This document shows, in pieces, positions 1 to 64,000 of a stretch of 64,000 nt of DNA; within the stretch, counting starts at the first letter, position 1, and each line of letters begins with the position of its first letter. The DNA comes from Candidatus Omnitrophota bacterium (GTDB taxonomy: Bacteria; Omnitrophota; Gorgyraeia; JABMRG01). The translations under genes and the position numbers were made by a program. The notes below the pieces were generated by a model. The model was not told the DNA's origin. It did no database searches and saw only the letters and a program-made list of their open reading frames with translations. The stretch lies in assembly GCA_028716165.1 (NCBI GenBank), contig JAQUQI010000001.1, positions 126,538-190,537 on the forward strand, given 5' to 3'.

Positions 1-317
1 CATAAACCTAAGTCTCCAAACCAGCCGTCGTAAAACCTTTTAAGATGCTCGTATTCCTCTTTTGACATGACATTTTTCTTGATCTCTTTTTCTTTGAATG
101 AATACCGGTAATTGGAGCAATAGCTTCCAATAATGTCCTTAGCGTGATTTATCTTTTTAAACATTTCTTCGCAATATTTCTTTTCTTTATCCTTGCATCT
201 ATCCGGATGAAATTTAAGGGCTAGATTTCTGAAGGAATCTTTAATCTCTTCTATACTCGCCTCTTCGTCTAATCCTAAAATTTTTCTTGCCTCATCAACC
301 TGTTTAAAATTAATCAT
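1..317 (-). CDS. J-domain (DnaJ-like) protein, partial; C-terminus lies beyond the window start
   Basis: The reverse-strand translation starts at ATG 315-317 and reads MINFKQVDEARKILGLDEEASIEEIKDSFRNLALKFHPDRCKDK... with the HPD tripeptide of a J-domain. The ORF stays open to coordinate 1, so it is missing from the >=60 aa track only because it is partial. Confidence 0.6.
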   Translation of the reverse strand, partial: MINFKQVDEARKILGLDEEASIEEIKDSFRNLALKFHPDRCKDKEKKYCEEMFKKINHAKDIIGSYCSNYRYSFKEKEIKKNVMSKEEYEHLKRFYDGWFGDLGL

Positions 318-318
318 A

Positions 319-767
319 TTATGACCTTATTTTTATTTCCGGATAAATGCTAATTTTGCATGTAACAAGGCTTGTTATAGCACAATTTTTCCCGGCAAGA
401 TTTGTAAGCTCTTTGGTTTTTCCGATTTGGCCGCGCGTAAAAACAACTATTCTGGGCTGAATCTTAATTTCGATAAAAATAGGTTTATCTCCGGCTTTTC
501 CAATGATCCCCTGCCCTTCGCTGTCATAGCTTACAATTTTGATACTATTACGCTTTGCCGAATCCAAAAAAGCGTGTTAATGAACCCCTCAACCGAATCC
601 ACAAATAATTCTTCGGGTGTGACCATATCATCGTGTGTTTTTGCACCCAAAGAAGCGGCTATTTTAATAGTTTTATGCCCTATTGAGCACAAAAATACCT
701 TTTCTTTTTCATCCCATGTCACAACCGATTTATGGATAGAATCTTTAGTACCCTTTGCTATGCCCAT
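319..767 (-). CDS. hypothetical protein(s); two overlapping same-strand ORFs (531..767 and 319..567) that may be one frameshifted gene
   Basis: Track ORFs of 78 aa and 82 aa overlap by 37 nt in different frames on the same strand. I recognise no family confidently. Codon usage looks protein-like. Confidence 0.3.
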
Positions 768-788
768 CTGCCACCCCTGCGCATTATA

Positions 789-1106
789 TTATATAAAAGG
801 CTTAAACGCGGCTTCCAGTTCTGTCTTTGGGACCGCGCCGACAAACTTATTCACTACTTTCCCATTCTTAAAAATCGCCAACGTCGGTATGCTCATAACT
901 TCATAGCTGGCGACTGTCTTAGGCGCTTGATCCACATCTAATATACAAACCTTTAATTTTCCTTTATACTCTTTAGCAATTTGTTCAATCACGGGAGCCA
1001 TTCTAAGGCAAGGCCCGCACCACACTGCCCAGAAATCCACCAAAACAGGCAAACCTTCTTCCAATACCTCTTTTTTAAAATTGCTATCGTCTATATTAAT
1101 CCCCAT
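789..1106 (-). CDS. trxA: thioredoxin
   Basis: The 105-aa protein carries the WCGPC active site (VDFWAVWCGPCLRMAP), is the right length, and has a GGAGG ribosome-binding site upstream. Confidence 0.9.
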   Translation of the reverse strand: MGINIDDSNFKKEVLEEGLPVLVDFWAVWCGPCLRMAPVIEQIAKEYKGKLKVCILDVDQAPKTVASYEVMSIPTLAIFKNGKVVNKFVGAVPKTELEAAFKPFI

Positions 1107-1443
1107 TTTTTACCTCCTTCCCTCTACTTCCTAATTCTATCGACTCCACGAAAAATTCCTTATCCATTTGGATATTAACATCTGCACTGTCACAAAAAGG
1201 ACAACCGAATACCCTCTTGGTAATTCGGGTGGCACGCTTACAGTTTTTGCATTCTTATAGAATCTCAAGAGAAAAAACTTCAAGCCGTACATTTTTAAAC
1301 TTTTCTCCCTTAATCAACTCCTTAAAAGAGCCCTGGGGGCTTTCGGCAGTAACATGGCTAAAAGGGCTTAAGCGGGCATTAACTATAACCTGTCGCCCGG
1401 CCCTTTTTTACCCAACTTCTCCTTTAAAACTGTAAATATCTCA

Positions 1444-2106
1444 TTAATGAATCTTGTTTCGTGCGTAAAGATCCTTATAAGTCATCTGTTTTTTAACAAA
1501 TAAAAGCGGAAAAACTATATCACTTACGCAGCAGAAAATCCACACTGCCAAAAAGATGAATATAAAAATAGCCGCGTAAGTAAACCAGCCCGAAATTTCA
1601 ACTTTTGCCATAATCATATGAAACAAAGAGGCCCAGGTACTTAATAGAACATGCCCGGCATGAGGAAATTTTGTCCGCGGCCTAACCCAAGCAATAATAA
1701 TACCTAAAAAAGCTAACGGGTTAACTAACCACCATTTTTCGATGAAACCGAGATGCACCCCTCTATTAGGCATGCCGAGCATAGTTTCAGCTGCGTAAGG
1801 GATTAAGGAATCACTCACAGTCGCGATACCCACAGAACCAACATAGCCGATTATGATTAAAGCCCAAAAATTACACTTTCCTTTTATACAATTGACGCCT
1901 ACGCTGGGGCAGGTATGAAGTTTATACATTGCCGCGGTAACCAGCGCGCTTAAAAATACATGTAAAGGATGCAATACATAGAAAATATTGTATGAAATCT
2001 CATAGGGCAATCTCAACGTAAACACCATAATAAAGATTCCGGTAAGTGTGCCGAATATCGTAAAAGGCGCGTGTGCTTTTAATTCTTTAAGAATTTGCCC
2101 TACCAT
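1444..2106 (-). CDS. His-rich polytopic membrane protein of unknown function (paralog of 24539..25174)
   Basis: It is a 220-aa hydrophobic protein with the conserved motifs HPLH, GFIEKWWL.NPLA and KFPHAGHVL.STWASLFHM. A second copy in the window shares about 55% identity. Confidence 0.55.
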   Translation of the reverse strand: MVGQILKELKAHAPFTIFGTLTGIFIMVFTLRLPYEISYNIFYVLHPLHVFLSALVTAAMYKLHTCPSVGVNCIKGKCNFWALIIIGYVGSVGIATVSDSLIPYAAETMLGMPNRGVHLGFIEKWWLVNPLAFLGIIIAWVRPRTKFPHAGHVLLSTWASLFHMIMAKVEISGWFTYAAIFIFIFLAVWIFCCVSDIVFPLLFVKKQMTYKDLYARNKIH

Positions 2107-2110
2107 ATTA

Positions 2111-2824
2111 TCAAACCTCTATCTCTTGGCCTATTTCAATCGGAATAAAATTATCCCCGTAAAATCTCTTAAAAATTTCTTCTGCCATATCTCCGGAACA
2201 ATGGGTAGGCCCGGCTTTTATTATGTTCATCTTTCTAAAATTCTCCGCCACTATCTCTATTGCCCGTTTATCCGAATCCATTAGATGGAATCCGCCTAAA
2301 GCAAGGTAAATTAACTCACCTGGGAATTTCGTCTTTGCCTTTTCTGCCATCTTCAATATTCCCGGATGAGCGCATCCGGTAATAATTGTCAGGCCGTTTT
2401 TTGTTCTCAAGGCAATAGCTTGCTCTGCCATATATTTGCCTTTATACGCCCCTGGTATTTCTCCTGTGGTATAAATACCGCCTGCAATCTCGGTAACTTT
2501 TTCGGTTTCTATCAATTCTCCACCGCATTTCTTAACTCTCTCCTTAAACTCCTTGCCAAATCTTGGGCAGGCATAAACCTTAAGTCCCGCCCTCTGTGTC
2601 AACAAATCCCAAAGACCGCCCCAATGATCCCAATGGTCATGAGAAATCACTACCGTATCAATTTTGTTAATATCAACGCCTAAAAAACACATATTATCAA
2701 GCAGCCATTCTCCTTTTTCTCCGGTATCAAATAATATTTTTCCATCTACGAGAAAAGAAATACCCCAGCCAGTTTTAAGTTTCTTATCCGAAGCGGCCTT
2801 ATCAAAAATAACCTTTATTTTCAT
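2111..2824 (-). CDS. MBL-fold metallo-hydrolase
   Basis: It has the HxHxDH motif (ISHDHWDHWGG) and later His/Asp ligands (GCAHPG, GGFH). Length is 237 aa. Confidence 0.8.
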   Translation of the reverse strand: MKIKVIFDKAASDKKLKTGWGISFLVDGKILFDTGEKGEWLLDNMCFLGVDINKIDTVVISHDHWDHWGGLWDLLTQRAGLKVYACPRFGKEFKERVKKCGGELIETEKVTEIAGGIYTTGEIPGAYKGKYMAEQAIALRTKNGLTIITGCAHPGILKMAEKAKTKFPGELIYLALGGFHLMDSDKRAIEIVAENFRKMNIIKAGPTHCSGDMAEEIFKRFYGDNFIPIEIGQEIEV

Positions 2825-2874
2825 TTGCCTGTTCTACCTTTCCAGATACCTTTTCAAATCAGCTACCGACACTC

Positions 2875-3126
2875 TTAAAAAATATCCATAACATCCATAA
2901 TGCGTATTTTATCCGGCCTAACATTCAGCGTAAAACCGCCGCCGCGTCCTTGAAAAGATTTCAATATTTTATGCCTGCTCAAGGCCTGTAAAATCCTTCT
3001 CGAAAAAGCTCTGCGCATATTCAATTTTTTTACCAATTCATCTACCGTAATTACTTTTTCCGAATACTTAGTAAAATAATGCAACGATTTAACCGCACAA
3101 TGGATATCCTTAGTAACTAATTTCAT
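2875..3126 (-). CDS. Rrf2-family transcriptional regulator, short form (83 aa)
   Basis: The Rrf2 winged-helix N-terminus and the GRGGGF motif are present. The protein stops before the region where IscR-type cluster-ligand cysteines normally sit. Confidence 0.65.
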   Translation of the reverse strand: MKLVTKDIHCAVKSLHYFTKYSEKVITVDELVKKLNMRRAFSRRILQALSRHKILKSFQGRGGGFTLNVRPDKIRIMDVMDIF

Positions 3127-3371
3127 CTCTTACAAACCCCGTCTCCCGAACAAGGCGGAGTATCGCACCGCTCTGCCCTGCCACAACATGTCTTGCCTCC
3201 CTGCAAACCAATAATACGATCGCCCGTGGCCACAAAACTTTGGGAAAGCAATTTGTCTAATTTCTTGTTGCCGCAAAAGCTACATTTGATTTCGGCTTTC
3301 TCTTTAGTAACGCCGATTAAAAACTCACTTACCTTCCCGCAATCCCTGCACTTATACTCATAAATTGGCAT
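3123..3371 (-). CDS. FmdB-family zinc-ribbon putative regulatory protein
   Basis: The sequence starts MPIYEYKCRDCGK... and ends ...CCGRAERCDTPPC, the typical CxxC...CxxC FmdB signature. Confidence 0.8.
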   Translation of the reverse strand: MPIYEYKCRDCGKVSEFLIGVTKEKAEIKCSFCGNKKLDKLLSQSFVATGDRIIGLQGGKTCCGRAERCDTPPCSGDGVCKR

Positions 3372-3861
3372 GTTTATCCTTTACTTTTGATAACATCGGC
3401 TTAAGCAATGTAAATTTCTCCAATAAACCCATATAATCGATAATCAACTTTCCTCTTAGATGGTCTACTTCATGCTGTAATACTCGCGCCAAAAGCCCCT
3501 GCGCCTTTAATTCAACGGCTTCCCCCTTCTCGTTCAATCCGCTTACAACAATCTGATCCGGCCTCTCTATGACGACGCCGACACCGGGCATACTTAAACA
3601 ACCTTCTTCCATTTTATCCGAGCCTTTTGCGTCTAAGATCAAGGGATTAGCCAATTTGATCACGCATCCTTCAATATCTGCGACTATTAAATTTTTGGAA
3701 ATTCCAATCTGCGGAGCAGCTAAGCCGATACCGGCAAAGTGACGCATCGTAAAGAGCATCACTTCAAAGAGCCTTACTTCTTTGCTGGTAATCTCTTTTA
3801 CTTCAAGCGACTTTTTCCGTAATACTTTTTCAGGATATTTTTTTATTTCTAATGGTTCCAT
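3358..3861 (-). CDS. def: peptide deformylase
   Basis: All three motifs are present: GIGLAAPQIG, EGCLSMPG and QHEVDHLRG. Confidence 0.9.
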   Translation of the reverse strand: MEPLEIKKYPEKVLRKKSLEVKEITSKEVRLFEVMLFTMRHFAGIGLAAPQIGISKNLIVADIEGCVIKLANPLILDAKGSDKMEEGCLSMPGVGVVIERPDQIVVSGLNEKGEAVELKAQGLLARVLQHEVDHLRGKLIIDYMGLLEKFTLLKPMLSKVKDKHANL

Positions 3862-4745
3862 TTTTTATTTTTAAGGTTGTAAAACAATACTATGGTACCC
3901 ATTTTGCAGCCGGTCTCTTTGGCGACTACCGGGCATTTCACCATGAATAAAAAGAAAATAGGCCTTTTTTCGTTCGATAATGACTCGAAGTTCCCCTGGC
4001 CTTTACTAATAATCATATCCGCGCGCTTATATATCTGCTTAAATTGCTTGGAACACAGCCTAAGAAGCGTTCCCGGAGCGTCCGTGCCATTAGAAATTAT
4101 TCTGGCCGTTTTATCAATCCCGCAAACCTTGGCATCTTCAAATAACGCATCATTTATAACAGGCTTTTCTTTAACGGCGTAATAGATGTTCTTATCCGGA
4201 TATTCCTTTTTTATCTCTTCTATCAAAATCCGGTCAAATACTACCTCCCCTGCGTTATCGGCCAGGTATAAAATATCCCTTGCATTTCTAACTGCCCGCC
4301 TGAATTCTTTATAATGAAAAACCGATTGTTTACGTATAACTTTATTTTCCTCAGCGAGTATTTTCTTCAATTCCTCTCTTACGTTTAAATTATTCTTCGC
4401 GCCAAAATCTATAATGTTACCGGCAATAGCTAATTCTGCGGCCTCAAGAAGCCTGTCCCCGGCACGGTCAACTTTTGTCTTCAATTTTCCTAATAACCTT
4501 AACGCGCAACGGTTGCTTTTCTGCTTTATAGCCTGATACGGATCTCTATTAAAACCTACATCGCTTAAAAGCCTATAACCAATCCGGGCTATCTCCGGGG
4601 GACTTGCATTAAGGGATATCTTGGGTATCTCGCAGGCAAACGCATCAATAATCTTTTTTTGCTGTTTTGGACTTATTCGCACGATCCGGCAGCCCTCAAG
4701 CGCCTGCTTAAAAAAACAAGGAATACAATCTATGTATGTTTTCAT
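3849..4745 (-). CDS. DUF89-family protein (ARMT1-like damage-control phosphatase family), tentative
   Basis: It is 298 aa with an N-terminal CxxC (CIPCFFK) and an ISKGQGNFE-type motif. The overall pattern recalls DUF89. The family assignment is from memory, not a search. Confidence 0.45.
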   Translation of the reverse strand: MKTYIDCIPCFFKQALEGCRIVRISPKQQKKIIDAFACEIPKISLNASPPEIARIGYRLLSDVGFNRDPYQAIKQKSNRCALRLLGKLKTKVDRAGDRLLEAAELAIAGNIIDFGAKNNLNVREELKKILAEENKVIRKQSVFHYKEFRRAVRNARDILYLADNAGEVVFDRILIEEIKKEYPDKNIYYAVKEKPVINDALFEDAKVCGIDKTARIISNGTDAPGTLLRLCSKQFKQIYKRADMIISKGQGNFESLSNEKRPIFFLFMVKCPVVAKETGCKMGTIVLFYNLKNKKWNH

Positions 4746-4754
4746 AACTTTATC

Positions 4755-5546
4755 TTATTTAACCTTACCCCTTCTTTTTAACGTATCCTCATCGCTTAAG
4801 GAAACTATGTCTTTGCCATCTCTTTCATCAAACACCGAGACTACCTGTATTCCAGCGCAAGCGTCAAGAAAGTTATTTTTTATTTTAAAAATATCTTCTT
4901 TGGATAATGCCCTGACACTGCATTGCCTTAACGGAGTATTGACCTGAACCTCATCCGGTTTGATATAATTCGCCAGATATATTAGTTTATTAACGTCATT
5001 TCTATTGTTGTCTATCAACATCATCTGCAAAGCCAATTTCCCTTTATAACTTTTCCTAAAAACCTTTATTCCTTCTACGATATTTCCAAACTCTACTCCC
5101 TTAACAGGCCTGTTGATACTCTGTAAAGATTCGGGGGAATGGGCATCTAACTTGGCAACAACAAAATCCGCCGAAATAATCTCTTTTCTTACCTCATCCA
5201 TCCCCATCAAAGAACCATTAGTCAAAACCGCAACCGGCTCTTTGCGGATTAACTTTACCGCCTTAATCCCCTCGCCTAAATTGGCCGCCAGGGTAGGCTC
5301 TCCCCTTCCGGAAAAAGTAATATAATCAATATTGGTTTCCGGCAATTTTTGGAGTTCTTCAATAACCGCCTTAACAGGCACATAAACCTTCCGCTCACTT
5401 GCATATTCTTTAACCTGCCCTATTTGGCAATAAAGACAATCAAAATTGCAGATCTTCTCTGCTTGCGAAAGCAAATCTATGCCCAAGGAACTACCCAGCC
5501 GCCAAGACGGAACAGGGCCGTAGATATATTGAAATCCTTTTTTCAT
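4755..5546 (-). CDS. radical SAM protein (COG0731-like; GPVPSWRLG N-terminus)
   Basis: It has the CNFDCLYC CxxxCxxC cluster motif and a glycine-rich SAM region (FSGRGEPTL). Confidence 0.8.
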   Translation of the reverse strand: MKKGFQYIYGPVPSWRLGSSLGIDLLSQAEKICNFDCLYCQIGQVKEYASERKVYVPVKAVIEELQKLPETNIDYITFSGRGEPTLAANLGEGIKAVKLIRKEPVAVLTNGSLMGMDEVRKEIISADFVVAKLDAHSPESLQSINRPVKGVEFGNIVEGIKVFRKSYKGKLALQMMLIDNNRNDVNKLIYLANYIKPDEVQVNTPLRQCSVRALSKEDIFKIKNNFLDACAGIQVVSVFDERDGKDIVSLSDEDTLKRRGKVK

Positions 5547-6382
5547 TTCGTATCTCCGACGAATTCTTTTATTTTTGCCACAATCTTTACGAAAGACTCG
5601 GCTGACTTCGTTTTGTGCCCAAATGAAACAAATGGCGTACCCTTATCGCCAAATTCAACAAATTCCGGTTCAAACGGAACCCTGCCCAAAAACGGCACCT
5701 TCAACTCCTGCGCCGCCTTTTCGCCGCCGCCTTTCTTAAAAATATCTACTTCTCCGTGGCAGTGAGGGCAAACAAACCCGCTCATGTTCTCAATAATACC
5801 TACAACCGGAATCTTTATCTCCTTGGCGAATGATACGCTCTTTCTCGCGTCAAGTATGGCAACATCCTGTGGTGTAGTCACTATAATGATCCCGGTCACA
5901 TTGGGAATTAATTGACAGGCGCTTAACGGTTCATCGCCTGTTCCCGGGGGCGAATCGATAACAAGGTAATCCAGGTCACCCCAATTAACATCAGCTAAAA
6001 ATTGCCTTATAACCGCTGTTTTCAACGGCCCCCGCCAGATAATCGGCTGATCGGAATTGTATCCGGTAAGCGCGACACTCACTGCCTTTAAATTATCCGA
6101 AACCCCCACCGGCTGGATCCCGAATTCAAAATTATAAAGCGATTGTTTTTCTATTCCCAACATCTTAGCAATATTAGGACCGTGAAGATCAATATCTAAA
6201 ATACCCACCAAATTGCCCGAAAGTGACAATGCATACGCAAGATTTACCGCTACCGTCGATTTACCTACTCCGCCTTTACCACTCATAACAATAAGAGGGT
6301 GTTTTACCTTCGCCATCTTTTCCTTAAGGCGCTTCTCCTGTTCTAAATATTCCGCTTCTTTGGTTTCCATATTTCTCTCCAT
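5543..6382 (-). CDS. apbC: Mrp/NBP35-family Fe-S cluster carrier ATPase (ApbC)
   Basis: It has the deviant Walker A GKGGVGKST and the CPHC motif, and is the typical length. Confidence 0.9.
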   Translation of the reverse strand: MERNMETKEAEYLEQEKRLKEKMAKVKHPLIVMSGKGGVGKSTVAVNLAYALSLSGNLVGILDIDLHGPNIAKMLGIEKQSLYNFEFGIQPVGVSDNLKAVSVALTGYNSDQPIIWRGPLKTAVIRQFLADVNWGDLDYLVIDSPPGTGDEPLSACQLIPNVTGIIIVTTPQDVAILDARKSVSFAKEIKIPVVGIIENMSGFVCPHCHGEVDIFKKGGGEKAAQELKVPFLGRVPFEPEFVEFGDKGTPFVSFGHKTKSAESFVKIVAKIKEFVGDTK

Positions 6383-6386
6383 TTTG

Positions 6387-7103
6387 CTATCGCTTATTAA
6401 CTAAAACGTAATCTCGTTCTTTACGATAATCCCGCGGCTTATTTTGTATTTGTAAATTCTGAAGTTGTCCAAGCTCCTTTAGCCTGTTATGGATCAGCAC
6501 CCATGCGCAATCCCGCTCAGGGTCAACTTCACATTTACCCTTATTAACGCCTCCGCAAGGGCCGCTGCGAAGCCCCTTAGGGCAGCGTGTTACCGGACAA
6601 ATACCACCGGTAACACCGACAATGCACTCTCCGCACATAAGGCATTTCTTCTCAAAACGGTCTTCCTGCGGAGAAAGCCGGATTATCTCTCCTTGAAATA
6701 ACGTATCATTTGCCGGATAAACTGGTTTGCCTATAATCTCGGCTATCGCCTGGGTACCTCCACCGCAGGCAAGGCTAACAATGGAATCCGCTTCGGTTAT
6801 TTCTCTTTCTTTTCTCCGAAGCAATTTCTTTGACTCTAAAATATAACACGCCGGATTAAGGATATCCCATCCGGTTACTTCTTTGCCTTTAGCACTCAAT
6901 AATCCGGCCATTGCCTTTGTCTCAACCTCTCCTCCGGTTTTACAGGCAGTCGCGCAAAGAGCGCAACCAATCAAGAAAACAGCCGAGTCATTCTTGATGT
7001 AACTAACTATTTCATCTAATGGCTTCTGTTTTGTTATAATCATGCTTTCAATAAATAATCCGCTATTGCCCGATAAAGCGTGCTTACCGATAGAATAGTG
7101 CAA
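6387..7103 (-). CDS. Cys-rich protein with an MTHFR C-terminal-like (MetV-like) zinc-ribbon domain
   Basis: It carries CLMCGECIV...CPVTRCPKGLRSGPCGG, which resembles the CPK..NGPCGG signature of the methylene-THF reductase C-terminal/MetV family. The N-terminal half has more cysteines (GCALCATAC). The family call is tentative. Confidence 0.45.
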   Translation of the reverse strand: MHYSIGKHALSGNSGLFIESMIITKQKPLDEIVSYIKNDSAVFLIGCALCATACKTGGEVETKAMAGLLSAKGKEVTGWDILNPACYILESKKLLRRKEREITEADSIVSLACGGGTQAIAEIIGKPVYPANDTLFQGEIIRLSPQEDRFEKKCLMCGECIVGVTGGICPVTRCPKGLRSGPCGGVNKGKCEVDPERDCAWVLIHNRLKELGQLQNLQIQNKPRDYRKERDYVLVNKR

Positions 7104-7405
7104 TGCAGATGATCCTCCGGTAAACCTTTCAGTCGTTTAATCACTTCTCCCGCCGAAATAGATAAAGCATCCTTTACATTTTTGCCGTAAGCCAAATGTG
7201 CAACCATTGCGGCGCATGCCCGGGTAGCCCCGCATCCATCCGTATAATACCTGATGTCCGTGATTTTATTGTTTTCTATCACTAAATAAAACTCCATAAA
7301 ATCCCCGCAGGGACCTTTTAAATATGAAGAAGCCGCGGGATCGTTTATCCTGCCAAAAAACTTAGGGTCATTTAAAAGGCTTATAACCTCTTTAGGATAA
7401 CCCAC
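7040..7405 (-). CDS. NifU N-terminal/IscU-like Fe-S cluster scaffold protein
   Basis: GPCGD, DGCGATRAC and HCTIL form the three-Cys-plus-His pattern of IscU-type scaffolds. Length is 121 aa. Confidence 0.65.
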   Translation of the reverse strand: MGYPKEVISLLNDPKFFGRINDPAASSYLKGPCGDFMEFYLVIENNKITDIRYYTDGCGATRACAAMVAHLAYGKNVKDALSISAGEVIKRLKGLPEDHLHCTILSVSTLYRAIADYLLKA

Positions 7406-7461
7406 CGTTTCTTCCTTATTAACCGAATCTTTTATATAAACATCCTCCGGATACGATCTAT

Positions 7462-8502
7462 CTATACGGACGCGTATTCATTCTTATCTTCAAAAATAGG
7501 CTCTTTCCGGGCATTAACCGGTAATTTACACTCTCTGATAAATACCTTAAAATTCCCCAGATACACAGGCTGTCCGCTTGGTTCATTTGAAGCAAGATAT
7601 TGTTTTTTACTGTCTAAATCATCTATAATTTCCTTGTTACGAGAATACGCTGCAACAAAATCTAACCCCTTTTCGGTTAAAACAAATACCGGTATCTGCC
7701 GGGATAACTGCAATATCGCCAAAGAGCCGATTATCCGGCGCACATCAGAAGAAGCGCAGCTCCACACTAAATCAGCGTGGTCGCGTATGATATTAATCTT
7801 ATCTTTAGTTATCCCGGTCGTGCACACTGCTAAAGTAATTACGCTGACATCATATTCTTTTTCTATCGAACGAATCGCTTTTAAATTCTCCGCGGAATGA
7901 CCGCATACGCTAACCACTATGGTTTTATACCCGGCCCTTACCGCCTCCTGAACCCCGCGCGCCTGATCAATAAGCGCGTTTTCAAAGACTACCTGGCAGC
8001 CAAACGACTTAAGCTTCTTGATTATCCCTTTAACAGGAGAAGTCATCAATAGGCTATTCATCCGGGCGCCAATACCTTGAACAATCTTGGGCTTATCGGT
8101 AATCACCGTGCCTGCCCCGTCGCAGACTACAACCGCCGCGTCAATCACCTTTTTTCTCAATGAAAAACTGATCATTTCTGACGCGCCGTACGGTATCGCG
8201 ACATCATTAAATAAAATCTTTCTCTCATCAGTAAAGAACCCGTAATCTTTAATTTTTGACTCGATCGCCATCTTTATGACATTTTTGATGGCATCTTTAT
8301 CACTGTGACTCTTACCCCTGAAATCCTTATACAAATGTTCCGCTAAGGGACAATAAGTAAGCGTCGGATCAGTAATATTGATTACCTTTCCGTCAGAAAC
8401 ACTCACATACGATGAAAAATATTTTAGAACGTGAATATCCCGCCTATCCATAATATTCCTATATTTAAGATCGCAATTTTTCCCAAATACGGCAAATCTC
8501 AT
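7462..8502 (-). CDS. uncharacterized conserved protein (possibly DUF2099/'methanogenesis marker 8'-like)
   Basis: It is 346 aa, soluble, with CDGAGTVI and VCGHSAEN motifs. The family assignment is a low-confidence recollection. Confidence 0.35.
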   Translation of the reverse strand: MRFAVFGKNCDLKYRNIMDRRDIHVLKYFSSYVSVSDGKVINITDPTLTYCPLAEHLYKDFRGKSHSDKDAIKNVIKMAIESKIKDYGFFTDERKILFNDVAIPYGASEMISFSLRKKVIDAAVVVCDGAGTVITDKPKIVQGIGARMNSLLMTSPVKGIIKKLKSFGCQVVFENALIDQARGVQEAVRAGYKTIVVSVCGHSAENLKAIRSIEKEYDVSVITLAVCTTGITKDKINIIRDHADLVWSCASSDVRRIIGSLAILQLSRQIPVFVLTEKGLDFVAAYSRNKEIIDDLDSKKQYLASNEPSGQPVYLGNFKVFIRECKLPVNARKEPIFEDKNEYASV

Positions 8503-9316
8503 CCTTTACCGCCGAATCCTTATGTTCAATTATTGTCTTACCCTCTACCATAGATTCAACTACCGTTTTATCAAATTTTACCTTGCCGATTAGAGGAATG
8601 TTGTTAGCTTTACAATAGTTCTCTATTTTCTCTGACATCTCCGCGTTTAAATCATATTTATTAATTATCAACTGCGCTGGAACGTTAAAATGTTTCGTTA
8701 CCTCAATAACTCTAGCGGCGTCATGCAATCCGGATAACGTAGGCTCGGTTACCACAACCGCGCAGTCAATTCCTGAAAGCGAAGCGATAACCGGGCACCC
8801 TATGCCCGGAGCGCCGTCAATAATCACCCAGTCGCAATTATTCTTCTCTGCCAATTCTTTCGCCTGTTTCCTCACCAAAGACACTAATTTCCCTGAGTTC
8901 TCCTCTGCAATCCCAAGCTTAGCATGCACCATAGGACCGAAGCGTGTTTCTGAAATAAACCATTCTCCCGCGAGGTTTTCTTTCATCCTGATAGCCCCAA
9001 CCGGGCAAATATGGCTGCAAAAAGCGCATCCTTCGCAAGACACAGGGTCAATAACAAAACTGTCACTTATGGCATTAAAACGGCACACGGCAATACACTT
9101 GCCGCATTGCTGGCAGGTCTTTTTGTCTATCGCGGCGCTTAATCCGCTTCTAAAATCGTGCCGTTCTTTTATCTTGGGCTGTAATAACAAATGCAAATCC
9201 GCCGCGTCCACATCGCAATCAGCCATGACTTTATTTTTCGCCAAAGCGGCGAATGCCCCGGTAATCACGGTCTTGCCCGTTCCGCCCTTTCCACTGATAA
9301 CAACTATTTGTTTCAT
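8465..9316 (-). CDS. MinD/CooC-superfamily P-loop ATPase with an inserted 2x[4Fe-4S] ferredoxin domain
   Basis: It has the deviant Walker A SGKGGTGKT and two CxxCxxCxxxCP motifs (CQQCGKCIAVC, CEGCAFCSHICP) between the ATPase halves. It is a paralog of 12947..13807. Confidence 0.85.
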   Translation of the reverse strand: MKQIVVISGKGGTGKTVITGAFAALAKNKVMADCDVDAADLHLLLQPKIKERHDFRSGLSAAIDKKTCQQCGKCIAVCRFNAISDSFVIDPVSCEGCAFCSHICPVGAIRMKENLAGEWFISETRFGPMVHAKLGIAEENSGKLVSLVRKQAKELAEKNNCDWVIIDGAPGIGCPVIASLSGIDCAVVVTEPTLSGLHDAARVIEVTKHFNVPAQLIINKYDLNAEMSEKIENYCKANNIPLIGKVKFDKTVVESMVEGKTIIEHKDSAVKDEICRIWEKLRS

Positions 9317-9325
9317 AATATTCTC

Positions 9326-10783
9326 CTAAAAATAAATGTCTCTTTCGCCGCTCTTGATTTTTTTATAATATTCAACCAATGTCGGATAAAATAAAGGCAA
9401 CCGCTCTTTGACCTCTTTTATTTCTTTTGCTATTATCTCTTCCCCTGCCTTTTTCGTTGCTGAACTGGCAAAATCATCAAGCCATTCCCGAAATGTCAGG
9501 ATAGCATTCAATTTGCAAAATTGCCCCTCTTTGCCGGAACGTAAAAGCTCCATAATGCGATCCCCCGTTCTGCCGCAACGGTAACCGGCAGTACAAAATG
9601 ATGTGATAAACCCCATGCCTGCCAACTCAGCAATAACTTCATCAAGAGAGCGGGTATCTCCCAATAAAAATTGCTGCCGATTTTCTTCCTGGCTAAGATA
9701 TTTCTTGCTGTATACTCCGATTCCTATACGTGAAGACGCGTCGGTTTGCGTGCACCCAATAGGAATTATTTCATGCCTTATTCCCGGACTCTCCCGGGCA
9801 GTCAAGATCATCCCTGTATAGGGAATAGCAAGCCGGATCACCGCGGCAAGACGCTTAAACTCATCATCTGAAACTTTATATCCAGTTTCTAACACGCGCG
9901 CCGCGTTCATAGCGGGCTCAAGACGGGGAATAGAAACAGTATGCGGCCCGACACCGCTAAAGCGTTTCTCTAACTCACGGGCATGAGATACCAGACCCAT
10001 CACTTCAAATTTCCAATCATACAAACCGAACAGAACACCTATACCCACATCATCAATACCAGCCTCTAATGCCCGGTGCATGCAATAGAGCCGCCAGTGA
10101 TAATTCCCTTTTACCGTTGAAGCCGGATGGTATTTCTGATATGTTCTGCGGTGGTATGTCTCCTGAAAAACTTGATACGTCCCTATACCGGCTTCCTTCA
10201 ATATGGCAAGATCCGCTATTGAAAGCGGAGCGCAATTCACATTGACCCGGCGAATCTGGCCGTATCCATTCTTGGTTTTAACTTTTACTGAATAAACGGC
10301 TTTAAGAGAATCGGCAATGTAATGAACATCTGAATCGGGATGCTCCCCATATACCGTTACTAAGCGCTTATGGCCTATTTCACCAGCCAATACCTCTACC
10401 TCTTGGCTTATCTCATCAAGAGATAATTTTTTCCTTTCTATAGTGTTATCGCTTTTAAACCCGCAATACGCGCAATTATTAATACAAAGATTGCTGCAAT
10501 AAAGCGGGGCGAAAGTTACAATACGGTTATCATATACTTTCTTTTTTACTATTGTTGCCGTCTCAAATATTTCATCCCACAAACTATCATCACGCACGTT
10601 CAATAATGCCGCGGTTTCATTTAAATCAAGTGTTTCTATGGCGAGCGATTTCTGTAAAATATCCCTGATCTTAAACGAATCGGGATCTTGGTTAAGAATC
10701 AGGGCATTTGTAATGGAATCTTCATCAATAAAATCCCCTGTCGCCATATAACGGTTAATTTCTTCTGTTTTAATCATGATCAC
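9326..10783 (-). CDS. radical SAM enzyme, HydG/ThiH (tyrosine-lyase) family, HydG-like
   Basis: It has a CINNCAYCGF radical-SAM motif preceded by an N-terminal extension of about 90 aa like HydG. Length is 485 aa. A C-terminal Cys trio (FCTAGYRC...QFC) fits an auxiliary cluster. Confidence 0.7.
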   Translation of the reverse strand: MIMIKTEEINRYMATGDFIDEDSITNALILNQDPDSFKIRDILQKSLAIETLDLNETAALLNVRDDSLWDEIFETATIVKKKVYDNRIVTFAPLYCSNLCINNCAYCGFKSDNTIERKKLSLDEISQEVEVLAGEIGHKRLVTVYGEHPDSDVHYIADSLKAVYSVKVKTKNGYGQIRRVNVNCAPLSIADLAILKEAGIGTYQVFQETYHRRTYQKYHPASTVKGNYHWRLYCMHRALEAGIDDVGIGVLFGLYDWKFEVMGLVSHARELEKRFSGVGPHTVSIPRLEPAMNAARVLETGYKVSDDEFKRLAAVIRLAIPYTGMILTARESPGIRHEIIPIGCTQTDASSRIGIGVYSKKYLSQEENRQQFLLGDTRSLDEVIAELAGMGFITSFCTAGYRCGRTGDRIMELLRSGKEGQFCKLNAILTFREWLDDFASSATKKAGEEIIAKEIKEVKERLPLFYPTLVEYYKKIKSGERDIYF

Positions 10784-10791
10784 CTAACATG

Positions 10792-12141
10792 TTACATTTT
10801 TCCATACACATCCTGGGCCGCTAAAACTATCGGGAACATTGTCGGGGCGCTTGTCAAATAAGGGTGTGTAGCAACTTGCAAAGTCTCCAGTTCCGTAGCC
10901 GACATGCGCTTTTGAATCGCGACTCCTATAATATTTATCATCTGTGCGCATGACATGCCGCAACTTACCTGACCCCCTAGAATAATGCCAGACTGCTTGG
11001 AAAAAATAAGCTTGATCCTGCCCTTACAGGCACCCGGCAAAGAAGCTGGATGTTTATCTACGCCTTCGATGCTTCCAACAACGATCTCGAAACCTTCTTC
11101 GCGGGCGGTTTTTTCGGTGAGCCCGGCCGATCCTAAAACTAACCCGTCTATGTATGTCGAATATACCGCGATAGTGCCTTTATTTTCACGGATCACTTTG
11201 ATCTGATAAAGATTAGCTCCGGCAATCCTTGCCTCGGCGGTCGCGGTAGAAGCCAACATCACCGGAATCGCTTTACGAGTATAAAAATCTCTCTTACAAG
11301 AACAATCTCCGATCGCAAATATATCCGGATCGGTTGATGTGCGCATATACTCATCGGTCATAATACCCTTGCAAGAACCTATCTCTAATCCGGCATCTAC
11401 GGCTATTTTCACATTCGGCTTGGAACCTACCCCAAGAATTATCCCATCAACCGGAATTTCTTTCCCATCGGCAAACTTCACTCTTTCAACTTTATCTTGC
11501 CCGATTATTTCCTCTACCCTGGTATTAGTCAAAACCACGACTCCCTTTTCCCTTAACCGTGCTTCGGCCATCTGCGAAAATTCAGAGTCAAAAGAATTGG
11601 CAAGTATCTGCGGAAACATTTCTACTAACGTAACACTGATACCTTTGATTTTAGAAAGTTCATCAGCAAACTCTACACCGATAAACCCGCCGCCGATAAC
11701 AAGCACATTTTTGCACTTTTTGATCTCGGCTATCACGCCTTTCAAATACCCCATTTCTTTATTTATCGGATAAACCCCTCTTTTATCCACGCCCTTAATA
11801 GGCAAGATGATGGGAGTTGAACCCACCGCTAACACTAATTTTTCATAGGAATATATGTCTTTCTTTGCCGTTTCTATGGTTTTTTCTTTACGGTTGACGC
11901 GTACAGCGGAGTCAACAACGACTTCAACATTATTCTTCTCCAAAGACGCCATGCCTAATTTATTTTCATCAGGATTAGCAAGACTGGCAAACATATAGGG
12001 AATTCCGCAAGGAATGACTCCATCCGCCACATCCTTCATTACCATGATGCTTTTCCCAGGGTAGTATTTTCTGGCGGTTACCGCGCATACCACTCCGGCG
12101 GGACCAGCGCCAACAACCAATATATCCGTTTTTTTATTCAT
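10792..12141 (-). CDS. FAD-dependent pyridine nucleotide-disulfide oxidoreductase (NADH oxidase/CoA-disulfide reductase family)
   Basis: It has the GAGPAG FAD motif, an active-site Cys region (GVIPCG) and a second Rossmann fold (VIGGGFIGVE). Length is 449 aa. Confidence 0.85.
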   Translation of the reverse strand: MNKKTDILVVGAGPAGVVCAVTARKYYPGKSIMVMKDVADGVIPCGIPYMFASLANPDENKLGMASLEKNNVEVVVDSAVRVNRKEKTIETAKKDIYSYEKLVLAVGSTPIILPIKGVDKRGVYPINKEMGYLKGVIAEIKKCKNVLVIGGGFIGVEFADELSKIKGISVTLVEMFPQILANSFDSEFSQMAEARLREKGVVVLTNTRVEEIIGQDKVERVKFADGKEIPVDGIILGVGSKPNVKIAVDAGLEIGSCKGIMTDEYMRTSTDPDIFAIGDCSCKRDFYTRKAIPVMLASTATAEARIAGANLYQIKVIRENKGTIAVYSTYIDGLVLGSAGLTEKTAREEGFEIVVGSIEGVDKHPASLPGACKGRIKLIFSKQSGIILGGQVSCGMSCAQMINIIGVAIQKRMSATELETLQVATHPYLTSAPTMFPIVLAAQDVYGKM

Positions 12142-12190
12142 CTTGTCACCCTTTTAATGATTCCATCATTACGCAGATGCTGTGAATCAC

Positions 12191-12535
12191 TCATATATTG
12201 TTATCATGGCAAAATTGTATGGCGGCTTCGCTTTCCGCACCCGGCTGAATCCATGCCCGCTTTATGCCTTTCTGAAAATATTCCTGTAAGATGGTTTCGA
12301 TCGCTGGCGGAGGCGTAACTATATCAACAACATCCACTACACACGGTATATCGCTTACAATTTTATAACAAACCTTACCTTCAATTTCGCTTAAACGGAG
12401 ATTAACAGGAAAAACCTCATAGCCTCTATGTATTAAGTCCTTTAGAATCTTATAGGCAAATTTAAATTCATTTCTGAATGAACCTACTACGGCAAATCTT
12501 TTCTGTTTTAAAAATTCTTTAACTAAATCTTCCAT
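12191..12535 (-). CDS. CoA-binding domain protein (YccU-like)
   Basis: FAVVGSFRNEFKFAYKILKDL is the CoA_binding_2 pattern. Length is 114 aa. Confidence 0.75.
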   Translation of the reverse strand: MEDLVKEFLKQKRFAVVGSFRNEFKFAYKILKDLIHRGYEVFPVNLRLSEIEGKVCYKIVSDIPCVVDVVDIVTPPPAIETILQEYFQKGIKRAWIQPGAESEAAIQFCHDNNI

Positions 12536-12539
12536 TTAC

Positions 12540-12992
12540 CTATTCTATTTTCTCACCCGCGCCAGAACCGCTGTTCGCATCAAAAATTTCTTCTATTTCT
12601 ATTTTGAGCGCTCCCTTAGCGGGATACTTTTCTCCCATCGATTTCATCCATTTCCTGGCGTCTTCATATAGAGGCCCTGAATTTAAATAACTGCACCTAC
12701 CTTTGATTTGATACGACTCCTTGCCGCTTCTCACAAGAATCGCGACTAAAGGATTCTCAAGAATATTCGCTAATGTCTTATTCATATAGTTATCAACAAT
12801 GATGATAGTTTCGTCATCCAGAAGATATTTCGCTCCCGCATTGCAAACATTAGGAACACCGTTTTTTGACGATGTAGCAAGCTGATGAACCGGCTCGTTA
12901 TTAAAAATATCTTTTACTTTCTTAGGTATTTTCATTAAAAGTAGCCTTACTCCTTCTGAGATATTTCTTTTAAAATCTGTTCGTATAAACAC
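12540..12992 (-). CDS. pyridoxamine 5'-phosphate oxidase-like FMN-binding split-barrel protein
   Basis: The VHQLATSSKNGVPNV...IVDNYMNKT pattern is PNPOx-like. The real start is probably the internal Met (MKIPKK), which would remove the overlap with the upstream gene. Confidence 0.55.
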   Translation of the reverse strand: MFIRTDFKRNISEGVRLLLMKIPKKVKDIFNNEPVHQLATSSKNGVPNVCNAGAKYLLDDETIIIVDNYMNKTLANILENPLVAILVRSGKESYQIKGRCSYLNSGPLYEDARKWMKSMGEKYPAKGALKIEIEEIFDANSGSGAGEKIE

Positions 12993-13807
12993 AGAAAATC
13001 TTTCTTATAGTCGGGGAATACCTTAACCATCGGCTCCCCTTTTGAATAAGCCATGGCGATTTCTTTTCTAAAGGGTATTCTCATTAGCACGGGTATATTT
13101 TCTTTCTTACAGTATTCCTCGGTTTTATTATTCCCCAAATCAGCGCGGTTGATTACCACCCCAAACGGGATCTTTAATTTCCTTAGGACCTCTACTGCCA
13201 AAATTAAGTCATTTAAACCAAAAGGCGTTGGCTCGGTGACTAAAACGCAAAAATCGCTTTCCTTAACCGAACCAACCACAGGACAGGATGTTCCGGGAGG
13301 AGCATCGATAATAACTGTTTTTTTAAGATTAATATGCTCTTTGACCTGGCGGATAAGCGGCGGAGACATTGCTTCGCCGATATTAAGTTTCCCGTGTATG
13401 AATTCAATCTCTCCGCAAACGCCAAGTTCCACTACCCCTATTTCTCTATTTACTTCTTTTATTGCCTTTTCCGGGCATAGGGCACTGCAAGCGCCGCAAC
13501 CGTGGCATAAATTAGCAAAAACTAAAGTGCTTCCCTTATTTCCGTTTTGGCCTGGCAAAACCGCGATCGCGTGAAATACGCATACCTTGGCGCATTTTCC
13601 GCAATAAGTGCATTTGGATTCGTCAATCTCCGGAACAGGAATATAGGCTTTTTGCTGTTTTTCGATATTAGACTTTAAGAAAATATGCGCGTTGGGTTCC
13701 TCCACATCGCAATCCAAAAACTGCACGTTATTGATAGATAAAGCCAAATTAACCGCGATCGTCGTCTTGCCTGTCCCGCCTTTTCCACTTGCTATTGAGA
13801 TAATCAT
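12947..13807 (-). CDS. MinD/CooC-superfamily P-loop ATPase with an inserted ferredoxin domain (second copy)
   Basis: It has ASGKGGTGKTT plus the CTYCGKCAKVC and CHGCGACSALCP motifs. Confidence 0.85.
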   Translation of the reverse strand: MIISIASGKGGTGKTTIAVNLALSINNVQFLDCDVEEPNAHIFLKSNIEKQQKAYIPVPEIDESKCTYCGKCAKVCVFHAIAVLPGQNGNKGSTLVFANLCHGCGACSALCPEKAIKEVNREIGVVELGVCGEIEFIHGKLNIGEAMSPPLIRQVKEHINLKKTVIIDAPPGTSCPVVGSVKESDFCVLVTEPTPFGLNDLILAVEVLRKLKIPFGVVINRADLGNNKTEEYCKKENIPVLMRIPFRKEIAMAYSKGEPMVKVFPDYKKDFLCLYEQILKEISQKE

Positions 13808-13810
13808 ATA

Positions 13811-14419
13811 TTATGTACTCCGCTCGGCTATAAGCACGCTTTGCACGATGCTAGCGCATTCATTTATAGTAAAACCTTTATCAATGAAATATTTTTTTGC
13901 TTCTTCAAGGCGATTCCTAAAATAATCATGTGTCCTGCCTTCATTCGTGTGGCAGGCATTAATAATTTCTAATCCTTTATCGCTAAAATCGCTTAAGACC
14001 ACCTTACCGCCATGGCGTAATAAACGGGTTATTTCGTCTAATACCGCCAACGGTCTTTCAAGATGATGAAATACATTAATAGAAAAAATAATATCAAAAC
14101 TGTGATCTAAAAAACCCAAGCGTTCAGCGTCCTCAATTTTAAATATTGCCTGTTTTGCAAGGCCAAAATAACACAGATTTAGCATAGCGATCTCTTGCTC
14201 ATCCTTAGAGATATCTATGCTGGTGAAAGTAAATCCGCGCTTTGCCAAAGCGAGAGCAAAATGACCTTTACCTGTTCCGATTTCAAGGATTTGCCCAGAA
14301 ATAGGCAGGGATTTATCAAGGATAAAATCTCTTTCCTTCTCTATGTCGTAGCCAAAGCTTCGGTAATAGTTTACTCTCTCTAAATACCTTTTATGATTTA
14401 CTATAACTTCCTTATCCAA
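13811..14419 (-). CDS. class I SAM-dependent methyltransferase
   Basis: ILEIGTGKGHFALALAKRG is motif I. Length is 202 aa. Confidence 0.8.
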   Translation of the reverse strand: MDKEVIVNHKRYLERVNYYRSFGYDIEKERDFILDKSLPISGQILEIGTGKGHFALALAKRGFTFTSIDISKDEQEIAMLNLCYFGLAKQAIFKIEDAERLGFLDHSFDIIFSINVFHHLERPLAVLDEITRLLRHGGKVVLSDFSDKGLEIINACHTNEGRTHDYFRNRLEEAKKYFIDKGFTINECASIVQSVLIAERST

Positions 14420-14428
14420 ATTATTCCC

Positions 14429-14596
14429 TTATTCTCTTCTCATCTTGGTCCCGCATTTAGGACAATTCACATCGTAACAAGGAGCCCCTTGTTGATGCGG
14501 CACTTTTTCTCCACATTTGGGACATATACAATTCCCTCCAGGACCAGCTCCCGACTGATTACCTCCCATCCTGCCTCTGCCTTGGCCATTTGGCAT
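14429..14596 (-). CDS. small Gly-rich zinc-ribbon protein (55 aa; DUF5320-related C-terminal module)
   Basis: My own translation gives MPNGQGRGRMGGNQSGAGPGGNCICPKCGEKVPHQQGAPCYDVNCPKCGTKMRRE. It is below the 60-aa cutoff of the track. It is a near-duplicate of the C-terminal half of the next ORF. Confidence 0.5.
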   Translation of the reverse strand: MPNGQGRGRMGGNQSGAGPGGNCICPKCGEKVPHQQGAPCYDVNCPKCGTKMRRE

Positions 14597-14617
14597 GATA
14601 ACCCTCCTTTGCTTTTA

Positions 14618-14833
14618 CTATTCTCGTACCATTCTTATGCCGCATTTAGGGCAGCTCATCGAGCCACAAGGTGTGCCTGCTTGATGAATAACTTTAGTCC
14701 CGCAGCTTGGACAAACACAATTACCTCCCGGCCCCGCGTTGCCTCGTCTACCTCTGCCCATACCCATTCCCCTGCCCATCCCTGATCCTTGGCCCAACGG
14801 CCCAGTTCCATCTCGTCCTGGCATAATAATCAC
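14618..14833 (-). CDS. DUF5320-like protein variant with a C-terminal zinc ribbon
   Basis: The N-terminus MPGRDGTGPLGQGSGMGRGMGMGRG matches the DUF5320 signature. The C-terminus GPGGNCVCPSCG...CPKCG replaces the usual coiled coil. A GGAGGTG ribosome-binding site is present. Confidence 0.6.
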   Translation of the reverse strand: MIIMPGRDGTGPLGQGSGMGRGMGMGRGRRGNAGPGGNCVCPSCGTKVIHQAGTPCGSMSCPKCGIRMVRE

Positions 14834-14836
14834 CTC

Positions 14837-15088
14837 CTAATCGTGCTCTTCAAACATTTTATCCTGCGTTGGATCCTTCTTTCTGATCCACTCAATCAAC
14901 ATTGCCGCGTGCTCTTTTTCTTCGTTCATATTGTGCGTAAGAAGCTTTTTCAACGACTCATCAGCAGTAGCGTCTATACGTTCCTGATAAAAATCAACCG
15001 CCTCCAATTCCTCGCGTAAAGATTTTCTTGCTCTTTCTAAATCAACATGCTTTGGATCCATTTTTTCCAACGGTTCAAAGAATGGCAT
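14837..15088 (-). CDS. encapsulated-ferritin-like (EncFtn family) four-helix ferroxidase-like protein, no targeting peptide
   Basis: EELEAVDFYQERIDATADESLKKLLTHNMNEEKEHAAMLIEWIRK aligns closely with the EncFtn core, including the EExxH motif. Length is 83 aa. Confidence 0.65.
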   Translation of the reverse strand: MPFFEPLEKMDPKHVDLERARKSLREELEAVDFYQERIDATADESLKKLLTHNMNEEKEHAAMLIEWIRKKDPTQDKMFEEHD

Positions 15089-15105
15089 CGCACCTCCTTG
15101 CGTTT

Positions 15106-16284
15106 TTATAACCGTGCTGCTTGTCTTTTAATTTCAGCGGCCTTATCCGTTAATTCCCAACTAAAATCCGCATCGTTACGGCCAAAATGGCCATAACAAG
15201 CGGTTTTTCTGTATATCGGCCGTAGTAATTTCAGGGAATCAATGATGCCTCTCGGCGTAAGCTTAAAATTCTCTCGAATAAGCTTAACCAATTTCTCATC
15301 GGGCAACTTTCCTGTACCATAAGTCTCCACGTATACAGATAACGGTTCGGCGTATCCTATAACATAAGCCAACTGGACAAGAAATTTATCAGCTAAGCCA
15401 GCCGCAACCATATTTTTGGCGATATAACGACACATATACGCCGCAGAACGGTCAACTTTTGTTGGGTCTTTCCCGGAAAATGCCCCTCCGCCATGCGCAA
15501 TGCTTCCGCCATAGGTATCTACGACAATCTTTCTTCCGGTCATACCAGTATCGGATTGCGGGCCACCGATTAAAAACTTACCCGTTTGATTAACATAATA
15601 TTTTGTATCCTTATCTATAAACTGCTCTAAAACCGGCTTAGCCACAATATCAATAAGCTCTTTACGTGCTTTCGGGGTAATATTTTTACCTGTTTTATCT
15701 AAAATCTTATCCGTATGCTGGCACGCAAGCACAACCGCATCTACACGATTAGGCTTGCCATCATGATATTCCACTGTAACTTGTGATTTACAATCGGGCC
15801 CTAAATATTTTAAAGTATCGGCTCTACGCACATCCGCCATGAGCTTTACCAATTTATGGGCGAGAGTTATCGGAAGCGGCATTAACTCTTTAGTCTCATT
15901 GCAAGCGTAGCCGAACATAATTCCCTGATCGCCCGCGCCGCCTGCATCAACGCCCTGGGCAATATCTGGAGATTGACTATTAATAGAATTTATAATCGCG
16001 CACGTTTCATAATCAAACCCGTATTTAGGATGCGTATATCCGATATTTTTGATAATCTCACGGGCAAGCTTCTGAATATTGATATATGTAGATGTCGTAA
16101 TTTCTCCGCCAACAACTAAAAGCCCCATTGTAACGTACGTCTCGCACGCAACTCTGCTTCTATGTTTATTGCGATCGAGCTTTAAAACCTCATCCAATAC
16201 TCCGTCTGATATTTGATCACACAACTTATCCGGATGCCCTTCTCCAACTGACTCGGAAGAAAAAAAATACTTACGTTTATTCAT
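15106..16284 (-). CDS. metK: S-adenosylmethionine synthase
   Basis: [29 protein letters not shown] and DTYGG motifs are all present. Length is 392 aa. Confidence 0.95.
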
Positions 16285-16292
16285 GAATTCTC

Positions 16293-16460
16293 CTAAATTG
16301 AAATCGCTTCATTTGGGCATTGATTCACACAAACTCCACACTCAACGCAATCATCGCTGATTACGGCTTTTTCTTTTTCTATCTTTATCGCATTAACAGG
16401 ACAAATATCCTTACACGTGCCGCAACCATTGCATTTCTTTTTATCTACTTTCGCAGCCAT
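16293..16460 (-). CDS. 2x[4Fe-4S] ferredoxin (55 aa)
   Basis: My own translation gives [55 protein letters not shown]. There is a GAGGAG ribosome-binding site 7 nt upstream. It is below the track cutoff. Confidence 0.75.
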
Positions 16461-16472
16461 AACCGCTCCTCT

Positions 16473-16850
16473 TTATTTCTTCTTACCCGGCATTCCGGCA
16501 TGCGAACTGACACTAGGGCCAGAAACCGCTTTGTATTCTCCTTTTTTATATTTCTCGACTGCTTCACTAACCGTACCCGAGGCTCCGGTAAATATCTCTA
16601 TTCCTGCCGCCTGCAATGTCTGAAAAGCGTTAGGCCCGACATTCCCGGTTACCACAGCTTTAATCTTTTTAGAAGCGACAAACTGCGCCGATTGAATACC
16701 CGCGCCGCCCATTGACTCAATATTAGGATTTTCGATCTCTTCAAATTCTAAAGTATCCGTATCAATAATAATAAAGTGCTGACACCTGCCAAAACGAGGA
16801 TCTACCTTAGAATCCAAACTGCCGCCCTCTGAAGTCACGCATATTCTCAT
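16473..16850 (-). CDS. dinitrogenase FeMo-cofactor biosynthesis domain protein (NifB/NifX/NafY-like)
   Basis: MRICVTSEGGSLDSKVDPRFGRCQHFIIID...AVVTGNVGPNAFQTLQAAGIEIF matches the typical PF02579 pattern. Confidence 0.8.
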   Translation of the reverse strand: MRICVTSEGGSLDSKVDPRFGRCQHFIIIDTDTLEFEEIENPNIESMGGAGIQSAQFVASKKIKAVVTGNVGPNAFQTLQAAGIEIFTGASGTVSEAVEKYKKGEYKAVSGPSVSSHAGMPGKKK

Positions 16851-16864
16851 ATATTTTCGCCTCC

Positions 16865-17263
16865 TTAATGGTCACAATCTTCTTTATGTGGATGGTCACA
16901 TTCATCTTTTTCTAAACCGTACCCCTTACCCGCTCCGGGCTTGCAAAGACTCTCGCCGCTTTCCAGCGTTCCTTTTTTCAGCTGTCCGATTACTTCGTCG
17001 ATTTTTACGCTTATCCCTACGATAGTCTTAATGCTGTATTCCTCAAAAAGTGACGTTGCCCGCGCTCCCATGCCACCGGCAATAATACAATTTACACCCT
17101 TTTTATGCAAAAACTCCGGAATCGCACCCGGCTGATGTCCGGGATTCGCTACTCCTGTCCTTTTCGTTACTTTGCCATTTTCGATGTCAACAAGGGTAAA
17201 AGTTGGACATCTACCAAAATGGGCAGACACAAATTCTCCATCTGTAGATATGGCTGCACGCAT
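16865..17263 (-). CDS. dinitrogenase FeMo-cofactor biosynthesis domain protein (NifX-like) with a His/Cys-rich tail
   Basis: AHFGRCPTFTLVDIENGKV...CIIAGGMGARATSLF is the family pattern. The C-terminus is CDHPHKEDCDH. Confidence 0.8.
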   Translation of the reverse strand: MRAAISTDGEFVSAHFGRCPTFTLVDIENGKVTKRTGVANPGHQPGAIPEFLHKKGVNCIIAGGMGARATSLFEEYSIKTIVGISVKIDEVIGQLKKGTLESGESLCKPGAGKGYGLEKDECDHPHKEDCDH

Positions 17264-17336
17264 AATATCTCCTTTTAAACTGGATAGGATAAAGGAATAG
17301 AGATTAAAATCTATCCCTTTACCCTATCTGGATTGT

Positions 17337-17897
17337 TTACTCACTCTTCTCTGCCTGATTTTTCTCAAGCATCTCAATGCGGCCTTGAATATCCTCAAGC
17401 TGTTTTTTTAAGAAATCAGCTTCACCTTTTAGGATATCCGCCTCCTGCTTAGGTTTCATTTCAGGCGCATAAGGATACGTCCCGCCAAAAGCAGGAAATC
17501 CCATAGATGCTCTCTGCCAGCCGGAAAGACCGGTTGTGTAAAACCAATTTCTCCGGCCTCTGCCGCCGCCTCGGCCAAAAAACCCTCTGCCCATGCCAAC
17601 ATAACCTCCGCCGGACACAGGATTCATATAACCGGCCATAGGATAACCCGCACAGAGACCAGCCCCTCTTCCTGTCATCGGTCCTAATCCCATAGGTCCA
17701 GTTCCATCTCCTCTAGGCATAACAAACACCCCCTTTCTTAAACTACTTTTGGATTCTTTATCACCAGAATCTATTTTAGCTACGCAAAAACCCATTCCCC
17801 TGCCGGTAAACGACCCTGCTCCCCTGGGTCCTGTCCCATCAAATCCTGGCATAATCATCACCCCCCCCCCATTAATGGAATTGATAATCATTCTCAT
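17337..17897 (-). CDS. DUF5320-family protein (two Gly-rich MPG(F/R)DGTGP modules plus a C-terminal coiled coil)
   Basis: It has MPGFDGTGPRGAGSFTGRGMG and MPRGDGTGPMGLGPMTGRGAGLCAGY, followed by LKGEADFLKKQLEDIQGRIEMLEK. The real start is probably ATG 17850-17852 or 17856-17858, just downstream of a G10 tract. Confidence 0.7.
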   Translation of the reverse strand: MRMIINSINGGGVMIMPGFDGTGPRGAGSFTGRGMGFCVAKIDSGDKESKSSLRKGVFVMPRGDGTGPMGLGPMTGRGAGLCAGYPMAGYMNPVSGGGYVGMGRGFFGRGGGRGRRNWFYTTGLSGWQRASMGFPAFGGTYPYAPEMKPKQEADILKGEADFLKKQLEDIQGRIEMLEKNQAEKSE

Positions 17898-17919
17898 ATA
17901 TTGAGAAAAAATATATTCC

Positions 17920-18390
17920 CTACCTCTTAATACAGGTATTGCACAAACCGTAAAACTGGATCAAATGATTCGTGATCTTAAAATCATATTTTTGTGACAG
18001 GCCTTTTTCTGTTTGATTAAGCAACTCAACCTCCTCATCGATAAAATCGGTATAATTGATAACACGGTTGCATTGCGTGCATATCAAATGATGATGGTGA
18101 TGACTGCCCTTAGGCCCCTCTGCTAACTCATATCGCGCTCTTTTATCGCCAAAATCGAACTTAAAAACCAGGCCTAATCCAGCTAAAACCTCCAATGTCC
18201 TATATATCGTAGCCAATCCAATGCTGGGACATTTAGGATGCGCTTCCATATAAATATCTTCCGCGCTTAAATGTTTATCTGATTTGGAAAGCACTGCCAA
18301 TATAGCTTCCCTGCCGGGCGTTATTCTATAACCACACCCTCTAAATTTGCCATGCCACCATGGCGCACCAGCACAATTTCTTCTTGGCAT
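17920..18390 (-). CDS. fur: Fur-family metal-responsive transcriptional regulator
   Basis: It has a winged-helix N-terminus, an HHHHH run and C-terminal CxxC...CxxC pairs (CTQC, CNTC). Confidence 0.85.
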   Translation of the reverse strand: MPRRNCAGAPWWHGKFRGCGYRITPGREAILAVLSKSDKHLSAEDIYMEAHPKCPSIGLATIYRTLEVLAGLGLVFKFDFGDKRARYELAEGPKGSHHHHHLICTQCNRVINYTDFIDEEVELLNQTEKGLSQKYDFKITNHLIQFYGLCNTCIKR

Positions 18391-18402
18391 ATTATATCCC
18401 TT

Positions 18403-18426
18403 GATAGTTGATAATGATTACCATTT
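18403..18426 (-). promoter_or_regulatory. Fur-box-like site immediately upstream of fur
   Basis: GATAGTTGATAATGATTACCATTT contains AATGGTAATCATTATC on the coding strand, one mismatch from the core of the 19-bp Fur consensus GATAATGATAATCATTATC. Confidence 0.45.
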
Positions 18427-18505
18427 ACAATAGTCTATTCTTCTTTGTGTTTTTTGTCAAGCATTTTTTTAACGATACCGTATTTATGCGCGTGAAAACT
18501 TTTTA

Positions 18506-18985
18506 TTAAAGTTTAGTACGCTTGGGGATTTTTCCGGTCTTGAAGTGTTTATCAATCCAGCCGCTTTTGACCTTATCCCGACTGTCGAAGTGTTTTACAT
18601 ATGGTTTGACATCCAGAAGCGGGGTACCGTCTAACATGTCAACCTCTGAAAAAACGATGGTGTCCCTCTTAACGCTTTTGATTTTGACGATCGAAAATCC
18701 TATATGGTTCGGCCTATGAGGACTGCGTATCGCGAATATTCCGTGTTCTGTATCTTCAAGAAACGGCCTGCCGGTAAGCCTCTCTTCTTTTGAGCGGTTA
18801 AAATGATAGATCAGAATAAGATGCGAAAACCCTTCGATATCCTTTAAGCCAGCTTTGTATTTACGAAACAATCTAATGGTACCAACAACTCCCCGCTTGA
18901 ACTTACCCTGAATGGGTATGCCTTTGGGTTCTTTATACGGTGTATTAATGATGCCTATCGGCTTGATTGTAATAGACTTTTTCAT
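18506..18985 (-). CDS. tsaA: tRNA (adenine37-N6)-methyltransferase TsaA/TrmO (YaeB family)
   Basis: GIFAIRSPHRPNHIGFSIVKI and GTPLLDVKPY are YaeB signatures. Confidence 0.85.
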   Translation of the reverse strand: MKKSITIKPIGIINTPYKEPKGIPIQGKFKRGVVGTIRLFRKYKAGLKDIEGFSHLILIYHFNRSKEERLTGRPFLEDTEHGIFAIRSPHRPNHIGFSIVKIKSVKRDTIVFSEVDMLDGTPLLDVKPYVKHFDSRDKVKSGWIDKHFKTGKIPKRTKL

Positions 18986-18986
18986 C

Positions 18987-19307
18987 TTAAAAAGTCACTA
19001 CCTTATCAGATTCTTTTACGATGTCGTACATATCCTTCATGGTAGAGATCGGGCACATCTCAAAGCCGTCTTGCCCTCTAGATTTAATACAACTCCCACA
19101 AGCGTAAATCTTCCCGCTAGACTGCATGAATTTTTCCGCCTGCTCAACGGTGTTAAATTTATCCGTACTGATCTTCTGATACTCAACTCCCTTGCCCATA
19201 AAGAAGATTTTGACCTCATCTTTCTGCCCAAGCGCGAAATTGGCGTAACGGATCGCGTTCCAGCAGGTTTCAGCGTCATTGCTTGAAATAACTATTCCGA
19301 TTTTCAC
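18987..19307 (-). CDS. DsrE/DsrF-like family protein
   Basis: It is 106 aa with a KIGIVISS N-terminus and a conserved Cys pair (YACGSC). GTG start with a GGGAGGGG ribosome-binding site. Confidence 0.55.
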   Translation of the reverse strand: MKIGIVISSNDAETCWNAIRYANFALGQKDEVKIFFMGKGVEYQKISTDKFNTVEQAEKFMQSSGKIYACGSCIKSRGQDGFEMCPISTMKDMYDIVKESDKVVTF

Positions 19308-19440
19308 TTAAACCCCTCCCTTCATTTTTATCCCTCCACCAGTGCCTCAGCGAAGCTCGCCATCGTGCGTCTATAAGGTGGCCATCGGCCATCCCATTGT
19401 CCGGATGCAAACTTTTTTTATATTCTTTCATTTTAATATC

Positions 19441-19922
19441 TTATGTTATTGGCCTTAGTGTCAAAATTGTAAAAAAACCGGATAATTCTTTTTTGAGGAT
19501 TTCATAAAATTGGTCTTTAGCCTTTTCTTCAATCCATGGTTTATGCCCGCAATTTTTTAGTAGAATAAAACAAAAATCTCTGATTACTCTGTTGAGAGGC
19601 TCCCTTACTCCATCGGGCGGATGAATATAGACCTTCAAAATAATAGAATTTAGGCTGTTGTTCCTGTCATGATTACCCTTAATGAAGATGAACTTGCCAT
19701 TCAGCCTCTCTTCAAATTGCCGAGACCTCTCTAGACCGCCCTCATTGCCCCTTTAAATATAAAATCACCGAGAAAAAAGACAGTATCCTCCGGCTTTACG
19801 CGCTCATTATGCTTGCGAATAATGGTCTCATTCATCCCCTCGGCCGGGTCAAACGGATGATTGTAGTACCTTATGATAAAGGCGCGCGTAAAGTGATAAT
19901 CCGATGTCCGCCAGTAGTTCAT
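19441..19922 (-). pseudogene. calcineurin-like metallophosphoesterase, disrupted by a frameshift near 19740
   Basis: The N-terminal ORF (...SDYHF...FFLGDFIFKG) stops at 19731. The family-typical continuation (...FIFIKGNHDRNNS...HPPDG...) is open in another frame from about 19745 and joins the 19441..19638 ORF. Confidence 0.55.
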
Positions 19923-19947
19923 ATTTTAATCCGGCTGATTCGTTCTT

Positions 19948-21279
19948 TTAGGTTTCGGCTATACCTTCTTCAGCCAAAAGCCATTTCCAGAGAGGCATGG
20001 TCTTCACGGTAAAGCCGTTCAGTTTCTCTTCGCCTTCCGCGTCCTCGGTGATGATTACCGCTTTATCAGTTTCCAATTCTTTCATCGCCTTCTGAAGGCT
20101 CCGCAGTTCACGTTTTTTTGTTTTCTCGTCTCGCATGTTCCAGCAAACCTGAATCAAACCCGTTACATTCAATCCGTCTTTGATAACAAAATCAACCTCA
20201 TGATGCTGAACGTCTTTCCAGTAAAATAATTCAACGCGCGGATTAACGATTTGTTTTCGTTTAAGAGCCATGAAAACAATATTTTCCGCTAACCGCCCGA
20301 TATTATCAGAAAACCTAAATCCTACTGAATTACATAATCCTGTATCAATCGCGTAAATCTTACGGGGACTTTTTTGTTGCTCCTTCACCTTGAACGAAAA
20401 CCTCTTAAGTTGAAATATAAGATAAACATCCTCAAGATAACTTGAAAATTTATCAATTGTATCCGACGTTATGTCAAGATGTTTTGCAATCGAAGTAAAA
20501 GTCATAAGATTTCCGGCATTGCTCAGATAATACTTGATTAACGCCTTCATTGCCTTGGTCTTCCTAACACGGAATCTTTTTATTAGATCCTTCGATACAA
20601 GGTCATCAAAATAATTCAATAAAACCTCTGTTTTTTTATCTGACAAGCTAACCTCAGGAAAAGATCCGTTCTCCATATATTTTCGGAAATGCCCCATTAT
20701 TTCAGTTTTTTTTCTGTCTACGTCAAGCGGTGCTTTAATTTCTATATTGTAAAACATTAAGTATTCTGTAAACGAAAGAGGAAAAACACAAAGATCGATA
20801 TGTCTCCCTGTTAATAATGTTCCAAGTTCACGGCTAAGCAAATGAGCGTTTGATCCAGATACAATGATTTTAGCTTTTTTAAGCTCATGCATCATACGCA
20901 CCCATTTTTCCCATTCATCGATTTCCTGAATCTCATCAAGAAAAATATACGGCGTATCAGTAGGAGACATGAACTCTCGATAAACGTCATATATTTGAAT
21001 CAATAATTTATTATCGAGCGTTAAGAATCTGGGATCGTCAAAATTGATAAAAAGTATGTTTTCCTTTTTTACGCCCTTATCCGCCAGAAGCCTTCCCATT
21101 TGGCGCATGATATATGACTTTCCTGCCCGCCTGGGACCGGTTATAGTTATTACTTGATTGGATCCTTTAATAAGCCCTTCCAATCTATCAATATAGGAAT
21201 TTCGCATAAGCCCTATATCTTTTTGACCAGCCCACTCATTCCAACTATCTAATATGTCGAATACCTCTTTTTTCTCCAT
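19948..21279 (-). CDS. AAA-superfamily ATPase with DUF4143 C-terminal domain (COG1373)
   Basis: It has the Walker A GPRRAGKS, a Walker B ILFINFDD/FLDEIQE and the usual C-terminal nuclease-like region. Length is 443 aa. Confidence 0.85.
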   Translation of the reverse strand: MEKKEVFDILDSWNEWAGQKDIGLMRNSYIDRLEGLIKGSNQVITITGPRRAGKSYIMRQMGRLLADKGVKKENILFINFDDPRFLTLDNKLLIQIYDVYREFMSPTDTPYIFLDEIQEIDEWEKWVRMMHELKKAKIIVSGSNAHLLSRELGTLLTGRHIDLCVFPLSFTEYLMFYNIEIKAPLDVDRKKTEIMGHFRKYMENGSFPEVSLSDKKTEVLLNYFDDLVSKDLIKRFRVRKTKAMKALIKYYLSNAGNLMTFTSIAKHLDITSDTIDKFSSYLEDVYLIFQLKRFSFKVKEQQKSPRKIYAIDTGLCNSVGFRFSDNIGRLAENIVFMALKRKQIVNPRVELFYWKDVQHHEVDFVIKDGLNVTGLIQVCWNMRDEKTKKRELRSLQKAMKELETDKAVIITEDAEGEEKLNGFTVKTMPLWKWLLAEEGIAET

Positions 21280-21390
21280 TAGAATTCCTCCTATTCGGCA
21301 TAATTATCTAATTTTGCCTATTACAATGTAAAATATACGTCAAAATTAGCATTTTGTCAATGCTTTTCTTTAGCGGAGCTATAAATCCCT

Positions 21391-21700
21391 AATGTTCACT
21401 AAGTAGTGAACATTAAATGTCCACTGTTTAGTGGACATTTCAAGGTAATGGACATTTAGCATGGTCCCAGCACCCCTCTTTCTCCAAATTTCAATATAAA
21501 CCTTTTATTTTATGGCATTTATATCAAGAATACAGGCAATTCTTGTCAGAAAAACTATATACTTTTTCTGACAGGTTGTCGCAAATAGTGCATACATTTT
21601 GCGACAAGAGATAGCTGGCTAAATGTCCACCGGCCGGGAATGTCCACTATTTATGAGACATTTCGATTTGGTGGACATTTACATGTCCATCAATGTCCAT
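21391..21700. repeat. non-coding array of AATGTYCAC / GTGGACATT palindromes and half-sites plus two further perfect inverted repeats
   Basis: There are two perfect palindromes at 21391-21414 (AATGTTCAC-N6-GTGAACATT) and 21415-21440 (AATGTCCAC-N6-GTGGACATT), and two further perfect inverted repeats at 21544-21573 and 21577-21608. Six more half-sites lie between 21621 and 21700. Confidence 0.6.
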
Positions 21701-21968
21701 CAAAAGGCCTTTTTTGGCTCTCCCGGACGCCTTCAGGATACCCCTAAATCGCCTGCTCACCCCATTAGAAATACCCCCTCAATCCTTAACATCAATTTCT
21801 AACGGGGCAAAACCGACACTCCCTTCCAGGGACACTAAATAAATCAAGCTATAGGCGATAGGCTATACACGAGGCCATAGGCTATAGGATTTGTCCCTAT
21901 CGCCTACTCTCCCTCAACCGCCGCGGCAAGCTCGGTCACAGTGTAAAGACGCTCCGCGATACAGCTTT

Positions 21969-23030
21969 CTATTTTTTCCGTTGTTTTTGAGGGCAAGCTT
22001 CTGCCGCTTGTTCCAAGAAATAATTCAATGTATTTTCCAAAGATACTGCAAGCTTCACGGAAGGCTGCCAGCCTAAAAAACGGCGGGCATTGTTGATGCA
22101 GGGTTTTCTGTGCAAAACGTCTTGATACCCTTCTCCATAAAATGTGCCGCCTACTACATACTTCAGGCCGGCAAACTTAGGGAACATATCGCGCAAAGGA
22201 TGAGATTTGAATTTTTTAACGAGCATTTGAGCCAGTTCTTTGATGGTGAACTCATTATCTGGATTGCCGATATTGAATATTTTGCCTGCGCAAACATTGT
22301 TCTTGTTTTCTATTATCCCGCGCAAACATGCTATACCATCAGATATATCGGTAAAACATCTTTTCTGCCTTCCGCCGTCAACGAGCAAAATGGGCTTTCC
22401 TTCCACAAGGCTTAAGATAAGTTGAGTAACTACGCGTGAACTTTTTTTTCGCGCGGACTCCAACCCGTCTAATCGCGGGCCTATCCAGTTAAACGGCCGG
22501 AAAAGCGTGAAGTTGAGCTTGCCCTGCTTCCCATAGGCCCAAATAACCCTATCCAAAAGTTGTTTACTGCATGAATATATCCAGCGCTGCATCCTGGTTG
22601 GCCCAAGCACGAATTCCGAATTGTCTTCGTCAAATTCATCATCTTTGCACATGCCATAAACCTCTGATGTTGAAGGAAAAACAAGCCGTTTTTTATACTT
22701 GGCACAATACCGCACAATCTTAAGGTTTTCCTCAAAATCAATCTCAAAAACCGAAAGAGGCCTACGCACATATTCTATTGGAGTAACTAATGCCGCGAGA
22801 GGTATAATTATGTCGCTGGCAGAAACCTCTTTTTCTACCCATCGCTGTTTTACCCTTATGTCCGCCTGCTTAAAATGAAACCGCTTGTACGCACAAAGCC
22901 TATCTATGTTAAAGGAATTCACATCAATTCCCGAAATTTCGTTATCGCTCGTGCGCAGGATATTTTCAGCCAGCTCATTACCTATAAAACCGTTTACCCC
23001 GATAATAAAGATCTTCTTTCTCTTTCGCAC
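21969..23030 (-). CDS. NAD-dependent sugar-nucleotide oxidative decarboxylase, ArnA C-terminal-domain-like (UDP-glucuronate decarboxylating)
   Basis: It has a GVNGFIG Rossmann fold, and [11 protein letters not shown]...[31 protein letters not shown] closely matches ArnA_C. Confidence 0.8.
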
Positions 23031-23033
23031 TTT

Positions 23034-23360
23034 TTACCCCCTCGCGTAATATTTATCATTTTTTACAGAAGGTATTTTTATGATGACTGTAACCGCGTCC
23101 CTTAGAACCTTATAATCGGCCATCTCATTAGGCCCGGCCACGATTATATCCCCTTTTCCATACTCTTTGTTATTGATGCGCACTAGGCCCTTAATTACCA
23201 CGGTTATTTCGGCAGCAACTTTATGGTAATGCCTCTTCGTATAATCACCGGCCTTTTCAATTTTTACCGCCGCCTCAAATTCCTTCGTCCTGTAAACCGC
23301 GCGCGGAAAATCACCGGCAAACCATCCCCTTATCATTTTGTCTAATTTGAATTTTCTCAT
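23034..23360 (-). CDS. cupin-fold protein
   Basis: It is 108 aa with the cupin motif spacing (HYHKVAAEITVVIKG...GDII). Confidence 0.55.
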   Translation of the reverse strand: MRKFKLDKMIRGWFAGDFPRAVYRTKEFEAAVKIEKAGDYTKRHYHKVAAEITVVIKGLVRINNKEYGKGDIIVAGPNEMADYKVLRDAVTVIIKIPSVKNDKYYARG

Positions 23361-23376
23361 ATTCCGCCCCAGTCAT

Positions 23377-24273
23377 CTAATGCCTGTGATAATGGCCGAT
23401 TTGTACAGTCCCAAGGTATATCCCGCCGATAACCGCTATAACCCCAAAGATCTCTATAGGCGGCGTATGGCGGGCAAAAAATATAATATCCCAGACAAAA
23501 GCCAGCACAGGCTGTAAGATCAGGATCAGGCCAACCTGCATAGGCGATATTCTGGAAAGACCCACCGCAATGAATACCCATGCCAAAACCTGCGGTATAA
23601 TGCCATAACCTAACAGAGCCAGCCGGCTCTGAGTATCGGGAATAGCGAAGCTTTCTCCGGAATAAAGAGCTGCAGCCCCCATTATTAACATATTTGTGAT
23701 CGTTATCATAGTAAGAGTCGCTAAGTTATTGACCGAGAATGCCCCCTCGTTAAACACTATCTTACGCAAAATAAGAAGATACGCGGCATAACAGATCGCT
23801 GTAATCAACCCAAAGAATATCCCAATTTTATGATGATCCCCTAATGTATGCCAATCCACCCCAAAAATCATAAAAAGCCCAGCGATAGCTACGCTTACCG
23901 CAACTGCCAGTTTTGGTGTTATACGTTCTTTCAATAGAAAAATACTAAAACCCGCCAGAAAAAACACCTGCAAACTGGATAAAAGTGTTGCCAGCCCGGG
24001 GCCTACATATAAGATGCTTCTATGCCATAAAATAAGGTCAATACTAAAAATACTCCCGCATGACAATACCAGTAAAAAATGTTTAGACCCTTGCCATAAT
24101 CGGCCTTTCATTGCTTTTGTGATGGCAAACAGAAAAACGCCCCCAAAAAGCATCCTGTAAAAACCTATCGCTGTCGGATCCACATTAGCAAGCCTGACAA
24201 ATACTGAAGAAAAACTTATCATGACGGCGCCTATGGCCACGCATAATATACCTATATTACGCCTATTCATCAT
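23377..24273 (-). CDS. EamA-family (DMT superfamily) transporter
   Basis: It is 298 aa with about 10 predicted transmembrane helices and duplicated EamA-like halves. Confidence 0.7.
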   Translation of the reverse strand: MMNRRNIGILCVAIGAVMISFSSVFVRLANVDPTAIGFYRMLFGGVFLFAITKAMKGRLWQGSKHFLLVLSCGSIFSIDLILWHRSILYVGPGLATLLSSLQVFFLAGFSIFLLKERITPKLAVAVSVAIAGLFMIFGVDWHTLGDHHKIGIFFGLITAICYAAYLLILRKIVFNEGAFSVNNLATLTMITITNMLIMGAAALYSGESFAIPDTQSRLALLGYGIIPQVLAWVFIAVGLSRISPMQVGLILILQPVLAFVWDIIFFARHTPPIEIFGVIAVIGGIYLGTVQIGHYHRH

Positions 24274-24538
24274 ACCGCTTGTTATCTCTTTCTGGCAATA
24301 GCAGGCCTTTTACATAACTGCTTTTTTTAAGCGTCTTTTGGCTTATCTTGGTCTTTCCTTCAATGGCTAAACTTTTCTATGTATCTTTATTGCCTTACGC
24401 AACCGCCTGCCCGAGACTAAAAACAGTCATCAGGGCAAATGCGGCCGCTAAAACGCCTCGCGATAAAAAACAATTGCCATTAAAAACCTTAAAAGAATTT
24501 ATATTTGCCCGTTTGTCTTTTTCGCTTTGGTGAGAGTA

Positions 24539-25174
24539 TTATTTACAATGCCCACATTTAATAGCGGTATTCTTATCCCGGACAAACAATAAAGGAAAAA
24601 CAATATCGCTAAAACAGCATGGTAGCCATACCGCCAGGAATAAAAATATAAATATACCCAGATACGGCACAGCGTGGCCATGGTCCGCGGCCATCAGCAT
24701 ATGAAAAAGCGATGCCCATGTGCTGACAAGCACATGCCCCGCGTGTGGAAACTTTGTTATTGGTTTAAAATAAGCAAAAACAATCGCCGCTGCCGCAAGC
24801 GGATTGATAAGCCACCATTTCTCAATAAAGCCGATATGCTCATGACGGTACGGCATACGAAGCAATGTTTCACCCCAAAAAGGTATCAGCGAATCGCTCA
24901 ATGTCCCGATGCTCACCGAACCGATATAGCCGACAGCCAAAACCTTTAAGAACAACTTTATGCCCCGATTCGCGCCGGCAAGATATCTCTTATACAAGGC
25001 GGCTGTCACGATAGCGCTTAAACAAATGTGAAGCGGATGGAACACATAAAACAGGCTATGCGCTGTTTCGTGCGGCATATTACGAAACAATAGCATTAAA
25101 ACTATACCGGTAGACGCGCCAAAAAGCGTAAACGGCGCGTGCTCTTTTAGTTCATGAATTATTTTAAGAAACAT
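24539..25174 (-). CDS. His-rich polytopic membrane protein of unknown function (paralog of 1444..2106)
   Basis: It has the same HPLH / FIEKWWLINPLA / KFPHAGHVLVSTWASLFHM motifs, and a C-terminus CGHCK. Confidence 0.55.
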   Translation of the reverse strand: MFLKIIHELKEHAPFTLFGASTGIVLMLLFRNMPHETAHSLFYVFHPLHICLSAIVTAALYKRYLAGANRGIKLFLKVLAVGYIGSVSIGTLSDSLIPFWGETLLRMPYRHEHIGFIEKWWLINPLAAAAIVFAYFKPITKFPHAGHVLVSTWASLFHMLMAADHGHAVPYLGIFIFLFLAVWLPCCFSDIVFPLLFVRDKNTAIKCGHCK

Positions 25175-25198
25175 TCTACTCTCCTTGCTGTCTATTTT

Positions 25199-26059
25199 TT
25201 ATTTTTCGCTTAAAGCGTATTCTACCGCGGCCTGCGCGTGTATAGCGGTTGAATCAAAAATCGGCACGCTTATATCTTCCTGTTTGATTAATAGCGGTAT
25301 TTCGGTACAGCCAAGTATGATCCCCTGCACGCCTTCTTCTTTTATAAGGCGGGTTATTATATTAAGGTATCCGGCCTTTGATTCTTTATAAAATTTACCC
25401 GCGCACAATTCGTCAAAGATAACGTTATTTATATAATCCCGCTCACCGGCTTCCGGAATTACCACATTAAGGCCGTATTTTTCAAGGCGCTTTTGATAGA
25501 AACCCTGTTCCATGGTATATTTAGTCCCCAAAAGCGCGACAGTCTTTATCCCGCAAGCCTCTACCGCCTTACTAACAGCGTCGGCAATATGCAAAACAGG
25601 GATTTTGACCTTTGTCTCAATAATATCAGAGGTTGAATTCATCGTGTTAGAACATATTATTATGAAATCCGCTCCCCCTCGTTTGAGCCTTTCAGCGGCA
25701 TCAATCATAGTTGCCCTTAACGGGGCCCAGTCACCCTTGGCTGCCAAACGCTCTTGTTTTGAAAATTCTCCGAATTCTATGGAAAACATCAAAATTTTAG
25801 CGGAATGCAGACCTCCGAGCCTGTCCATGACCATCTGGTTCATCAAGCGGTAATATTCAACCGATGACACCCAGCTTACGCCGCCAATCACGCCGATTGT
25901 TTTCATTTCATGCTTATCCGGGCCGGCTGTATCCTGTAAATCTAAATTCCGCGTATCTTTGCCTGATAAATCCGAGGCATAAGATGCCGGGCAAAGGCCC
26001 ATCATAAAAACCGTCAAAAATAATATCAAAACGTAATTCTTTTTCCATCCTGTCTTCAT
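25199..26059 (-). CDS. aspartate/glutamate racemase-family protein with signal peptide
   Basis: The two racemase Cys-containing motifs are present (IIICSNTMN and GIILGCTEIPLL). Confidence 0.8.
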   Translation of the reverse strand: MKTGWKKNYVLILFLTVFMMGLCPASYASDLSGKDTRNLDLQDTAGPDKHEMKTIGVIGGVSWVSSVEYYRLMNQMVMDRLGGLHSAKILMFSIEFGEFSKQERLAAKGDWAPLRATMIDAAERLKRGGADFIIICSNTMNSTSDIIETKVKIPVLHIADAVSKAVEACGIKTVALLGTKYTMEQGFYQKRLEKYGLNVVIPEAGERDYINNVIFDELCAGKFYKESKAGYLNIITRLIKEEGVQGIILGCTEIPLLIKQEDISVPIFDSTAIHAQAAVEYALSEK

Positions 26060-26260
26060 ATCCCTATCCTCATTATAAATGGCGGCAATTTAAGCTATGC
26101 CGCGGCGGGGAAACTATCCCCAATTTTACCGGCCGCGATAAGAATCCCAGAACGATATCCGCGGACAAGGCCGGGTTTTTCATCCGTAGGCTCGTTTGCA
26201 ATTTCCACAAGACGTTTTTTTGTTTGTATTGATAACCGGTTGAGAAATAATATTTCGCGC

Positions 26261-27976
26261 CTATAGCGCGGGCGGAACTTGTTTGATATAAGGGCCCAAA
26301 TCCATGTCCTTATAAGAACATCCCGCCCGCACAACCGGGTATAAAACCTCATTAATATCCGTCATGACTTCAAGCAAGCACGGCCCTGTTGTTTTCATAA
26401 AAGATTCAAGCGCCGCGGGCAGGCCCGCTCTGGAGTTTAACCGTTGGGCAAACTTATAGTTGCAATGCCTGGCAAGCTGGGCGAAGTTAATATCGGTCTT
26501 TCTTTCTGTCGCCGAGTGCCTTTTACCGTACGCGGCATCTTCCAAGTTTCTTACCATACCGTCGCTTTTGTTATTTAGAAGAAGGATTTTGACCGGCAGG
26601 CCGAGAGCCCCAATCGTGTGCATCTCACCCATATTCATCCTGAAACTGCCATCGCCGTCAACGACAATAACTGTCGAGTTCGGATTGGCATAATAAGCAC
26701 CGACTGCGCTTGGCATGCCGAATCCCATCGTGCCGAAACTTCCGGGAGTAAGAAAAGATTTCGGCTTCCTCATTCTCAAATACTGGGCAGCCAGAAGCTG
26801 ATGGTTGCCAACACCGGTTGTGATAATTGAATCATCCGTTATAAAACCGCTTAAGAGATCAAGTACCTCCGCTTGATAGATCTGCTTGCCGTCACGGCAG
26901 TAATTAAGCGGCCATGTTTTTTTAAGCCTGACAGCGTATTGAAACCAATCATCAATAGCAATTGTTATATTCTTTCGCTTGGCGTATTCGGCTAAGTCGT
27001 TTAAAGCGCAAGCGGCATCGCCTATAAATGAAAAATCGGGATTTCGTTCATTTCTTATTTGATAGACCTTCTGCGGGTTTATATCAATATAGGCGATCTT
27101 TGCCTCTATCGCGAAACCGACTTTTTCCGCGACGCGGTCGTCCCAGCGCACACCGATCGCTAAAAAGAAATCGTTTTTCTGAATGATCATATTGGCATAG
27201 GGCGTGCCAAACATCCCCAGAAGCCCCAGTGAAGCCAGGTCGTTTTCATCAACGACCCCTTTGGCCATGAGCGTATTAACGGAAGGGATATTAAAAATCG
27301 CATTGAACCGCCGTATAGCCTCGCTTCCCTTCTTGGAATTAAGCCCTCCGCCCAAATAAAGCAGGGGGCGCTTTGCCTCCTTGAGCAGGCGGAAGAAAAG
27401 CGCGCATTGGCGTTCGGATAAATGCCATTCGTTTTTATAGACAGACTCAAACCTGTCAAGACTGCCGCCCTGGTATTTGTTTATGCTCTGCTGTAAATTG
27501 ATGGGGATATCAATCACAACAGGGCCCGGCTTACCTGACTTCGCCAAAAAGTAAGCGTCTTTAATGATTGATTCAATATTATCAATGCTGTCAACAAGGA
27601 CAACTTTTTTTGCCGTGGGGCCAAAAACGCCTGAAACGTCAATGTGCTGGAATGAATCTGTGCCGATTTTATGCTCCGGAACCTGTCCGGCAATAACGAG
27701 CAGAGGAACGCTATCGGCATAAGAATCTGCCACAGCGGTTAAGGTATTCGTGATAGCGGGCCCGGAGGTAACTATAGCGACACCAACAGTATCACTTGAC
27801 CTGGAGTATCCGGCGGCGGAAAATGCCGCGGCCTGTTCATTTGAGCTTACAATAATTTCAATAGAGCTCTTGGCCAATTCATCCATAACCGGAAGTATGG
27901 CCGCTCCCGTATAACCAAAAACATGTTTTATCCCGAGATCCTCAAGGCTTTTAACCAATATCTTCGCCCCTGTCAT
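26261..27976 (-). CDS. thiamine-pyrophosphate enzyme of the acetolactate synthase large-subunit family
   Basis: It has the N-terminal TPP-pyrimidine domain (VFGYTGAAILPV), a central domain and the C-terminal GDGSF TPP motif. Length is 571 aa. Confidence 0.8.
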   Translation of the reverse strand: MTGAKILVKSLEDLGIKHVFGYTGAAILPVMDELAKSSIEIIVSSNEQAAAFSAAGYSRSSDTVGVAIVTSGPAITNTLTAVADSYADSVPLLVIAGQVPEHKIGTDSFQHIDVSGVFGPTAKKVVLVDSIDNIESIIKDAYFLAKSGKPGPVVIDIPINLQQSINKYQGGSLDRFESVYKNEWHLSERQCALFFRLLKEAKRPLLYLGGGLNSKKGSEAIRRFNAIFNIPSVNTLMAKGVVDENDLASLGLLGMFGTPYANMIIQKNDFFLAIGVRWDDRVAEKVGFAIEAKIAYIDINPQKVYQIRNERNPDFSFIGDAACALNDLAEYAKRKNITIAIDDWFQYAVRLKKTWPLNYCRDGKQIYQAEVLDLLSGFITDDSIITTGVGNHQLLAAQYLRMRKPKSFLTPGSFGTMGFGMPSAVGAYYANPNSTVIVVDGDGSFRMNMGEMHTIGALGLPVKILLLNNKSDGMVRNLEDAAYGKRHSATERKTDINFAQLARHCNYKFAQRLNSRAGLPAALESFMKTTGPCLLEVMTDINEVLYPVVRAGCSYKDMDLGPYIKQVPPAL

Positions 27977-28100
27977 CTAAATCTCCTTTTCCTAACACGC
28001 CTATTTAATATTTCTGCGATAAAGCCCATTTTTCATAATAAAACAGGCGCTATCTTACCCGTTTCCGGACTTACCTTTTTTTATCAAAAATTTATCCCGT

Positions 28101-28892
28101 CTATTTTACGGCAACCACAAGCATTTCAAAATCATCCGTAGTCAGCTTATCGTTTCTTGAGTATGCCCCGAGCCTGGAACCAAAGATATCAATTTTCTTG
28201 AACCCAAGCGTCTTTAAAAGCCACGTAATCTCGCTGGGGACATAATAACGCTCATTGCACTTAAGTTCCCTTTTGTTGCCGGAATCATCCTCAAAAACAG
28301 CGGTGTTATGATCACGAAAAGTCATAAGGTCAAAGGAGCAGTCCTTGCACTGGGACTGGCCTTCTTTCTGCGCCAACTCATAGAATTCCTTGACCGAATG
28401 AAAAAGCGGGAATAATCCGTTTAATGTTGTGAAGATAAACTTCCCCCGGCCTTTCAAAGCTCTAGCCGCGCTCTTAAGAATAGCGAAATTCATTTCATCC
28501 GTTTCCATGAGAGAAAACCCGCCTTCGCAGAGCATGATAGCCAGATCAAATTCGCCCTCAAACGGAAGGGCGCGCGCGTCATGCTTCTTAAAATTGATTG
28601 TCAAACCTGCCACTTTGGCTTTCTTGCGCGCTCCCGCAAGCTGTGACTCGGAAAGGTCAATGCCGGTCACATGATACCCTCTTTTGGTAAGCTCAATAGT
28701 ATGGCGGCCGGTCCCGCATCCGATATCAATGATCTTTAAGGATTTATCGCGGGCTATCTCTTCTTCAATAAAATCACATTCACCCGCAGTTCCCTGGACA
28801 AAAGGCTCGCTATCATATTTGCGGGCGTAATTTTCAAATAATGCTTCATACCATTGTTTCATTCTTGAAATCTCCTGTTTGTCCGGTTGCAA
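28101..28892 (-). CDS. class I SAM-dependent methyltransferase
   Basis: IIDIGCGTGRHTIELTKRGYHVTGIDLSE is motif I. Confidence 0.8.
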   Translation of the reverse strand: MQPDKQEISRMKQWYEALFENYARKYDSEPFVQGTAGECDFIEEEIARDKSLKIIDIGCGTGRHTIELTKRGYHVTGIDLSESQLAGARKKAKVAGLTINFKKHDARALPFEGEFDLAIMLCEGGFSLMETDEMNFAILKSAARALKGRGKFIFTTLNGLFPLFHSVKEFYELAQKEGQSQCKDCSFDLMTFRDHNTAVFEDDSGNKRELKCNERYYVPSEITWLLKTLGFKKIDIFGSRLGAYSRNDKLTTDDFEMLVVAVK

Positions 28893-28922
28893 AAACAGTC
28901 TGTGGCAAGCATTGGCGGTAAT

Positions 28923-29282
28923 TTATTTGATGATCATATAACCTGCTACCGTCAAAAGGCACAAGCCGAAAACCTTGCGAAGTAATGCCTCGGGAATACC
29001 GATCGCCAGCCTGGCGCCTAAATAACCTCCGGCGATAAATCCCAGGCACAATAGCGCCGCGGCGGGCATATTGACATGGCCTTGTTTATAGTAAGCCATT
29101 GCCGCAAGTATGCCTATGGGCGGAACGAGCATCATAAGGGTAGTTCCCTGCGCGCTATGCTGTGAAAAACCAAATATGTAGACAAGGCAGGGCACGACCA
29201 GTATGCCTCCGCCGATGCCTATCAACCCGCTTGAGATACCGGCGAAAAAACCTGTTATCACATAAAGTATCAAGCTTAACAT
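28923..29282 (-). CDS. TauE/SafE (TSUP)-family half-size membrane protein
   Basis: It is 119 aa with GIGGGILVVP and four transmembrane helices, roughly half the length of canonical TauE. Confidence 0.6.
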   Translation of the reverse strand: MLSLILYVITGFFAGISSGLIGIGGGILVVPCLVYIFGFSQHSAQGTTLMMLVPPIGILAAMAYYKQGHVNMPAAALLCLGFIAGGYLGARLAIGIPEALLRKVFGLCLLTVAGYMIIK

Positions 29283-29341
29283 TAACAGCCTCTCTTTTGC
29301 CCGAAACGCCGCTTCAGATATTATGGACAGCCGGCGGCCGC

Positions 29342-30199
29342 TTACTTTTCGGCAATGATCCTTGCTCCCGCGAGGTTATTACCCTCAAAAAGAATTGACA
29401 TTTTCTTATAAAAATCTTCAAGGCCTTTTACCGTGTCCTCATCATAAACCTTAAGATTGTCCGTCCGTGATGCGATAAAGTGCTCCATTCTTTGCCTTAC
29501 AAAATCACGCCACGGCCCTGTCATATCAATTACCCGCACAGCGTGAAATCCAGCCTCCGACAATTGCCTCTTGTATTCATCCGCGGCAGGCAGATAACTA
29601 CAATAGATATCCTCTGATAATATCTTTTCCTCTTCGCGGGTAAACTGGCTTTTTCTATAAAAATCCTCCGCGTAAAGCCTGCCGCCCGGAGACAGCGCCG
29701 TAAAACATTTCTGAAACAATCTCTGGCGGTCTGGTATATGAAGAAAAGACAGCCATCCTGCCGTCACATCAAAATCATGGCCTGGCATATCATAATCAAG
29801 TATATCCGCGCATACATGCCTTATCTGCTCTGAAAGACCGCATCTGCGCGTAAGAGAGGCGGCGATACTGTGAAGGTCAGGCTGCATCTCAACACAGGTT
29901 ACCATACAGGCTGTTTTATGCGCCATATACCTGGCCGGCCCGCCTATGCCTGAACCTATGTCAAGTATCTTCATGCCAGAGCCTATGCCAAGAAGTTCTA
30001 TAGCATCATCAACAGCCTTAACTCCAAAATAATGATATTGGTCAAAGCGGCAGAGGTCAGACACCTCTAAGGGCTGTTCCAGTCCTATGCCCGCAAGGCG
30101 CAGTTCATCGTATATCCTTTCGGGACAGCGGTATAATTTCATGCCTTTGATATTATCTGCCCCATACATTTGATACAGCCTCCGGCCGTCTGGAATCAA
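29342..30199 (-). CDS. class I SAM-dependent methyltransferase
   Basis: ILDIGSGIGGPARYM is motif I. Length is 285 aa. Confidence 0.75.
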   Translation of the reverse strand: MIPDGRRLYQMYGADNIKGMKLYRCPERIYDELRLAGIGLEQPLEVSDLCRFDQYHYFGVKAVDDAIELLGIGSGMKILDIGSGIGGPARYMAHKTACMVTCVEMQPDLHSIAASLTRRCGLSEQIRHVCADILDYDMPGHDFDVTAGWLSFLHIPDRQRLFQKCFTALSPGGRLYAEDFYRKSQFTREEEKILSEDIYCSYLPAADEYKRQLSEAGFHAVRVIDMTGPWRDFVRQRMEHFIASRTDNLKVYDEDTVKGLEDFYKKMSILFEGNNLAGARIIAEK

Positions 30200-30250
30200 T
30201 AAAAATACTCGCGGCAGGCCGATGAGGCCTGCCAGAAAACCATGATCTTA

Positions 30251-31303
30251 TCAGTTCTTTTGAACGTAAAGTGTCTGCGTCGGAAAAGCAAACTTTATAC
30301 CATTTTTTTCAAATTCGGATTTTATGGCAAAATTTATCTCCTGCTGTATATCCATGTATTTATTGTAATCCGGGCCCAGGACATAATAGACTGTTTCAAA
30401 TATCAGGCTGAAATCCCCGTAACTAAAAAAATGCGCGCGGTCAAAGGCCGTATCAGGCACCTTTTTAATTATGCGCTCTATCATCGCCGGCACCTGTTTC
30501 AGTTTATCAAGAGGCGTCTGATACGTCACTCCTATACGGAAAAGAACGCGCCTTTTTTCCATCAATTTATAATTACGCACCCTTGAATCGGTAAGGTCAG
30601 TGTTTGAGAATATCAGCTGTTCTCCGCCCAAACTGCGCACGCGCGTCGTTTTTATGCCTATATATTCCACCGTGCCCATAAAATCACCGATAATAATGAA
30701 GTCTCCTATTTTAAACGGCTTGTCAAAGACTATGGAAAAATAGCTGAAAAAATCCTTGAGCAAGGTCTGCGCGGATATGGCCACGGCAACGCCTCCAACG
30801 CCCAGGCCGGCGATTATCGTGGAAACCTTAAACCCGGTATTATCCAAAAATATTATCAGCGCTATTGCCCAGACAAGGTATTTGACAACATGGAACATCC
30901 CGTCAAGGCTGCGCATCAGGGTAATATCGTCGCCTTTCTTTGACAAATAGAGCTTTAAGACATATTCAAGAAGCATTACGGCAAGCCTGGCGGCAAATAA
31001 TGTAATAAGCCCAAGCTCAATAATGTTGGCCGCGGATTCCAGCCCGGCAGGCATTTTAAGCATCTTGACGCTTATATAAAAACAGCTAATGAATAAGGCC
31101 GGGACAATGATGCTTTCAAATATCCTTGCCAGCAGGCCGTCAAAGGCCGCCGCGGACTTTACCGCTGACTTTGAAAAACGCCTGGCCAGGATAAAAACAA
31201 AAACCTTTACAACCAGCAGGCCAAGCACCAGCGCGGACAAACTGACGAGATAATCAATAATACGATTTCCTAAAAAAACCCTGTAAAGAAACTCAAAATC
31301 CAT
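30251..31303 (-). CDS. mechanosensitive ion channel, MscS family
   Basis: It has transmembrane helices followed by the MscS beta-domain (KPFKIGDFIIIGDFMGTVEYIGIKTTRVRSLGGEQLIFSN). Confidence 0.85.
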   Translation of the reverse strand: MDFEFLYRVFLGNRIIDYLVSLSALVLGLLVVKVFVFILARRFSKSAVKSAAAFDGLLARIFESIIVPALFISCFYISVKMLKMPAGLESAANIIELGLITLFAARLAVMLLEYVLKLYLSKKGDDITLMRSLDGMFHVVKYLVWAIALIIFLDNTGFKVSTIIAGLGVGGVAVAISAQTLLKDFFSYFSIVFDKPFKIGDFIIIGDFMGTVEYIGIKTTRVRSLGGEQLIFSNTDLTDSRVRNYKLMEKRRVLFRIGVTYQTPLDKLKQVPAMIERIIKKVPDTAFDRAHFFSYGDFSLIFETVYYVLGPDYNKYMDIQQEINFAIKSEFEKNGIKFAFPTQTLYVQKN

Positions 31304-31567
31304 AATATATCACCCTTCTTTCACGATAAGCGTTGGCCCAAAAAACCGGCCGTTTCCCCCGCGGCGCAGGTATTATTTCGCATAGGCTTTATGTTTAAGA
31401 TAGACCAAAACAGCCGCTTTGTCAACCGACTTTTAACCGGCTTTTAAAACACGGGGGCGCCTGTTGCTAATTTCTTAGAAATAGACGGCCGCGATTTGCA
31501 AAGAACTCCAATTGTAAAACCTGATAGTTGCCCGCGCAACCGTCTGCTTTGACCTAACAGGCATATA

Positions 31568-32878
31568 TTAAAAATCAACCTGGGCCCTGATGCCTGCTAT
31601 AAATATAGATTTGTCCGTATTAAGCGCGTCCGCGCCATAGGGATCCCAGATAACCTGCGCGTCAGGGCTTATGCTAAGATTCTCGTTGACCTTGTAATTA
31701 TAGTAAAACTCAAGGTGATTTTCAGTCTTTGCCTTGAACTCATCCGCCTTTTTATAATCACCTGAAGGCTTGGCCTGACCAAAAGCTATGGCAAATACGT
31801 CATCTTCCCTGCCCCATGCCTTACCCGATAAGTTCACGCCCGCGCTCCACGACTGCTCAAGCGAATATTCGGCGTCTTGCGCGTATACCTCGGGGTCCTG
31901 CCATCCATAACGCGCGAATACGCCCACCGCGTCCGCGATCTCCTGATCAACACTTACGCCGAGCCCGTAACCTCTTTCTTTATCCTTAAGGCTGTCAGAC
32001 CACTTAATATGGTTTTTATCATTGAGCCAGGCATAGACCCTGTAATTGCCCTTTTTTTTGAAAATATCAGGTTTTATGTTAAACTGTCCCGCGACAAACA
32101 TATTGTTGAATACATCTTTCCAATCAGCATCGGCATCCGCGGAAATAAATTCAATATCCATGAAACTGTTTATCTCAACCGCCGCCCTTATCCCGGCCGT
32201 GTTGTCATCAGGAAATTCTATTACAGGAGAATTCCTAAATACGCTGCCCAAAAACTGCCGGCACTCGTCATTGGCATAGGCATTGGTATCAATATAGGCG
32301 GTGGGATCTATCTTTCCAAAAGTAACGGTCAAGGGCATGAATTTAAAATAGTGTTCATACCATATCTCTGTTACCGATACACCGCTGTCCGAATCATCGG
32401 CATCCCTGTTGACCGGAGAAAACACCTTTAGCCTTTCGTCAATACCCGGCCCGGAACCTGTCTCAAGGTGTAGAAACGCCATGCCATAATCGTCAAACGT
32501 TTTTCCAAATTCTAAATCCATGGAATATGAAGCGTCAGAGGCATTGCGGTTTTTATCTATATATTCATCCCCGTTTACTTTGGCGCTTGACTGCAGGATA
32601 AAAGTGCCCCCCGCCCCAATCGCAAGCCCTGCCGGCTTTATTTCAACCCCTTCACCGGGCGTATAATTAATAAATTCGCTTATCTGCCTCTCGGCGCCAT
32701 GAGCAATTTTCTCTACCTCCACGGCCTTATTTTCCTGCCGCGCCAAACGGCCCTCAAGCCGGGATATCATTTCTTTTAATTGCGCTATCTCTTCCTGCAT
32801 TGTCTGGGCAAAAGCCGTATCGCATAAGCACACGGCAAAAACAACAATAGAAAACCAAACGGACAACACCATCTTCAT
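31568..32878 (-). CDS. outer-membrane beta-barrel porin with N-terminal coiled coil (OprB/carbohydrate-porin-like)
   Basis: It has a signal peptide, a coiled-coil segment (EEIAQLKEMISRLEGRLARQE) and alternating amphipathic beta strands. The C-terminus ends in Phe (AQVDF). Confidence 0.55.
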   Translation of the reverse strand: MKMVLSVWFSIVVFAVCLCDTAFAQTMQEEIAQLKEMISRLEGRLARQENKAVEVEKIAHGAERQISEFINYTPGEGVEIKPAGLAIGAGGTFILQSSAKVNGDEYIDKNRNASDASYSMDLEFGKTFDDYGMAFLHLETGSGPGIDERLKVFSPVNRDADDSDSGVSVTEIWYEHYFKFMPLTVTFGKIDPTAYIDTNAYANDECRQFLGSVFRNSPVIEFPDDNTAGIRAAVEINSFMDIEFISADADADWKDVFNNMFVAGQFNIKPDIFKKKGNYRVYAWLNDKNHIKWSDSLKDKERGYGLGVSVDQEIADAVGVFARYGWQDPEVYAQDAEYSLEQSWSAGVNLSGKAWGREDDVFAIAFGQAKPSGDYKKADEFKAKTENHLEFYYNYKVNENLSISPDAQVIWDPYGADALNTDKSIFIAGIRAQVDF

Positions 32879-32950
32879 CGCGAAACCTCCTTTTCATATA
32901 AAGGCCTCCGGTAGTCCGGTTGGTTATTATTGTTTAAAACAGTCCGATAA

Positions 32951-33112
32951 TCAGCCCTGCTTGTGCGGTTGCTTCTGCGTGTCAAAACGCATCTTCTGTC
33001 TTTTTTCTATCTGCGTTATTCTTGAATCATGAACGGTTATCACCACCTCTCCATAGCTTATCTGTCTCAAGCAATCCGCTATCTGCTCCAGCATTTTTCT
33101 GTCCGGGCCCAT
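32951..33112 (-). CDS. small hypothetical protein downstream of feoB
   Basis: MGPDRKMLEQIADCLRQISYGEVVITVHDSRITQIEKRQKMRFD. The upstream part of the longer track ORF overlaps feoB and is rejected. Confidence 0.3.
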   Translation of the reverse strand: MGPDRKMLEQIADCLRQISYGEVVITVHDSRITQIEKRQKMRFDTQKQPHKQG

Positions 33113-33149
33113 TTTATCCACCCTCTTCCTTATAAAATATGCCTGCCTG

Positions 33150-35228
33150 CTAAAAACCAAGCAAACGGCCGAGCTGATACACAATAAACGCAAAAACCCA
33201 AGCCATAACCGTTGTCCAGAAAACCAGAAAGCTTGTCCACTTCCAGCTTGAACCGGATTCTCGGTAAAATACAGCCATGGCGACAAAGCACGGCAGATAA
33301 ATAAGCGAAAACATCAAAAAAGCCAACGCTTTTAAAGGGCTCCAAGACGGATCTTTCTGCAAGGATTCCTTTAACGGCTCGGCATCTTCCGGATCCACCT
33401 CGCCCAGGCTATAAATAGTGCCGAGCGTACTCACAACAACTTCTTTGGCCGCGACACCCGCTATAAGCGCGACGCCGCCCCTCCAATCCATGCCAAGCGG
33501 CTGAACAACCGGTTGCACAAATTTTCCGATTCTGCCGGCGACGCTCTGCTCCATTTGCATGGCCGCCGCCGCTTCCTCATCCATTCCTTCTTTCGCTTCA
33601 ATCCGCGGAAAAGTAAATCCCGCCCAAATCAATATGGAAATAAGAAGGATAATACTGCCAGCTTTTTTAATATACATCCAGCCGCGTTCCCACATTTTTA
33701 GAAACAACCCTCTTAACGTAGGTATTCTGTAAGGCGGTAATTCCATCACAAAGTGCGCAGTCTGATCTTTAAGAACGGTCTTTTTCAAGATCCACGCCGA
33801 ACCAAAAGCTATGATTACGCTTAAGGAATACATCAAAAACATAATGTTCGCTCCGTGTTCTTTGGCAAAAAACGCCCCTATGAATAAAGCGAATATGGGC
33901 AGTTTGGCTCCGCAAATCATAAACGGTGTAACCATCATGGTAATAAGCCGGTCTTTTTTGCTATCCAGGGTCCTTGCCGCCATAATCCCGGGAACGGCAC
34001 AGCCGTTGGTGGAGATCATCATCGGCAGAAAAGACTTCCCATGGAGTCCGAATTTATTCATAATCTTATCCATGACAAATGCCGCCCGCGCCATGTAACC
34101 GGAGTCTTCAAAAAATGCGATCGCGAAAAACATGAACAATACGAGCGGAAAAAAACCTAAAACCCCGCCCACCCCCGCAATGATTCCGTCAACAACGAAA
34201 GACCGGATCAGCCCTTCCGGAACCACCGATGAGGCAACCGACGATAACCATTCAAAGAATTTCTCAAACCACCCAACCGCCGGCCCTGAAAAGGTAAACG
34301 TAAATTTAAATATCAAATACATGACAAGGGCAAATATCGGCAGGCCGAGGATCCTGTTTAATACTATCTTGTCTATTCTATCCGACAGATCGGTTTTTCG
34401 GCCTTTACTCGGATTGAGCAGGGAAGAACACGCCTTAGAAATAAAATCGTAACGCCTGTCCGCTATAACTGTCTCCGCCGAGTCCGTGCCGGACAATTTA
34501 AGCGCGCGAAGGCCTTTTTCAGCTATGGCCTTTGCCCTGGCGGCTTGCGGCATATCCTTTATCGCTTCTACCGCCAGAGGATCGTATTCCAACATTTTAA
34601 CTGCCAGCCAACGGGACGGATATCTTGCGCGCAGTGTTTCATCTTTTCCAAACAACTCTTCCAGTTCTGCTATAGGCACTGAAATATCAAGCCCAAGGTC
34701 AACACCCTTGGGCTTGAGAACAGGCCCGCCTTTATAAGTATCCACAATGGCTTCAAGCAGGGCTTTTGTGCCGGTGTTCTTGTTTGCGACCGTAGTAACT
34801 ATCGGCACGCCCAACAAAGACGATAAGGCCTCATAATCTGCGGACTGGCCTTTTTGACGCGCCAGATCACTCATATTCATTACCAGTATAAGCGGTATAT
34901 CCAGCTCCATCAATTGTGTCACCAGATACAGGTTTCTCTCCAGATTAGACGAATCAATGATATCAACTATCATATCAGGGCCCTGCCCCATGAGAAAATC
35001 TTTTGCCGCTATCTCATCTTCGGAATTGGCGGACAAGCTGTATATTCCCGGAAGGTCAACAACGCGTATCTCATAACCTTGAAAAGAAAGCCTACCCTCT
35101 TTCTTTTCAACAGTGACTCCAGGATAATTGCCAACATGCTGGCGCGCCCCTGTCAGGCAATTAAAGACTGTTGACTTGCCGGAATTGGGATTGCCGGCAA
35201 GGGCTATTGTAATTATATCTTTCATCAA
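33150..35228 (-). CDS. feoB: ferrous iron transporter FeoB
   Basis: It has an N-terminal G-domain (GNPNSGKST, DLPG) and a polytopic gate domain. Length is 692 aa. Confidence 0.95.
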   Translation of the reverse strand: MMKDIITIALAGNPNSGKSTVFNCLTGARQHVGNYPGVTVEKKEGRLSFQGYEIRVVDLPGIYSLSANSEDEIAAKDFLMGQGPDMIVDIIDSSNLERNLYLVTQLMELDIPLILVMNMSDLARQKGQSADYEALSSLLGVPIVTTVANKNTGTKALLEAIVDTYKGGPVLKPKGVDLGLDISVPIAELEELFGKDETLRARYPSRWLAVKMLEYDPLAVEAIKDMPQAARAKAIAEKGLRALKLSGTDSAETVIADRRYDFISKACSSLLNPSKGRKTDLSDRIDKIVLNRILGLPIFALVMYLIFKFTFTFSGPAVGWFEKFFEWLSSVASSVVPEGLIRSFVVDGIIAGVGGVLGFFPLVLFMFFAIAFFEDSGYMARAAFVMDKIMNKFGLHGKSFLPMMISTNGCAVPGIMAARTLDSKKDRLITMMVTPFMICGAKLPIFALFIGAFFAKEHGANIMFLMYSLSVIIAFGSAWILKKTVLKDQTAHFVMELPPYRIPTLRGLFLKMWERGWMYIKKAGSIILLISILIWAGFTFPRIEAKEGMDEEAAAAMQMEQSVAGRIGKFVQPVVQPLGMDWRGGVALIAGVAAKEVVVSTLGTIYSLGEVDPEDAEPLKESLQKDPSWSPLKALAFLMFSLIYLPCFVAMAVFYRESGSSWKWTSFLVFWTTVMAWVFAFIVYQLGRLLGF

Positions 35229-35453
35229 TCATTCCTCCTCAACAAATATTTTATCCGCCAAACTATGCCCGAGGGCGACTTTGGCCCCCTTTATGACTAC
35301 TGCCACAGGCCCGCGGCCCGGTTCATGCAGCAGCCTTAATTTTTCACCGGGCACCAAACCCATGTCCGTAAGACGCCCCGCGGCGCATTGCCCGCCTTCA
35401 AAACAGGCAAATACCAAATCAACATCCGCTCTGGCGCCGGTAAGCCTGATCAT
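35229..35453 (-). CDS. feoA: FeoA-family protein
   Basis: It is 74 aa with an SH3-like FeoA pattern (LTDMGLVPGEKLRLL). Confidence 0.75.
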   Translation of the reverse strand: MIRLTGARADVDLVFACFEGGQCAAGRLTDMGLVPGEKLRLLHEPGRGPVAVVIKGAKVALGHSLADKIFVEEE

Positions 35454-35686
35454 TGTTCGTTTACCTTTACAAGAATTTGAGAAGCCTCCTCTTTTCTTAA
35501 ACTTAGACGATATCCCTTTACCCTTATGCCTATAGGGTCACCCAAAGGAGCGATATCTGTAACTTCTACGCTTGTTCCTTTTACTATGCCCATGCCTAAA
35601 AGCTTCTGGCGTAAAGGGCCTTGGCTGAATATCTCTACGACCCTGCCTTCCGCTTCCGGTTTTAATTGGTTCAAAAGTTTTTCCAT
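35450..35686 (-). CDS. feoA: FeoA-family protein (second copy)
   Basis: It is 78 aa (LLGMGIVKGTSVEVT). Confidence 0.75.
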   Translation of the reverse strand: MEKLLNQLKPEAEGRVVEIFSQGPLRQKLLGMGIVKGTSVEVTDIAPLGDPIGIRVKGYRLSLRKEEASQILVKVNEQ

Positions 35687-35715
35687 TCCAACCCCCTTAT
35701 GTTAGCTTGATAAAT

Positions 35716-35735
35716 ATTTGTTAGTTATGTCTAAC
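35716..35735. promoter_or_regulatory. operator-like inverted repeat TTTGTTAG-N6-CTAAC upstream of feoA-feoA-feoB
   Basis: ATTTGTTAGTTATGTCTAAC shares its core with the perfect palindrome in front of the adjacent DtxR gene. Confidence 0.35.
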
Positions 35736-35752
35736 TTTAAACTCAAAAAAAA

Positions 35753-36262
35753 TCACCCCTTTGACCCGGCTCTCATAGGACACAACGGCTTTCTGCCTGT
35801 TTTTATATAATATCTAAAGCCCTTAAGCCACTGGGGACTTTTGCCATTCAGGCTGGAACCGGCAAAAGCAATAAATTTCGTAAGCCTCTCAAAGGTCTTG
35901 GGGCTTATAGAGTGCTCCATACTGCACGCCTCCTGCATAGCCTCATCCGGTTTAATACCGAGTATTTCTGTAAGAAATTTAAGAAGTATATCATGTTTAC
36001 CCTGGATAGAGGCGGCTATTTCCTCTCCTTTTGAGGTAAGGTTTACATAGCCGTATTTTTCGTGGATTAAAAGCCCGCGCCGCGAAAGAGTCTTCAGCGC
36101 CGCGTTAACACTGGGGCTTTTGACGTTCAAAAGACCGCTTATGTCCCTCACCCTGCACACAGACCTCTGCCTCTGCAGTGACGCTATCGCCTCAAGATAA
36201 TCTTCCATGGCGGAACTTAAGGGCCGTTTTATCTCTTTCATGTTACCACCCGTTTTAGACAA
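35753..36262 (-). CDS. DtxR/MntR-family metal-dependent transcriptional repressor
   Basis: It has the DtxR-type helix-turn-helix (MEDYLEAI...), metal-site residues and a C-terminal SH3-like/FeoA-like domain. Length is 169 aa. Confidence 0.85.
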   Translation of the reverse strand: MSKTGGNMKEIKRPLSSAMEDYLEAIASLQRQRSVCRVRDISGLLNVKSPSVNAALKTLSRRGLLIHEKYGYVNLTSKGEEIAASIQGKHDILLKFLTEILGIKPDEAMQEACSMEHSISPKTFERLTKFIAFAGSSLNGKSPQWLKGFRYYIKTGRKPLCPMRAGSKG

Positions 36263-36268
36263 ACCTTT

Positions 36269-36291
36269 GTTTGTTAGGCAATACTAACAAA
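36269..36291. promoter_or_regulatory. perfect inverted repeat TTTGTTAG-N6-CTAACAAA upstream of the DtxR gene
   Basis: GTTTGTTAGGCAATACTAACAAA is a perfect palindrome. Confidence 0.35.
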
Positions 36292-36391
36292 TTGGTGTTT
36301 GTTTGTCAAGTGTTTTTTTTAAACAAACTTCCGGCAACCTTTTGTGCTAATGAAGAAAATGCGCGGAGAGCGAATTTACCTATAGAAAAAT

Positions 36392-37666
36392 CTATCTCCA
36401 CACAAACCAGATAAACAGATACGCCGCCAAAACAGCGGCCATGGTAAAAGGCAGGCCTATACGGGCAAATTTTAAAAACCCCACGTTGTGCCCTTCCTTT
36501 TTGAGCAAGGAACAGGCAACAATATTTGCCGAGGCCCCTATGGGGGTAATATTTCCTCCTATGCTGGCCCCTACCAAAAGTCCGAAAAGAAATATAGTAG
36601 GTTCCATATTAAGCTTAGCTGACATAGACACGGCAACCGGAAGCATTGCCGCTAAAAAAGGCACATTATCAACAAACGCCGATACAAACACGGACAAAAA
36701 AACAATGGCAGTATATCCCGCGAATATATTGTCCGCGACGGTTTCCGATAAAAATCCCGCTATCACATCAATCCAGCCTGTGGCTGTAAAGGCGCCTACA
36801 AGGATAAAAACTCCTATCAGGAATAAAGCGGTATCCCAGTCAAGCTTTCTTAAGCCCTCAAGTATAGACGACCTATCCGCAAATCGTTTCCAAAGCGCGG
36901 CTATAACACCAAATACCGCGCAAATAATGCCGGCTAAGTATGAAAATCCCGTGTCAAAAAACGATGAAACAGCAAGCAGGGCTATCAGGGACAGCAAAAA
37001 CACCGAAGGTATCCACGACTTGACTTTCTCCACGGGTATGAGCGCCTGCTTGGACCTGTATTTTCTAAAAAAAAGATACAGGACGAACATGGACACAAGG
37101 GCTGCTATTTCCACCGCGAAAAAAATACCCGGCCTGCCCTTATAAAAAAAGAAATCGGTAAAATCCATATTACAAAATCCGGCCAAAAGCATGCTGGGAG
37201 GGTCTCCTATGAGGGTTGCCGCGCCCTGGAGATTGCTGGATATGGCTATGCTTATCATCATATTGGCAGGATTGATATTTAATTTTTTGGACAGTGCCAG
37301 TGCCACCGGGGCCACTATCAGCACAGTGGCGACATTTTCCACAAAGGCCGATATCAGGCCTGTCATCAGGCAGATAAAAAGGATAGCCCAGCAGGTATTA
37401 CGCGCTTTATCAACGATAATTTCCGCCAGATATGCCGGCACACGGCTTGCCATAAAAATATCCGCCAGGACAAGGGTGCCTGCGAATATTCCCATGACGT
37501 TCCAATTGACGGCGAAAAAGGCCTGGTGCAGGCTTATTGACCGGGTCGCGATAACGATAAAAGCCCCTGCCAATACTGCCGCTGTCCTGCGTTCGGGCAA
37601 AAACACAAAGCAGGCATACACGGATAGAAAGACTATCAAAACTATAGCTGACGGATCCATCGCCAT
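36392..37666 (-). CDS. ArsB/NhaD-superfamily anion permease
   Basis: It is 424 aa with about 12 transmembrane helices and internal two-fold repeat organisation. Confidence 0.65.
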   Translation of the reverse strand: MAMDPSAIVLIVFLSVYACFVFLPERRTAAVLAGAFIVIATRSISLHQAFFAVNWNVMGIFAGTLVLADIFMASRVPAYLAEIIVDKARNTCWAILFICLMTGLISAFVENVATVLIVAPVALALSKKLNINPANMMISIAISSNLQGAATLIGDPPSMLLAGFCNMDFTDFFFYKGRPGIFFAVEIAALVSMFVLYLFFRKYRSKQALIPVEKVKSWIPSVFLLSLIALLAVSSFFDTGFSYLAGIICAVFGVIAALWKRFADRSSILEGLRKLDWDTALFLIGVFILVGAFTATGWIDVIAGFLSETVADNIFAGYTAIVFLSVFVSAFVDNVPFLAAMLPVAVSMSAKLNMEPTIFLFGLLVGASIGGNITPIGASANIVACSLLKKEGHNVGFLKFARIGLPFTMAAVLAAYLFIWFVWR

Positions 37667-37682
37667 AGACCTTTCAGTATTA

Positions 37683-38000
37683 TTATTTGCCCGCGCGTGA
37701 CCTTGCCATTATCAAAAGCATCTTAAAGGGTTCTTTTGCCTTAAGCGAGTGCGGGCAATCACACGGTATTATTATCATCTGGCCTCGGTTGACTATGCAA
37801 CTATGCCCGGAGACAGTGATTTCGGCAGTTCCGTCAATGACGTTTACCATAACCTCAAACGGCGCGGTATGCTCGCTTAGGCTTTGGCCTTTGTCAAAGG
37901 CAAAAAGCGTTATAGTTGCTGAATCGCTTTTGATAATTTCCTTGCTGACAACAGCGCCTTGCTGATAACCAACCATATCGCAAAGAGTCAACGCGCGCAT
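37683..38000 (-). CDS. cupin-domain protein
   Basis: It is 105 aa (EHTAPFEVMVNVIDGTAEITVSGH). Confidence 0.65.
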   Translation of the reverse strand: MRALTLCDMVGYQQGAVVSKEIIKSDSATITLFAFDKGQSLSEHTAPFEVMVNVIDGTAEITVSGHSCIVNRGQMIIIPCDCPHSLKAKEPFKMLLIMARSRAGK

Positions 38001-38551
38001 GAATAAACCTCACTGATACTTTTGGCCGCTGACAAGACCACCCCGGCGTATTTATCGTGTATCATGTCCGCGTCAAATTTAAGCATGGATCCCGGCATGG
38101 CCCTTTGCTCCTTGCCGGAAAGATATCCCATTGAGATCGGGAAAAACACCTTGTCCTCTTTCATTATATGCAAAGGATAAAACCTGGCCAGTGTTTCCAT
38201 GTTTGTTATTATGTCTTTTAAAGCGTCTTTTTTACCGTTAAAATATTTTCTCTGCGCCGCGTCAAGCCTTCTCACGTTGGCCCTGCCCATCTTGTGTTTT
38301 CTTATAAGATCAAACATGATCTTTTTATGCCCGGGGTAAAGCCTTTTGCCCGCGAGGGCCTTAAATAATATGCCTTCTTCCTTGCCATGATGGCATCTGT
38401 CCACGTATGTCCTGATAAAATCCAGCACAGCCGCTATAAGCTTCGGGTCAGCGGAGCGGCTTTCTCTCATGGCCTTGACAATTTTGCCCATAATCTTTAT
38501 CATGCGCAATATTGCTTTATGTTCTTTCACCAATATTGTCAACGGCATCAT
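37988..38551 (-). CDS. hemerythrin-like (HHE) metal-binding domain protein
   Basis: It has H..E / HHGKEE motifs spaced as in hemerythrin-like domains. Confidence 0.5.
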   Translation of the reverse strand: MMPLTILVKEHKAILRMIKIMGKIVKAMRESRSADPKLIAAVLDFIRTYVDRCHHGKEEGILFKALAGKRLYPGHKKIMFDLIRKHKMGRANVRRLDAAQRKYFNGKKDALKDIITNMETLARFYPLHIMKEDKVFFPISMGYLSGKEQRAMPGSMLKFDADMIHDKYAGVVLSAAKSISEVYSCAR

Positions 38552-38604
38552 ACAAAACTTTCGTTTTTTAACAACAGAGGCCGGGGCCTTAAACCTTACG
38601 GGGC

Positions 38605-38979
38605 TTAAGTTCCGCTTGGCCTATGCCTGTATTTTATGACCCTGACCTTTTCAATCGTTATGAGGCCTTCACCTACAATTTCATCAAGAAGAGGCAATAT
38701 TTTGTTTAGATTTTCCTGTGTGTCCACTATCTCAATGACTACAGGCAAATCCTGTGATAATTGCAAAATTTTTGCCGAATGCATGCGACTGCTGGCGCCA
38801 AACCCCATTACCCCTCTCAACACTGTGGCCCCAGCCAGATTTAACTGCCTCGCGGCAATAAGAATATGTTCGTACAGGGTCTTACCTTTATAGCAGTCTG
38901 ATTCTGCTACAAAAATCCTTAACAACATGCCGTCTTCCGGTAATTTCATTTTATTAAACTCCTTTTTTACACAAGCCAA
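38605..38979 (-). CDS. DUF190 (COG1993) protein, the usual CrcB partner
   Basis: It is 124 aa with a PII-like fold signature (RGVMGFG). Confidence 0.65.
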   Translation of the reverse strand: MACVKKEFNKMKLPEDGMLLRIFVAESDCYKGKTLYEHILIAARQLNLAGATVLRGVMGFGASSRMHSAKILQLSQDLPVVIEIVDTQENLNKILPLLDEIVGEGLITIEKVRVIKYRHRPSGT

Positions 38980-39349
38980 TGGCCGCCCTGGAAGCGGTAT
39001 ACCCTAAAAATACCGCGGCAATACAAAATGACACCGAAAGAACTATATTCACCGCGGCAATACGGTATTCTCCGTCGCGAATAAGATTAAAGGTCTCAAG
39101 GCTAAAGGTGGAAAAAGTGGTGTATCCGCCAAGTATACCGATAAAAACAAAAAGCCTGGTATTTGACGTTACGGTAAAATGTTCAACAATACCCCACAAA
39201 AAACCGATTAATAACGAACCCGTAACATTAACGATGAAAGTGCCTATAGGCAATACCCCGTTTGAAAACCTGTAATCAAGTCCGCTTACTACATAACGCG
39301 ATATCGCCCCTAAGGCGCCTCCGAGCCCTACCACAAACAATTTAAGCAT
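38954..39349 (-). CDS. crcB: fluoride ion channel CrcB/Fluc
   Basis: It is 131 aa with four transmembrane helices, GTFIVNVTGSLLIG and GGYTTFSTFS. Confidence 0.85.
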   Translation of the reverse strand: MLKLFVVGLGGALGAISRYVVSGLDYRFSNGVLPIGTFIVNVTGSLLIGFLWGIVEHFTVTSNTRLFVFIGILGGYTTFSTFSLETFNLIRDGEYRIAAVNIVLSVSFCIAAVFLGYTASRAAIGLCKKGV

Positions 39350-39403
39350 TATTTTTAAGCCTTCTATTCCATGCGCGCCCCGGCCCGCCGGGGCTTATTC
39401 GGC

Positions 39404-39757
39404 TTATTTAGCCAAAGCGCCTTTGAACACGCAAAATACGGCGGCAAGGATAAAGATTGATGCCCATACATATTCCTGCCTTATGCCCTGTTTCATGTAT
39501 AATATGGAAAACGGTATGAACACAGACAACGTAATCGTCTCCTGCAATATCTTTAACTGGCCCAGGTTCATCACCTGATATCCTATGCGGTTGGCAGGAA
39601 CTTGTATCAAATATTCAAACAACGCTATCGCCCAGCTTATCAAAGCGGCGACAACCCACGGCCGGGACTGGAAATTTTTAAGATGCCCATACCAGGCAAA
39701 TGTCATAAATATATTACTGCAGGCAAGCATAAAAACCGTTATCAATATCTTAGGCAT
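39404..39757 (-). CDS. small 4-TM DMT-superfamily membrane protein (DUF486-like)
   Basis: It is 117 aa and hydrophobic. The family call is tentative. Confidence 0.45.
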   Translation of the reverse strand: MPKILITVFMLACSNIFMTFAWYGHLKNFQSRPWVVAALISWAIALFEYLIQVPANRIGYQVMNLGQLKILQETITLSVFIPFSILYMKQGIRQEYVWASIFILAAVFCVFKGALAK

Positions 39758-39830
39758 TCCTTATTTACCCTCCGTATAAAAACCTCAACCGTATTTAATC
39801 CCGCGGGCGGATATAATAACTCTCTGCCAA

Positions 39831-40577
39831 TCAGGTTGTTTTTTTCGCTATCACGATACCAAACACGCCGCAATTCGGGGATAATTTTATCCCGACCTGC
39901 CCAAACCCCGCGTCGCGGCATAACATTTCCCATTGCTTGAGGCTGATACAATACTCACCCTGATTCAATATATGCTTCTTACCGTTATCATACATCTTGG
40001 AAAATGCTTCAATGCCGGCGTCTCTTAATGCCAATATCCATTCCTGCTCTAAGACATTAAGGATGCGCCTCAACCTGGAAACATCGGTATGCCGGCCCGT
40101 TGTGTCCATATCAACCTCTCCTATGATAAAACTGCCGTTTGGCTTTAAGGCATTATAAACTTTTTTTACCAGGCCGGATTTCTCCTTTAAGTGGTGCAAT
40201 GTGACGGATGACACCGCGATATCAAAACCGGCGCGCGGCAGGCGCGCGGCGGAGGCGTCCATGAGCCTGCAGTCAGCGCTGTGCCGAACGCCAAGGCGCT
40301 TGAGCTTATCGCGGAAGATATCAAGCATTTTACCTGAATTATCTATGCCATAGACATAGCAGCCTTTTTTTATAAAACGTAAGCTTAGCAAGCCTGTGCC
40401 GCAGCCTATATCAAGCACCCTGTCGCCGCTTTTAGCTTTGGCGTATTTTACCACAAGGTCTAATAATTCACGGTGAAAACCGATACTACCGAGTGTGCGG
40501 TCGTATTCGTTAGACCAGTTGTCAAACCAATCCCTTGTTCCGGCCTTATGGTTTTTTTGACAGCTGTTTTTCTTCAT
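39831..40577 (-). CDS. class I SAM-dependent methyltransferase
   Basis: VLDIGCGTGLLSLRFIKKGCYVYGIDNS is motif I. Confidence 0.8.
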   Translation of the reverse strand: MKKNSCQKNHKAGTRDWFDNWSNEYDRTLGSIGFHRELLDLVVKYAKAKSGDRVLDIGCGTGLLSLRFIKKGCYVYGIDNSGKMLDIFRDKLKRLGVRHSADCRLMDASAARLPRAGFDIAVSSVTLHHLKEKSGLVKKVYNALKPNGSFIIGEVDMDTTGRHTDVSRLRRILNVLEQEWILALRDAGIEAFSKMYDNGKKHILNQGEYCISLKQWEMLCRDAGFGQVGIKLSPNCGVFGIVIAKKTT

Positions 40578-40618
40578 AAAAAACTTTCCTTGAAATTTAA
40601 CACTCGCGGGCAGAAAGC

Positions 40619-42181
40619 CTATCTGGGGCCCTTTGAACCGTGCTCAACGATACGTTCAATATCGCTCTTTTTGACAACCACCTTAAACTGCGTTTCCCCT
40701 GTCTGAACATACATGCTTATCTCATCATCTGTTTGTCCGCGTAAAATACCTTCTATAAATTTACCGCTTTTAAATACTATCAAGTGCGTCGGAACAAAAG
40801 AACCTACCTGCGCTTTTTCTGATTCCATTACCAAATGAGACCTCTTTTTCAGGTCAGAAATGTATTTGTCAATAAACCCCGAATGTTTTGAAAATGACTT
40901 AGCGGTATAGAGGAACTGTATGGCCTCATCAAAATTACCTTCCCTTTCCTCTATAGAGGCAAGGGTAATATACGCGTCCCTATAAGAAGGCGAGGAATGG
41001 ATTACGCCCATTATGATTTCGCGCGCTTTTTCACATTCACCCGCTCCGTTATATGCCTTGGCCAGGATATTTTGCTCAACTATAGAATCAGGGTTGTCTG
41101 AAAGCCTGCGGTTAGAATTTTCAATTTCCTTGTAATAAGCTTCTATGGCCAGGCCCTTTTCGCCCTGTGTGTTATATATCTCGGCAAGGCTGTTATACAT
41201 ATTAGGATAAGCGTCATCGCGCTTTGCCAGGCTTTTGTATTCCATAATAGCCTCGTCATACATTCCCGCGTCTCTATACATGCTTGCCAGGTTATACATT
41301 ATATCAAGGTTGTCAGGGTTAAGCCTTAAAGCCTCTTTCAGATACATAACAGCCTGGTCATAGCGCTCTATCTGCATCAAGGCTATGGCTATATCGTTGT
41401 ACGCCACACAGTCGTTGTAATTAGAGTTCAGTATCTTTCTATAAGCCTGTATTGCCAAATCGTATTTACCTTCTTTGTAAAATATATCACCGAGTAATTT
41501 ATGCGCCTGCCAGTATACGGGTTCTAAGCGCATGACATCGCTCATCTTGAGTTCGGCGCGTTTTAAATCATTATCAATATAGTAAAAATACCCGAGGATA
41601 TAATGCGCGTAAACAGATTCAGGGTCAAGCTCCAAAGCCTTGTTCAGCAGGTTATACGCGTCTTTCTTTTCTCCCGCCGCATAGGCTATTACGCCCTGAT
41701 TAATGTGTTCATTGGTGCAGTTTAAACGCGCCCTGTCGTATATGTTTTCTATGTCTTGGGATTCCGGTATGCGGGCGCGCGCCTGTTTGGCTGTATCAAG
41801 GGCCTGGGCAAACCTTCCGCTTGACATAAGGACATTTGCCAGGGCTATGTAATTATCAGCGCGAAGCGGATCATTCGCTATTAATCGTTGGTATATTTTG
41901 ACCGCGTCACCAGGGTTGTCCAGCTTCTCATACACATAGGCCAGATAATCATAAGTGTCCCTATTCGGAATTATACGCAATGATTGCCTGAAAAAATCTG
42001 CCGCCAACTTATATTCTCCCGATTTATAGGCTTCAACTCCTTTATTATGATAAAATGAAGCTAATTTTATAACGCCGATATAGATAAAAAGCGCGCATAA
42101 CACCACAATAAGCAGTAATTCAATTATTTTTTTCGCCATTGTCCTTCCCCTGTTAAATCGTAAAAATATTGCCAGATACAA
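40619..42181 (-). CDS. TPR-repeat protein with N-terminal membrane anchor
   Basis: It has more than 10 tandem 34-aa TPR units (W-LG-Y-A-F-A-P patterns). The likely start is the internal MAKKIIELL. Confidence 0.8.
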   Translation of the reverse strand: MYLAIFLRFNRGRTMAKKIIELLLIVVLCALFIYIGVIKLASFYHNKGVEAYKSGEYKLAADFFRQSLRIIPNRDTYDYLAYVYEKLDNPGDAVKIYQRLIANDPLRADNYIALANVLMSSGRFAQALDTAKQARARIPESQDIENIYDRARLNCTNEHINQGVIAYAAGEKKDAYNLLNKALELDPESVYAHYILGYFYYIDNDLKRAELKMSDVMRLEPVYWQAHKLLGDIFYKEGKYDLAIQAYRKILNSNYNDCVAYNDIAIALMQIERYDQAVMYLKEALRLNPDNLDIMYNLASMYRDAGMYDEAIMEYKSLAKRDDAYPNMYNSLAEIYNTQGEKGLAIEAYYKEIENSNRRLSDNPDSIVEQNILAKAYNGAGECEKAREIIMGVIHSSPSYRDAYITLASIEEREGNFDEAIQFLYTAKSFSKHSGFIDKYISDLKKRSHLVMESEKAQVGSFVPTHLIVFKSGKFIEGILRGQTDDEISMYVQTGETQFKVVVKKSDIERIVEHGSKGPR

Positions 42182-42326
42182 TACGGATTTTATAATAATT
42201 TTCTATTTTTATATAGATTATACTTCCCCGCAAGCCGTAAGGTCAAGACTTTTACCGGGCGTTTTCATTAATAGTTTTCATAAAGTCATTTTGCCAAAGA
42301 TATTGCCGGGAAGAAGATAACCGGCG

Positions 42327-44819
42327 CTATTCATTTCCGTCAATGGAAAATTCTTTAATAATATCGTCCGGGGACGCCGCCCGTATAACCCTATCCGTGG
42401 AATCAGAATGACAAAAAGGCCTGACCAGATCAGCCAGGGCCTGAAGGTGTATTTCGGCCGGCGCGTCTTCTTCGCTAAGTAGTATAAACAATACCTTTAT
42501 ATCCGAGTTTACGCGCGTAAGATGCCAACCGGTTTTATTTACGCCAAGAAAAGCTGTGGGCCTTTTTATGCCCGCTATGCGCGCGTGCAAAAGCGCCATA
42601 CCCGGGTTAAGCTCAATAGGCTCCGACTTTGCCGCGCTTTGCAATTTGCCGACAACACTTTTAAACTGCTCTTCTTTTTCCCGAAACGCGGGCGATAAAA
42701 GCCTTGTTATGGCCTCATATATATCATACCCTCCCAGATCCAGCCTGATATGCTCCAATGGAAAATACAAAAAACAGCTTGATAAGGCCTGCTCCTGCGT
42801 CTTAAAATCTTCATCCCAGGCTGTCTCGGGCGGATAAACTACAATATAATTAATACCGCTCATCTGCCGGCTGATTAATTGCGGCAGTCTATTCAAAGCA
42901 GGCTGCCACGCGAGTCTGCCCTTGCGCGCGTTGACCATAACAAAAAGGTCGTCTTCGGTCAGGTTTTTACGCGCCCAAGGCAAAAGTCCGTCCCATCTTT
43001 CCAGCGCGGCATACGACTTTTTGACGGTTGCTAAATTACGAGTTATTGTTTCGCCGGATCTCTTTAATACAGACGGTAAAGTAACGATTAAAAGCGACGC
43101 GTCCAATTGGCGGGCAAGTATTCCGACAGCACGGATAACAGCCGTAAAACCCGGCTGATAATCTACCATTGGCGGAATGGCCAGCGCGACACGTTTCATG
43201 GTATTTACCGGGATCAGGCACCTGCTGACAAATAGCATCTGGCCGGTATTGTCTAAAATCGCGTCCAGAATACGGCCGAATACCCAGGCGCCGGAAGAGG
43301 AGCTACCCTTCCATCCTATGACTATTAATGATATTCTAAGGTCAACGGCCGCCTGGCATATACCAACAACCGTATCAATGGCCGCCCTGGTCATTGGCAC
43401 AACAGGCACATCCGCCTCAATCGCCTGGATCACCGCGTGGCCAAGCAGTTTCTCGGCCTGCGCAATACGCTCATCCGCATCATTGCCGGATTGAACAACC
43501 GTCAAAGGATACAAAGGCTCATAAGAATTGCGGCGCCTTAACAGCATAGCCAGATCCATCAACTCCTTGGCAGTGTCCGGATTGGCAAGGGGTATAAGTA
43601 TCCTGTGAGGCACATTGGATGCCATAAGCGGCTCATCATCCTGTTTTAGCGCTACTTTCCGCGCGAAACGATCGGTTATAAGTGAACCCGTCATACATGT
43701 CGCTAATATCATTATGATAGCGCCCGCCAGCACAGATTCTGAAAAGACACCGATATTATAACCGACTAAAACAGCGGCAAGCGTTGCCGCGGCCTGATTA
43801 ACGCTTAGGCCGTAAATAAGCATTCCTTCTTCCGGCGAATACTTTAATAATTTCCGCGCGGCATAAGACGCGGCCCATTTGGAGATGATGCCTGCGAAAA
43901 CCATCACCACGGCTATGGTCAGCGCCCTGTCTGCTGTAAACAGCAGGCCAAGGTCAACCAGCATGCCTACAAATATCAGAAAAAACGGGATAAACATTGA
44001 ATGTCCGACAAATTGTATACGGCTCATCAAGGCGCTTTTTTCAGGGATAAAACTGTTAAGGATAATACCGGCGAAAAATGCCCCGATTATCGGCTCAAGT
44101 CCGGCGGCATACGCCATATAAGAACAGAAATAAGTTGCGGCCAAAACCCCGGTGAAAGCAATGATGCCGTCCGTGGCAACTCTGCGGAAAAACCACTTGC
44201 TTAGAAGCGGTAGAACGATAAACATTGCCGCGGTGTAAATTCCGACATACATGAATAACCTGGGCCAGAAAAAAAATCCGGCCTCACCTTTGTGTATGGC
44301 GGCAATAGCGGCCAATACAAGCATGGCGGCGGTATCGGTTATGATAGTGCCGCCAACGGTGGTAGTAACAGAACGCTGGCGGGAAAGCCCGAGACGGCTT
44401 GCTATCGGATATGTCAACAGTGTGTGGGAAGAAAACATGCTTGCCAGCAGTATAGATGCCTGCCAGTTAAAACCAAGCAGATATTTAGCTGACAGAACTC
44501 CTAATATAAGAGGTATTGTAAAGGTAAATACACCAAAAACAAGGCTGTCCCGGCGATGGCGCATAAACTGCGCTTTGTCCAGCTCAAGGCCGGCAAGGAA
44601 CATTATATAAAGAAGGCCTACAGCTCCTAAAAGTTGTATTTCAACGCCTCGTTCAAGGACGCGCAGGCCATGAGGCCCTAATAATATCCCGGATACAATA
44701 AGGCCTACGATACCAGGAAGCCCCAATCTTGACGACACAATCGGCGCTATAAGAGCAATCAGCATGAGTATGGCAAAAACCAACACCGGATCCTGAACGG
44801 GGAAAAACCCATTTAACAT
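42327..44819 (-). CDS. cation:proton antiporter (CPA1/CPA2) with cytoplasmic Usp-like and PTS-EIIA(Ntr)-like regulatory domains
   Basis: It has 12-13 transmembrane helices, then universal-stress-like segments (HRILIPLANPD), and a C-terminal EIIA fructose/nitrogen-type domain (GMALLHARIAG...VLFILLSEED). Confidence 0.8.
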   Translation of the reverse strand: MLNGFFPVQDPVLVFAILMLIALIAPIVSSRLGLPGIVGLIVSGILLGPHGLRVLERGVEIQLLGAVGLLYIMFLAGLELDKAQFMRHRRDSLVFGVFTFTIPLILGVLSAKYLLGFNWQASILLASMFSSHTLLTYPIASRLGLSRQRSVTTTVGGTIITDTAAMLVLAAIAAIHKGEAGFFFWPRLFMYVGIYTAAMFIVLPLLSKWFFRRVATDGIIAFTGVLAATYFCSYMAYAAGLEPIIGAFFAGIILNSFIPEKSALMSRIQFVGHSMFIPFFLIFVGMLVDLGLLFTADRALTIAVVMVFAGIISKWAASYAARKLLKYSPEEGMLIYGLSVNQAAATLAAVLVGYNIGVFSESVLAGAIIMILATCMTGSLITDRFARKVALKQDDEPLMASNVPHRILIPLANPDTAKELMDLAMLLRRRNSYEPLYPLTVVQSGNDADERIAQAEKLLGHAVIQAIEADVPVVPMTRAAIDTVVGICQAAVDLRISLIVIGWKGSSSSGAWVFGRILDAILDNTGQMLFVSRCLIPVNTMKRVALAIPPMVDYQPGFTAVIRAVGILARQLDASLLIVTLPSVLKRSGETITRNLATVKKSYAALERWDGLLPWARKNLTEDDLFVMVNARKGRLAWQPALNRLPQLISRQMSGINYIVVYPPETAWDEDFKTQEQALSSCFLYFPLEHIRLDLGGYDIYEAITRLLSPAFREKEEQFKSVVGKLQSAAKSEPIELNPGMALLHARIAGIKRPTAFLGVNKTGWHLTRVNSDIKVLFILLSEEDAPAEIHLQALADLVRPFCHSDSTDRVIRAASPDDIIKEFSIDGNE

Positions 44820-44875
44820 ACCTGTACCTCTTGCATTAACGGGTATTAAGAATGATAACTACGCGTGAACATGTT

Positions 44876-46210
44876 TTACTTGACCTGGACAGAGAGCAGG
44901 AATATGTCGTCCGTCTGATTGTCTCTTTGGAACACATTCACGCGCTCAAGAAGCTTTTTGTTGAATTCGCCGACATGGAGCGTCATATTCTCTTTCGCGA
45001 AATCCTTGAGATTATCATAACCGAATAAAGACCCGGATGGGTCTTTGGCCTCAATTATGCCATCGGTAAACAGTATCAGCCTGTCTCCTTTTTTAAAACT
45101 TATGCTCGCGTCATACACGTTATTATCCGCCAGTCCTATGCCCATCAAAAAAGTCTGGGAATCCATAAGGACTATGCTGTTGTCTTTAGACTGCAGGAGT
45201 ATTTGCGGCGGATGCCCGTGGTTTGAATATACCAGCTTATTTTCGGAAAAATCAAGCATTCCGCAGAAAGCGGTAAGATAAAAACCTATCTTGCCAAAAT
45301 CCCGGTCAATAAAATCCCCCAGGGCCTTGAGCAGTCCCCCGGGGCTGACGCGCAGGCTTAAAAGCCTTTCTATTTCCGTGTGTATCCTGTTCACCAAAAG
45401 GGCCGATGAAACACCATGGCCGGTAATATCGGAGACAATAAACATCAGTTTGTCTTTGTCAATGAAGCTGAATTTAGCATAATCGCCTCCCATATAGAAC
45501 ATAGGCTGATACGTCACAGCTATGTCTGCCAGCGGATGTTCTATGGACTGGGGTATAATGCTTCTCTGTATCTTTCTGGCTATATCAAGCTCCTTCATCA
45601 TAACAGCGTTTTTTTCTTCAATTTCCGTTTTTGATAAAAAAATATTTTCGCGAAGCAGGCATTCGGTCCGTTTTACAACAACACCGATTACCGTCGCGAC
45701 AATCAGGATAACGGTATTTATTGATAGTATTTCCACGTTGATGAATGTCCCGGCGTTAAAATAAACAAAAATAAAATTTACCAGCGCGAAAAAACCGATG
45801 GCCATTGTTTCCCGCGCGGACCATGGCAATAACAATATACTGACAAAAAAAGCCAGCAATATCAAAGTTATCCCCATATGCACAATAAGATCCGGATGGG
45901 CGTGGGCTGATAAAGCGGCAATAAGAATCAAAAGAGCGCTGAAGATACCGGCGCGTATTTTGTAAAACAGCAGGCCGCGGCCTTTTCGGGAGGTAAGCAA
46001 AATGACTACGGAAACCGCGAGTCCTATGATAATGCCGGGAACGTCTTTGGGGCTTAATATGTGCCTGAAAAATGTAAATCCTGCCGCTATCTCAATGGTA
46101 AAAGCGGATATCACAATATAGCAGAACAGATTTATCCTGGAGTAGAACAGCTTGCCGAGTCCTGACTCATAAGAAAATTTAAGCCTTTCAGGGACCGCGC
46201 GATCTTTCAT
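44876..46210 (-). CDS. membrane-anchored PP2C-family Ser/Thr phosphatase (SpoIIE/RsbU-like)
   Basis: It has a multi-TM N-terminal half and then GGDYAKF...IVSDITGHGVSSALL...FTDGIIEA PP2C motifs. Confidence 0.8.
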   Translation of the reverse strand: MKDRAVPERLKFSYESGLGKLFYSRINLFCYIVISAFTIEIAAGFTFFRHILSPKDVPGIIIGLAVSVVILLTSRKGRGLLFYKIRAGIFSALLILIAALSAHAHPDLIVHMGITLILLAFFVSILLLPWSARETMAIGFFALVNFIFVYFNAGTFINVEILSINTVILIVATVIGVVVKRTECLLRENIFLSKTEIEEKNAVMMKELDIARKIQRSIIPQSIEHPLADIAVTYQPMFYMGGDYAKFSFIDKDKLMFIVSDITGHGVSSALLVNRIHTEIERLLSLRVSPGGLLKALGDFIDRDFGKIGFYLTAFCGMLDFSENKLVYSNHGHPPQILLQSKDNSIVLMDSQTFLMGIGLADNNVYDASISFKKGDRLILFTDGIIEAKDPSGSLFGYDNLKDFAKENMTLHVGEFNKKLLERVNVFQRDNQTDDIFLLSVQVK

Positions 46211-47004
46211 TTTTGATTCCTCTCTTTTTCTATTTCCACTATAGGCGAATCAAGATTTATCTCAAGCCCTCTGTATCTAAGCCATTCAAAATCAGGTTCT
46301 GCCGAATGCCATACATACGCTTTAGGTATCAAGACTTTTACGAAGTTAAAAAGGCCGAGCTGGGGGTCAAGGCATAGTTTATACGCCATAGTCCTGGCCC
46401 CTCCTGTCTCAATCTCCTCTTTGCCTATGATATATAAACCGCATTTGATAAGCCTCGGCTCACTGCTTAGCATCTCAACTTTCGCGCTCTCTTGGCCTGT
46501 TTTAAGAAATTGCTGGACATAGAGGGCCAATATAAGCCTGTTGACAACGTCTCCGTTAAAATTAAATTCCTGACGCGAGGTCTTGCCTGTTACAGTATCG
46601 CAACGTGTAAAAAACGCCTTATTTTTATTAAAATCAAAAACCTGCTCTTCGGTTGATATCAGCCTGCCGGATAGGTCAAATATTTTCGTAAAACTGTTTA
46701 AAGGTTTTACGCTTGAACCTGTATCAATATACCGGAGCTCTGATATCCAGCTTATCTTATCTTTGAATCCGCTGTATATGCCAGAACCTGACTCTATAAT
46801 CTTGTTTACGCCTTTTTCAGATTCAGGGGAAAACAAAATATCTGTAACAGCGCTCCAGCGTGGATTCCCCTTAGTGTCCCGGCACTGATAAGAAACCTTA
46901 AACACCCCTCCTGCCGGAAGCCCGTCTGCCCATAACGCTATAGGACGGCATAGGGCCAGACAAAGACTGGCGGCAATAAAACAATTAAGTATATTGTTTT
47001 TCAT
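46207..47004 (-). CDS. hypothetical secreted protein
   Basis: It has a signal peptide and no recognised motifs. It is translationally coupled to the phosphatase gene. Confidence 0.4.
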   Translation of the reverse strand: MKNNILNCFIAASLCLALCRPIALWADGLPAGGVFKVSYQCRDTKGNPRWSAVTDILFSPESEKGVNKIIESGSGIYSGFKDKISWISELRYIDTGSSVKPLNSFTKIFDLSGRLISTEEQVFDFNKNKAFFTRCDTVTGKTSRQEFNFNGDVVNRLILALYVQQFLKTGQESAKVEMLSSEPRLIKCGLYIIGKEEIETGGARTMAYKLCLDPQLGLFNFVKVLIPKAYVWHSAEPDFEWLRYRGLEINLDSPIVEIEKERNQK

Positions 47005-47175
47005 ACACGTTCCATCATAATATAACGCGCTAAATGGGATTTTTACAAAAAAACAATTACGCGCTTGCTATGTCAGCGCGTCTTTATTTTATTGTATTAT
47101 ACGGGGATGTTCAAGTCAAGGGAAAGGGCCTGAAACATAAAAATGAAAGCAGGCGGAGGATATTACCTTAAATTT

Positions 47176-49134
47176 TTATTCATACCTCAAGGCTTCAATA
47201 GGATTAAGCCTTGATGCCTTCTTTGCCGGCCACAGGCCGAAGAATATGCCCACCATTATTGAAAAACCCGCGGCAAGTATTATATTAACAACGCTGACGC
47301 GCGTGGCCCAACCGGCAAAAATAGATAATAAAACGGCTGATATTATACCTAAGACAATACCCAGAAACCCGCCGCTTAATGTCATAACGACCGATTCTAT
47401 TAAAAACTGCATCATGATGTCTTTGGCGCGCGCGCCGATTGCTTTGCGAAGGCCTATCTCCCTGGTGCGCTCTGTTACGGATACAAGCATAATATTCATT
47501 ATGCCGATACCCCCTACAAAAAGGGATATTGCCGCGATACAGCCCAAAAGAAGGCTCATAGTCTTGGTAGTGCTTGTCAGCATCTCCTGCATTTCACTCA
47601 TATTGCGTATGTGAAAAAAATCATCGGGATTTTTGTATATACGGTGCCTTTTTATGATAAGCTTTTCTATGCTGGCCTGGCCGCGATCTATTGAGTCGGC
47701 ATCAGCTATTTCAACATATATGCCATCCAGATAATCCTTGCCGAGCACCCTTTTCATGGCTGTTGTTACCGGTATATATATAATATCATCCTGATCTCTC
47801 CACCCGGTACTGCCTTTTTGAGGAGCAAGGCCTATTACTTTGAAATTAATCCTGTTGATCTTAACAGTTTCTCCGATCGGGTTGCCGGAGATAAAAAGTT
47901 TTTCCGCTACAGTAAGCCCCAATATGGCTACCTTTTCCCGCCTGTTAATCTCATCTTGCGTAAACCATCTGCCGACATCAGGCGCGGTAGCCCTCATAGA
48001 GGCGTAATCATAGCCTACACCCTCAATACGCGTGCTCCAATTTTCATTCTTATACACTATCTGGCCGCTGCCGCTTACATAACCGCTGACCTTATTAACC
48101 ACAGGTTTAAGGTTCGCGATAGCATCAACGTCTGCCGGTAAGAACCGCGTCACAGAGCCTGCTCCGGAAGCCGCGCCTCTGACCCTGCCGGAACCTCCTT
48201 GCACGGACAGCAGATTTGAACCCAATGATTTTATCCTGTCTTCTATTGACATCTGGGCTCCGCGGCCCAATGCCAGCATTGCTATGACCGCGGCAACGCC
48301 AAAAAGGATACCAAGCATTGAAAGCAATGACCGTATCTTGTTCGCCGCCATGGCCCTGAACGACTGCCTGATATGTTCCCTAAGTTCAATTTCACCGAAA
48401 TAATTGCATATCTCTGATGCTACGTTTTTTATGGAAACCGCCTCTTCCGGCACTTTTTGCGCAGGAATTTTTTGCTCATCGGATACAACCTTTCCGTCTC
48501 TCATAACGATTATTCTTTTGGCATGCGCGGCAACCTCTTGTTCGTGGGTGACCATAACCACGGTCTTGCCCTGTTCGTTTAAAGAGAGGAGTATCTTCAT
48601 TATTTCTTCTTCACTTTTTGTGTCAAGGTTGCCTGTAGGCTCATCGGCGAGTATTATCATCGGGTCATTTACCAGCGCCCTGGCAATCGCCACCCTCTGC
48701 TGTTCGCCGCCGGACAATTCACTCGGCATATGCCTATGCCGCCTGGACAGCCCCACCATATCAAGCCTTTTGCCGGCAAGTTCTATCAGGCTTTTTTTGC
48801 CTGAATAGATTAGAGGTAATTCCACGTTTTCTATGGCGGTAGTATTCCTAAGCAGGTGAAATTGCTGAAACACAAAACCTATGAGCTTATTTCTTAAATG
48901 CGCCAATTTATCATCGGAAAGCCGCGACACCTCTGTGTCAAAAATAGTGTAGGAACCCTTTGCGGGCCGGTCTAAAAGACCGAGTATATGCATAAGAGTT
49001 GACTTGCCGGAACCTGAAGCGCCCATTATTGCCACGAATTCGCCGCGGGCTATGGATAGAGAAACGCCGTCCAGGGCCTTAACAGAGGCATTTCCCGCGC
49101 CGTATGTCTTGCATAGGTTATTTATTTTTATCAT
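47176..49134 (-). CDS. macB: MacB-type ABC transporter (fused ATPase plus FtsX-like permease)
   Basis: It has the Walker A GASGSGKST, the LSGGQQQRV signature and four C-terminal transmembrane helices. The start is set at the internal Met (MIKINNL), which matches the overlap with macA. Confidence 0.85.
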   Translation of the reverse strand: MIKINNLCKTYGAGNASVKALDGVSLSIARGEFVAIMGASGSGKSTLMHILGLLDRPAKGSYTIFDTEVSRLSDDKLAHLRNKLIGFVFQQFHLLRNTTAIENVELPLIYSGKKSLIELAGKRLDMVGLSRRHRHMPSELSGGEQQRVAIARALVNDPMIILADEPTGNLDTKSEEEIMKILLSLNEQGKTVVMVTHEQEVAAHAKRIIVMRDGKVVSDEQKIPAQKVPEEAVSIKNVASEICNYFGEIELREHIRQSFRAMAANKIRSLLSMLGILFGVAAVIAMLALGRGAQMSIEDRIKSLGSNLLSVQGGSGRVRGAASGAGSVTRFLPADVDAIANLKPVVNKVSGYVSGSGQIVYKNENWSTRIEGVGYDYASMRATAPDVGRWFTQDEINRREKVAILGLTVAEKLFISGNPIGETVKINRINFKVIGLAPQKGSTGWRDQDDIIYIPVTTAMKRVLGKDYLDGIYVEIADADSIDRGQASIEKLIIKRHRIYKNPDDFFHIRNMSEMQEMLTSTTKTMSLLLGCIAAISLFVGGIGIMNIMLVSVTERTREIGLRKAIGARAKDIMMQFLIESVVMTLSGGFLGIVLGIISAVLLSIFAGWATRVSVVNIILAAGFSIMVGIFFGLWPAKKASRLNPIEALRYE

Positions 49135-50098
49135 TTTTTTTGCCTGACGGCATAAACGGACTGCCTGCCGTAACTTTTCTTTGCGGCATATACGAATTGT
49201 TCTCCAATACGACATTATCCGCCGCGCCAAGCCCCGACAGGATCTCTGCCGTTTTGTCATTATACAAGCCTATTTCCACATCTCTCTCCTGCAGTTTGCC
49301 TGTGGCGGCATCACGGACCACGACATACTGCCTCTTATTATCATAACGGATCGCGTTATAAGGCACTGTGAGGGCAGACTGCCTTGACTCCTCAATGACC
49401 TCGGCAGTAACACTCATACCGGACCTTAAGAAATCGGGTATATTATCAGGGACAATATCCACATCATATATCGTGACATTATTTACTATCTCCGACTCAT
49501 AAGCTATGTGGCTTACGATGCCGTTTAACTTTACATCCGGATAGGCGTCAAGGGTTACGACAGCCTTCTGGCCTGCCTTGACTTTGGCAATATCAGTTTC
49601 ATCAAACTGCGCGCTGACAATCAACCTGTCTGACAAAACCAGCATCGGGTCGGATGTAACCACGGTCTGGCCCGGCTCAACAGAGCGCACAATGACTTCT
49701 CCGTCAATGGGCGAAATAATAGGCGTCTTTTTATAGACATCCTCCCAATATTTTAATACCTCGCCGCCCTGTGATCTCGCGGCGTCAATAAGCGCGGCCC
49801 TTTCGGTTGAGCTCATCCATACCAATACCTGGCCTGTCTTTACCTTGTCGCCTTCTTTTACCAATATCTCATCCACCCTGCCGCTTATGGAAGGCTTTAT
49901 TTCAAGACGGTTCTGGGGTTCTATCGCGCCTGTTGTAATAACACTGCGCGTTATCTCGCCTGTTGATGGCATTACAATGACGGATTGGGTAGGCCTGTTT
50001 TTCGGGCCGGCTGTCTGCGATTTCACCCATAGCGCGAGAGAAACGATTAATACCATAAAAAAAACCGCAAAAACCATTTTATTTTTTGTCATATTCAA
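49118..50098 (-). CDS. macA: efflux periplasmic adaptor subunit (HlyD/MacA family)
   Basis: It has a signal anchor and lipoyl/beta-barrel adaptor motifs. Length is 326 aa. Confidence 0.8.
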   Translation of the reverse strand: MNMTKNKMVFAVFFMVLIVSLALWVKSQTAGPKNRPTQSVIVMPSTGEITRSVITTGAIEPQNRLEIKPSISGRVDEILVKEGDKVKTGQVLVWMSSTERAALIDAARSQGGEVLKYWEDVYKKTPIISPIDGEVIVRSVEPGQTVVTSDPMLVLSDRLIVSAQFDETDIAKVKAGQKAVVTLDAYPDVKLNGIVSHIAYESEIVNNVTIYDVDIVPDNIPDFLRSGMSVTAEVIEESRQSALTVPYNAIRYDNKRQYVVVRDAATGKLQERDVEIGLYNDKTAEILSGLGAADNVVLENNSYMPQRKVTAGSPFMPSGKKNDKNK

Positions 50099-51347
50099 GC
50101 ATGCCTCCTGTGGCCTGTATCCAGTAAGCCTCGGCGATAAGCATATCCGCGCGGGTATTCAAATAGGTTTTTTGGGCCTTTACAAGGTTATCCTCTATGA
50201 TAATCCAGTCATTGAACGATGCCAAGCCGGTGGAGTATTGCGACCTGGTTATCTTAGCGCGTTCTTCAGCGGCTTGAAGAAATTTCTCCTGGACAGAAAC
50301 ATTGGATATGGCATCCTGCAGGTCTTTCCAACTTCTCTCCAGAGTGACCAATACGCCGTAGCGTCCGCTCCTCTCATCAGCTCCGGCCTGTTCGAGCCTG
50401 GACCTTGCCTTTGATACCTCTGCCAGGCGTTGGCCGCCTTCAAATAACGGCAGAGATACGGATGCTCCCGCGGACCATTCATCTTTTTTGGGCAGCCATT
50501 TATCGCCTGTCCTACTTAACGCGCCATTAACGTAGACTTTCGGGAAAAAATCAGATTCTTTTGAATTGAGATTATACCTTGCCGCTTCTTTTCTTGATAT
50601 CAGTTCTTTGATAAAAGGCGTGTCTTCTGCAAGGATATCTATATCAGGCTTTGCCGCGTAATCCCGGTCCAGGCAAAGCTGGCCTACTGCCTCAATACAG
50701 ATATTGCCCTCGGCCCCGAGCTCCTTTGCCAACTCCCTTTGGACAAGGATGACGCTTCTTTCCGCCTGGGATTGTTCAAAATCCGCCTGCGCCATATCCG
50801 CCTCGGCCGTTAAAAGCGCTCCCTTGTGCTCTCTGCCGCCTTCATAGCGCAGTTTTACAAGCTCAAAATTTTGTTTCCGCCTTTGCGCGATGTCTTTTGT
50901 AATAGATATAAGTTCCTGCGCCCTTATGAGGCCTACGAAACAACTTCTAAGGTTTAATCTGACGTCGGAAGAAACCACCGCGTAATTATACCGCGCGGCC
51001 TGCAAGTCCTTTAAGGCGCCGCTTAATTCGCTGGCTGTCTTAAAACCGTCAAATACAAGCTGGCTCGCCGATATACCGTAAGAATAAGTATCCGAGGCGG
51101 GCCTGCCTTCGGTTTTATGCCGTTTGACCGAGGCATCGCTATCTATCTGCGGCATCATTGAGCTGGCGCTGATATCCTTGTCGGAGACAGCCTGTTTTAT
51201 CTGCTCATAAGCTGATACCAGTTCAGGATTATTAAATACGGCTATACGCGCGCATTCATTCCATGTAAGCTTATCCTGCGCGTAAGAGCAGTAAATAGGG
51301 CATAACAAGGCAAGGGCCAGTAAGCTTAACGTTTTTTTAATCCGCAT
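50079..51347 (-). CDS. tolC: TolC-family outer-membrane efflux protein
   Basis: It has a signal peptide and two tandem TolC repeats. Length is 422 aa. Confidence 0.8.
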   Translation of the reverse strand: MRIKKTLSLLALALLCPIYCSYAQDKLTWNECARIAVFNNPELVSAYEQIKQAVSDKDISASSMMPQIDSDASVKRHKTEGRPASDTYSYGISASQLVFDGFKTASELSGALKDLQAARYNYAVVSSDVRLNLRSCFVGLIRAQELISITKDIAQRRKQNFELVKLRYEGGREHKGALLTAEADMAQADFEQSQAERSVILVQRELAKELGAEGNICIEAVGQLCLDRDYAAKPDIDILAEDTPFIKELISRKEAARYNLNSKESDFFPKVYVNGALSRTGDKWLPKKDEWSAGASVSLPLFEGGQRLAEVSKARSRLEQAGADERSGRYGVLVTLERSWKDLQDAISNVSVQEKFLQAAEERAKITRSQYSTGLASFNDWIIIEDNLVKAQKTYLNTRADMLIAEAYWIQATGGMLEYDKK

Positions 51348-51415
51348 ATACGGCCTTTCTAAAGTAGAGCAGATTCTAATATAAAACTCCGGGGAACATC
51401 CTAAACCCGGCGGGG

Positions 51416-52129
51416 TCAGGTTGATTTTAGTTTGTTAAAGACAAGATCACGCAAAAGTCCGAAATCGCCGGGGGCAAAACATTTTGTGTCAACAGGAGGC
51501 AATACTCTTACCGTCCCTTTAACCTTTGCTTTAAACACCCAATCCCCTCTTGGAATAGCCTCTCTCGTTCCTTGTATAAGAATAGGCAATACAGGCTTCT
51601 GTTCCTTTATGGCAAGCTTAAAAGCGCCGTTCTGGAATTCATTCATATTATCAGTGCGGCTCCTTGTCCCTTCGGGGAAAAAAAGCACGGACATATCATG
51701 CCTAAGCCAGGAAGCGGCCTCCTTGTATATTTTTTTGATACTTCCGAATTTACCCCGCGATAGCTTTATGTGCCTTCCCAGGGACAAGCACCAGCCTATA
51801 AAGGGCAGTTTGAAAAGGCTTTCTTTTGCCACCCATTTAAATTGAAGTCTCGTTTTATATATAACCACTATGTCCGCCAGGCTTTGGTGATTAGCTGTTA
51901 TAACATATGTCTGGCTCGGATCAATATTTTCAAGCCCATATACCTTTACATCCCAGAATGGGTTAAACCCTATAATGGCGTCGGCCCACCAGAAACACTG
52001 CCTGTGGACAATCCTTTTCTGCCTGTCAAAAGGAAAAAGGACAAAGGCAAGGAACAGGCTTACAAAAAACAGCGCTATAGTTAGCGCGGTGCTGACAACC
52101 CAGATAATTAACGATATTATAAATTTCAT
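51416..52129 (-). CDS. plsC: 1-acyl-sn-glycerol-3-phosphate acyltransferase
   Basis: It has the HxxxxD motif (ANHQSLAD) and FPEGTRS. Confidence 0.85.
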   Translation of the reverse strand: MKFIISLIIWVVSTALTIALFFVSLFLAFVLFPFDRQKRIVHRQCFWWADAIIGFNPFWDVKVYGLENIDPSQTYVITANHQSLADIVVIYKTRLQFKWVAKESLFKLPFIGWCLSLGRHIKLSRGKFGSIKKIYKEAASWLRHDMSVLFFPEGTRSRTDNMNEFQNGAFKLAIKEQKPVLPILIQGTREAIPRGDWVFKAKVKGTVRVLPPVDTKCFAPGDFGLLRDLVFNKLKST

Positions 52130-52247
52130 TGATTAGACACGGTTGCGGGATATTTATTCCCAAATTACAATAAAAAACACTTCGCAAAAAAACATGCAGC
52201 CGGTTGATTTCCTGAATCGCAACGCGCATACCGGTAAAGCGCGCGAA

Positions 52248-53612
52248 CTAAATCCTGGGCAGGCCCTCTAATGATTTGAGCGAGGCCTTGAGGTCTCTTT
52301 CAGGCAAATGGTATTCCTTAAGATGCCCCTGCATAAACTTATCATAACCTGCCAGGTCCATAAGCCCGTGGCCGCTATAGTTCATCAGAATAACCTTTTC
52401 CTTTGCCTCCTGGCTTGCCTTTTTCGCCTCATCAATAGCGCATGCTATAGCATGGCTGGTTTCAGGAGCGCATATCATGCCTTCGGTCTTGGCCCATATA
52501 AATGCCGATTCATAACATTTAACCTGGTCATAGGCCTTTGGCCTTATAAGGCCCTGTTTAGCAACGTGGCTTACCAAAGGAGACATCCCGTGATAACGAA
52601 GTCCTCCGGCATGTATTGGCGGCGGAACAAAATTATGCCCTAATGTATACATGGCAAGCAGAGGGGTCTGCCCGGCCATATCGCCGTAATCATAAGTATA
52701 AGGGCCTTTTGTAAGCGTTGGGCAGGCGGTGGGTTCGGTCGGTATTATATCAATATTGGCTCCGTTTATCTTATCATATATAAAAGGAAAAGCCAGGCCG
52801 GCAAAATTACTTCCGCCTCCGGCACAGCCGATTATCACATCAGGCAGTCTTTCTCCGATAACCTGGAGTTGTTTCTTGGCTTCTAAACCTATAATAGTCT
52901 GATGCAGCATGACATGGTTTAAAACACTGCCCAAGGCATAACGGGTCTTGCCGCTTTTATCAGATACCGCGTCCTCTACCGCTTCACTTATAGCTATTCC
53001 GAGACTGCCGGGAGTATCAGGCATTTGCCTTAGTATTTTTCTGCCGAATTTTGTTTTTTTGCTCGGGCTGGCAATACATTCTCCTCCCCACACCTTCATC
53101 ATTATCTTGCGCAGGGGTTTTTGATCAAAGCTTATACGCACCATATAAACGCGGCATTCAAGCCCGATCAATGAGCAGGCAAATGAAAGCGCGCAGCCCC
53201 ATTGGCCGGCCCCTGTCTCGGTAGTAAGCCTCTTTATGCCGAATTGTTTATTATACCATGCCTGGGCAACCGCAGTATTTGGTTTATGACTGCCCGGAGG
53301 GCTTACACTTTCATCTTTATAATAAATACGGGCCGGGGTCTTAAGATACTTTTCAAGATAAACGGCTCTTCTTAAAGGAGCAGGCCTCCAGCGGTATAAT
53401 ATTTCAAGCACTTCTTCCGGAATGTCTATCCAGCGTTTAGTGCTTACCTCCTGCTCTATCAGATTCATCGGAAATACAGAGGCAAGCATGTCGGCAGTAA
53501 CCGGTTTTCCGTCGGGGCCTAAAGGCGGCATAATGGGCCCCTTGAGATCGGCAACGATATTATACCACTGCCTTGGTATGTCCTTTTCCTCCAGGATAAC
53601 CTTCCTCGTCAT
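52248..53612 (-). CDS. TrpB-like PLP-dependent enzyme (TrpB2 family)
   Basis: It is 454 aa with the extended TrpB2 N-terminus and PLP-Lys region (GSHKPNTA). Confidence 0.8.
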
Positions 53613-53644
53613 ATTACCTCCTTAGCATTTATATAAAACGGATA

Positions 53645-55093
53645 TTATGCCATTGCAACCTGACGGCGGGTTTTTTTCAACGGACAAGCGCCCTGCGCGG
53701 GGCATTCGCCGGTCCAGCAATACAGACAAAGTTTTTCCCGGTCAAGCCCTATGGCCTTTACCATATCCTCTATAGTTTGATACCTTAGGGTAGTAACATT
53801 GAGGTCCTTTGCGATATACTCAATCATCCGTTTGTATTTTTCTGACTTATCGTCAATATATTCCGAAACATCCTCTATGTCCCGGCCTTCAAGAGCGTGT
53901 ATGGCCCTTCGGGCGGCTAATTCCTTTATTGACCTCGTAGAGAGGTTGAATTTGCACGGAAACATCAACGGCGGACAGGCAAGGCGGGCGTGTATTTCCT
54001 TCGCGCCTCTGTTCCATAGTTTTTTGATAGCAAAATTCCTAAGCTGCGTGCCTCTGACTATGGAGTCTTCACATAAAACTATTTTATTGCCTTCAACGAT
54101 CTCCCTAATAGCGACAAGCTTCATTGTGGCGACGTGATTTCTTGTATCCTGCGAAGACTGGGTATAGCTCCTGCCGTAACCCGGAGTATATTTCACAAGC
54201 GGCCGGCGGAAGGGCAGGCCTGATTCCATGGCATAGCCTAATCCGTGCGACAGGCCTGAATCCGGCACTCCTGTCACAAGATCCGGTTTTATATCCTTGT
54301 CGCGCATAGCAAGCAGTCTGCCGCATCTTTCTCTTACAATCTCCGTATTGATACCCTCATAGTTTGACGCGGGAAACCCGGTATATATCCACAAAAAAGC
54401 GCATATCTGGTTCATGCCGCCGGCAGGCCGCTTGATGCTTATCCCGTTTCCATCTAACAGAACAATCTCTCCCGGAGCTATATACTTTACAACGTCAAAA
54501 CCGATATTCTCAAACGCGAATGTTTCGCTCGCCGCCGCCCAATCATTGCCGCGCCTTCCTACAGCCAAAGGCATATACCCATAGCGGTCTCTGGCCGCGT
54601 ATATGCCGTCTTTGTGCAGTATCAAAAGTGAACACGAGCCTTGTATTCTGTCAAACATCTTTTTTATGCCGTCTACAATGTCCTTGCCCTGATGTATCAG
54701 CTTCGCGACAAGCTCGGTTGAATTCACCTGCCCCCTGGTCACTTCACTGAATGAAACACCCTCTCTTAAAAGATCATCCGACAAAGTTTTCGCGTTTTCA
54801 ATATAACCGCTTATCACTATACAAAAAGGCCCGAATTTAGAGCTAAGATATATAGGCTGTTCATCGCAATCACTGATAACACCTATACCCTTATTGCCAC
54901 GCATCTGCCTGTAATCATTACAAAACTTGGATTTGAACTGGCTCTGCCTGATATTGTGTATTACGCGGCTGAAATCATCGCCCAAAACCGCCATGCCGGC
55001 AAATTCCGTGCCAAGATGTGAATTATAATCAGTGCCGTAAAATAAGATTTCAGCGCAATCATTTTCTGAAAAAACACCGAATATTCCGCTCAT
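53645..55093 (-). CDS. amidophosphoribosyltransferase (PurF)-family protein with the Cys1 nucleophile replaced by Ser
   Basis: It has an Ntn-type glutamine amidotransferase domain and the PRTase motif (IVLCEDSIVRGTQL), but the N-terminus is MSGIFGVF instead of MCGI. It has a Cys-rich C-terminus (CLYCWTGECPAQGAC). Confidence 0.65.
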   Translation of the reverse strand: MSGIFGVFSENDCAEILFYGTDYNSHLGTEFAGMAVLGDDFSRVIHNIRQSQFKSKFCNDYRQMRGNKGIGVISDCDEQPIYLSSKFGPFCIVISGYIENAKTLSDDLLREGVSFSEVTRGQVNSTELVAKLIHQGKDIVDGIKKMFDRIQGSCSLLILHKDGIYAARDRYGYMPLAVGRRGNDWAAASETFAFENIGFDVVKYIAPGEIVLLDGNGISIKRPAGGMNQICAFLWIYTGFPASNYEGINTEIVRERCGRLLAMRDKDIKPDLVTGVPDSGLSHGLGYAMESGLPFRRPLVKYTPGYGRSYTQSSQDTRNHVATMKLVAIREIVEGNKIVLCEDSIVRGTQLRNFAIKKLWNRGAKEIHARLACPPLMFPCKFNLSTRSIKELAARRAIHALEGRDIEDVSEYIDDKSEKYKRMIEYIAKDLNVTTLRYQTIEDMVKAIGLDREKLCLYCWTGECPAQGACPLKKTRRQVAMA

Positions 55094-55189
55094 TCGCTTC
55101 TCCCTTACACGTATTCATAAATGCGGATTTGAAGGATATTTATTATACTATATTGCGTATACGGATGTAAACTACTATTTAAATCAAGT

Positions 55190-56545
55190 AGTGTCAAGAT
55201 AATTGTGCACTTTCGTATTTAAGTTCAGATTGAATTAAGTCTTTAGACATATCCTCTAGTATTGTTATGTTAAGGTGCTTTATGATACCAAAGATCCATA
55301 AGTTTAAAGAGTGTTCGTTTTTAAAGTAACCCTGTATCCTATTTCTTCTTCGTATCTCTTCTATAAAGCGCTCTAAGTGGTTTGAGGTGCTTATTAAGTT
55401 TCTGTCCGCTTTCGGGAAGTCATAATAGTTCAAAATATTGATAAAGTTGTTTTGAAAGTTCTTGCAAGCCCTCGGTTCTTTATCCTGCCAGTTATATAAA
55501 AACCTGTTAAACCGGTTAATTGCCCTTTGTTTAGAAGGCTGCTGGTATATAGTCTTGGCCTGTTTTAGCATTTTAGCTCTGTGTTTACATTTATGCCTTA
55601 TATTTTGTAATAAGTTGCGTAATTTATGAGTATAGCAGTATTGCCTTTTGGCATAAGGATATACAGTATTAACAGCCTGGGTTATTGACTCAGAGCCATC
55701 TGCTATTATGCAATCTAAGCATTCCAGGCCACGTCTGTATAGATCATTTAAAAGTGACGTATATTCTGCCTTTGTTTCGCCTTGGGCCAGCTTAAAGCTT
55801 AAGAGCTCTTTCTTGTTGTCTTTGGTAACGCCTAAGGCAAAAAGAACAGGCCTTTGTCTTATGCTAAGCTCTTGTATATGCACCCACATGCCGTCAAGTA
55901 TAAGGTACTTGTAGTTATTAGCTATTGGCCTTTGCCTGTAGCATCTTAGCTCTTCTTTTAAGGCGTATAACAGGTTAGAAGCTGTGGCATGGCTTACAGA
56001 GTCTCCCATAACATGATAGAAGAGCTTTGACTGCTTACGCGTTGATAAGCCTAATATCACTGATAATGCTATGCAGTAATCCAGCCCCTTATGACGTCTT
56101 TGGTATGTGTCAAAGAGCTTGTATCTTAGCTTTGCATGCCTTGCCCGGGGTATTTTAACAGTTGCAGCACCGAATGTTGATGTAAATACCCTGTCATAAT
56201 AACCACATCTTACGTCTATCCTTGTATGCGTTCTCTGGTAAAGCTCTGCTTTAATAGCCTCCTGGAACTCTCTGTTAATGCTGTTTTGCATAACGCGCTG
56301 TATTATTAATCTTATATCAACTTCTAGTGAGTCTTGGGTAATAATACCTAAATCTGAAAGATTTCGCTTTACATATTGCCATTGTCTTGCGACCGTATCC
56401 TGGGAGAGGTCTAAGTCTCTCATGGGCATATCCTCCCTGGGACATCACGTCCCGGTTATTGTCGCTAATAACCAAAGGATATGCCTTTTTTATTGTGATT
56501 TCAATGAACTTTTATACTGAAAGTGCACAGAATATTTTACATTAT
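55190..56545. mobile_element. IS256-family insertion sequence (about 1.36 kb) with imperfect terminal inverted repeats
   Basis: The IR core TGTGCACTTTC at 55205-55215 matches its reverse complement GAAAGTGCACA at 56519-56529. Flanking bases are also similar (...ATAATTGTGCACTTTCGTATTTAAGTTC vs ...ATATTCTGTGCACTTTCAGTATAAAAGTTC). The repeats enclose a single transposase ORF. Confidence 0.7.
55194..56429 (-). CDS. IS256-family (mutator-type) transposase
   Basis: It is 411 aa with DDE-region motifs (LILDGMWVHI, IIADGSESITQAVNTVYPYAKRQYCYTHKLRNL, ISTSNHLERFIEEIRRR). Confidence 0.85.
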   Translation of the reverse strand: MPMRDLDLSQDTVARQWQYVKRNLSDLGIITQDSLEVDIRLIIQRVMQNSINREFQEAIKAELYQRTHTRIDVRCGYYDRVFTSTFGAATVKIPRARHAKLRYKLFDTYQRRHKGLDYCIALSVILGLSTRKQSKLFYHVMGDSVSHATASNLLYALKEELRCYRQRPIANNYKYLILDGMWVHIQELSIRQRPVLFALGVTKDNKKELLSFKLAQGETKAEYTSLLNDLYRRGLECLDCIIADGSESITQAVNTVYPYAKRQYCYTHKLRNLLQNIRHKCKHRAKMLKQAKTIYQQPSKQRAINRFNRFLYNWQDKEPRACKNFQNNFINILNYYDFPKADRNLISTSNHLERFIEEIRRRNRIQGYFKNEHSLNLWIFGIIKHLNITILEDMSKDLIQSELKYESAQLS

Positions 56546-56616
56546 GTTGAGGAAAAAACGTTTTTTTAATATGATCGTTTTACTGGGGGTATGAGGTATG
56601 CGAACAGACTATATAA

Positions 56617-59600
56617 TTACGCGGCTTTTTGCATTGCGCTGTTTCTATTTTTAAGGTTTCTAAGATTTGCAGGATTAATTCTGCTGCTTTTTATATCAAC
56701 AGCAGGCGCTGTGACCGTGGTTTCTTGTGGAGTCATCAACGTGTCAGGCGTAATGCTTCTCTGGGCATTAGCAGATGATAATAATCTCATAACAGCTTTT
56801 TCAAGAATCAGGCTTGAGCGCTGCTTTTGCTGCAGCCTCTGCAAAACAGGAAGTGCCCTTATATCTTCTATTCTGCCTAATACTTCAGCAAGGCCTTCCA
56901 TCTGGCTGAGACTGTTGGTCTTTTCTATTGTATCTAGCAAAACAGGGACTACTGCTTTCCCTTTTTCGGTTAGCTTCTGTATGGCTTTTTGCCTTTCGAC
57001 TAAAGCAAAGTTATTTTCCCTGGTTTGTTTTTTCTGCATTATATCAATATATGCATAAGAGCTCCATGGCCCCGCAGCTTCAGGCGCTTTTAATTCTTTT
57101 CGCAGGATTGAAGATAATTCTACTGACAGCCTTGATAAATCCTCAACCCAAACACCATTAGGATAAACCTTTCCCACTTGTTTAGCCTCCGGACCAATGC
57201 CTATACCAAATATTTTTATTCCTTTGGCTTCGCTAAATAATTTTTCTAATTCTTGCCTTTCCTGTGTTTCAGGCCTATCGGGATTACCATCTGTAATTAC
57301 TATAAGCATATCTTTATCGGTTCTTTTAAGGTGTTTCATTCTCTCAACTGCCTTGGCAATACAACCAGCATCAAAACGTGTATCTATACCTACGTTAGCT
57401 TCAATACCTTTAACCGTTTCAACTGCCTTCTTTCTTGTAACTCTCTCACCCAGCTTTTTAAATGGCAGATAGGGTGTGCGGTCATTAAAAATAGCGATTT
57501 CAAAATCAATGCCCGGGATGTCTTTTAATGCTTCCATCAAAAGAACGGTCCCTTCAATCGCTCTTTTGTATCTATTGGATTCGCGCTTCATACTATAACT
57601 TCCATCGATTAAAAGAACTATTCTATAATTAAATTTACCTATCTTAAGATTGCGTTGGAATATCCTGTCCGTGCCAGAAGGGATTTCTACTAAAGCATTG
57701 GGATCAATATCGCCAAAGGAACGGCTTGTTTGCATTCTATCTCTGGCTGTTTTTTGCAACACCATCAAAAGGTGCCTTCTTAAAACCAGAATAAACGGTT
57801 TAACAGCCCTAAGGTATACTTCATATTCTGCATTTTCGGCTCCTGTTACACCACCTCTTGAGATTTTTTCTCCTTCTAAAATAGCTTTTGCTTTTTCGCT
57901 TCTCTCTCCCAGGGTTTCTTTTGAGCCATCTGATTCGTCCGCAGCTTCAGCCAAAGCTTCCTTTAGTTGTTTGGCTCCTTTTTCGAATTGTTTGCTATAA
58001 GATTTCTCTTGAACAGTAAGATCTTCTTCGGGAAGCGTAGGGTTAGGAACCATTTTACCTTTAAATTCTTCATTGAATTTCTTTTCAGCCTCTTGCGTTT
58101 GGTCAACTGCAAGATTAGCTAACTCTTGCAGTTCTTCAGGTGTCATTTCTTCTAATTCTTTTTTTATTTTTTCTTGCAATTGCTCTTTTAGATCTTCTGG
58201 TATCTGATCCATAGGTAATGGTTTTCCGTTTTTATCAAGCACCTTATCTCCTAATTGTCCTTTTCCTGCCATCTTCTGCATCATATGATTGTTAATAGCA
58301 TTATCTTTTACTTCTTCGATTAGTTTTTCATATACGGGCCAGATTCTATCGCGGATTATTTCATAGCTTTCTCTAGAGCTCTCTGTAGAATAAGCAGCAA
58401 CAATATCTGGTTCGCATTGCTTAAGGGCGTCGATTACCCGCTGATTGGAAATCCTTGGATCATCTTCCCCCTTAAACCATTTATATATCAATCCATAACC
58501 AAATTGTAGATGCAGCGGAAGAGATTGAAATGCAGGCCTTTCTTCTTCTAAATTCTTAGTGTCATATCTTTCACCATATAACTTTTTAATCCATGGTCCT
58601 GCACCTCGATATCTTTTTATGCCAATATTATTTACACGCGAGTCTTCTATAGGATTAAGCAATGTAAAAAAGGAGCGATTTTGCCTGAATTCTTCATCCA
58701 TAACATCAGGATCGCTAAAGATTACATGCCATACTTCGTGCATGGTAATGGCTGAAGGTATATCTGCGTCTTTGTGCTCTAAGTCCTCAGGGAGATATTG
58801 AATCTGGTTTAATCCAAAAAGATAGCGCCAAGTCCTCATTGTATCATCTGGGGCCATTTGCTGCCAAGGAAGCATTTTTAATACTGGATTACTAGTAATA
58901 ATTCTAGCAAGGCCTTCCAGTAGTTGCAAAAGTTGTCGTGAAACATTAGAAGATTTATTAGAAGATTGTGAACTTGTTGGGTTTACCATATTAAACGGAA
59001 TGATTTTATTTTGATGCACTATAGGCGGAAATATAAAATTAGCTGTCGGTTTTTCGGGAGAAGATTTTTTACCTGTCAGTCCATACACCTCTAGTACCTT
59101 ATCAACCATTCCTTGGGCATTATCATTGATATATTCTAAGTTATAGGCTTTCTTAACTATAATTGCAATATCATCTTCTGGATAAATATTAAGGTGTCTA
59201 GCAATTCTTACTAAAGCTCTAGTAGAAAGCGGCCGGGGTAAAAGCCCATTTTTATAGGCAGTACGCAAATCAGTAGCAACTCTAATTAATTCCTTAAGCC
59301 GTGATACTTTTACTTTAGGCGCATATTTTTTTAAGACTATTATTTCTTCCTGTTCGGGTAAATACTCAATAGTATGCATACTAAATCTATCTTCTAATTC
59401 CCCTGATAATAGATTACCTATATAAGGGGGCCTGGGCGGGTTCATGGTAGCAAAAACTCTAAAATCTGGGTGAGCAGTAACTACCTCGCCATTTGGCAGG
59501 GTTACTTGTCTAAACTGGAGTATGTTGTTGAGGCTGGATAACACTCCTGGCTGAACCCTATCTATTTCATCTAAAATAATATAGGTGCCATTTCTCATTG

Positions 59601-62600
59601 CTTCAACCAAGACCGAGTCTGACCAGTTGGTCTTACCTTCCTCTTTTTCTCCAAAAGTCTGCCTGACTAAAAGGTCTTTTACGTCCGTATCTTCATTTAA
59701 TGACATAACCTTACACTCACGATTTAGGAGTTTGGCTAGATACAATACCAGAGAGCTTTTACCTGTGCCTGTTTCACCGACCAAAAGTGTGTTTTCACCT
59801 AAGATAACATCTTTGAGGAGTTCTTTGAGATATGAAAGGTTGGTAAGGGTGTGCTCTAATTCTATTTGCGGTACATACAAACCATCTTGCCCTCTAATCA
59901 TTTCCACATTTCCTATAGTTAAGTAGTCTTTCTGTTGATGATTAACTGTTTTAACCTTTACCTCGATACTAAGCTGCTGTGTAATCGGGTCATGGCCAGC
60001 TTCTAGGGCGCGGTTTCTCAAATCTTCTCCGGTTTGAGCATCTATTAGCCGCTGGTCTTTTGCGATATTCCAAACTTTAGCTACATCATCAAAGCCCCCT
60101 GAAACTATTTTTTCTTCATTTGGTGCAAAAGAAACCGAAGCTGCGGTACCTGAATGCGCCTGTAATGTTTTGGCTTTATTATGGACTATATCCCATATTT
60201 TAACTATTCCTTGTTCATCACCAGAAGCAATATATCCCGTATTAGACATTGACACAGACCAAACAGAACTGGTGTGGCCTCTTAATGTCTTTACTCGATT
60301 AGTTCTCAAATCCCATACTTTAACTGTTTTATCCATGCTCCCTGAAATAAGCATGTTCCCATCCCCTGAAAAAGCCAACGGCCCAACTGCGCCACTATGC
60401 CCACTTAATATCTGAACTCTATTGGTTCTTAAATTCCAAACTCTAATGACACTATCCCAACCCCCTGACGCAACAACTTCACCATTAGACGAAATAGCTG
60501 TTCCTTCTAACTCTTTTTCGTGACCGCTTAAAATCCGCACTCTACACGTGCTTAAATTCCAAACCCTAACTGTTTTGTCTCTGCTTCCAGTAACTAAAAA
60601 ATTTCCATTTTGAGAAAAACCAATTGTGCCAAGTATACTGTCTGTATGGCCTTTTAATACTTTGAATGTTCTATTTTCTAAATCCCATACTTTTAAACTG
60701 CCGCTAGGTCCTGCTGAAGCTATATATCTGTTATCAGGTGAAATAGCTATTGCCCAAATTTCAGTACCTTGATCCCCTAACGTATTGATTTCGTTTGTTT
60801 CTAAATTCCATAATTTTAATTTGCTATCTTTGCTTCCAGAAACAATCAAACCACCATCAGACAAATAAGCAACTGACATAACATCGTTGCTATGACCCTG
60901 AAGAATTTTTTCAATTTCAGTAACTGATATTCTTTCATCAGAAACAATTCTATCGGAGGAATTAACTTGTGGAGTAAAATTTGTTTCTTCTGCGTCATAG
61001 TTCTTTTCTTCTGGTGAAAAAGCCGATTCCTCTGGCGTAAAACCTATTTCTTCAGGTGCAAAATCCTGCCAAGGAGCTAAATTAAGCGGCAAGTTAGAAT
61101 CATGCTGAGCGGATTGAAGCACCGGCATAGTGGTTGTTTTGGTCTTTGCAAATTTATAAGGCTGTAATGCCTTTTCTACAGATGCTTGAGCGTCTATATT
61201 CAGGTATTCCAGATTGTAGGCCTTTTTAATAATAGCCATTACGTCATCGTGTGGGTATACTTCTAAATGCTTAGCTACTCTCACTAAGGCACGCGTAGAT
61301 AATGGCCTGGGTAAAAATCCCTGCTTATAAGAAAATCTTAAATTGTTAGCAGCATCAACCAATTCTTCCAGGACAAACTTGTCAACACCTGGTGCGTGAT
61401 TTTGCAAAACTGCAATTTCCTCTTCTTTGGGGAGATAGTCAATAGAGTAAATTGAAAATCTATCTTCTAATTCACCTGATAATAAATTCCCTGTATAAGG
61501 TGGTCTGGGAGGATTCATAGTGGCAAAAACTCTAAAATCTACATGAGCATCTACTACTTCTCCATTAGGCAATACGACTTGGCGGAATTGTAAAATATTA
61601 TTCAATACTGAAAGAACTCCTGGCTGAACCCTGTCTATTTCATCTAAAATAACATAATCTCCATTTCTCATGGCATCAACCAATACTGAGTCCGACCAGC
61701 CTGTTTTACCTTCCTCTTTTTCTCCAAAAGTTTGCCTTACAAGCAGATCTTTTATGTCTGTGTCTTCGTTCAAAGACATAACACGGCAACTACGATTTAA
61801 CAATCTAGCCAGATAGAGAACTAAAGAACTCTTTCCAGTGCCTGTTTCTCCTACCAGTAAGACATTTTCATTAAGAATAACATCCCTTAAAATATCTCTT
61901 AAATGGTTGATATTTGTATTTGTCTGTTCCAAGTCTATGCTTGGAACAAAGGATCCATCCTGGCCACGGTCATATGTTAGATCATCAATAACTAAAAATT
62001 CTTTATCTTGATTATCTATGGTTTTTTCAATAAAACGAATTCTCTGGGAAATTGTTTTTAATGAACTATATAATTCTAAAAGTTCTCTAACAGCTATTTC
62101 TTCTGTTCTTATAGTATGCATATGTTCTTCTGCGGATTGAAGCTCTGACTCTAATTTATCAATAGCGCCTCTTAAAGTATCCTTCACAATCTGAGCACCC
62201 TCGTGCTCTGCCTCAACATAGCTCAATCTTAACTCATTGAGAAAAGATGTCTTTTCACCTTTAATCTTTTCTGCTTTTTGTTTTTTTACTCCGCAATGTT
62301 CTAATTTTTTTTCGGCTATCTTTTCTGCCTCTTCTATAGTATCCTGATGGCCTATTTCTTCATATAATTGCTTTGCTGCTACTGATTGGGCGCTAATTAT
62401 ATTTTCTGCGCGTGTTGATAATTCGGCTTTTGTTTTTACCTCCACTTTCTTGGTTAATCCATACACCTCTAAAACTTTTTCCACTATTAGCTGCGCATCT
62501 GCATTAAGATATTCTAAATTATAAGCTTTCCTAATTGGAACATTAATATTTTCTTTAGCATACATGGCTAGATGTCGTACAATTTTCACTAACGCACGCG

Positions 62601-64000
62601 TAGATAATGGCCTGGGTAAAATTCCCTGCTTATAAGAAGCCCTTAAGTCGCTTGCTACATTAACTAATGATTCTAAAATTGCTTTATTGACATTTGGTGC
62701 ATAATATTGCAGCACAGCTATCTCTTCATCTTTAGATAAGTACTCAATAGTATGCATACTAAATCTATCTTCTAATTCCCCTGATAATAGATTACCTATA
62801 TAAGGGGGCCTGGGCGGGTTCATGGTAGCAAAAACTCTAAAATCTGGGTGAGCAGTAACTACCTCGCCATTTGGCAGGGTTACTTGTCTAAACTGGAGTA
62901 TGTTGTTGAGGCTGGATAACACTCCTGGCTGAACCCTATCTATTTCATCTAAAATAATATAGGTGCCATTTCTCATTGCTTCAACCAAGACCGAGTCTGA
63001 CCAGTTGGTCTTACCTTCCTCTTTTTCTCCAAAAGTCTGCCTGACTAAAAGGTCTTTTACGTCCGTATCTTCATTTAATGACATAACCTTACACTCACGA
63101 TTTAGGAGTTTGGCTAGATACAATACCAGAGAGCTTTTACCTGTGCCTGTTTCACCGACCAAAAGTGTGTTTTCACCTAAGATAACATCTTTGAGGAGTT
63201 CTTTGAGATGAAGTCTATTTGTAGGAGTTAAAGGTAAATTTATGTTAGGAACAGAGATATCCCCTCTACCTCTTTCAAATTCTAAATCATCTAACTTAAG
63301 ATACTCTATGCCATTTTTATTTTGAATTGATAGATCTTTATCTCTTGGCAATGCAGATTTTTCTAAGCCTAAGGCAGAAGAACTATCGCCTGCTTGCCAA
63401 ATTATAGCAAATTTATCCAGCCATCCTTGATCTACTGGAAAAATTGAAGGTGGGGCATATCGCGAATCAACTTGGCTTAAAGAAACAATATATTCTTTCT
63501 TATCTTTTCCTTGTATCAAAAGATGCAACAAATCACCAAATTTCTCTATAGTAATAGGCATCGATTTAATAGAAAAGAATTGATATCTATTCCTATATGC
63601 TTCTTTAAGTTGTGTAAAATTAGAAATTAAGCCGCTTAACCAGACCTCTCTGTAATCATAAAGCTCTGCATATGCCTTGACCCCTCTAATCACCCTATCA
63701 AAGATTTCTTTTGCTTCTTGTTCTGTCTTTACTGGAAATTCTTTGGAAACCGCGAGACCTTGTGCTGCTTCCCATGGCACTTGAATTGCATCAACTATTA
63801 AGATGGGCGCAGGATCTTTACCCTGCTGTTTTTTTATTGCAGAAATAACGTAAGCGTTCCCAATCCATGTATCTCCTTTCATAATCTTAAAGTTCAAGAA
63901 CGCAGGATCTAATATATGCCTGGGAGTAGTGTATTTAAATTTAGGGGACTTTGGATTGGTAGAGTCACCACTAATATTGCCTCTGCTTAAATCTTCTTTG
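56617..64000 (-). CDS. giant multidomain protein (>2,460 aa, N-terminus beyond the window): 3x MoxR-like AAA_5 ATPase, 7-blade WD40, HExxH metallopeptidase-like plus VWA/MIDAS (DUF2201-like), C-terminal HEAT-like repeats
   Basis: The ORF is open from 56617 to the window edge, and the track's start at 63897 is a TTG with an open frame upstream. It has three Walker-A LLVGETGTGKSSLVLYLA modules at about 63.2, 61.85 and 59.78 kb, each followed by DEIDRVQPGVLS and ATMNPP. Seven WD40 blades lie at about 60.13-60.90 kb. The HEVWH motif is at about 58.74 kb, and MIDAS LLIDGSYSM...ITDG at about 57.2-57.64 kb. The C-terminus has HEAT/PBS-like repeats. Confidence 0.8.
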   Translation of the reverse strand, partial: KEDLSRGNISGDSTNPKSPKFKYTTPRHILDPAFLNFKIMKGDTWIGNAYVISAIKKQQGKDPAPILIVDAIQVPWEAAQGLAVSKEFPVKTEQEAKEIFDRVIRGVKAYAELYDYREVWLSGLISNFTQLKEAYRNRYQFFSIKSMPITIEKFGDLLHLLIQGKDKKEYIVSLSQVDSRYAPPSIFPVDQGWLDKFAIIWQAGDSSSALGLEKSALPRDKDLSIQNKNGIEYLKLDDLEFERGRGDISVPNINLPLTPTNRLHLKELLKDVILGENTLLVGETGTGKSSLVLYLAKLLNRECKVMSLNEDTDVKDLLVRQTFGEKEEGKTNWSDSVLVEAMRNGTYIILDEIDRVQPGVLSSLNNILQFRQVTLPNGEVVTAHPDFRVFATMNPPRPPYIGNLLSGELEDRFSMHTIEYLSKDEEIAVLQYYAPNVNKAILESLVNVASDLRASYKQGILPRPLSTRALVKIVRHLAMYAKENINVPIRKAYNLEYLNADAQLIVEKVLEVYGLTKKVEVKTKAELSTRAENIISAQSVAAKQLYEEIGHQDTIEEAEKIAEKKLEHCGVKKQKAEKIKGEKTSFLNELRLSYVEAEHEGAQIVKDTLRGAIDKLESELQSAEEHMHTIRTEEIAVRELLELYSSLKTISQRIRFIEKTIDNQDKEFLVIDDLTYDRGQDGSFVPSIDLEQTNTNINHLRDILRDVILNENVLLVGETGTGKSSLVLYLARLLNRSCRVMSLNEDTDIKDLLVRQTFGEKEEGKTGWSDSVLVDAMRNGDYVILDEIDRVQPGVLSVLNNILQFRQVVLPNGEVVDAHVDFRVFATMNPPRPPYTGNLLSGELEDRFSIYSIDYLPKEEEIAVLQNHAPGVDKFVLEELVDAANNLRFSYKQGFLPRPLSTRALVRVAKHLEVYPHDDVMAIIKKAYNLEYLNIDAQASVEKALQPYKFAKTKTTTMPVLQSAQHDSNLPLNLAPWQDFAPEEIGFTPEESAFSPEEKNYDAEETNFTPQVNSSDRIVSDERISVTEIEKILQGHSNDVMSVAYLSDGGLIVSGSKDSKLKLWNLETNEINTLGDQGTEIWAIAISPDNRYIASAGPSGSLKVWDLENRTFKVLKGHTDSILGTIGFSQNGNFLVTGSRDKTVRVWNLSTCRVRILSGHEKELEGTAISSNGEVVASGGWDSVIRVWNLRTNRVQILSGHSGAVGPLAFSGDGNMLISGSMDKTVKVWDLRTNRVKTLRGHTSSVWSVSMSNTGYIASGDEQGIVKIWDIVHNKAKTLQAHSGTAASVSFAPNEEKIVSGGFDDVAKVWNIAKDQRLIDAQTGEDLRNRALEAGHDPITQQLSIEVKVKTVNHQQKDYLTIGNVEMIRGQDGLYVPQIELEHTLTNLSYLKELLKDVILGENTLLVGETGTGKSSLVLYLAKLLNRECKVMSLNEDTDVKDLLVRQTFGEKEEGKTNWSDSVLVEAMRNGTYIILDEIDRVQPGVLSSLNNILQFRQVTLPNGEVVTAHPDFRVFATMNPPRPPYIGNLLSGELEDRFSMHTIEYLPEQEEIIVLKKYAPKVKVSRLKELIRVATDLRTAYKNGLLPRPLSTRALVRIARHLNIYPEDDIAIIVKKAYNLEYINDNAQGMVDKVLEVYGLTGKKSSPEKPTANFIFPPIVHQNKIIPFNMVNPTSSQSSNKSSNVSRQLLQLLEGLARIITSNPVLKMLPWQQMAPDDTMRTWRYLFGLNQIQYLPEDLEHKDADIPSAITMHEVWHVIFSDPDVMDEEFRQNRSFFTLLNPIEDSRVNNIGIKRYRGAGPWIKKLYGERYDTKNLEEERPAFQSLPLHLQFGYGLIYKWFKGEDDPRISNQRVIDALKQCEPDIVAAYSTESSRESYEIIRDRIWPVYEKLIEEVKDNAINNHMMQKMAGKGQLGDKVLDKNGKPLPMDQIPEDLKEQLQEKIKKELEEMTPEELQELANLAVDQTQEAEKKFNEEFKGKMVPNPTLPEEDLTVQEKSYSKQFEKGAKQLKEALAEAADESDGSKETLGERSEKAKAILEGEKISRGGVTGAENAEYEVYLRAVKPFILVLRRHLLMVLQKTARDRMQTSRSFGDIDPNALVEIPSGTDRIFQRNLKIGKFNYRIVLLIDGSYSMKRESNRYKRAIEGTVLLMEALKDIPGIDFEIAIFNDRTPYLPFKKLGERVTRKKAVETVKGIEANVGIDTRFDAGCIAKAVERMKHLKRTDKDMLIVITDGNPDRPETQERQELEKLFSEAKGIKIFGIGIGPEAKQVGKVYPNGVWVEDLSRLSVELSSILRKELKAPEAAGPWSSYAYIDIMQKKQTRENNFALVERQKAIQKLTEKGKAVVPVLLDTIEKTNSLSQMEGLAEVLGRIEDIRALPVLQRLQQKQRSSLILEKAVMRLLSSANAQRSITPDTLMTPQETTVTAPAVDIKSSRINPANLRNLKNRNSAMQKAA
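59363..59831. repeat. 469-bp intragenic direct repeat, copy A (AAA module 3)
   Basis: By eye alignment it matches 62741..63209 base for base. The identical antisense ORF prefixes 59585.. and 62963.. in the track corroborate this. Confidence 0.8.
62741..63209. repeat. 469-bp intragenic direct repeat, copy B (AAA module 1)
   Basis: It is identical to 59363..59831. The middle AAA module (about 61.3-61.9 kb) is similar in protein but diverged in DNA. Confidence 0.8.

Follow-up and report, generated by a model that had tools for sequence, protein, structure and literature searches.

What does a dense run of metallocluster-assembly genes, one of them encoding a HydG-like tyrosine lyase, do in a Candidatus Omnitrophota bacterium? 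The window analyzed here is a 64-kb stretch of this organism's DNA, in which a sequence-only reading took positions 4755–17897 for a pathway that builds an uncharacterised metallocofactor around HydG. We arrive at a different account, to which we give about an even chance of being right: a Fur-headed, enlarged string of Fe-S carrier genes of the orange-protein (ORP) type, into which an orthodox HydG has been repeatedly recruited. Positions 4755–17897 are the central portion of a ~17-kb string of same-strand genes, of which fur is the first. The genes of this middle part all lie on the minus strand, as do all features described below, and are separated by gaps of 3–73 nt or overlap by 4 nt. They are co-directional, as claimed, in a way that is not peculiar to the cluster: the minus strand carries every large ORF of the window, and GC skew is negative throughout. 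Apart from the corrections given below, the claimed gene content was borne out by Pfam and NCBIfam profile matches.

The string is more than a chance arrangement, as its core gene order returns in dozens of related loci. In a comparison set of 88 related loci, the recurring genes encode Fur, a DUF5320 protein, two NifX-like proteins, a zinc-ribbon protein, a methyltransferase, two MinD-ferredoxin ATPases, a DUF2099 protein, IscU, Mrp, a radical-SAM protein, and an ARMT1-like protein. The core order is kept in 13 Omnitrophota genome loci and 80 metagenome loci, and the gene cluster is real and kept across Omnitrophota bacteria. Counted over the 23 widely covered loci (hereafter wide loci), core genes occur in 65–87%, in contrast to 22% for HydG, 30% each for metK and the MetV-like gene, and 13% for the PNPOx-like gene. 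Conservation of the neighbourhood in relatives therefore holds for the core and does not extend to HydG, metK, or the MetV-like gene.

The two NifX-like proteins anticipated from sequence were confirmed by profile: NifXa (16865–17263; PF02579, 73.7 bits; 70% of wide loci) and a second copy (16473–16850; PF02579, 92.7 bits; 87%). NifXa carries an HFGRC motif and the CDHPHKEDCDH tail, has TM1816 and MTH1175 as its closest solved relatives, and matches positions 265–360 of the NCBIfam MrpORP model (92.9 bits). Positions 1–250 of the same model are matched by the Mrp/NBP35-type (Mrp/NUBPL) Fe-S carrier ATPase (5543–6382; PF10609, 316.8 bits; 74%), at 358.6 bits against a cutoff of 450; this protein has GKGGVGKS and CPHC motifs. 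Judged by these matches, Mrp and NifXa are the N- and C-terminal domains, respectively, of a split MrpORP. Pfam matches and motif scans further define two MinD/CbiA P-loop ATPases with an inserted 2x[4Fe-4S] ferredoxin domain, each with CX2CX2CX3C twice and each present in 78% of wide loci. Copy A (12947–13807; CbiA, ParA, and Fer4 families; GKGGTGKT) is Orp3/Orp4-like and is a paralogue of copy B (8465–9316), to which it is 33% identical.

The combination of NifX, MinD-ferredoxin, and Mrp proteins is that encoded by the ORP-complex genes of Desulfovibrio, and the domain architectures in the window match those described for Orp3/Orp4, Orp8/Orp5, and Orp9 (PMC6345978). On domain architecture, the core is an enlarged, Fur-headed variant of that set, to which the window adds IscU, cationic Gly-rich DUF5320 proteins, DUF2099, a small radical-SAM protein, a methyltransferase, and an ARMT1-like protein. 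The NifX and MinD-ferredoxin module had been described as one of unknown function; its kinship can now be named, while the function of the ORP complex is still unclear, with a role in cell division having been proposed (PMC8359166). ‘ORP-like’ is therefore a label of kinship rather than of mechanism.

The gene at the head of the string encodes a Fur-family regulator (17920–18390; PF01475, 113.7 bits; 70% of wide loci), 22 nt from the next gene. It could equally be PerR rather than Fur, as it stays below cutoff with both NCBIfam models, at 133 bits for Fur and 88 bits for PerR. A Fur-box-like palindrome, GTAAATGGTAATCATTATC (18410–18428), lies 20 nt 5' of the fur start codon and is the only site in 64 kb that deviates from the E. 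coli Fur-box 19-mer at three positions or fewer, against an expected 0.03. A related palindrome, mostly AATGGAAACCATT, takes up a similar place 5' of fur in 23 other loci (24 in total), about 35–75 nt short of the point where the extracted upstream sequence ends. A consensus scan also found a sigma-70-like promoter, TTGACA-17-TAGACT (18432–18460), which by itself is no better than a chance match and gains weight because it lies directly upstream of the Fur box. TonB/ExbBD and FeoAB genes flank related clusters. The fur-headed string is probably Fur-autoregulated and iron-regulated.

Several further members recur in the string. The DUF5320 protein (17337–17897; PF17253 in two stretches, 123.7 bits; 70% of wide loci) carries the motif MP(G/R)xDGTGP...GRG..C twice, is rich in Gly, Arg, and aromatic residues in its middle, and has a coiled coil at its C-terminal end; residues 14–140 have a pI of 10.7, with 28% Gly and 12% aromatic residues. 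Three such proteins had been listed; this one is a strong match, and the other two are small Gly-rich zinc-ribbon proteins. The 68-aa one (14618–14824; 78% of wide loci) combines a DUF5320-type Gly/Arg N-terminus with a Cys4 zinc ribbon; its PF17253 match is weak and came from a 71-aa GTG-start ORF (14618–14833), and an NCBIfam search with the 68-aa Met-start form gave no match. Its 55-aa paralogue (14429–14596), which fell outside the Pfam scan, was assigned from its own translation, with a Gly/Arg N-terminus and zinc ribbon, and from the 58% tblastn identity of its counterpart in locus L001 to the 68-aa protein. A class I SAM methyltransferase (13811–14419; Methyltransf_11, 75 bits; 65%) exceeds no NCBIfam family cutoff.

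The protein listed as an uncharacterised 346-aa product belongs to the DUF2099/methanogenesis-marker-8 family and has four invariant Cys; it most likely starts at Met18, giving 329 aa (7462–8451). Its predicted structure has a partly FrhB-like fold, over only ~150 of the 329 residues. MinD-ferredoxin copy B lies immediately 5' of this gene in 48 of 69 loci with a visible neighbour, and the IscU-like gene immediately 3' in 50 of 67. The latter encodes an IscU/NifU_N-type scaffold (7040–7405; PF01592, 86 bits; 65% of wide loci) that scores 93 bits with NifU_clost, below the 188 cutoff; a cysteine desulfurase is absent from the cluster. Further members are a 263-aa radical-SAM protein (4755–5546; PF04055, 57 bits; 65%), with CX3CX2C at residue 33 and all NCBIfam matches far below cutoff, and an ARMT1-like (DUF89) damage-control phosphatase family protein (3849–4745; PF01937, 227 bits; 65%), whose gene lies beyond the originally proposed range and yet in the conserved string. 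An MBL-fold protein (2111–2824; Lactamase_B; 65%) is a common downstream member.

Two semi-conserved genes encode redox-related proteins. The first product (10792–12141; Pyr_redox_2, 207 bits; 48% of wide loci) is a flavoprotein of the CoADR/CoA-persulfide reductase/Nox group and a single-Cys pyridine-nucleotide disulfide oxidoreductase; its closest solved chains are NoxA-3 (6pfz), CoA-persulfide reductase (8a56), and CoADR (4fx9), with whose RCGLPY its PCGIPY aligns. The second (12191–12535; PF13380, 96.5 bits; 39%) has a CoA_binding_2 domain. The supposed thioredoxin is a PNPOx-like FMN-binding protein (12540–12935; PF01243, 63.9 bits; 13%), and a thioredoxin lies outside the range, at 789–1106. 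Also variable are metK, the SAM synthetase gene (15106–16284; three S-AdoMet_synt domains; 30%), a 55-aa 2x[4Fe-4S] ferredoxin (16293–16460; Fer4 families; 57%), and a MetV-like protein with a DUF5981 domain and 13 Cys (6387–7043; PF12225, 108.5 bits; 30%), for which a structure search gave no solved relative. The metK, MetV-like, and PNPOx-like genes are best explained as further lineage-specific additions. The sequence-only reading overlooked a variable gene for an EncFtn-like small ferritin-like protein (14837–15088; PF22277, 107.7 bits; 39%), which scores 95 bits with TIGR04535 (cutoff 125); Pfam scans of the window, which covered all but a few ORFs (56617–63897 among those left out), identified no encapsulin shell gene.

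HydG (9326–10777) is an accessory member, a tyrosine-lyase radical-SAM maturase that matches TIGR03955 at 449.8 bits (cutoff 312) and 4WCX at 442 bits, with CX3CX2C at residue 98. The reported N-terminal extension does not exist relative to ThiH, the extra part being C-terminal; the C-terminal Cys trio is present, at residue 395, with CX5CX19C rather than CX2CX22C spacing. A divergent HydG paralogue was ruled out on three counts. First, the protein is 68–70% identical to HydGs of canonical hydA/TM1266/hydF/hydG/hydE loci from Thermodesulfovibrio and the Omnitrophota Makaraimicrobium. Second, it has in common with them the CTAGYRCGRTG motif, which 118 of the 120 best homologues carry. Third, only five positions differ among near-invariant columns, all conservatively. 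A plain ThiH is ruled out by a ThiH-model score of 250 bits against a cutoff of 380, which settles the HydG-versus-ThiH check for HydG. By its sequence, this is an orthodox, ordinary-looking H-cluster maturase. Since HydG is ordinary, lies outside the core, and occurs in the cluster in few lineages, the cluster is not evidence for a new HydG-centred cofactor pathway.

HydG entered the cluster at least three independent times, as three lineages (the window clade, L106, and L073) occupy three positions. The window's position, the junction upstream of MinD-ferredoxin copy B, holds HydG in 5 of 40 readable loci; in L106 and L073, the 263-aa radical-SAM gene immediately follows HydG. Such repeated independent entry makes it likely that HydG and the cluster are functionally linked in some way. 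Three recruitments among about 90 loci are suggestive, not proof: the chance expectation is about 0.9, on the assumption that each locus is independent and that hydG is present in every genome.

HydG is best read as a client of the cluster's Fe-S carriers. IscU would assemble clusters, and the MinD-ferredoxin ATPases and NifX-like carriers would receive [4Fe-4S] clusters from Mrp. Among the Desulfovibrio homologues, this step was demonstrated in vitro as transfer from MrpORP to Orp3/4/8 (PMC6345978). The MinD-ferredoxin ATPases may drive cluster movement or insertion with ATP, DUF2099, with its partly FrhB-like predicted fold and four invariant Cys, may be a redox partner, and the CoADR-like flavoprotein and CoA-binding protein may provide sulfide or maintain sulfur in a reduced state. 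With each turnover, HydG uses up the ‘dangler’ iron from its auxiliary cluster. The NfuA carrier reloads this iron and the clusters in vitro, and organisms without NfuA must, according to the authors, rely on other, uncharacterised carriers (PMC12501116). HydG has likely moved repeatedly into the cluster because dangler loss would require carrier-delivered iron and cluster repair.

As had been claimed, the window holds no client enzyme: the same Pfam scans, which left out a few ORFs including the 2426-aa ORF 56617–63897, and tblastn of the whole window with HydA/E/F found no hydrogenase, nitrogenase, or CODH. Within a distance of 10 kb, no cluster-borne hydG has a hydE, hydF, or hydA neighbour, and none of nine HydF protein accessions, compared from ten clusters, is near the cluster-borne HydG accessions. 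The HydE/HydF/HydA partners are probably encoded elsewhere in the genome; several Omnitrophota MAGs carry a HydF annotation, and A3 [FeFe]-hydrogenases have been reported in the phylum (PMC10066038). Another Omnitrophota HydG gene adjoins those for Zip, HypA, VIT1, and FeoAB.

The genes of the cluster all lie on the minus strand and are separated by gaps of 3–73 nt or share 4-nt overlaps. Profile searches bore out nearly every item of the gene content listed by the sequence-only reading: a HydG-family radical SAM enzyme (9326–10777), a small radical SAM protein of 263 aa (4755–5546), Mrp (279 aa, 5543–6382), an IscU-like protein (7040–7405), a 55-aa ferredoxin (16293–16460), a MetV-like DUF5981 protein (6387–7043), a CoADR-like flavoprotein (10792–12141), a CoA-binding protein (12191–12535), a methyltransferase (13811–14419), and metK (15106–16284). 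Two MinD/CbiA ATPases, referred to as the first (12947–13807) and the second (8465–9316), were recognized by profile and by two CX2CX2CX3C motifs in each. The two proteins presumed to be NifX-like match PF02579 with 73.7 bits (NifXa, 16865–17263) and 92.7 bits (NifXb, 16473–16850). Of the three DUF5320-type proteins, one is a double DUF5320 protein (17337–17897), and the other two are small Gly-rich zinc-ribbon proteins (14618–14824 and 14429–14596). Several details needed correction. The protein described as uncharacterized and 346 aa long is DUF2099, also known as methanogenesis marker 8 (7462–8451), and probably has 329 aa. The ORF taken for a thioredoxin is PNPOx-like, and the true thioredoxin gene lies at 789–1106, outside the range proposed for the cluster; an EncFtn-like ferritin gene (14837–15088) had been overlooked. 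The genes are co-directional, as stated, but since the entire 64 kb is oriented the same way, orientation is not a property of the cluster. Overall, the observation is confirmed with small corrections and its interpretation is partly supported.

The claim that the window lacks a client enzyme held up: no hydrogenase, nitrogenase, or CODH gene was seen by Pfam scans, which covered most other sizeable ORFs and left out a few, including the 2426-aa ORF at 56617–63897, and the HydA, HydE, and HydF proteins of Thermodesulfovibrio found no tblastn match in the window. Among these ORFs, Pfam identified a racemase, a TPP enzyme, methyltransferases, MscS, a porin, FeoB, a DtxR-like repressor, transporters, TPR and SpoIIE proteins, MacB/TolC, a PLP enzyme, and an amidotransferase. 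The closest HydG and DUF2099 relatives with an organism name come almost entirely from Candidatus Omnitrophota MAGs, and the identical sequence is also present on a JGI metagenome contig.

To define which genes travel together, we mapped the window proteins by tblastn onto 13 genome loci, 80 metagenome loci, and a few more; the genome scan used the DUF2099 protein as its single query and reached close relatives only. In total, 88 distinct DUF2099 loci were compared, and gene frequencies were taken from the 23 loci (wide loci) that have 6 kb or more of upstream and 4 kb or more of downstream sequence. NifXb is the most frequent (0.87), followed by the MinD-ferredoxin genes and a Zn-ribbon gene (0.78), Mrp (0.74), fur, DUF5320, and NifXa (0.70), and a group consisting of IscU, the small radical SAM, ARMT1-like, methyltransferase, and MBL genes (0.65). 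The CoADR-like gene (0.48) and the CoA-binding and EncFtn-like genes (0.39) are intermediate, metK and the MetV-like gene (0.30), HydG (0.22), and the PNPOx-like gene (0.13) are infrequent, and hydE, hydF, and hydA never occur (0). The second ATPase gene lies directly upstream of DUF2099 in 48 of the 88 loci, and IscU directly downstream in 50. Across 40 junctions, the upstream neighbor of the second ATPase gene is the first ATPase gene in 21 loci, the CoADR-like gene in 12, and HydG in five. From these frequencies, the core is a fur-headed string that reaches past 4755–17897 on both sides, with HydG, metK, the MetV-like gene, and the PNPOx-like gene as add-ons. The neighborhood is therefore conserved in relatives with respect to its core and not with respect to the add-ons, and the proposal of one HydG-centered pathway fares poorly, as most related clusters lack HydG and metK is present in only 30% of the wide loci. 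The cluster is conserved, and no client enzyme lies in its vicinity; on present evidence, it does not reveal a new cofactor pathway.

The head of the string points to iron. A single site in the 64 kb (18410–18428, minus strand) resembles the E. coli Fur-box 19-mer with at most 3 mismatches, against 0.03 expected, and it lies between a sigma-70-like promoter and fur, with 20 nt separating it from the gene. A matching palindrome (AATGGAAACCATT) occupies a comparable position upstream of fur in 24 of 24 related loci, so the Fur-box-like site is both present and conserved here; no such site was found upstream of feoB (33150–35228) or the DtxR-like gene (35753–36262). Because the gap between fur and the next gene is 22 nt, fur and the downstream genes would be read as one transcript. 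In L106, a related locus, the cluster is flanked by TonB-receptor, ExbBD, and TonB genes and by FeoAB. The gene string is conserved and probably iron-regulated.

The closest known counterpart of the core is the orange-protein (ORP) complex of Desulfovibrio, whose gene set combines two MinD-like ATPases, each bearing two [4Fe-4S] motifs, with PF02579 proteins of a single domain and a carrier of the Mrp type (PMC6345978). The features of Orp3/Orp4 are present in both ATPases of the window, which carry GKGGTGKT and the two CX2CX2CX3C motifs and are 33% identical to each other, and the two single-domain Di-Nase proteins correspond to the Orp8/Orp5 feature. The Mrp/NBP35 carrier is shared with Desulfovibrio vulgaris Hildenborough, as are an HFG.C motif and a terminal CDH on the Di-Nase domain, and both systems come from anaerobes only. 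The two-domain MrpORP fusion was not found in the window, where its Mrp and Di-Nase parts reside on separate genes: positions 1–250 of the 365-position MrpORP model match Mrp (358.6 bits, cutoff 450), and positions 265–360 match NifXa with its CDH tail (92.9 bits). Since the two pieces of the model are matched by two genes, Mrp and NifXa constitute a split MrpORP, encoded about 10 kb apart, in contrast to the fused Orp9 of Desulfovibrio. The systems also differ in phylum and in arrangement, with one co-directional string here and two divergent operons in Desulfovibrio. Regulation differs too: a Fur box and fur take the place of the sigma-54 promoters and OrpR of Desulfovibrio; sigma-54 consensus matches in the window are no commoner than chance, with none upstream of the string, and no enhancer-binding protein gene was found among the window ORFs scanned (a few were left out). 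In addition, the window string has conserved DUF2099, IscU, radical SAM, ARMT1-like, methyltransferase, and Zn-ribbon genes that the D. vulgaris set lacks. The cluster is a variant, headed by fur, of a known but functionally obscure system; those who study the ORP complex themselves describe its function as unclear (PMC8359166). Housekeeping Fe-S scaffold and carrier pairs offer a further comparison. Like such pairs, the cluster has an IscU with three Cys and an Mrp/ApbC with a deviant Walker A and CXXC; unlike them, it has no cysteine desulfurase, HscAB, or Nfu domain, and its IscU and Mrp score under the NCBI equivalog cutoffs.

Another conserved member of the string is DUF2099. The protein fits the family models (PF09872, 261.3 bits; TIGR03275, a marginal 233.9 bits against a cutoff of 232.7) and differs from methanogenesis marker 8 in a C-terminal extension of ~60 residues and in its host, which is a bacterium, as also indicated by the peptide deformylase and the bacterial-type MetK of the window, where no methanogenesis genes are found. 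Methanogenesis marker 8 was, to our knowledge, originally defined as confined to methanogenic archaea. The DUF2099 matches with an organism name come nearly all from Omnitrophota MAGs, so the marker is not methanogen-specific, and its setting here ties it to Fe-S handling. DUF2099 is a small family, comprising 278 clusters at 50% identity among 1.84 billion representatives, and its long forms carry N-terminal extensions without a Pfam domain. Four invariant Cys and a partly FrhB-like redox fold suggest a redox protein, possibly with an Fe-S cluster, although the sequence does not match the Pfam FrhB_FdhB domains. Comparison of DUF2099, the MetV-like protein, and the small radical SAM protein with PDB sequences gave nothing useful, and a literature search on DUF2099 or methanogenesis marker 8 found nothing.

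These properties would make DUF2099 a candidate client. The core without HydG would then be an assembly line for a special metal-sulfur centre with its client encoded inside the string; DUF2099 or the ORP-like complex itself would be the end product, and no client would be missing. The flanking of DUF2099 by an ATPase gene in 48 loci and IscU in 50, its four invariant Cys and redox fold, and the small size of its family are consistent with this idea, and the Desulfovibrio orange protein provides a precedent in its Mo/Cu-sulfide cluster (PMC6345978). We nevertheless consider an internal client unlikely: the core lacks transporters and chaperones dedicated to Mo, W, Cu, or Ni, and in three related loci (L073, L077, and L083) DUF2099 lies apart from the ATPase genes.

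The identity of the HydG-family enzyme is clear from profile searches. It matches the HydG model TIGR03955 over its full length with 449.8 bits (cutoff 312.15), versus 250.2 bits for the ThiH model TIGR02351 (cutoff 380), which settles in favor of HydG the choice left to a profile check. Against solved structures, it scores 442 bits with HydG (4WCX, Thermoanaerobacter italicus) and 149 bits with ThiH (7pd1). The part that is extra relative to ThiH is not N-terminal, as had been suggested, but a C-terminal domain of ~90 residues that reaches past the ThiH alignment. ThiH identity was accordingly rejected on the sub-cutoff score of 250 bits, the additional domain, and the absence of thiG and thiS from the window ORFs scanned with Pfam. 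Like the canonical enzyme, the protein has the radical-SAM motif CX3CX2C (CINNCAYC, residues 98–105), and a BATS domain, and it carries three Cys in its C-terminal domain. These are spaced C395-X5-C401-X19-C421, as opposed to the canonical auxiliary-cluster motif CX2CX22C, with the first and third Cys in register and the second shifted by three residues. The shift is a trait of a large HydG subfamily, and the resulting CTAGYRCGRTG variant is common to 118 of its 120 best homologues. An exact look-up matched the protein from an ATG, the third codon of the ORF, and not from the GTG start.

The CX5C spacing had raised the idea of a new HydG paralogue. This was rejected because the same motif occurs in canonical hyd operons and the clade has lost no conserved residues; among near-invariant columns, only five conservative differences separate the window clade from the rest. 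The protein shares 68–70% identity with HydG copies from canonical hyd operons, one of which is found in Omnitrophota. In Thermodesulfovibrio, the order is hydA, TM1266-like gene, lyase, hydG, small ORF, hydF, hydE, and in Makaraimicrobium (Omnitrophota) it is hydA, TM1266-like gene, hydF, hydG, small ORF, hydE; the window, by comparison, has no hydE, hydF, hydA, or TM1266-like gene and no small ORF after hydG. With no sign of changed function in its sequence, the enzyme is best regarded as an orthodox maturase.

Two side observations concern HydG loci elsewhere. A conserved ORF of 92–110 aa overlaps the hydG 3' end in canonical and stand-alone loci from three phyla (L003, 11481–11813; L005, 11481–11759; L020, 11475–11771; L023, 5647–5937; L024, 3994–4278). 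It has 36–47% identity by tblastn in L005/L006 and L020, agrees in position and size only in L023 and L024, has no Pfam match, and does not follow the cluster-borne hydG in the window. L005, from Thermoanaerobacter uzonensis, has an isolated HydG of the CTAGYRC subtype beside spoIVA, and no hyd genes lie nearby. The solved T. italicus HydG belongs to the CTACYR subtype, so the genus may carry two HydG subtypes.

HydG lies outside the core, yet its presence in the cluster is more than a single event. Three placements are informative. First, HydG copies of the window clade (78–96% identical) lie between the CoADR-like gene and the second ATPase gene. Second, the L106 copy (501 aa) has Mrp on one side and the small radical SAM gene on the other; it is 64–66% identical to all others and falls outside the window clade in a neighbor-joining tree. 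Third, L073 has a HydG that shows the classical CX2C spacing and 42% identity; it follows a MinD fragment, IscU, and DnaJ and precedes the small radical SAM gene. HydG has therefore joined the cluster at least three times independently, which suggests a functional link between the two. The first synteny tables had made HydG look like a random passenger, a view softened by the independence of the L106 and L073 insertions. A further Omnitrophota HydG adjoins Zip, HypA, VIT1, and FeoAB.

One way to account for the repeated entry is to treat the whole cluster as one pathway, in which the CO/CN chemistry of HydG, the SAM supplied by metK, and the two protein types with NifX-like and MinD-ferredoxin character would build an organometallic cofactor whose client is encoded elsewhere. 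In nitrogenase maturation, complex clusters are indeed carried by NifX-family domains (PMC5524996). Consistent with such a pathway, neither the window nor the 10 kb around HydG in any related locus contains hydE, hydF, or hydA, and when the accessions of cluster-borne HydG were compared with those of HydF proteins from 10 clusters (9 accessions, mostly labelled Omnitrophota), this small sample contained no neighbors and yielded no hydF from the same genome. Against it, 35 of the 40 junctions have no HydG and show clean gaps of 19–119 nt without remnants, metK is infrequent, and the window HydG has not diverged at conserved positions from its canonical-operon relatives. Scattered hyd maturase genes are, moreover, common in clostridial and Thermotoga genomes. 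Taken together, a single HydG-centered pathway is very unlikely.

We favor the reading of HydG as a recruited orthodox maturase, and not the keystone of a new pathway. The simplest link to the cluster comes from published work. HydG loses its dangler iron with each synthon, and its reloading in vitro needs the Fe-S carrier NfuA; organisms without NfuA must, according to the same authors, rely on unknown carriers (PMC12501116). With this in vitro precedent for carrier supply, we read HydG as a candidate client of the carrier-rich cluster, whose Fe-S carriers would reload it. HydF is annotated in several Omnitrophota MAGs, and A3 [FeFe]-hydrogenases are reported from Omnitrophota (PMC10066038). 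Repeated recruitment of hydG makes Mrp, IscU, the NifX-like proteins, and the MinD-ferredoxin ATPases testable, named carrier candidates for a defined in vitro hydrogenase-maturation system, and the cluster thereby touches the question of which native carriers reload the sacrificial iron of HydG where NfuA is missing.

A bolder proposal would join the two halves of this argument. The core (ORP-type ATPases, NifX-like carriers, DUF5320, DUF2099, IscU/Mrp, and the small radical SAM protein) would be a machine for a non-standard metal-sulfur centre with DUF2099 as its catalytic or redox heart, and where hydG has been recruited, the Fe(CO)2(CN) unit would be passed to this machine instead of, or besides, HydE/HydF. 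We put this forward with very little confidence; if true, the chemistry of HydG would have a second use in biology. The locus brings together three subjects that are poorly understood: the ORP complex, obscure after fifteen years, the bacterial DUF2099, and the native carriers of HydG.

The front of the cluster invites a different comparison. IssA of Pyrococcus furiosus combines a NifX-family domain (IPR003731) with a cationic Gly/aromatic-rich tail of pI 10.7 and binds thioferrate (PMC5524996). Residues 14–140 of the DUF5320 protein have the same pI of 10.7, with 28% Gly and 12% aromatic residues, and thus resemble the IssA tail in chemical character at the level of composition. DUF5320, the NifX-like proteins, and the EncFtn-like protein could on this basis form an IssA-type iron-sulfur or iron store, with the cationic 'tail' supplied as a separate, disordered segment of DUF5320; fur, the ferritin-like gene, and a CoADR-type enzyme alongside fit the iron-sulfur context. 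Among solved chains, the CoADR-like protein comes closest to NoxA-3, CoA-persulfide reductase, and CoADR, and it retains the active-site Cys. The likeness of DUF5320 to the IssA tail is compositional, however. The NifX-like proteins (132 and 125 aa, pI 6.3 and 6.7) have short, acidic or Cys/His tails, and neither of the two joins a PF02579 domain to a long cationic Gly/aromatic tail on one chain. Operons of the classical Fur-repressed type are expressed when iron is scarce, which fits supply better than storage. A storage role is thus very unlikely, and a literature search on DUF5320 found nothing. Finally, a role in cell division or polar positioning, with the MinD-like ATPases as positioning proteins matured by the Fe-S genes, has its basis in the septum positioning proposed for ORP proteins, the cell-pole location of MrpORP, and the altered cell shape upon OrpR loss (PMC3897727; PMC6345978; PMC8359166), but it is extremely unlikely for a string that has no division genes and sits among iron regulation and iron uptake, the more so as its own authors call the idea unclear (PMC8359166).

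Several minor features of the locus deserve mention. No encapsulin shell gene was seen beside the EncFtn-like gene in the window Pfam scans, which left out a few ORFs. TrmO-like and DsrE-like genes (18506–19307, minus strand) lie directly upstream of fur, and TrmO is near the cluster in 30% of wide loci. Two paralogous membrane proteins (1444–2106 and 24539–25174, minus strand) are 56% identical, share the conserved His motifs HPLH, PHAGHVL, and LFHM, and may represent an unclassified metal permease; Pfam gave no family for the former, scanned singly, whereas the latter was covered only within a concatenated pair. One copy closes the conserved string in 39% of wide loci. The Rrf2-family gene at 2875–3126 (minus strand) is truncated to 83 aa and retains the HTH part only, compared with 136–155 aa in the close relatives L021 and L022, and thiC, which lies between the deformylase and Rrf2 genes in both of these, is missing from the window. 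The closest relative is L021, whose HydG is 96% identical; there, a peroxiredoxin gene (3322–4068) lies between the two NifX-like genes, and HypA and thioredoxin genes follow the string. Giant genes are reported for Omnitrophota (bioRxiv 10.1101/2023.11.21.568195). The 2426-aa ORF (56617–63897, minus strand) runs toward the window end, and the adjoining 411-aa ORF (55194–56429, minus strand) resembles a mutator-type transposase by eye.

Follow-up and report, generated by a model that had tools for sequence, protein, structure and literature searches.

The locus studied here raises the question of whether two very short open reading frames, lying one after the other on the minus strand of a 64,000 nucleotide stretch of Omnitrophota DNA (the window), are genes at all and, if so, to which family their products belong and what role these could have. 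The original prediction had described them as tandem mini-proteins of 71 and 55 aa. Both were found where they had been placed, as ORF1 (14618..14824, minus strand, 68 aa, stop codon included) and ORF2 (14429..14596, minus strand, 55 aa, stop codon included). The larger gene was right but its start was not, as the GTG at 14833 needed for a product of 71 aa falls inside the Shine-Dalgarno sequence AGGAGG of ORF1 (14833..14838, minus strand), which, as read from the sequence, overlaps the TAG stop codon of the EncFtn-like gene and is kept in the relatives L082 and L085. The real start is the ATG at 14824, giving a protein of 68 aa that begins with MPGRDGTGP, as in all the homologues. ORF2 has a Shine-Dalgarno sequence of its own, AAGGAGGG (14602..14609, minus strand), within the 21 nt spacer that follows ORF1, and in both genes this sequence is strong and localised at the right distance.

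When ORF1 and ORF2 were compared with their counterparts in L082 and L085, pS was 0.57-0.61 vs a pN of 0.07, and dN/dS was 0.06 for ORF1 and 0.07-0.08 for ORF2, showing strong purifying selection in the stated frame; in two shifted frames, a control applied to ORF2 alone, pS was lower than pN. The 55 aa ORF, the conservation of which had been in question, has orthologues of 55 aa in the same tandem in L082-L085. Homology searches gave 180 homologues for ORF1 and 195 for ORF2. On an identical contig, the JGI gene caller had placed ORFs of 51 and 40 aa in the wrong frame over both genes, and on the strength of these it could be argued that ORF1 and ORF2 are chance frames in DNA rich in Gly codons and that the JGI ORFs are the true genes. 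We give practically no credence to this argument, given the pS and pN values in the proposed and shifted frames, the invariant Cys pattern shared by hundreds of homologues and the correctly spaced Shine-Dalgarno sites; the pS/pN comparison likewise ruled out a non-coding reading of the mini-ORFs. Judging from their sequences, ORF1 and ORF2 are real, separately translated paralogues.

The family to which both products belong is unnamed in Pfam and NCBIfam and is called RIB here, a label given in this analysis. ORF1 comprises an N-terminal module (residues 1-22, MPGRDGTGPLGQGSGMGRGMGM; 14759..14824, minus strand) that is common to DUF5320, the rest of a cationic Gly/Arg linker (residues 23-33; 14726..14758, minus strand) predicted to be disordered, and a Cys6His ribbon; residues 1-30 were modelled with a pLDDT of about 50, also predicting disorder. 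ORF2 had been described as the ribbon half only. The N-motif is indeed absent, residues 3-22 of the full-length form being missing, but the initial MP and a short proximal Gly/Arg linker, GRGRMGGNQSGAGPGGNC, are kept ahead of the ribbon. ORF1 has a net charge of +7 and a Gly content of 28%, and ORF2 a net charge of +5 and 22% of Gly; all 74 family members examined were between +5 and +9, with a pI of 9.1-9.8.

The N-terminal module bears on the claim that the mini-proteins are members of the uncharacterised family DUF5320 (PF17253). ORF1 has MPxxDGTGPxGxGPxTGRGxG at its extreme N-terminus, and the two families share an operon and are both Gly/Arg-rich and cationic. Comparison of the RIB and DUF5320 alignments with hhalign gave a probability of 96.5% (E 9.6e-10), with columns 1-22 falling on columns 1-22. 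The membership itself did not stand, as ORF1 scored 18.9 bits against PF17253 (E 0.0036, residues 1-29), below the gathering threshold of 27 bits, and ORF2, in which the MPxxDGTGP motif is deleted, gave no match to this profile; a precomputed PF17253 match was found in a minority of RIB homologues. The features of the two families were compared using 76 DUF5320 ORFs from related loci: RIB proteins have neither the conserved Cys of GxGYC behind the motif nor the Gly/Arg/aromatic mid-region, and they end in the Cys6His ribbon rather than in a coiled coil. To speak of a coiled coil replaced by a ribbon describes this layout, but such a replacement was not demonstrated as an evolutionary event. 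The ORF regarded as canonical DUF5320 (17337-17897) matched PF17253 in two stretches (123.7 bits, E 7.5e-36) and does have two N-motif modules, a Gly/Arg/aromatic region and a coiled coil; its start, in turn, is most likely the ATG at 17852, giving a protein of 171 aa (17337..17852, minus strand). The modularity that had been proposed was thus corroborated, because the first 22 residues of ORF1 are common to the DUF5320 proteins of the same operon. The idea of three variants of one family held as regards modular diversity, of which we found many more architectures, but not as regards DUF5320 membership of the mini-proteins. By these sequence comparisons, RIB proteins share one module with DUF5320 but fall outside the family. 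The module is itself absent from RIB proteins of several lineages (L072, L074, L075 and L035). A literature search on DUF5320 returned the term only in unrelated papers.

The ribbon is a C-terminal domain of 35 residues, present in ORF1 (residues 34-68; 14621..14725, minus strand) and ORF2 (residues 21-55; 14432..14536, minus strand), with the pattern C-x-C-x2-C-x5-H-x5-C-x4-C-x2-C and seven near-invariant ligands: C36, C38, C41, H47, C53, C58 and C61 in ORF1 and, in the same columns, C23, C25, C28, H34, C40, C45 and C48 in ORF2. Among 226 distinct family sequences, C36, C38, C41, C58 and C61 were found in all 226, with fixed spacing, and H47 and C53 in 224; the pair of knuckles, CPxCG...CPKCG, is invariant in the family. 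One ORF2 orthologue (P0149) has Tyr in place of H47, so the ligands are not all essential. In the AF2 models, short strands flank both knuckles, with a pLDDT of 78-89 for the ribbon of ORF1 and 82-89 for that of ORF2, which shows the same strand pattern. The nearest PDB folds were zinc-ribbon and rubredoxin knuckles (Rpb12, aIF2-gamma, rubredoxin, a desulforedoxin domain and HypA), none of them significant (best Foldseek E 0.31). No solved structure was matched significantly by sequence, the best PDB hit being the zinc-binding domain of human CLPX (E 0.04). RpoP/Rpb12, HVO_2753, LysW and rubredoxin resemble RIB in their small size and two CPxCG knuckles and, going by the models, in short beta-hairpins and similar topology; RIB differs from them in the additional invariant C36, H47 and C53, the fixed spacing of 17 residues between C41 and C58, and its specific operon context. 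In profile searches, the Pfam Rubredoxin profile gave nothing at E <= 1 with either ORF, the NCBIfam rubrerythrin-like domain scored 12.6 bits (cut-off 32), and the NCBIfam equivalogs for HVO_2753 and RpoP scored 13.7 bits vs 80 and 15.2 vs 63. For FmdB/Zn_ribbon_8, which was judged on a profile score above threshold and a start of the form MPxYEYxCxxCG, ORF2 gave 13 bits with PF09723 (threshold 34.4) and 10 bits with TIGR02605 (31.3). Separate FmdB-type genes are present in some RIB loci.

With seven invariant ligands and the domain fusions described below, binding of a metal or cluster by the ribbon is a reasonable inference, and the same word applies to any particular metal; a purely structural Zn(Cys)4 site is possible.

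The ribbon also occurs outside mini-proteins. It is fused to a CDF metal transporter, to Nitro_FeMo-Co (NifX-like), PDZ, rhodanese, trypsin/PDZ (MamE-like protease) and 'FeS' domains, in some cases in proteins with a signal peptide or membrane anchor, and it was found embedded in proteins of 600-1430 aa. The three ribbon proteins that were checked (P0259, P0263 and P0274) all lie in magnetosome gene clusters, where ribbons with the strict set of seven ligands occur two to five times in multidomain proteins of the kind that combines PDZ and NifX-like domains. These fusions bear on whether RIB proteins are small nucleic-acid-binding zinc ribbons with an RGG-like tail, which would regulate the operon or serve it as RNA chaperones. 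A Gly/Arg-rich tail joined to a zinc ribbon is also typical of nucleic-acid-binding proteins, which counts against the iron-related role that we favour below. The pI points the same way, as do the best sequence matches, to RNA polymerase subunit P, ribosomal zinc ribbons and HVO_2753-type proteins, and the name 'predicted RNA-binding Zn-ribbon protein' given by JGI to one fused homologue. However, those matches were weak, all far below threshold, the invariant C36, H47 and C53 would be left unexplained, and none of the fusions found, which join the ribbon to metal transporter, NifX-like, rhodanese and PDZ domains among others, involves a nucleic-acid-related domain. We regard a nucleic-acid-binding role as distinctly improbable.

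The tandem was examined for its origin. Alignment of the two ribbon modules gave just 25 identical residues out of 38, and a recent duplication of ORF1 was rejected as the origin of ORF2, which over its last ~43 residues has 86% identity with the C-terminus of P0054, a different, full-length member of the subfamily. A search of 80 related genome loci, also run with a relaxed pattern, gave no tandem RIB-RIB genes; RIB is single-copy in 78 of them, and the other two lacked a motif match. Only close relatives (L001 and L082-L085) have the tandem. The gene pair is lineage-specific, and fused multi-ribbon proteins are common.

ORF1 and ORF2 lie within a larger operon. Its head is a gene for a Fur-family regulator (17920..18390, minus strand; PF01475, E 7.4e-33), directly upstream of which we identified a Fur-box-like site, GTAAATGGTAATCATTATC (18410..18428, minus strand), matching the consensus at 16 of 19 positions; it was the sole match in 64 kb, with 0.03 expected, and lies just downstream of a promoter-like sequence, TTGACA-17-TAGACT (18432-18460). 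The operon appears to be Fur-regulated. In the Fur protein itself, the N-terminal extension (MPRRNCAGAPWWHGKFRGCGYR), which by eye seemed suggestive of the DUF5320/RIB N-motif in L013, L016 and L031, was rejected as such (hhalign probability 2.5%). The neighbours of the mini-genes had been given as NifB-like and MinD-ferredoxin genes. The latter was correct; the former are NifX-like, with the Nitro_FeMo-Co domain alone, and are encoded in two copies (16865..17263, E 1.5e-20, and 16473..16850, E 1.7e-26, both minus strand), followed by a 2x[4Fe-4S] ferredoxin of 55 aa (16293..16460, minus strand). Upstream of ORF1 is the gene for an EncFtn-like ferritin-like protein of 83 aa (14837..15088, minus strand; PF22277, E 2.5e-31), which matched positions 1-80 of the 114 of TIGR04535, below the cut-off, the C-terminal third of this encapsulin-cargo model being absent; no encapsulin shell gene was seen among the annotated operon genes, and a role as encapsulin cargo was considered but set aside. 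Directly downstream of ORF2 is a class I SAM-dependent methyltransferase (13811..14419, minus strand), followed by a MinD/ParA-type ATPase with an inserted 2x[4Fe-4S] ferredoxin domain, similar to Orp3/Orp4 (12947..13807, minus strand). A second MinD-ferredoxin ATPase (8465..9316, minus strand), a Mrp/NBP35-type P-loop ATPase (5543..6382, minus strand; PF10609, E 1.2e-94), two radical SAM enzymes, one of the radical SAM + BATS type (9326-10783), and MetK are also encoded in the operon. The radical SAM enzymes, MetK and the methyltransferase would fit the synthesis of a cofactor rather than storage or trafficking.

Another reading makes the ribbon a rubredoxin-like redox centre, a single Fe(Cys)4 or a small Fe-S unit, that would exchange electrons with the machinery of NifX-like and MinD-ferredoxin proteins. 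A ferredoxin and ferredoxin-domain ATPases are encoded in the operon, CPxCG knuckles are a hallmark of rubredoxins, rubredoxin and desulforedoxin are among the nearest folds, and ribbons stand beside PDZ and NifX-like domains in proteins from magnetosome clusters, FmpB of RS-1 having a magnetochrome domain together with the same domain types; the magnetochrome haem domains of MamP, MamE and FmpB have an electron-passing role, to which that of the ribbon would be likened. Against a redox centre are the lack of a Pfam Rubredoxin match, the missing aromatic core of rubredoxins, the seven conserved ligands, which exceed the needs of a rubredoxin site, and a cationic disordered linker and docking motif that are atypical of electron carriers. 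We consider such a function unlikely.

The species genomes with a member of the RIB family number at least 468, and its profile is matched by 2269 cluster representatives. Almost always the gene is localised between those for NifX-like proteins and MinD-ferredoxin ATPases, often behind a fur gene, and the corrected NifX-like and MinD-ferredoxin neighbourhood was confirmed as an arrangement conserved across phyla in 78 loci. A NifX-like gene was the immediate upstream neighbour of RIB in 50 of the 78, belonging to many phyla, and the same strand had, no more than 5 kb away, a MinD-ferredoxin gene in 67, a DUF5320 gene in 55 and a fur gene in 25. The conserved core thus consists of NifX-like, RIB, MinD-ferredoxin and DUF5320 genes. 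In another lineage a DtxR-type iron repressor adjoins RIB, and EncFtn does so in 9 of 80 loci.

This distribution bears on two proposals that start from the enzymes of the operon. According to one, the operon is for the assembly of a complex metallocluster (NifB-co-like or of the Mo/Cu type of the orange protein) and RIB is a scaffold or chaperone of the cofactor pathway; it draws on the two radical SAM enzymes, MetK and the SAM methyltransferase, as well as on the fact that NifX-like proteins carry FeMo-co precursors and Orp8 a Mo-Cu cluster. Nevertheless, these enzymes lie outside the conserved core (MetK in 2 and a methyltransferase in 23 of 80 loci), which stands under iron regulators, and we hold this proposal to be quite unlikely. 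According to the other, the mini-ORFs are RiPP precursors, with a conserved leader and a Cys-rich core processed by the methyltransferase and the radical SAM enzymes. The small products, the tandem paralogues, the methyltransferase directly downstream and the radical SAM genes in the cluster would suit it, but conservation is highest in the Cys-rich part, for which a fold is predicted, the single-copy state prevails, just 20 of 78 loci have a methyltransferase within 5 kb of RIB, neither a protease nor an exporter was seen beside the family, and the domain occurs inside the large multidomain proteins already mentioned. Its probability seems very low.

Three known systems resemble the one described here. 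IssA of P. furiosus stores Fe-S as thioferrate, and binding through its cationic Gly-rich tail has been proposed (PMC5524996). IssA combines a NifX-family domain (IPR003731) with a cationic, disordered, Gly-rich tail, elements that are encoded side by side in the window and that are fused in Dehalococcoidia, whose NifX-like proteins have GMGRG repeats and a coiled coil joined on. By its charge, Gly content and disordered residues 1-30, ORF1 has a tail of the IssA type, and ORF2 is similar in charge and Gly content. The differences are that RIB lacks IPR003731 (no PF02579 match in ORF1 or ORF2, the domain being encoded by the two upstream genes), that it has a Cys-rich folded domain which IssA does not have, and that thioferrate and particles were shown for IssA, whereas the present system is known from its genes and is apparently Fur-regulated.

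The Orp proteins, in turn, form an Fe-S protein complex (PMC6345978). The operon in the window has, like anaerobe-specific orp-type operons, two MinD-ferredoxin ATPases (Orp3/4-like), NifX-like proteins (Orp5/8-like) and a Mrp/NBP35 ATPase, all on the minus strand; in contrast to the control of the orp operon by sigma-54 and OrpR, it has a fur gene and a Fur box, and of the annotated genes from 3849 to 19307 none was seen to be OrpR-like. A small Cys-rich protein of the ORP operon (Dde_3197/Orp7) has been reported as an Fe-S protein; it may be a homologue of RIB or, instead, correspond to the FmdB-type ribbon that some loci have.

In D. magneticus RS-1, mutations of FmpA and FmpB that are predicted to remove the NifX-like domain gave fewer and smaller magnetite crystals (PMC4287615, PMC12748827). 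FmpA, FmpB, MamP and MamE are multidomain proteins in which PDZ and NifX-like domains occur with a small metal or redox module. FmpB of RS-1 is described with a magnetochrome haem domain, the ribbon being unmentioned, and the products of ORF1 and ORF2 differ in being free-standing, cytoplasmic and encoded in a non-magnetosome operon; there are no magnetosome genes in the window. The link of RIB to magnetosomes would be one through homologous domains in other organisms.

The ligand conservation, the operon position and the fusions together suggest that the most likely role of RIB proteins is that of cationic metal- or Fe-S-binding partners of NifX-like proteins in the handling of iron or Fe-S. 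The fuller proposal, a partner of both the NifX-like and the MinD-ferredoxin proteins in a Fur-controlled iron/Fe-S system, is one that we hold to be somewhat probable. RIB proteins consist of an optional N-module of 22 residues (MPxxDGTGP...), a Gly/Arg linker predicted to be disordered and a zinc-ribbon-like knuckle domain of 35 residues, in which the knuckle cysteines C38, C41, C58 and C61 could hold one metal ion, while C36, H47 and C53 could form a second, incompletely coordinated site for transient or bridging Fe or a small Fe-S unit. They would be soluble partners of the upstream NifX-like proteins (IssA/Orp/Fmp-type) and the downstream MinD-ferredoxin ATPases, and the three would together store, traffic or assemble iron or iron-sulfur species in anaerobes under Fur control. 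The cationic linker may contact anionic Fe-S species or acidic partners electrostatically, and the N-module may be a docking peptide used by DUF5320 and RIB proteins alike. The ORF1/ORF2 pair, which has one docking motif and two ribbons, could then be the unfused counterpart of the two-ribbon proteins that occur elsewhere.

We also put forward, tentatively and as rather unlikely, that the Cys6His ribbon is a dedicated module for iron/Fe-S nucleation and hand-over working with NifX-like domains in anaerobes at large, which in magnetotactic bacteria would be part of FmpB-, MamP- and MamE-like magnetosome proteins and in non-magnetotactic anaerobes would exist as a free mini-protein that, with the DUF5320 proteins having the same N-terminal docking peptide, scaffolds a Fur-controlled cytoplasmic Fe-S deposit or condensate of the IssA/thioferrate type. 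If this were true, one ancestral unit of NifX plus ribbon would lie behind both magnetosome biomineralisation and ordinary Fe-S storage. To our knowledge, iron-sulfur storage of the IssA type is known from one archaeon, and NifX-like domains of magnetosomes have been tied to crystal nucleation just recently. Gly-rich mini-genes may be assigned to the wrong frame, as happened with one caller here. What the NifX-like/MinD-ferredoxin (orp-type) clusters specific to anaerobes do has been a question since 2011, and since RIB is a fixed part of them and magnetosome proteins have its domain as well, this protein of 55-68 residues and seven ligands may offer a small, tractable handle on the metal species that they handle.

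The true start of ORF1 (14618-14824, minus strand) is ATG 14824 and not GTG 14833, the automatic start behind the 71 aa originally predicted, because the GTG falls within the Shine-Dalgarno (SD) sequence AGGAGG (14833-14838). The resulting 68 aa protein opens with MPGRDGTGP, the same beginning found in all homologues. This SD overlaps the TAG stop codon of the upstream EncFtn-like gene, suggesting that the two genes may be translationally coupled. ORF2 (14429-14596, minus strand, 55 aa) follows ORF1 after a 21-nt spacer containing its own SD, AAGGAGGG. When both ORFs were compared with those of L082 and L085, two relatives carrying the same gene pair, pS was 0.57-0.61 and pN about 0.07, giving dN/dS values of 0.06 for ORF1 and 0.07-0.08 for ORF2, and pS was lower than pN in the two shifted frames of ORF2. 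ORF1 and ORF2 are genuine genes, and their low in-frame dN/dS together with the shifted-frame result refuted a non-coding reading. The original prediction of two tandem ORFs was right as to their reality (dN/dS 0.06-0.08) and needed correction in three respects: the start codon, how much of the full form ORF2 retains, and the names given to neighbouring genes. In L001, an identical JGI contig, wrong-frame ORFs of 51 aa (L001 3642-3797, window 14656-14811, minus strand) and 40 aa (L001 3864-3986, window 14467-14589, minus strand) had been called across both mini-genes, which fits with the absence of the exact ORF1 and ORF2 proteins from a collection of 15 billion proteins. The Gly-linker codons of ORF1 also contain, on the sense strand, one of the only two G-quadruplex-type motifs of the window, GGGATGGGCAGGGGAATGGGTATGGG (14757-14782, minus strand).

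An alignment of 104 homologues and a count over 226 distinct sequences defined a C-terminal ribbon domain of about 35 residues, C36-x-C38-P-x-C41-G-x4-H47-x5-C53-x4-C58-P-K-C61-G, with five Cys present in all 226 sequences and H47 and C53 in 224. In AlphaFold2 models of ORF1 and ORF2 the ribbon had a pLDDT of 78-89 and an identical strand pattern, and the residues N-terminal to it a pLDDT of about 50. Among solved structures the nearest folds were zinc-ribbon and rubredoxin-type knuckles, with a significant match to none. Since seven invariant ligands exceed the need of a structural Zn(Cys)4 site, C36, H47 and C53 would form a second site of incomplete coordination. The Gly/Arg-rich linker, whose net charge was +5 to +9 in 74 of 74 members examined, might provide electrostatic contacts. 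Residues 1-22 of ORF1 (the N-module) matched residues 1-22 of the DUF5320 proteins encoded in these operons (hhalign probability 96.5%, E 9.6e-10), and this common module may act as a docking peptide. Outside this 22-residue module the proposed DUF5320 membership failed, and ORF1 scored only 18.9 bits against the threshold of 27 of the Pfam DUF5320 model (PF17253), with no match for ORF2; the idea of modular proteins was borne out by the common module, multi-ribbon chains and domain fusions.

ORF2 had been described as the ribbon half only; it lacks the N-motif and also retains 'MP' and the proximal linker. Its ribbon is identical to that of ORF1 at 25 of 38 positions, and its C-terminal 43 or so residues are 86% identical to P0054, a full-length member of another subfamily. 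As judged from these alignments, ORF2 is a paralogue that belongs to a different subtype and is truncated at its N-terminus, not a fresh copy of ORF1. Four contigs of close relatives (L082-L085) carry the pair as a 70 aa and a 55 aa ORF with unchanged spacing, the 55 aa ORF2 being conserved as expected of it, and no side-by-side pair was found in 80 genome loci, the best of at least 468 relatives, so the tandem is lineage-specific. Around 42 of 150 representatives (the best 150 of 2269) carried two or more ribbon stretches. One of them, P0265, holds a full unit and then a unit without the N-motif in a single chain and, by its architecture, is the fused counterpart of ORF1 plus ORF2; other two-ribbon chains are P0267, P0268, P0269 and P0272. 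In P0283 a DUF5320-type N-module is attached to a RIB protein (RIB being our name for this mini-protein family), and sole-copy members without the N-motif were also found (L072, L074, L075; P0152, P0188).

A pattern scan with one genome per species confirmed at least 468 relatives, among them members of Omnitrophota, Dehalococcoidia, Planctomycetota, Latescibacterota, Bacillota, Actinomycetota, KSB1, Spirochaetota and one Aenigmatarchaeote, the best 80 loci all coming from MAGs. Among 1.84 billion cluster representatives, a profile search matched 2269 at E <= 1e-3, of which 685 reached E <= 1e-10. The family, whose homologues are named 'hypothetical' or, now and then, 'DUF5320', falls under no Pfam or NCBIfam model.

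The predicted genomic context held when 78 loci were analysed, with the neighbours renamed from NifB-like to NifX-like. The counts are lower bounds, owing to contig ends: a NifX-like gene was the immediate upstream neighbour on the same strand in 50 loci and a MinD-ferredoxin (MinD-Fd) ATPase the immediate downstream neighbour in 32, and within 5 kb on the same strand there were MinD-Fd (67 loci), NifX-like (at least 65), DUF5320 (55) and Fur (25) genes. In the window, which comes from a Candidatus Omnitrophota MAG, the order, all on the minus strand, is Fur, DUF5320, two NifX-like, ferredoxin, MetK, EncFtn-like, ORF1, ORF2, methyltransferase and MinD-Fd; other genes come after these, among them another MinD-Fd, radical SAM enzymes and an Mrp/NBP35 ATPase. 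Exact NCBI matches were MDD5503820 (EncFtn-like), MDD5503821 (MetK) and MDD5503825 (DUF5320). Just one Fur-box-like site exists in the 64 kb (18410-18428, minus strand; 16/19 to consensus, 0.03 expected by chance); it sits between a promoter-like site (18432-18460) and the start codon of the operon-heading fur gene, and its core is kept in L001, L082 and L083. In a different lineage, a 3.09-Mb contig (L086 4530-8458) has the order NifX, MinD-Fd, MinD-Fd, NifX, RIB, DtxR-type iron repressor and three DUF5320 genes, placing a second kind of iron regulator inside the cluster.

Several neighbours deserve separate mention. MetK, a SAM synthetase (15106-16284), is an insertion into the operon peculiar to this lineage (2/80 loci), and a class I SAM methyltransferase (13811-14419 in the window) follows the RIB genes in 23/80. 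The EncFtn-like ferritin (14837-15088, 83 aa) stops short of the C-terminal third of the encapsulin-cargo model, and such a gene adjoins RIB in 9/80 loci. The real start of the DUF5320 ORF (17337-17897, 186 aa) is most likely ATG 17852, giving 171 aa that open with MPGFDGTGP. In front of its second module (MPRGDGTGP, ORF residue 60) lies an in-frame SD-like AAGGGGGTG, and NCBI annotates the 127 aa form only; two isoforms are therefore possible from the sequence. The conserved residues (K/R)(E/G)V(F/I)xM resemble a translated SD. The operon-leading Fur of Omnitrophota (17920-18390 in the window) has an N-terminal extension, MPRGxCxGxxWWHGKFRGCGYR (residues 1-22), which reads MPRGNGTGP in some of the relatives L013, L016 and L031, resembling the DUF5320/RIB motif; hhalign gave homology no support, at a probability of only 2.5%. 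One or two FmdB-type zinc-ribbon genes (MPIYEYxCxxCG...CPxCG), some of whose products bear a TCCGRxERCxxPPCS tail, recur in Dehalococcoidia RIB loci (L003, L015, L019, L025, L032, L040, L043, L048, L054 and others), and could correspond to the ORP operon's 'small Fe-S protein'.

The ribbon also occurs in larger proteins. In an Aenigmatarchaeota MAG (L035 373-1404), linker and ribbon form the C-terminal extension of a CDF transporter (Cation_efflux, E 5.5e-42, plus ZT_dimer), with NifX-like and MinD-Fd genes coming next. The representatives that scored best were large proteins with two to five ribbons of strict seven-ligand signature, joined to Nitro_FeMo-Co, PDZ, rhodanese, trypsin/PDZ or 'FeS' domains. 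All three contexts examined (P0259, P0263 and P0274) were magnetosome gene clusters, with MamI, LemA/MamQ, two CDF transporters, trypsin-like proteases, an actin-like protein and, in two, Feo; one came from a Candidatus Riflebacteria MAG and was annotated only as 'PDZ domain-containing protein'. The large proteins of these clusters (L088 8001-12293, L089 6883-8685 and L090 8001-10943) bear that label or no name in databases. In D. magneticus RS-1, FmpA and FmpB have NifX-like domains, and mutations predicted to remove these led to fewer, smaller and misplaced crystals (PMC4287615, PMC12748827). We found no mention of a zinc-ribbon domain in magnetosome proteins in the literature, and no magnetosome genes in the window. 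P0262 (220 aa) has a predicted signal peptide and then three ribbons without Gly/Arg linkers, suggesting that the ribbon could be functional outside the cytoplasm too.

The window gene set corresponds to the Desulfovibrio orp (orange protein) clusters (PMC6345978) and is reminiscent of IssA, a member of the NifX family in which Fe-S is stored as thioferrate, with a cationic Gly-rich tail as the proposed thioferrate binder (PMC5524996). In some lineages, Dehalococcoidia among them, the NifX-like gene directly upstream of RIB is fused to (GMGR)n (GMGRG) repeats and a DUF5320-like coiled coil (L014 4042-4647, L025 7368-7976, L038 7160-7762, L043 7121-7738 and others), an architecture resembling IssA/'IssX'. 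The evidence best supports ORF1 and ORF2 as cytoplasmic, cationic, putative metal-binding mini-proteins, which would partner the NifX-like and MinD-Fd proteins in a system that handles iron or Fe-S species and is regulated by iron; the metal, the partners and the roles of linker and N-module are inferred. On rival readings the same proteins would be redox carriers, scaffolds for the synthesis of complex cofactors, nucleic-acid binders or RiPP precursors. The presence of the ribbon in magnetosome proteins had previously gone unremarked, and the RIB family is a zinc-ribbon variant not described before, set apart by its ligands and holding a fixed operon position.

Follow-up and report, generated by a model that had tools for sequence, protein, structure and literature searches.

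What is a dense array of palindromes and half-sites doing in 310 bp of non-coding DNA upstream of an ATPase gene in a 301-kb contig of a metagenome-assembled Candidatus Omnitrophota genome? The array (21391-21700) lies in an intergenic region (21280-21968) of the 64-kb stretch of DNA analyzed here, hereafter the window, between the ATPase gene and a gene for an NAD-dependent epimerase (21969-23030, minus strand). The initial annotation had described two back-to-back palindromes, a series of half-sites and two hairpins, all of which we located. Their layout differs in two details: the palindromes, given as 9+6+9, are really 10-4-10 (AATGTYCACT-N4-AGTGRACATT), and the loop of the second hairpin is 12 nt rather than 11. 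The region is non-coding, as had been stated, with only two mechanical ORFs (59 and 49 aa) overlapping it.

We consider it likely that the array consists of stacked promoter-operator modules that derive from type IV toxin-antitoxin cassettes of the AbiE family but lack the genes. The half-sites, AATGTCCAC ("C") and AATGTTCAC ("T"), would be recognized by ~225-aa antitoxin-regulators of two specificity classes, both with a winged helix at the N terminus and an AbiEi_2 domain at the C terminus. By analogy with characterized AbiEi antitoxins, binding to four half-sites that cover the -10 element, ribosome-binding site (RBS) and start codon would shut off the regulator's own operon. Two 30-bp palindromes would be the corresponding promoter-operators of DUF6088/AbiEii cassettes. 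In the Omnitrophota contig, the modules appear to have lost their genes and -35 elements and would sit at an accessory-cassette junction, just 5' of the independent promoter of a PDC-S01 ATPase.

Half-sites cluster in one intergenic region

Five exact copies of AATGTCCAC occur in the window, all within 21416-21679 and none elsewhere in the 64 kb, where 0.29 ± 0.56 are expected; none of 100 shuffles reached five. Another four copies with one mismatch lie inside 21391-21700, and 9 of the 13 window matches at one mismatch or fewer fall within these 310 bp. The clustering is far above chance. Read toward the ATPase on the minus strand, the array runs from a far-upstream segment through two extra half-sites, a four-site C operator, a GC palindrome, an AG palindrome, a spacer and a three-site C operator to a T palindrome (Table 1). 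On the ATPase side of the T palindrome follow the gene's own -35 and -10 elements, a leader repeat and the ATG at 21279.

Table 1. Features of the array and the adjoining ATPase gene, in window coordinates
Feature	Position	Strand	Comment
ATPase gene, AAA_14 + DUF4143 (Pfam)	19948-21279	-	Downstream of the array
ATPase 5'-leader inverted repeat, GGCAAAATT-AGAT-AATTATGCC	21297-21318	-	Just 5' of the RBS
ATPase sigma-70-type promoter, TTGACA-17-TATATT	21332-21360	-	Outside the operator array
Palindrome AATGTTCAC-TAAGTA-GTGAACATT	21391-21414		
T-type palindrome, the same read as AATGTTCACT-N4-AGTGAACATT	21391-21414	.	Matches the inner two half-sites of the putative TTCAC-class AbiEi_2 operator
Palindrome AAATGTCCAC-TGTTTA-GTGGACATTT	21415-21440		
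Half-site (T)AATGGACATTT	21446-21457		
Proximal C-type operator, AAATGTCCAT-N7-AAATGTCCACT-N4-AGTGGACATTT	21415-21458	-	Three half-sites
Spacer segment	21459-21543	.	Travels with the proximal operator and hairpin 2
AG palindrome, TGTCAGAAAAA-N8-TTTTTCTGACA, centre CTATATAC	21544-21573	.	Predicted DUF6088-type promoter-operator core
GC palindrome, TTGTCGCAAA-N12-TTTGCGACAA	21576-21607	.	"GC" variant of the predicted DUF6088-type promoter-operator
Distal C-type operator, → → ← ←	21620-21681	-	Four half-sites; layout of the putatively autoregulated C-class AbiEi_2 operator
Distal half-site AAATGTCCAC	21621-21630		
Distal half-site AATGTCCAC	21639-21647		
Distal half-site GAGACATTT	21655-21663		Degenerate
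Distal half-site GTGGACATT	21671-21679		
Extra upstream half-site ACATGTCCAT	21681-21690	-	
Extra upstream half-site AATGTCCAT	21692-21700	-	
Far-upstream segment	21701-21755	-	Conserved in C-class AbiEi_2 promoters

The ATPase has a conserved promoter of its own

In PADLOC, the ATPase hits PDC-S01 (E = 1.4e-119), a candidate single-gene defence system, a result that backs the earlier description of DUF4143 ATPases as defence-associated singletons. Its relatives at 60-90% identity bear names from several phyla, and about 30 close-relative loci were retrieved for upstream comparison. The only upstream features common to nearly all of them are the sigma-70-type promoter and the leader inverted repeat: TTGACAAA stands 80 or 81 nt 5' of the ATG in all but two loci examined, array or no array. 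Across phyla, the TTGACAAA…TATATT promoter hardly varies. Across 16 diverse PDC-S01 loci, 81% of cells in the leader repeat are paired, compared with 26-54% when the repeat is slid, and five of nine pairs carry double, that is, compensatory, changes; RNAalifold gave no consensus for the leader. The repeat may form a stem-loop in the 5' UTR, or it may be the true operator of the gene.

The closest relatives (L015-L021, ATPases 83-89% identical) keep the promoter and leader and have neither palindromes nor hairpins, and most other relatives likewise keep both features without an array. The sites are thus no constant companion of the ATPase, and the initial suggestion of a heavily autoregulated ATPase promoter finds no support in these loci. 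Upstream palindromes or hairpins occur among the ATPase loci only in the window, L012-14, L027-L030 and L032, where the ATPases of L012-14, L027, L030 and L032 are 65-82% identical to that of the window. In the window, L012-14, L027, L030, L032 and apparently L040, the -35 element is preceded by a C- or T-type palindrome at a distance of ~27-80 bp, so that six or seven ATPase lineages have a palindrome 5' of the promoter. The intervening sequence varies in length and content from lineage to lineage. Many short-read ATPase contigs (L004-L011, L002-L003 and L015-L016) break 100-330 bp upstream of the start codon, as would be expected if the upstream modules were repeated in those communities or genomes.

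The half-sites accompany AbiEi_2 antitoxin genes in other genomes

One genome from each of 185,579 species was scanned for the exact 10-4-10 pattern (AATGTYCACTNNNNAGTGRACATT), and the comparison loci used below were ascertained on that pattern. It was found in 82 genome stretches and three viral contigs; chance would give 2-4 of the 82, a rough estimate from base composition. Most of the stretches are from Omnitrophota, Planctomycetia and Elusimicrobia metagenome-assembled genomes (MAGs), assignments that binning may have distorted. A tblastn search with the window's ATPase gave no significant match among the 85 palindrome loci, which argues against the array being this enzyme's own operator. 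The sole match below 1e-4, in L071 (22% identity over 125 residues), is no close relative. L040 is the only palindrome locus that matches the ATPase promoter and leader, and it does so at the cut end of the locus. The array sites are probably not operators of the ATPase itself.

Clustering of ORFs beside the palindromes identified ~225-aa proteins as the dominant family. Four representatives (three typical members and the long L066 variant) match Pfam AbiEi_2 at 28.1-49 bits against a curated cut-off of 21, and they show weak MarR_2-, TrmB- or LexA-type winged-helix matches in the N-terminal ~60 residues. The search for a cognate HTH regulator that had been recommended for this array therefore did yield a candidate, an AbiEi_2-domain winged-helix family, in other genomes. 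In at least 21 loci, four half-sites (→ → ← ←) lie over or immediately 5' of the -10 element, RBS and start codon of the ~225-aa gene. A nucleotidyltransferase gene lies downstream of it in 15 of 21 loci; this partner matches Pfam NTP_transf_8 (E = 1.6e-9) and not the canonical DUF1814/AbiEii family.

The upstream regions of these genes are regular. A typical one reads TTGAC(T/A), half-site, N8, half-site, N6, inverted half-site, N8 with AGGA, inverted half-site, with the four sites of gene-bearing loci spaced → 17 nt → N6 ← 17 nt ←. The T-type palindrome overlaps the -10, RBS and ATG of TTCAC-class AbiEi_2 genes in 13 loci. Much of that class has its -10 element over half-site 2 and its RBS in the gap from site 3 to site 4, with the ATG adjoining site 4; TCCAC-class genes have the -10 over site 1, followed by a longer leader.

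Operator variant and protein group co-vary without exception. Proteins behind TCCAC operators (n = 9) form a single clade, are at least 68% identical to one another and carry GRARAA in an aligned N-terminal stretch. Those behind TTCAC operators (n = 13) belong to other clades, and 12 of the 13 have SLG(M/L)A at the same position. Identity between the two groups reaches 52% at most, and one MAG (JAUYOH01) has a gene of each class (L085 and L117). The N-terminal stretch that differs is presumably the DNA-binding part. We infer these protein-DNA assignments from position and co-variation, and on that footing the earlier reading of the array as an operator array for a dimer- or multimer-binding HTH protein gains support. 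AbiEi is reported to act on inverted repeats in its promoter and so repress the operon that encodes it; Rv2827c of M. tuberculosis binds four repeats overlapping its own promoter (PMC7319586). The four-site arrangement of the AbiEi_2 loci fits this published autoregulation and the Rv2827c precedent.

The 30-bp palindromes resemble DUF6088 promoters

Second in frequency among the neighbours of the palindrome comes a DUF6088 protein of ~199 aa (Pfam E = 8e-47; AbiEi_4 is a further, weak match), whose gene is followed by an AbiEii toxin gene. The AbiEii partner is present both in DUF6088 cassettes (E = 3e-38) and in AbiEi_4 cassettes (E = 5e-40). Fourteen of 18 DUF6088 clusters share the arrangement cTTGACA-N3-TGTCNNAAAAA-N8-TTTTTNNGACA followed by an RBS and ATG, with a TATACT-like -10 element in the centre; three of the remaining clusters are near-matches, and in the last the ORF is a fragment. 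Judged by sequence, the window's TGTCAGAAAAA…TTTTTCTGACA and TTGTCGCAAA…TTTGCGACAA match as the AG and GC variants of this putative promoter-operator. Both have perfect or near-perfect stems of 10-11 bp and loops of 8-12 nt. The AG palindrome retains the central TATACT and, as read from the sequence, is missing the TTGACA -35 element usually found three bases upstream; the centre of the GC palindrome (TAGTGCATACAT) is degenerate. L095, L103 and L110 contain hybrid palindromes whose two arms are unlike; these and the promoter geometry favour a DNA palindrome bound by protein over an RNA hairpin.

The window carries the modules without their genes

The intergenic region is a mosaic whose blocks are 77-95% identical to modules in different MAGs. 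The block next to the ATPase (21280-21415) is 95% identical to L040; for the following one (21414-21573), identity is 83% with L061, 81% with L105 and 77% with L084. The tandem AG/GC pair (21543-21607) shares 89% identity with L074, and the distal operator block (21620-21755) shares 88-89% with L049 and L106; part of the latter (21681-21755) is also 79-89% identical to L064, L091, L098 and L099. In an alignment with the gene-bearing L098 and L064, which keep both, the window and L049 are missing a ~52-nt -35/spacer segment together with the gene. The proximal C-type operator has no -35 or -10 element of its own, and the T palindrome is missing the outer half-sites of the TTCAC-class operator.

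Within the 64-kb window, neither coding sequences nor remnants for AbiEi_2, DUF6088 or nucleotidyltransferase proteins were detected, and a tblastn search of 21250-22000 for fragments of the three returned only spurious ORFs overlapping the repeats. The modules of the window are therefore orphans: inverted repeats lie over or just 5' of the promoter and start region of an abiEi-like gene in 21 related loci, whereas the window has no such gene.

Gene-less composites recur and their half-sites are conserved

Such orphans are not confined to the window. Gene-less composites with both C and T sites occur in 20 other loci, and the window's proximal C-type operator aligns with those of 16. They often precede a DUF6088-type palindrome and a block of toxin-antitoxin or defence-like genes, among them DUF6088-AbiEii pairs, an XRE gene with a DUF4062/HATPase_c_4 protein gene, RadC, metallophosphoesterase and Fic. 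Their borders are sharp: at least 20 unrelated sequences follow GTGAACATT(AG), and flanks are unrelated on both sides in 17 aligned loci. Among nine composites found through the T palindrome or the window itself, the half-sites outside the search pattern (the C sites and the first T site) are 92% identical in pairwise comparison, against 45% for the spacers and 27-30% for the flanks, a contrast perhaps inflated by an alignment anchored on the motifs. That half-sites are conserved while spacers drift suggests that the gene-less sites are selectively maintained and may be targets, in trans, of antitoxins whose genes lie elsewhere in the genome. Alternatively, orphan sites may simply be scars of cassette turnover.

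A broader role for the composites is conceivable, although we rate it as rather unlikely. They would be maintained, horizontally spreading elements through which antitoxins act on neighbouring cassettes, breakpoints at which cassettes are swapped, or both. As elements, they might let an antitoxin insulate, co-repress or be titrated by neighbouring defence and toxin-antitoxin cassettes, for example. Alternatively or additionally, as preferred breakpoints they would mark where cassettes, PDC-S01 included, are exchanged in Omnitrophota, Planctomycetota and Elusimicrobiota genomes.

Other explanations of the array

The array might still regulate the ATPase, either bound by the enzyme itself or as a target through which AbiEi_2 proteins from elsewhere control the PDC-S01 promoter. 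A palindrome 5' of the conserved -35 element in several ATPase lineages, and half-sites in gene-less composites that look selectively maintained, speak for this; the recurrence in particular leaves room for a functional link, or for AbiEi_2 control of the ATPase promoter in trans. However, the nearest relatives and most others dispense with the array, and the stretch from palindrome to -35 is not the same in different lineages, a sign that the two came together independently. The sites also lie upstream of the -35 without overlapping it, co-vary with AbiEi_2 clades rather than with the ATPase, and in none of the 85 palindrome loci accompany a significant match to it. We regard regulation of the ATPase as unlikely. 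Decidedly unlikely, in our view, is a small non-autonomous MITE-like element, with the C/T composite running from AAATGTCCA to TGAACATT, which are inverted repeats of each other, and with decayed copies in the window. The MITE-like relic proposed in the initial annotation captures real features: the units are gene-less and mosaic, have discrete borders with unrelated flanks, and share blocks at 77-95% identity among MAGs assigned to several phyla. Yet no obvious target-site duplication was seen in the few flanks compared by eye, and no transposase was found among the recurrent neighbouring gene clusters inspected. The supposed terminal repeats are fully accounted for as operator half-sites that look maintained, length variants differ by whole half-site units, and AbiEi_2 genes have identical sites as what appear to be functional promoter-operators.

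The same borders could mark recombination sites for the exchange of accessory and defence cassettes, integron-like or recombinase-mediated, with the array as a cassette junction. Similarity between loci does stop right after GTGAACATT(AG) or GTGGACATTTA, and co-oriented cassettes (DsrE, TrmO, methyltransferase, a PBP-transpeptidase-domain gene, metallophosphoesterase, RadC, Fic, AbiE pairs and PDC-S01) recur beside the modules in varying order. But sharp borders are equally expected if binding sites alone are under selection, the recurrent neighbouring gene clusters inspected include no integrase or recombinase, and the repeats, by reading, are without attC architecture (the AAC…GTT arrangement), which makes this very improbable. 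Integron attC sites proper were rejected on that last ground. A structured small RNA or transcription terminator encoded by the hairpins and repeats is exceedingly improbable. The two stems invite the idea, and a search for a small RNA had been recommended, but nothing in the whole window matched Rfam at the gathering threshold and no terminator-like site was predicted. The hybrid palindromes of L095, L103 and L110 have mismatched arms, and because the palindrome of gene-bearing loci spans the spacer, -10 and start region, one arm only would be transcribed. The window also contains no tRNAs. A partition or origin-like site, another early proposal, has no adjacent Rep or Par gene (the neighbours being the epimerase and the ATPase), and cumulative GC skew is monotonic across the window. 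TGTCCAC resembles the actinobacterial DnaA box, TTGTCCACA; a DnaA-box cluster was rejected, as the canonical box is not enriched, the skew is monotonic and the sites track AbiEi_2 genes. Fur- or PerR-type sites were rejected as well: the motif moves between genomes independently of the FUR-family gene of the window (17920-18390) and presumably bears no resemblance to Fur/PerR boxes.

Sequence around the array

Directly downstream of the ATPase lies a metallophosphoesterase pseudogene (19621-19922, minus strand), frameshifted near 19746-19749 and truncated at about residue 101 of 183; the intact gene is a recurrent cassette in 13 palindrome loci. Beyond it are TrmO-like (18506-18985) and DsrE-like (18987-19307) genes, both on the minus strand, whose counterparts adjoin operator composites in four and six loci, respectively, of other Omnitrophota and Planctomycetia MAGs. 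From this recurrence, the entire 18.5-22 kb stretch would seem to belong to a mosaic accessory island.

On the other side, a heptad-repeat hairpin (TAGGCGATAGG … CCTATCGCCTA, 21852-21906), just after the epimerase stop codon, may be a terminator; similar heptad arrays with direct and inverted copies are found in L072, L074 and L098. A 13-bp inverted repeat, CCCCATTAGAAAT-N22-ATTTCTAACGGGG (21760-21807), appears to be another recurring intergenic module, and two similar CCCGTTAGAAAT…ATTTCTAACGGG units are present in L025, downstream of its ATPase. Relatives often carry a further module beside their operators, TGTTCTAT or CGAACA-N2-4-TGTTC (L014 at 1340-1375, L023-L025, L062, L072, L074 and L085), that is absent from the window and resembles the Gram-positive LexA box (GAAC-N4-GTTC). 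The window ends in a lower-GC stretch (0.36-0.41), which contains a 2426-aa mechanical ORF (56617-63897, minus strand).

Significance and comparison with known systems

Viewed as orphaned toxin-antitoxin operators, these modules yield testable predicted operators, one for two AbiEi_2 subfamilies and one for DUF6088. The AbiEi_2 subfamilies, separated by one operator base and a short N-terminal stretch, offer a compact system for antitoxin DNA specificity. The window also indicates that toxin-antitoxin operators can outlast their genes, apparently under constraint, at the borders of defence cassettes. If antitoxins bind the orphan sites in trans, toxin-antitoxin regulators would be wired into the control of neighbours such as PDC-S01, and the sites would be useful for marking cassette junctions in phyla that have been little studied. 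Should they be no more than scars, the result is routine genome archaeology. We believe that the half-site motif, the one-base pair of specificity classes, the DUF6088 promoter-palindrome and the conserved gene-less operator stacks at cassette borders have so far gone undescribed; a brief literature search on AbiEi, DUF6088 and PDC-S01 found nothing on any of them.

Among known systems, PDC-S01 (AAA_14 + DUF4143 / PD-(D/E)XK ATPase; PMC12988326) is matched by the window's ATPase, which is likewise widespread and horizontally mobile; it is a single-gene candidate without a described regulator. Like MITEs and REP-type repeats, the composites are short, gene-less, palindromic units with sharp borders in many intergenic contexts. 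They differ in the missing signs of transposition noted above (judged from few flanks by eye and from the recurrent neighbour clusters inspected), in repeats that would double as working promoter-operators elsewhere, and in the conservation of the putative protein-binding half-sites alone. The two 30-bp palindromes of the window match the -35-to-RBS palindrome of most DUF6088/AbiEii clusters; unlike those cassettes, the window has no -35, gene or RBS and places the AG and GC variants in tandem. To our knowledge, no operator has been described for DUF6088 proteins.

The closest comparison is with the operators of AbiEi/AbiEii type IV systems (S. agalactiae PabiE IR1-IR2 and M. tuberculosis Prv2827c IR1-IR4; PMC7319586, PMC3985639). 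There, as here, a two-domain antitoxin with a winged helix and an AbiEi C-terminal domain comes first in a bicistron with a nucleotidyltransferase, and several inverted repeats overlap the promoter, four of them in Prv2827c. The half-site here is ~10 bp (AAATGTYCAC), whereas the published repeats are 23-bp, and the sites follow a → → ← ← layout with extra upstream copies. Two specificity classes one base apart are predicted here, and the window's sites stand apart from any antitoxin gene, in one stack with the putative operators of a second family. The gene-bearing loci show the testable hallmarks of the AbiEi family except that their toxin partner belongs to a different nucleotidyltransferase family, NTP_transf_8 in place of DUF1814.
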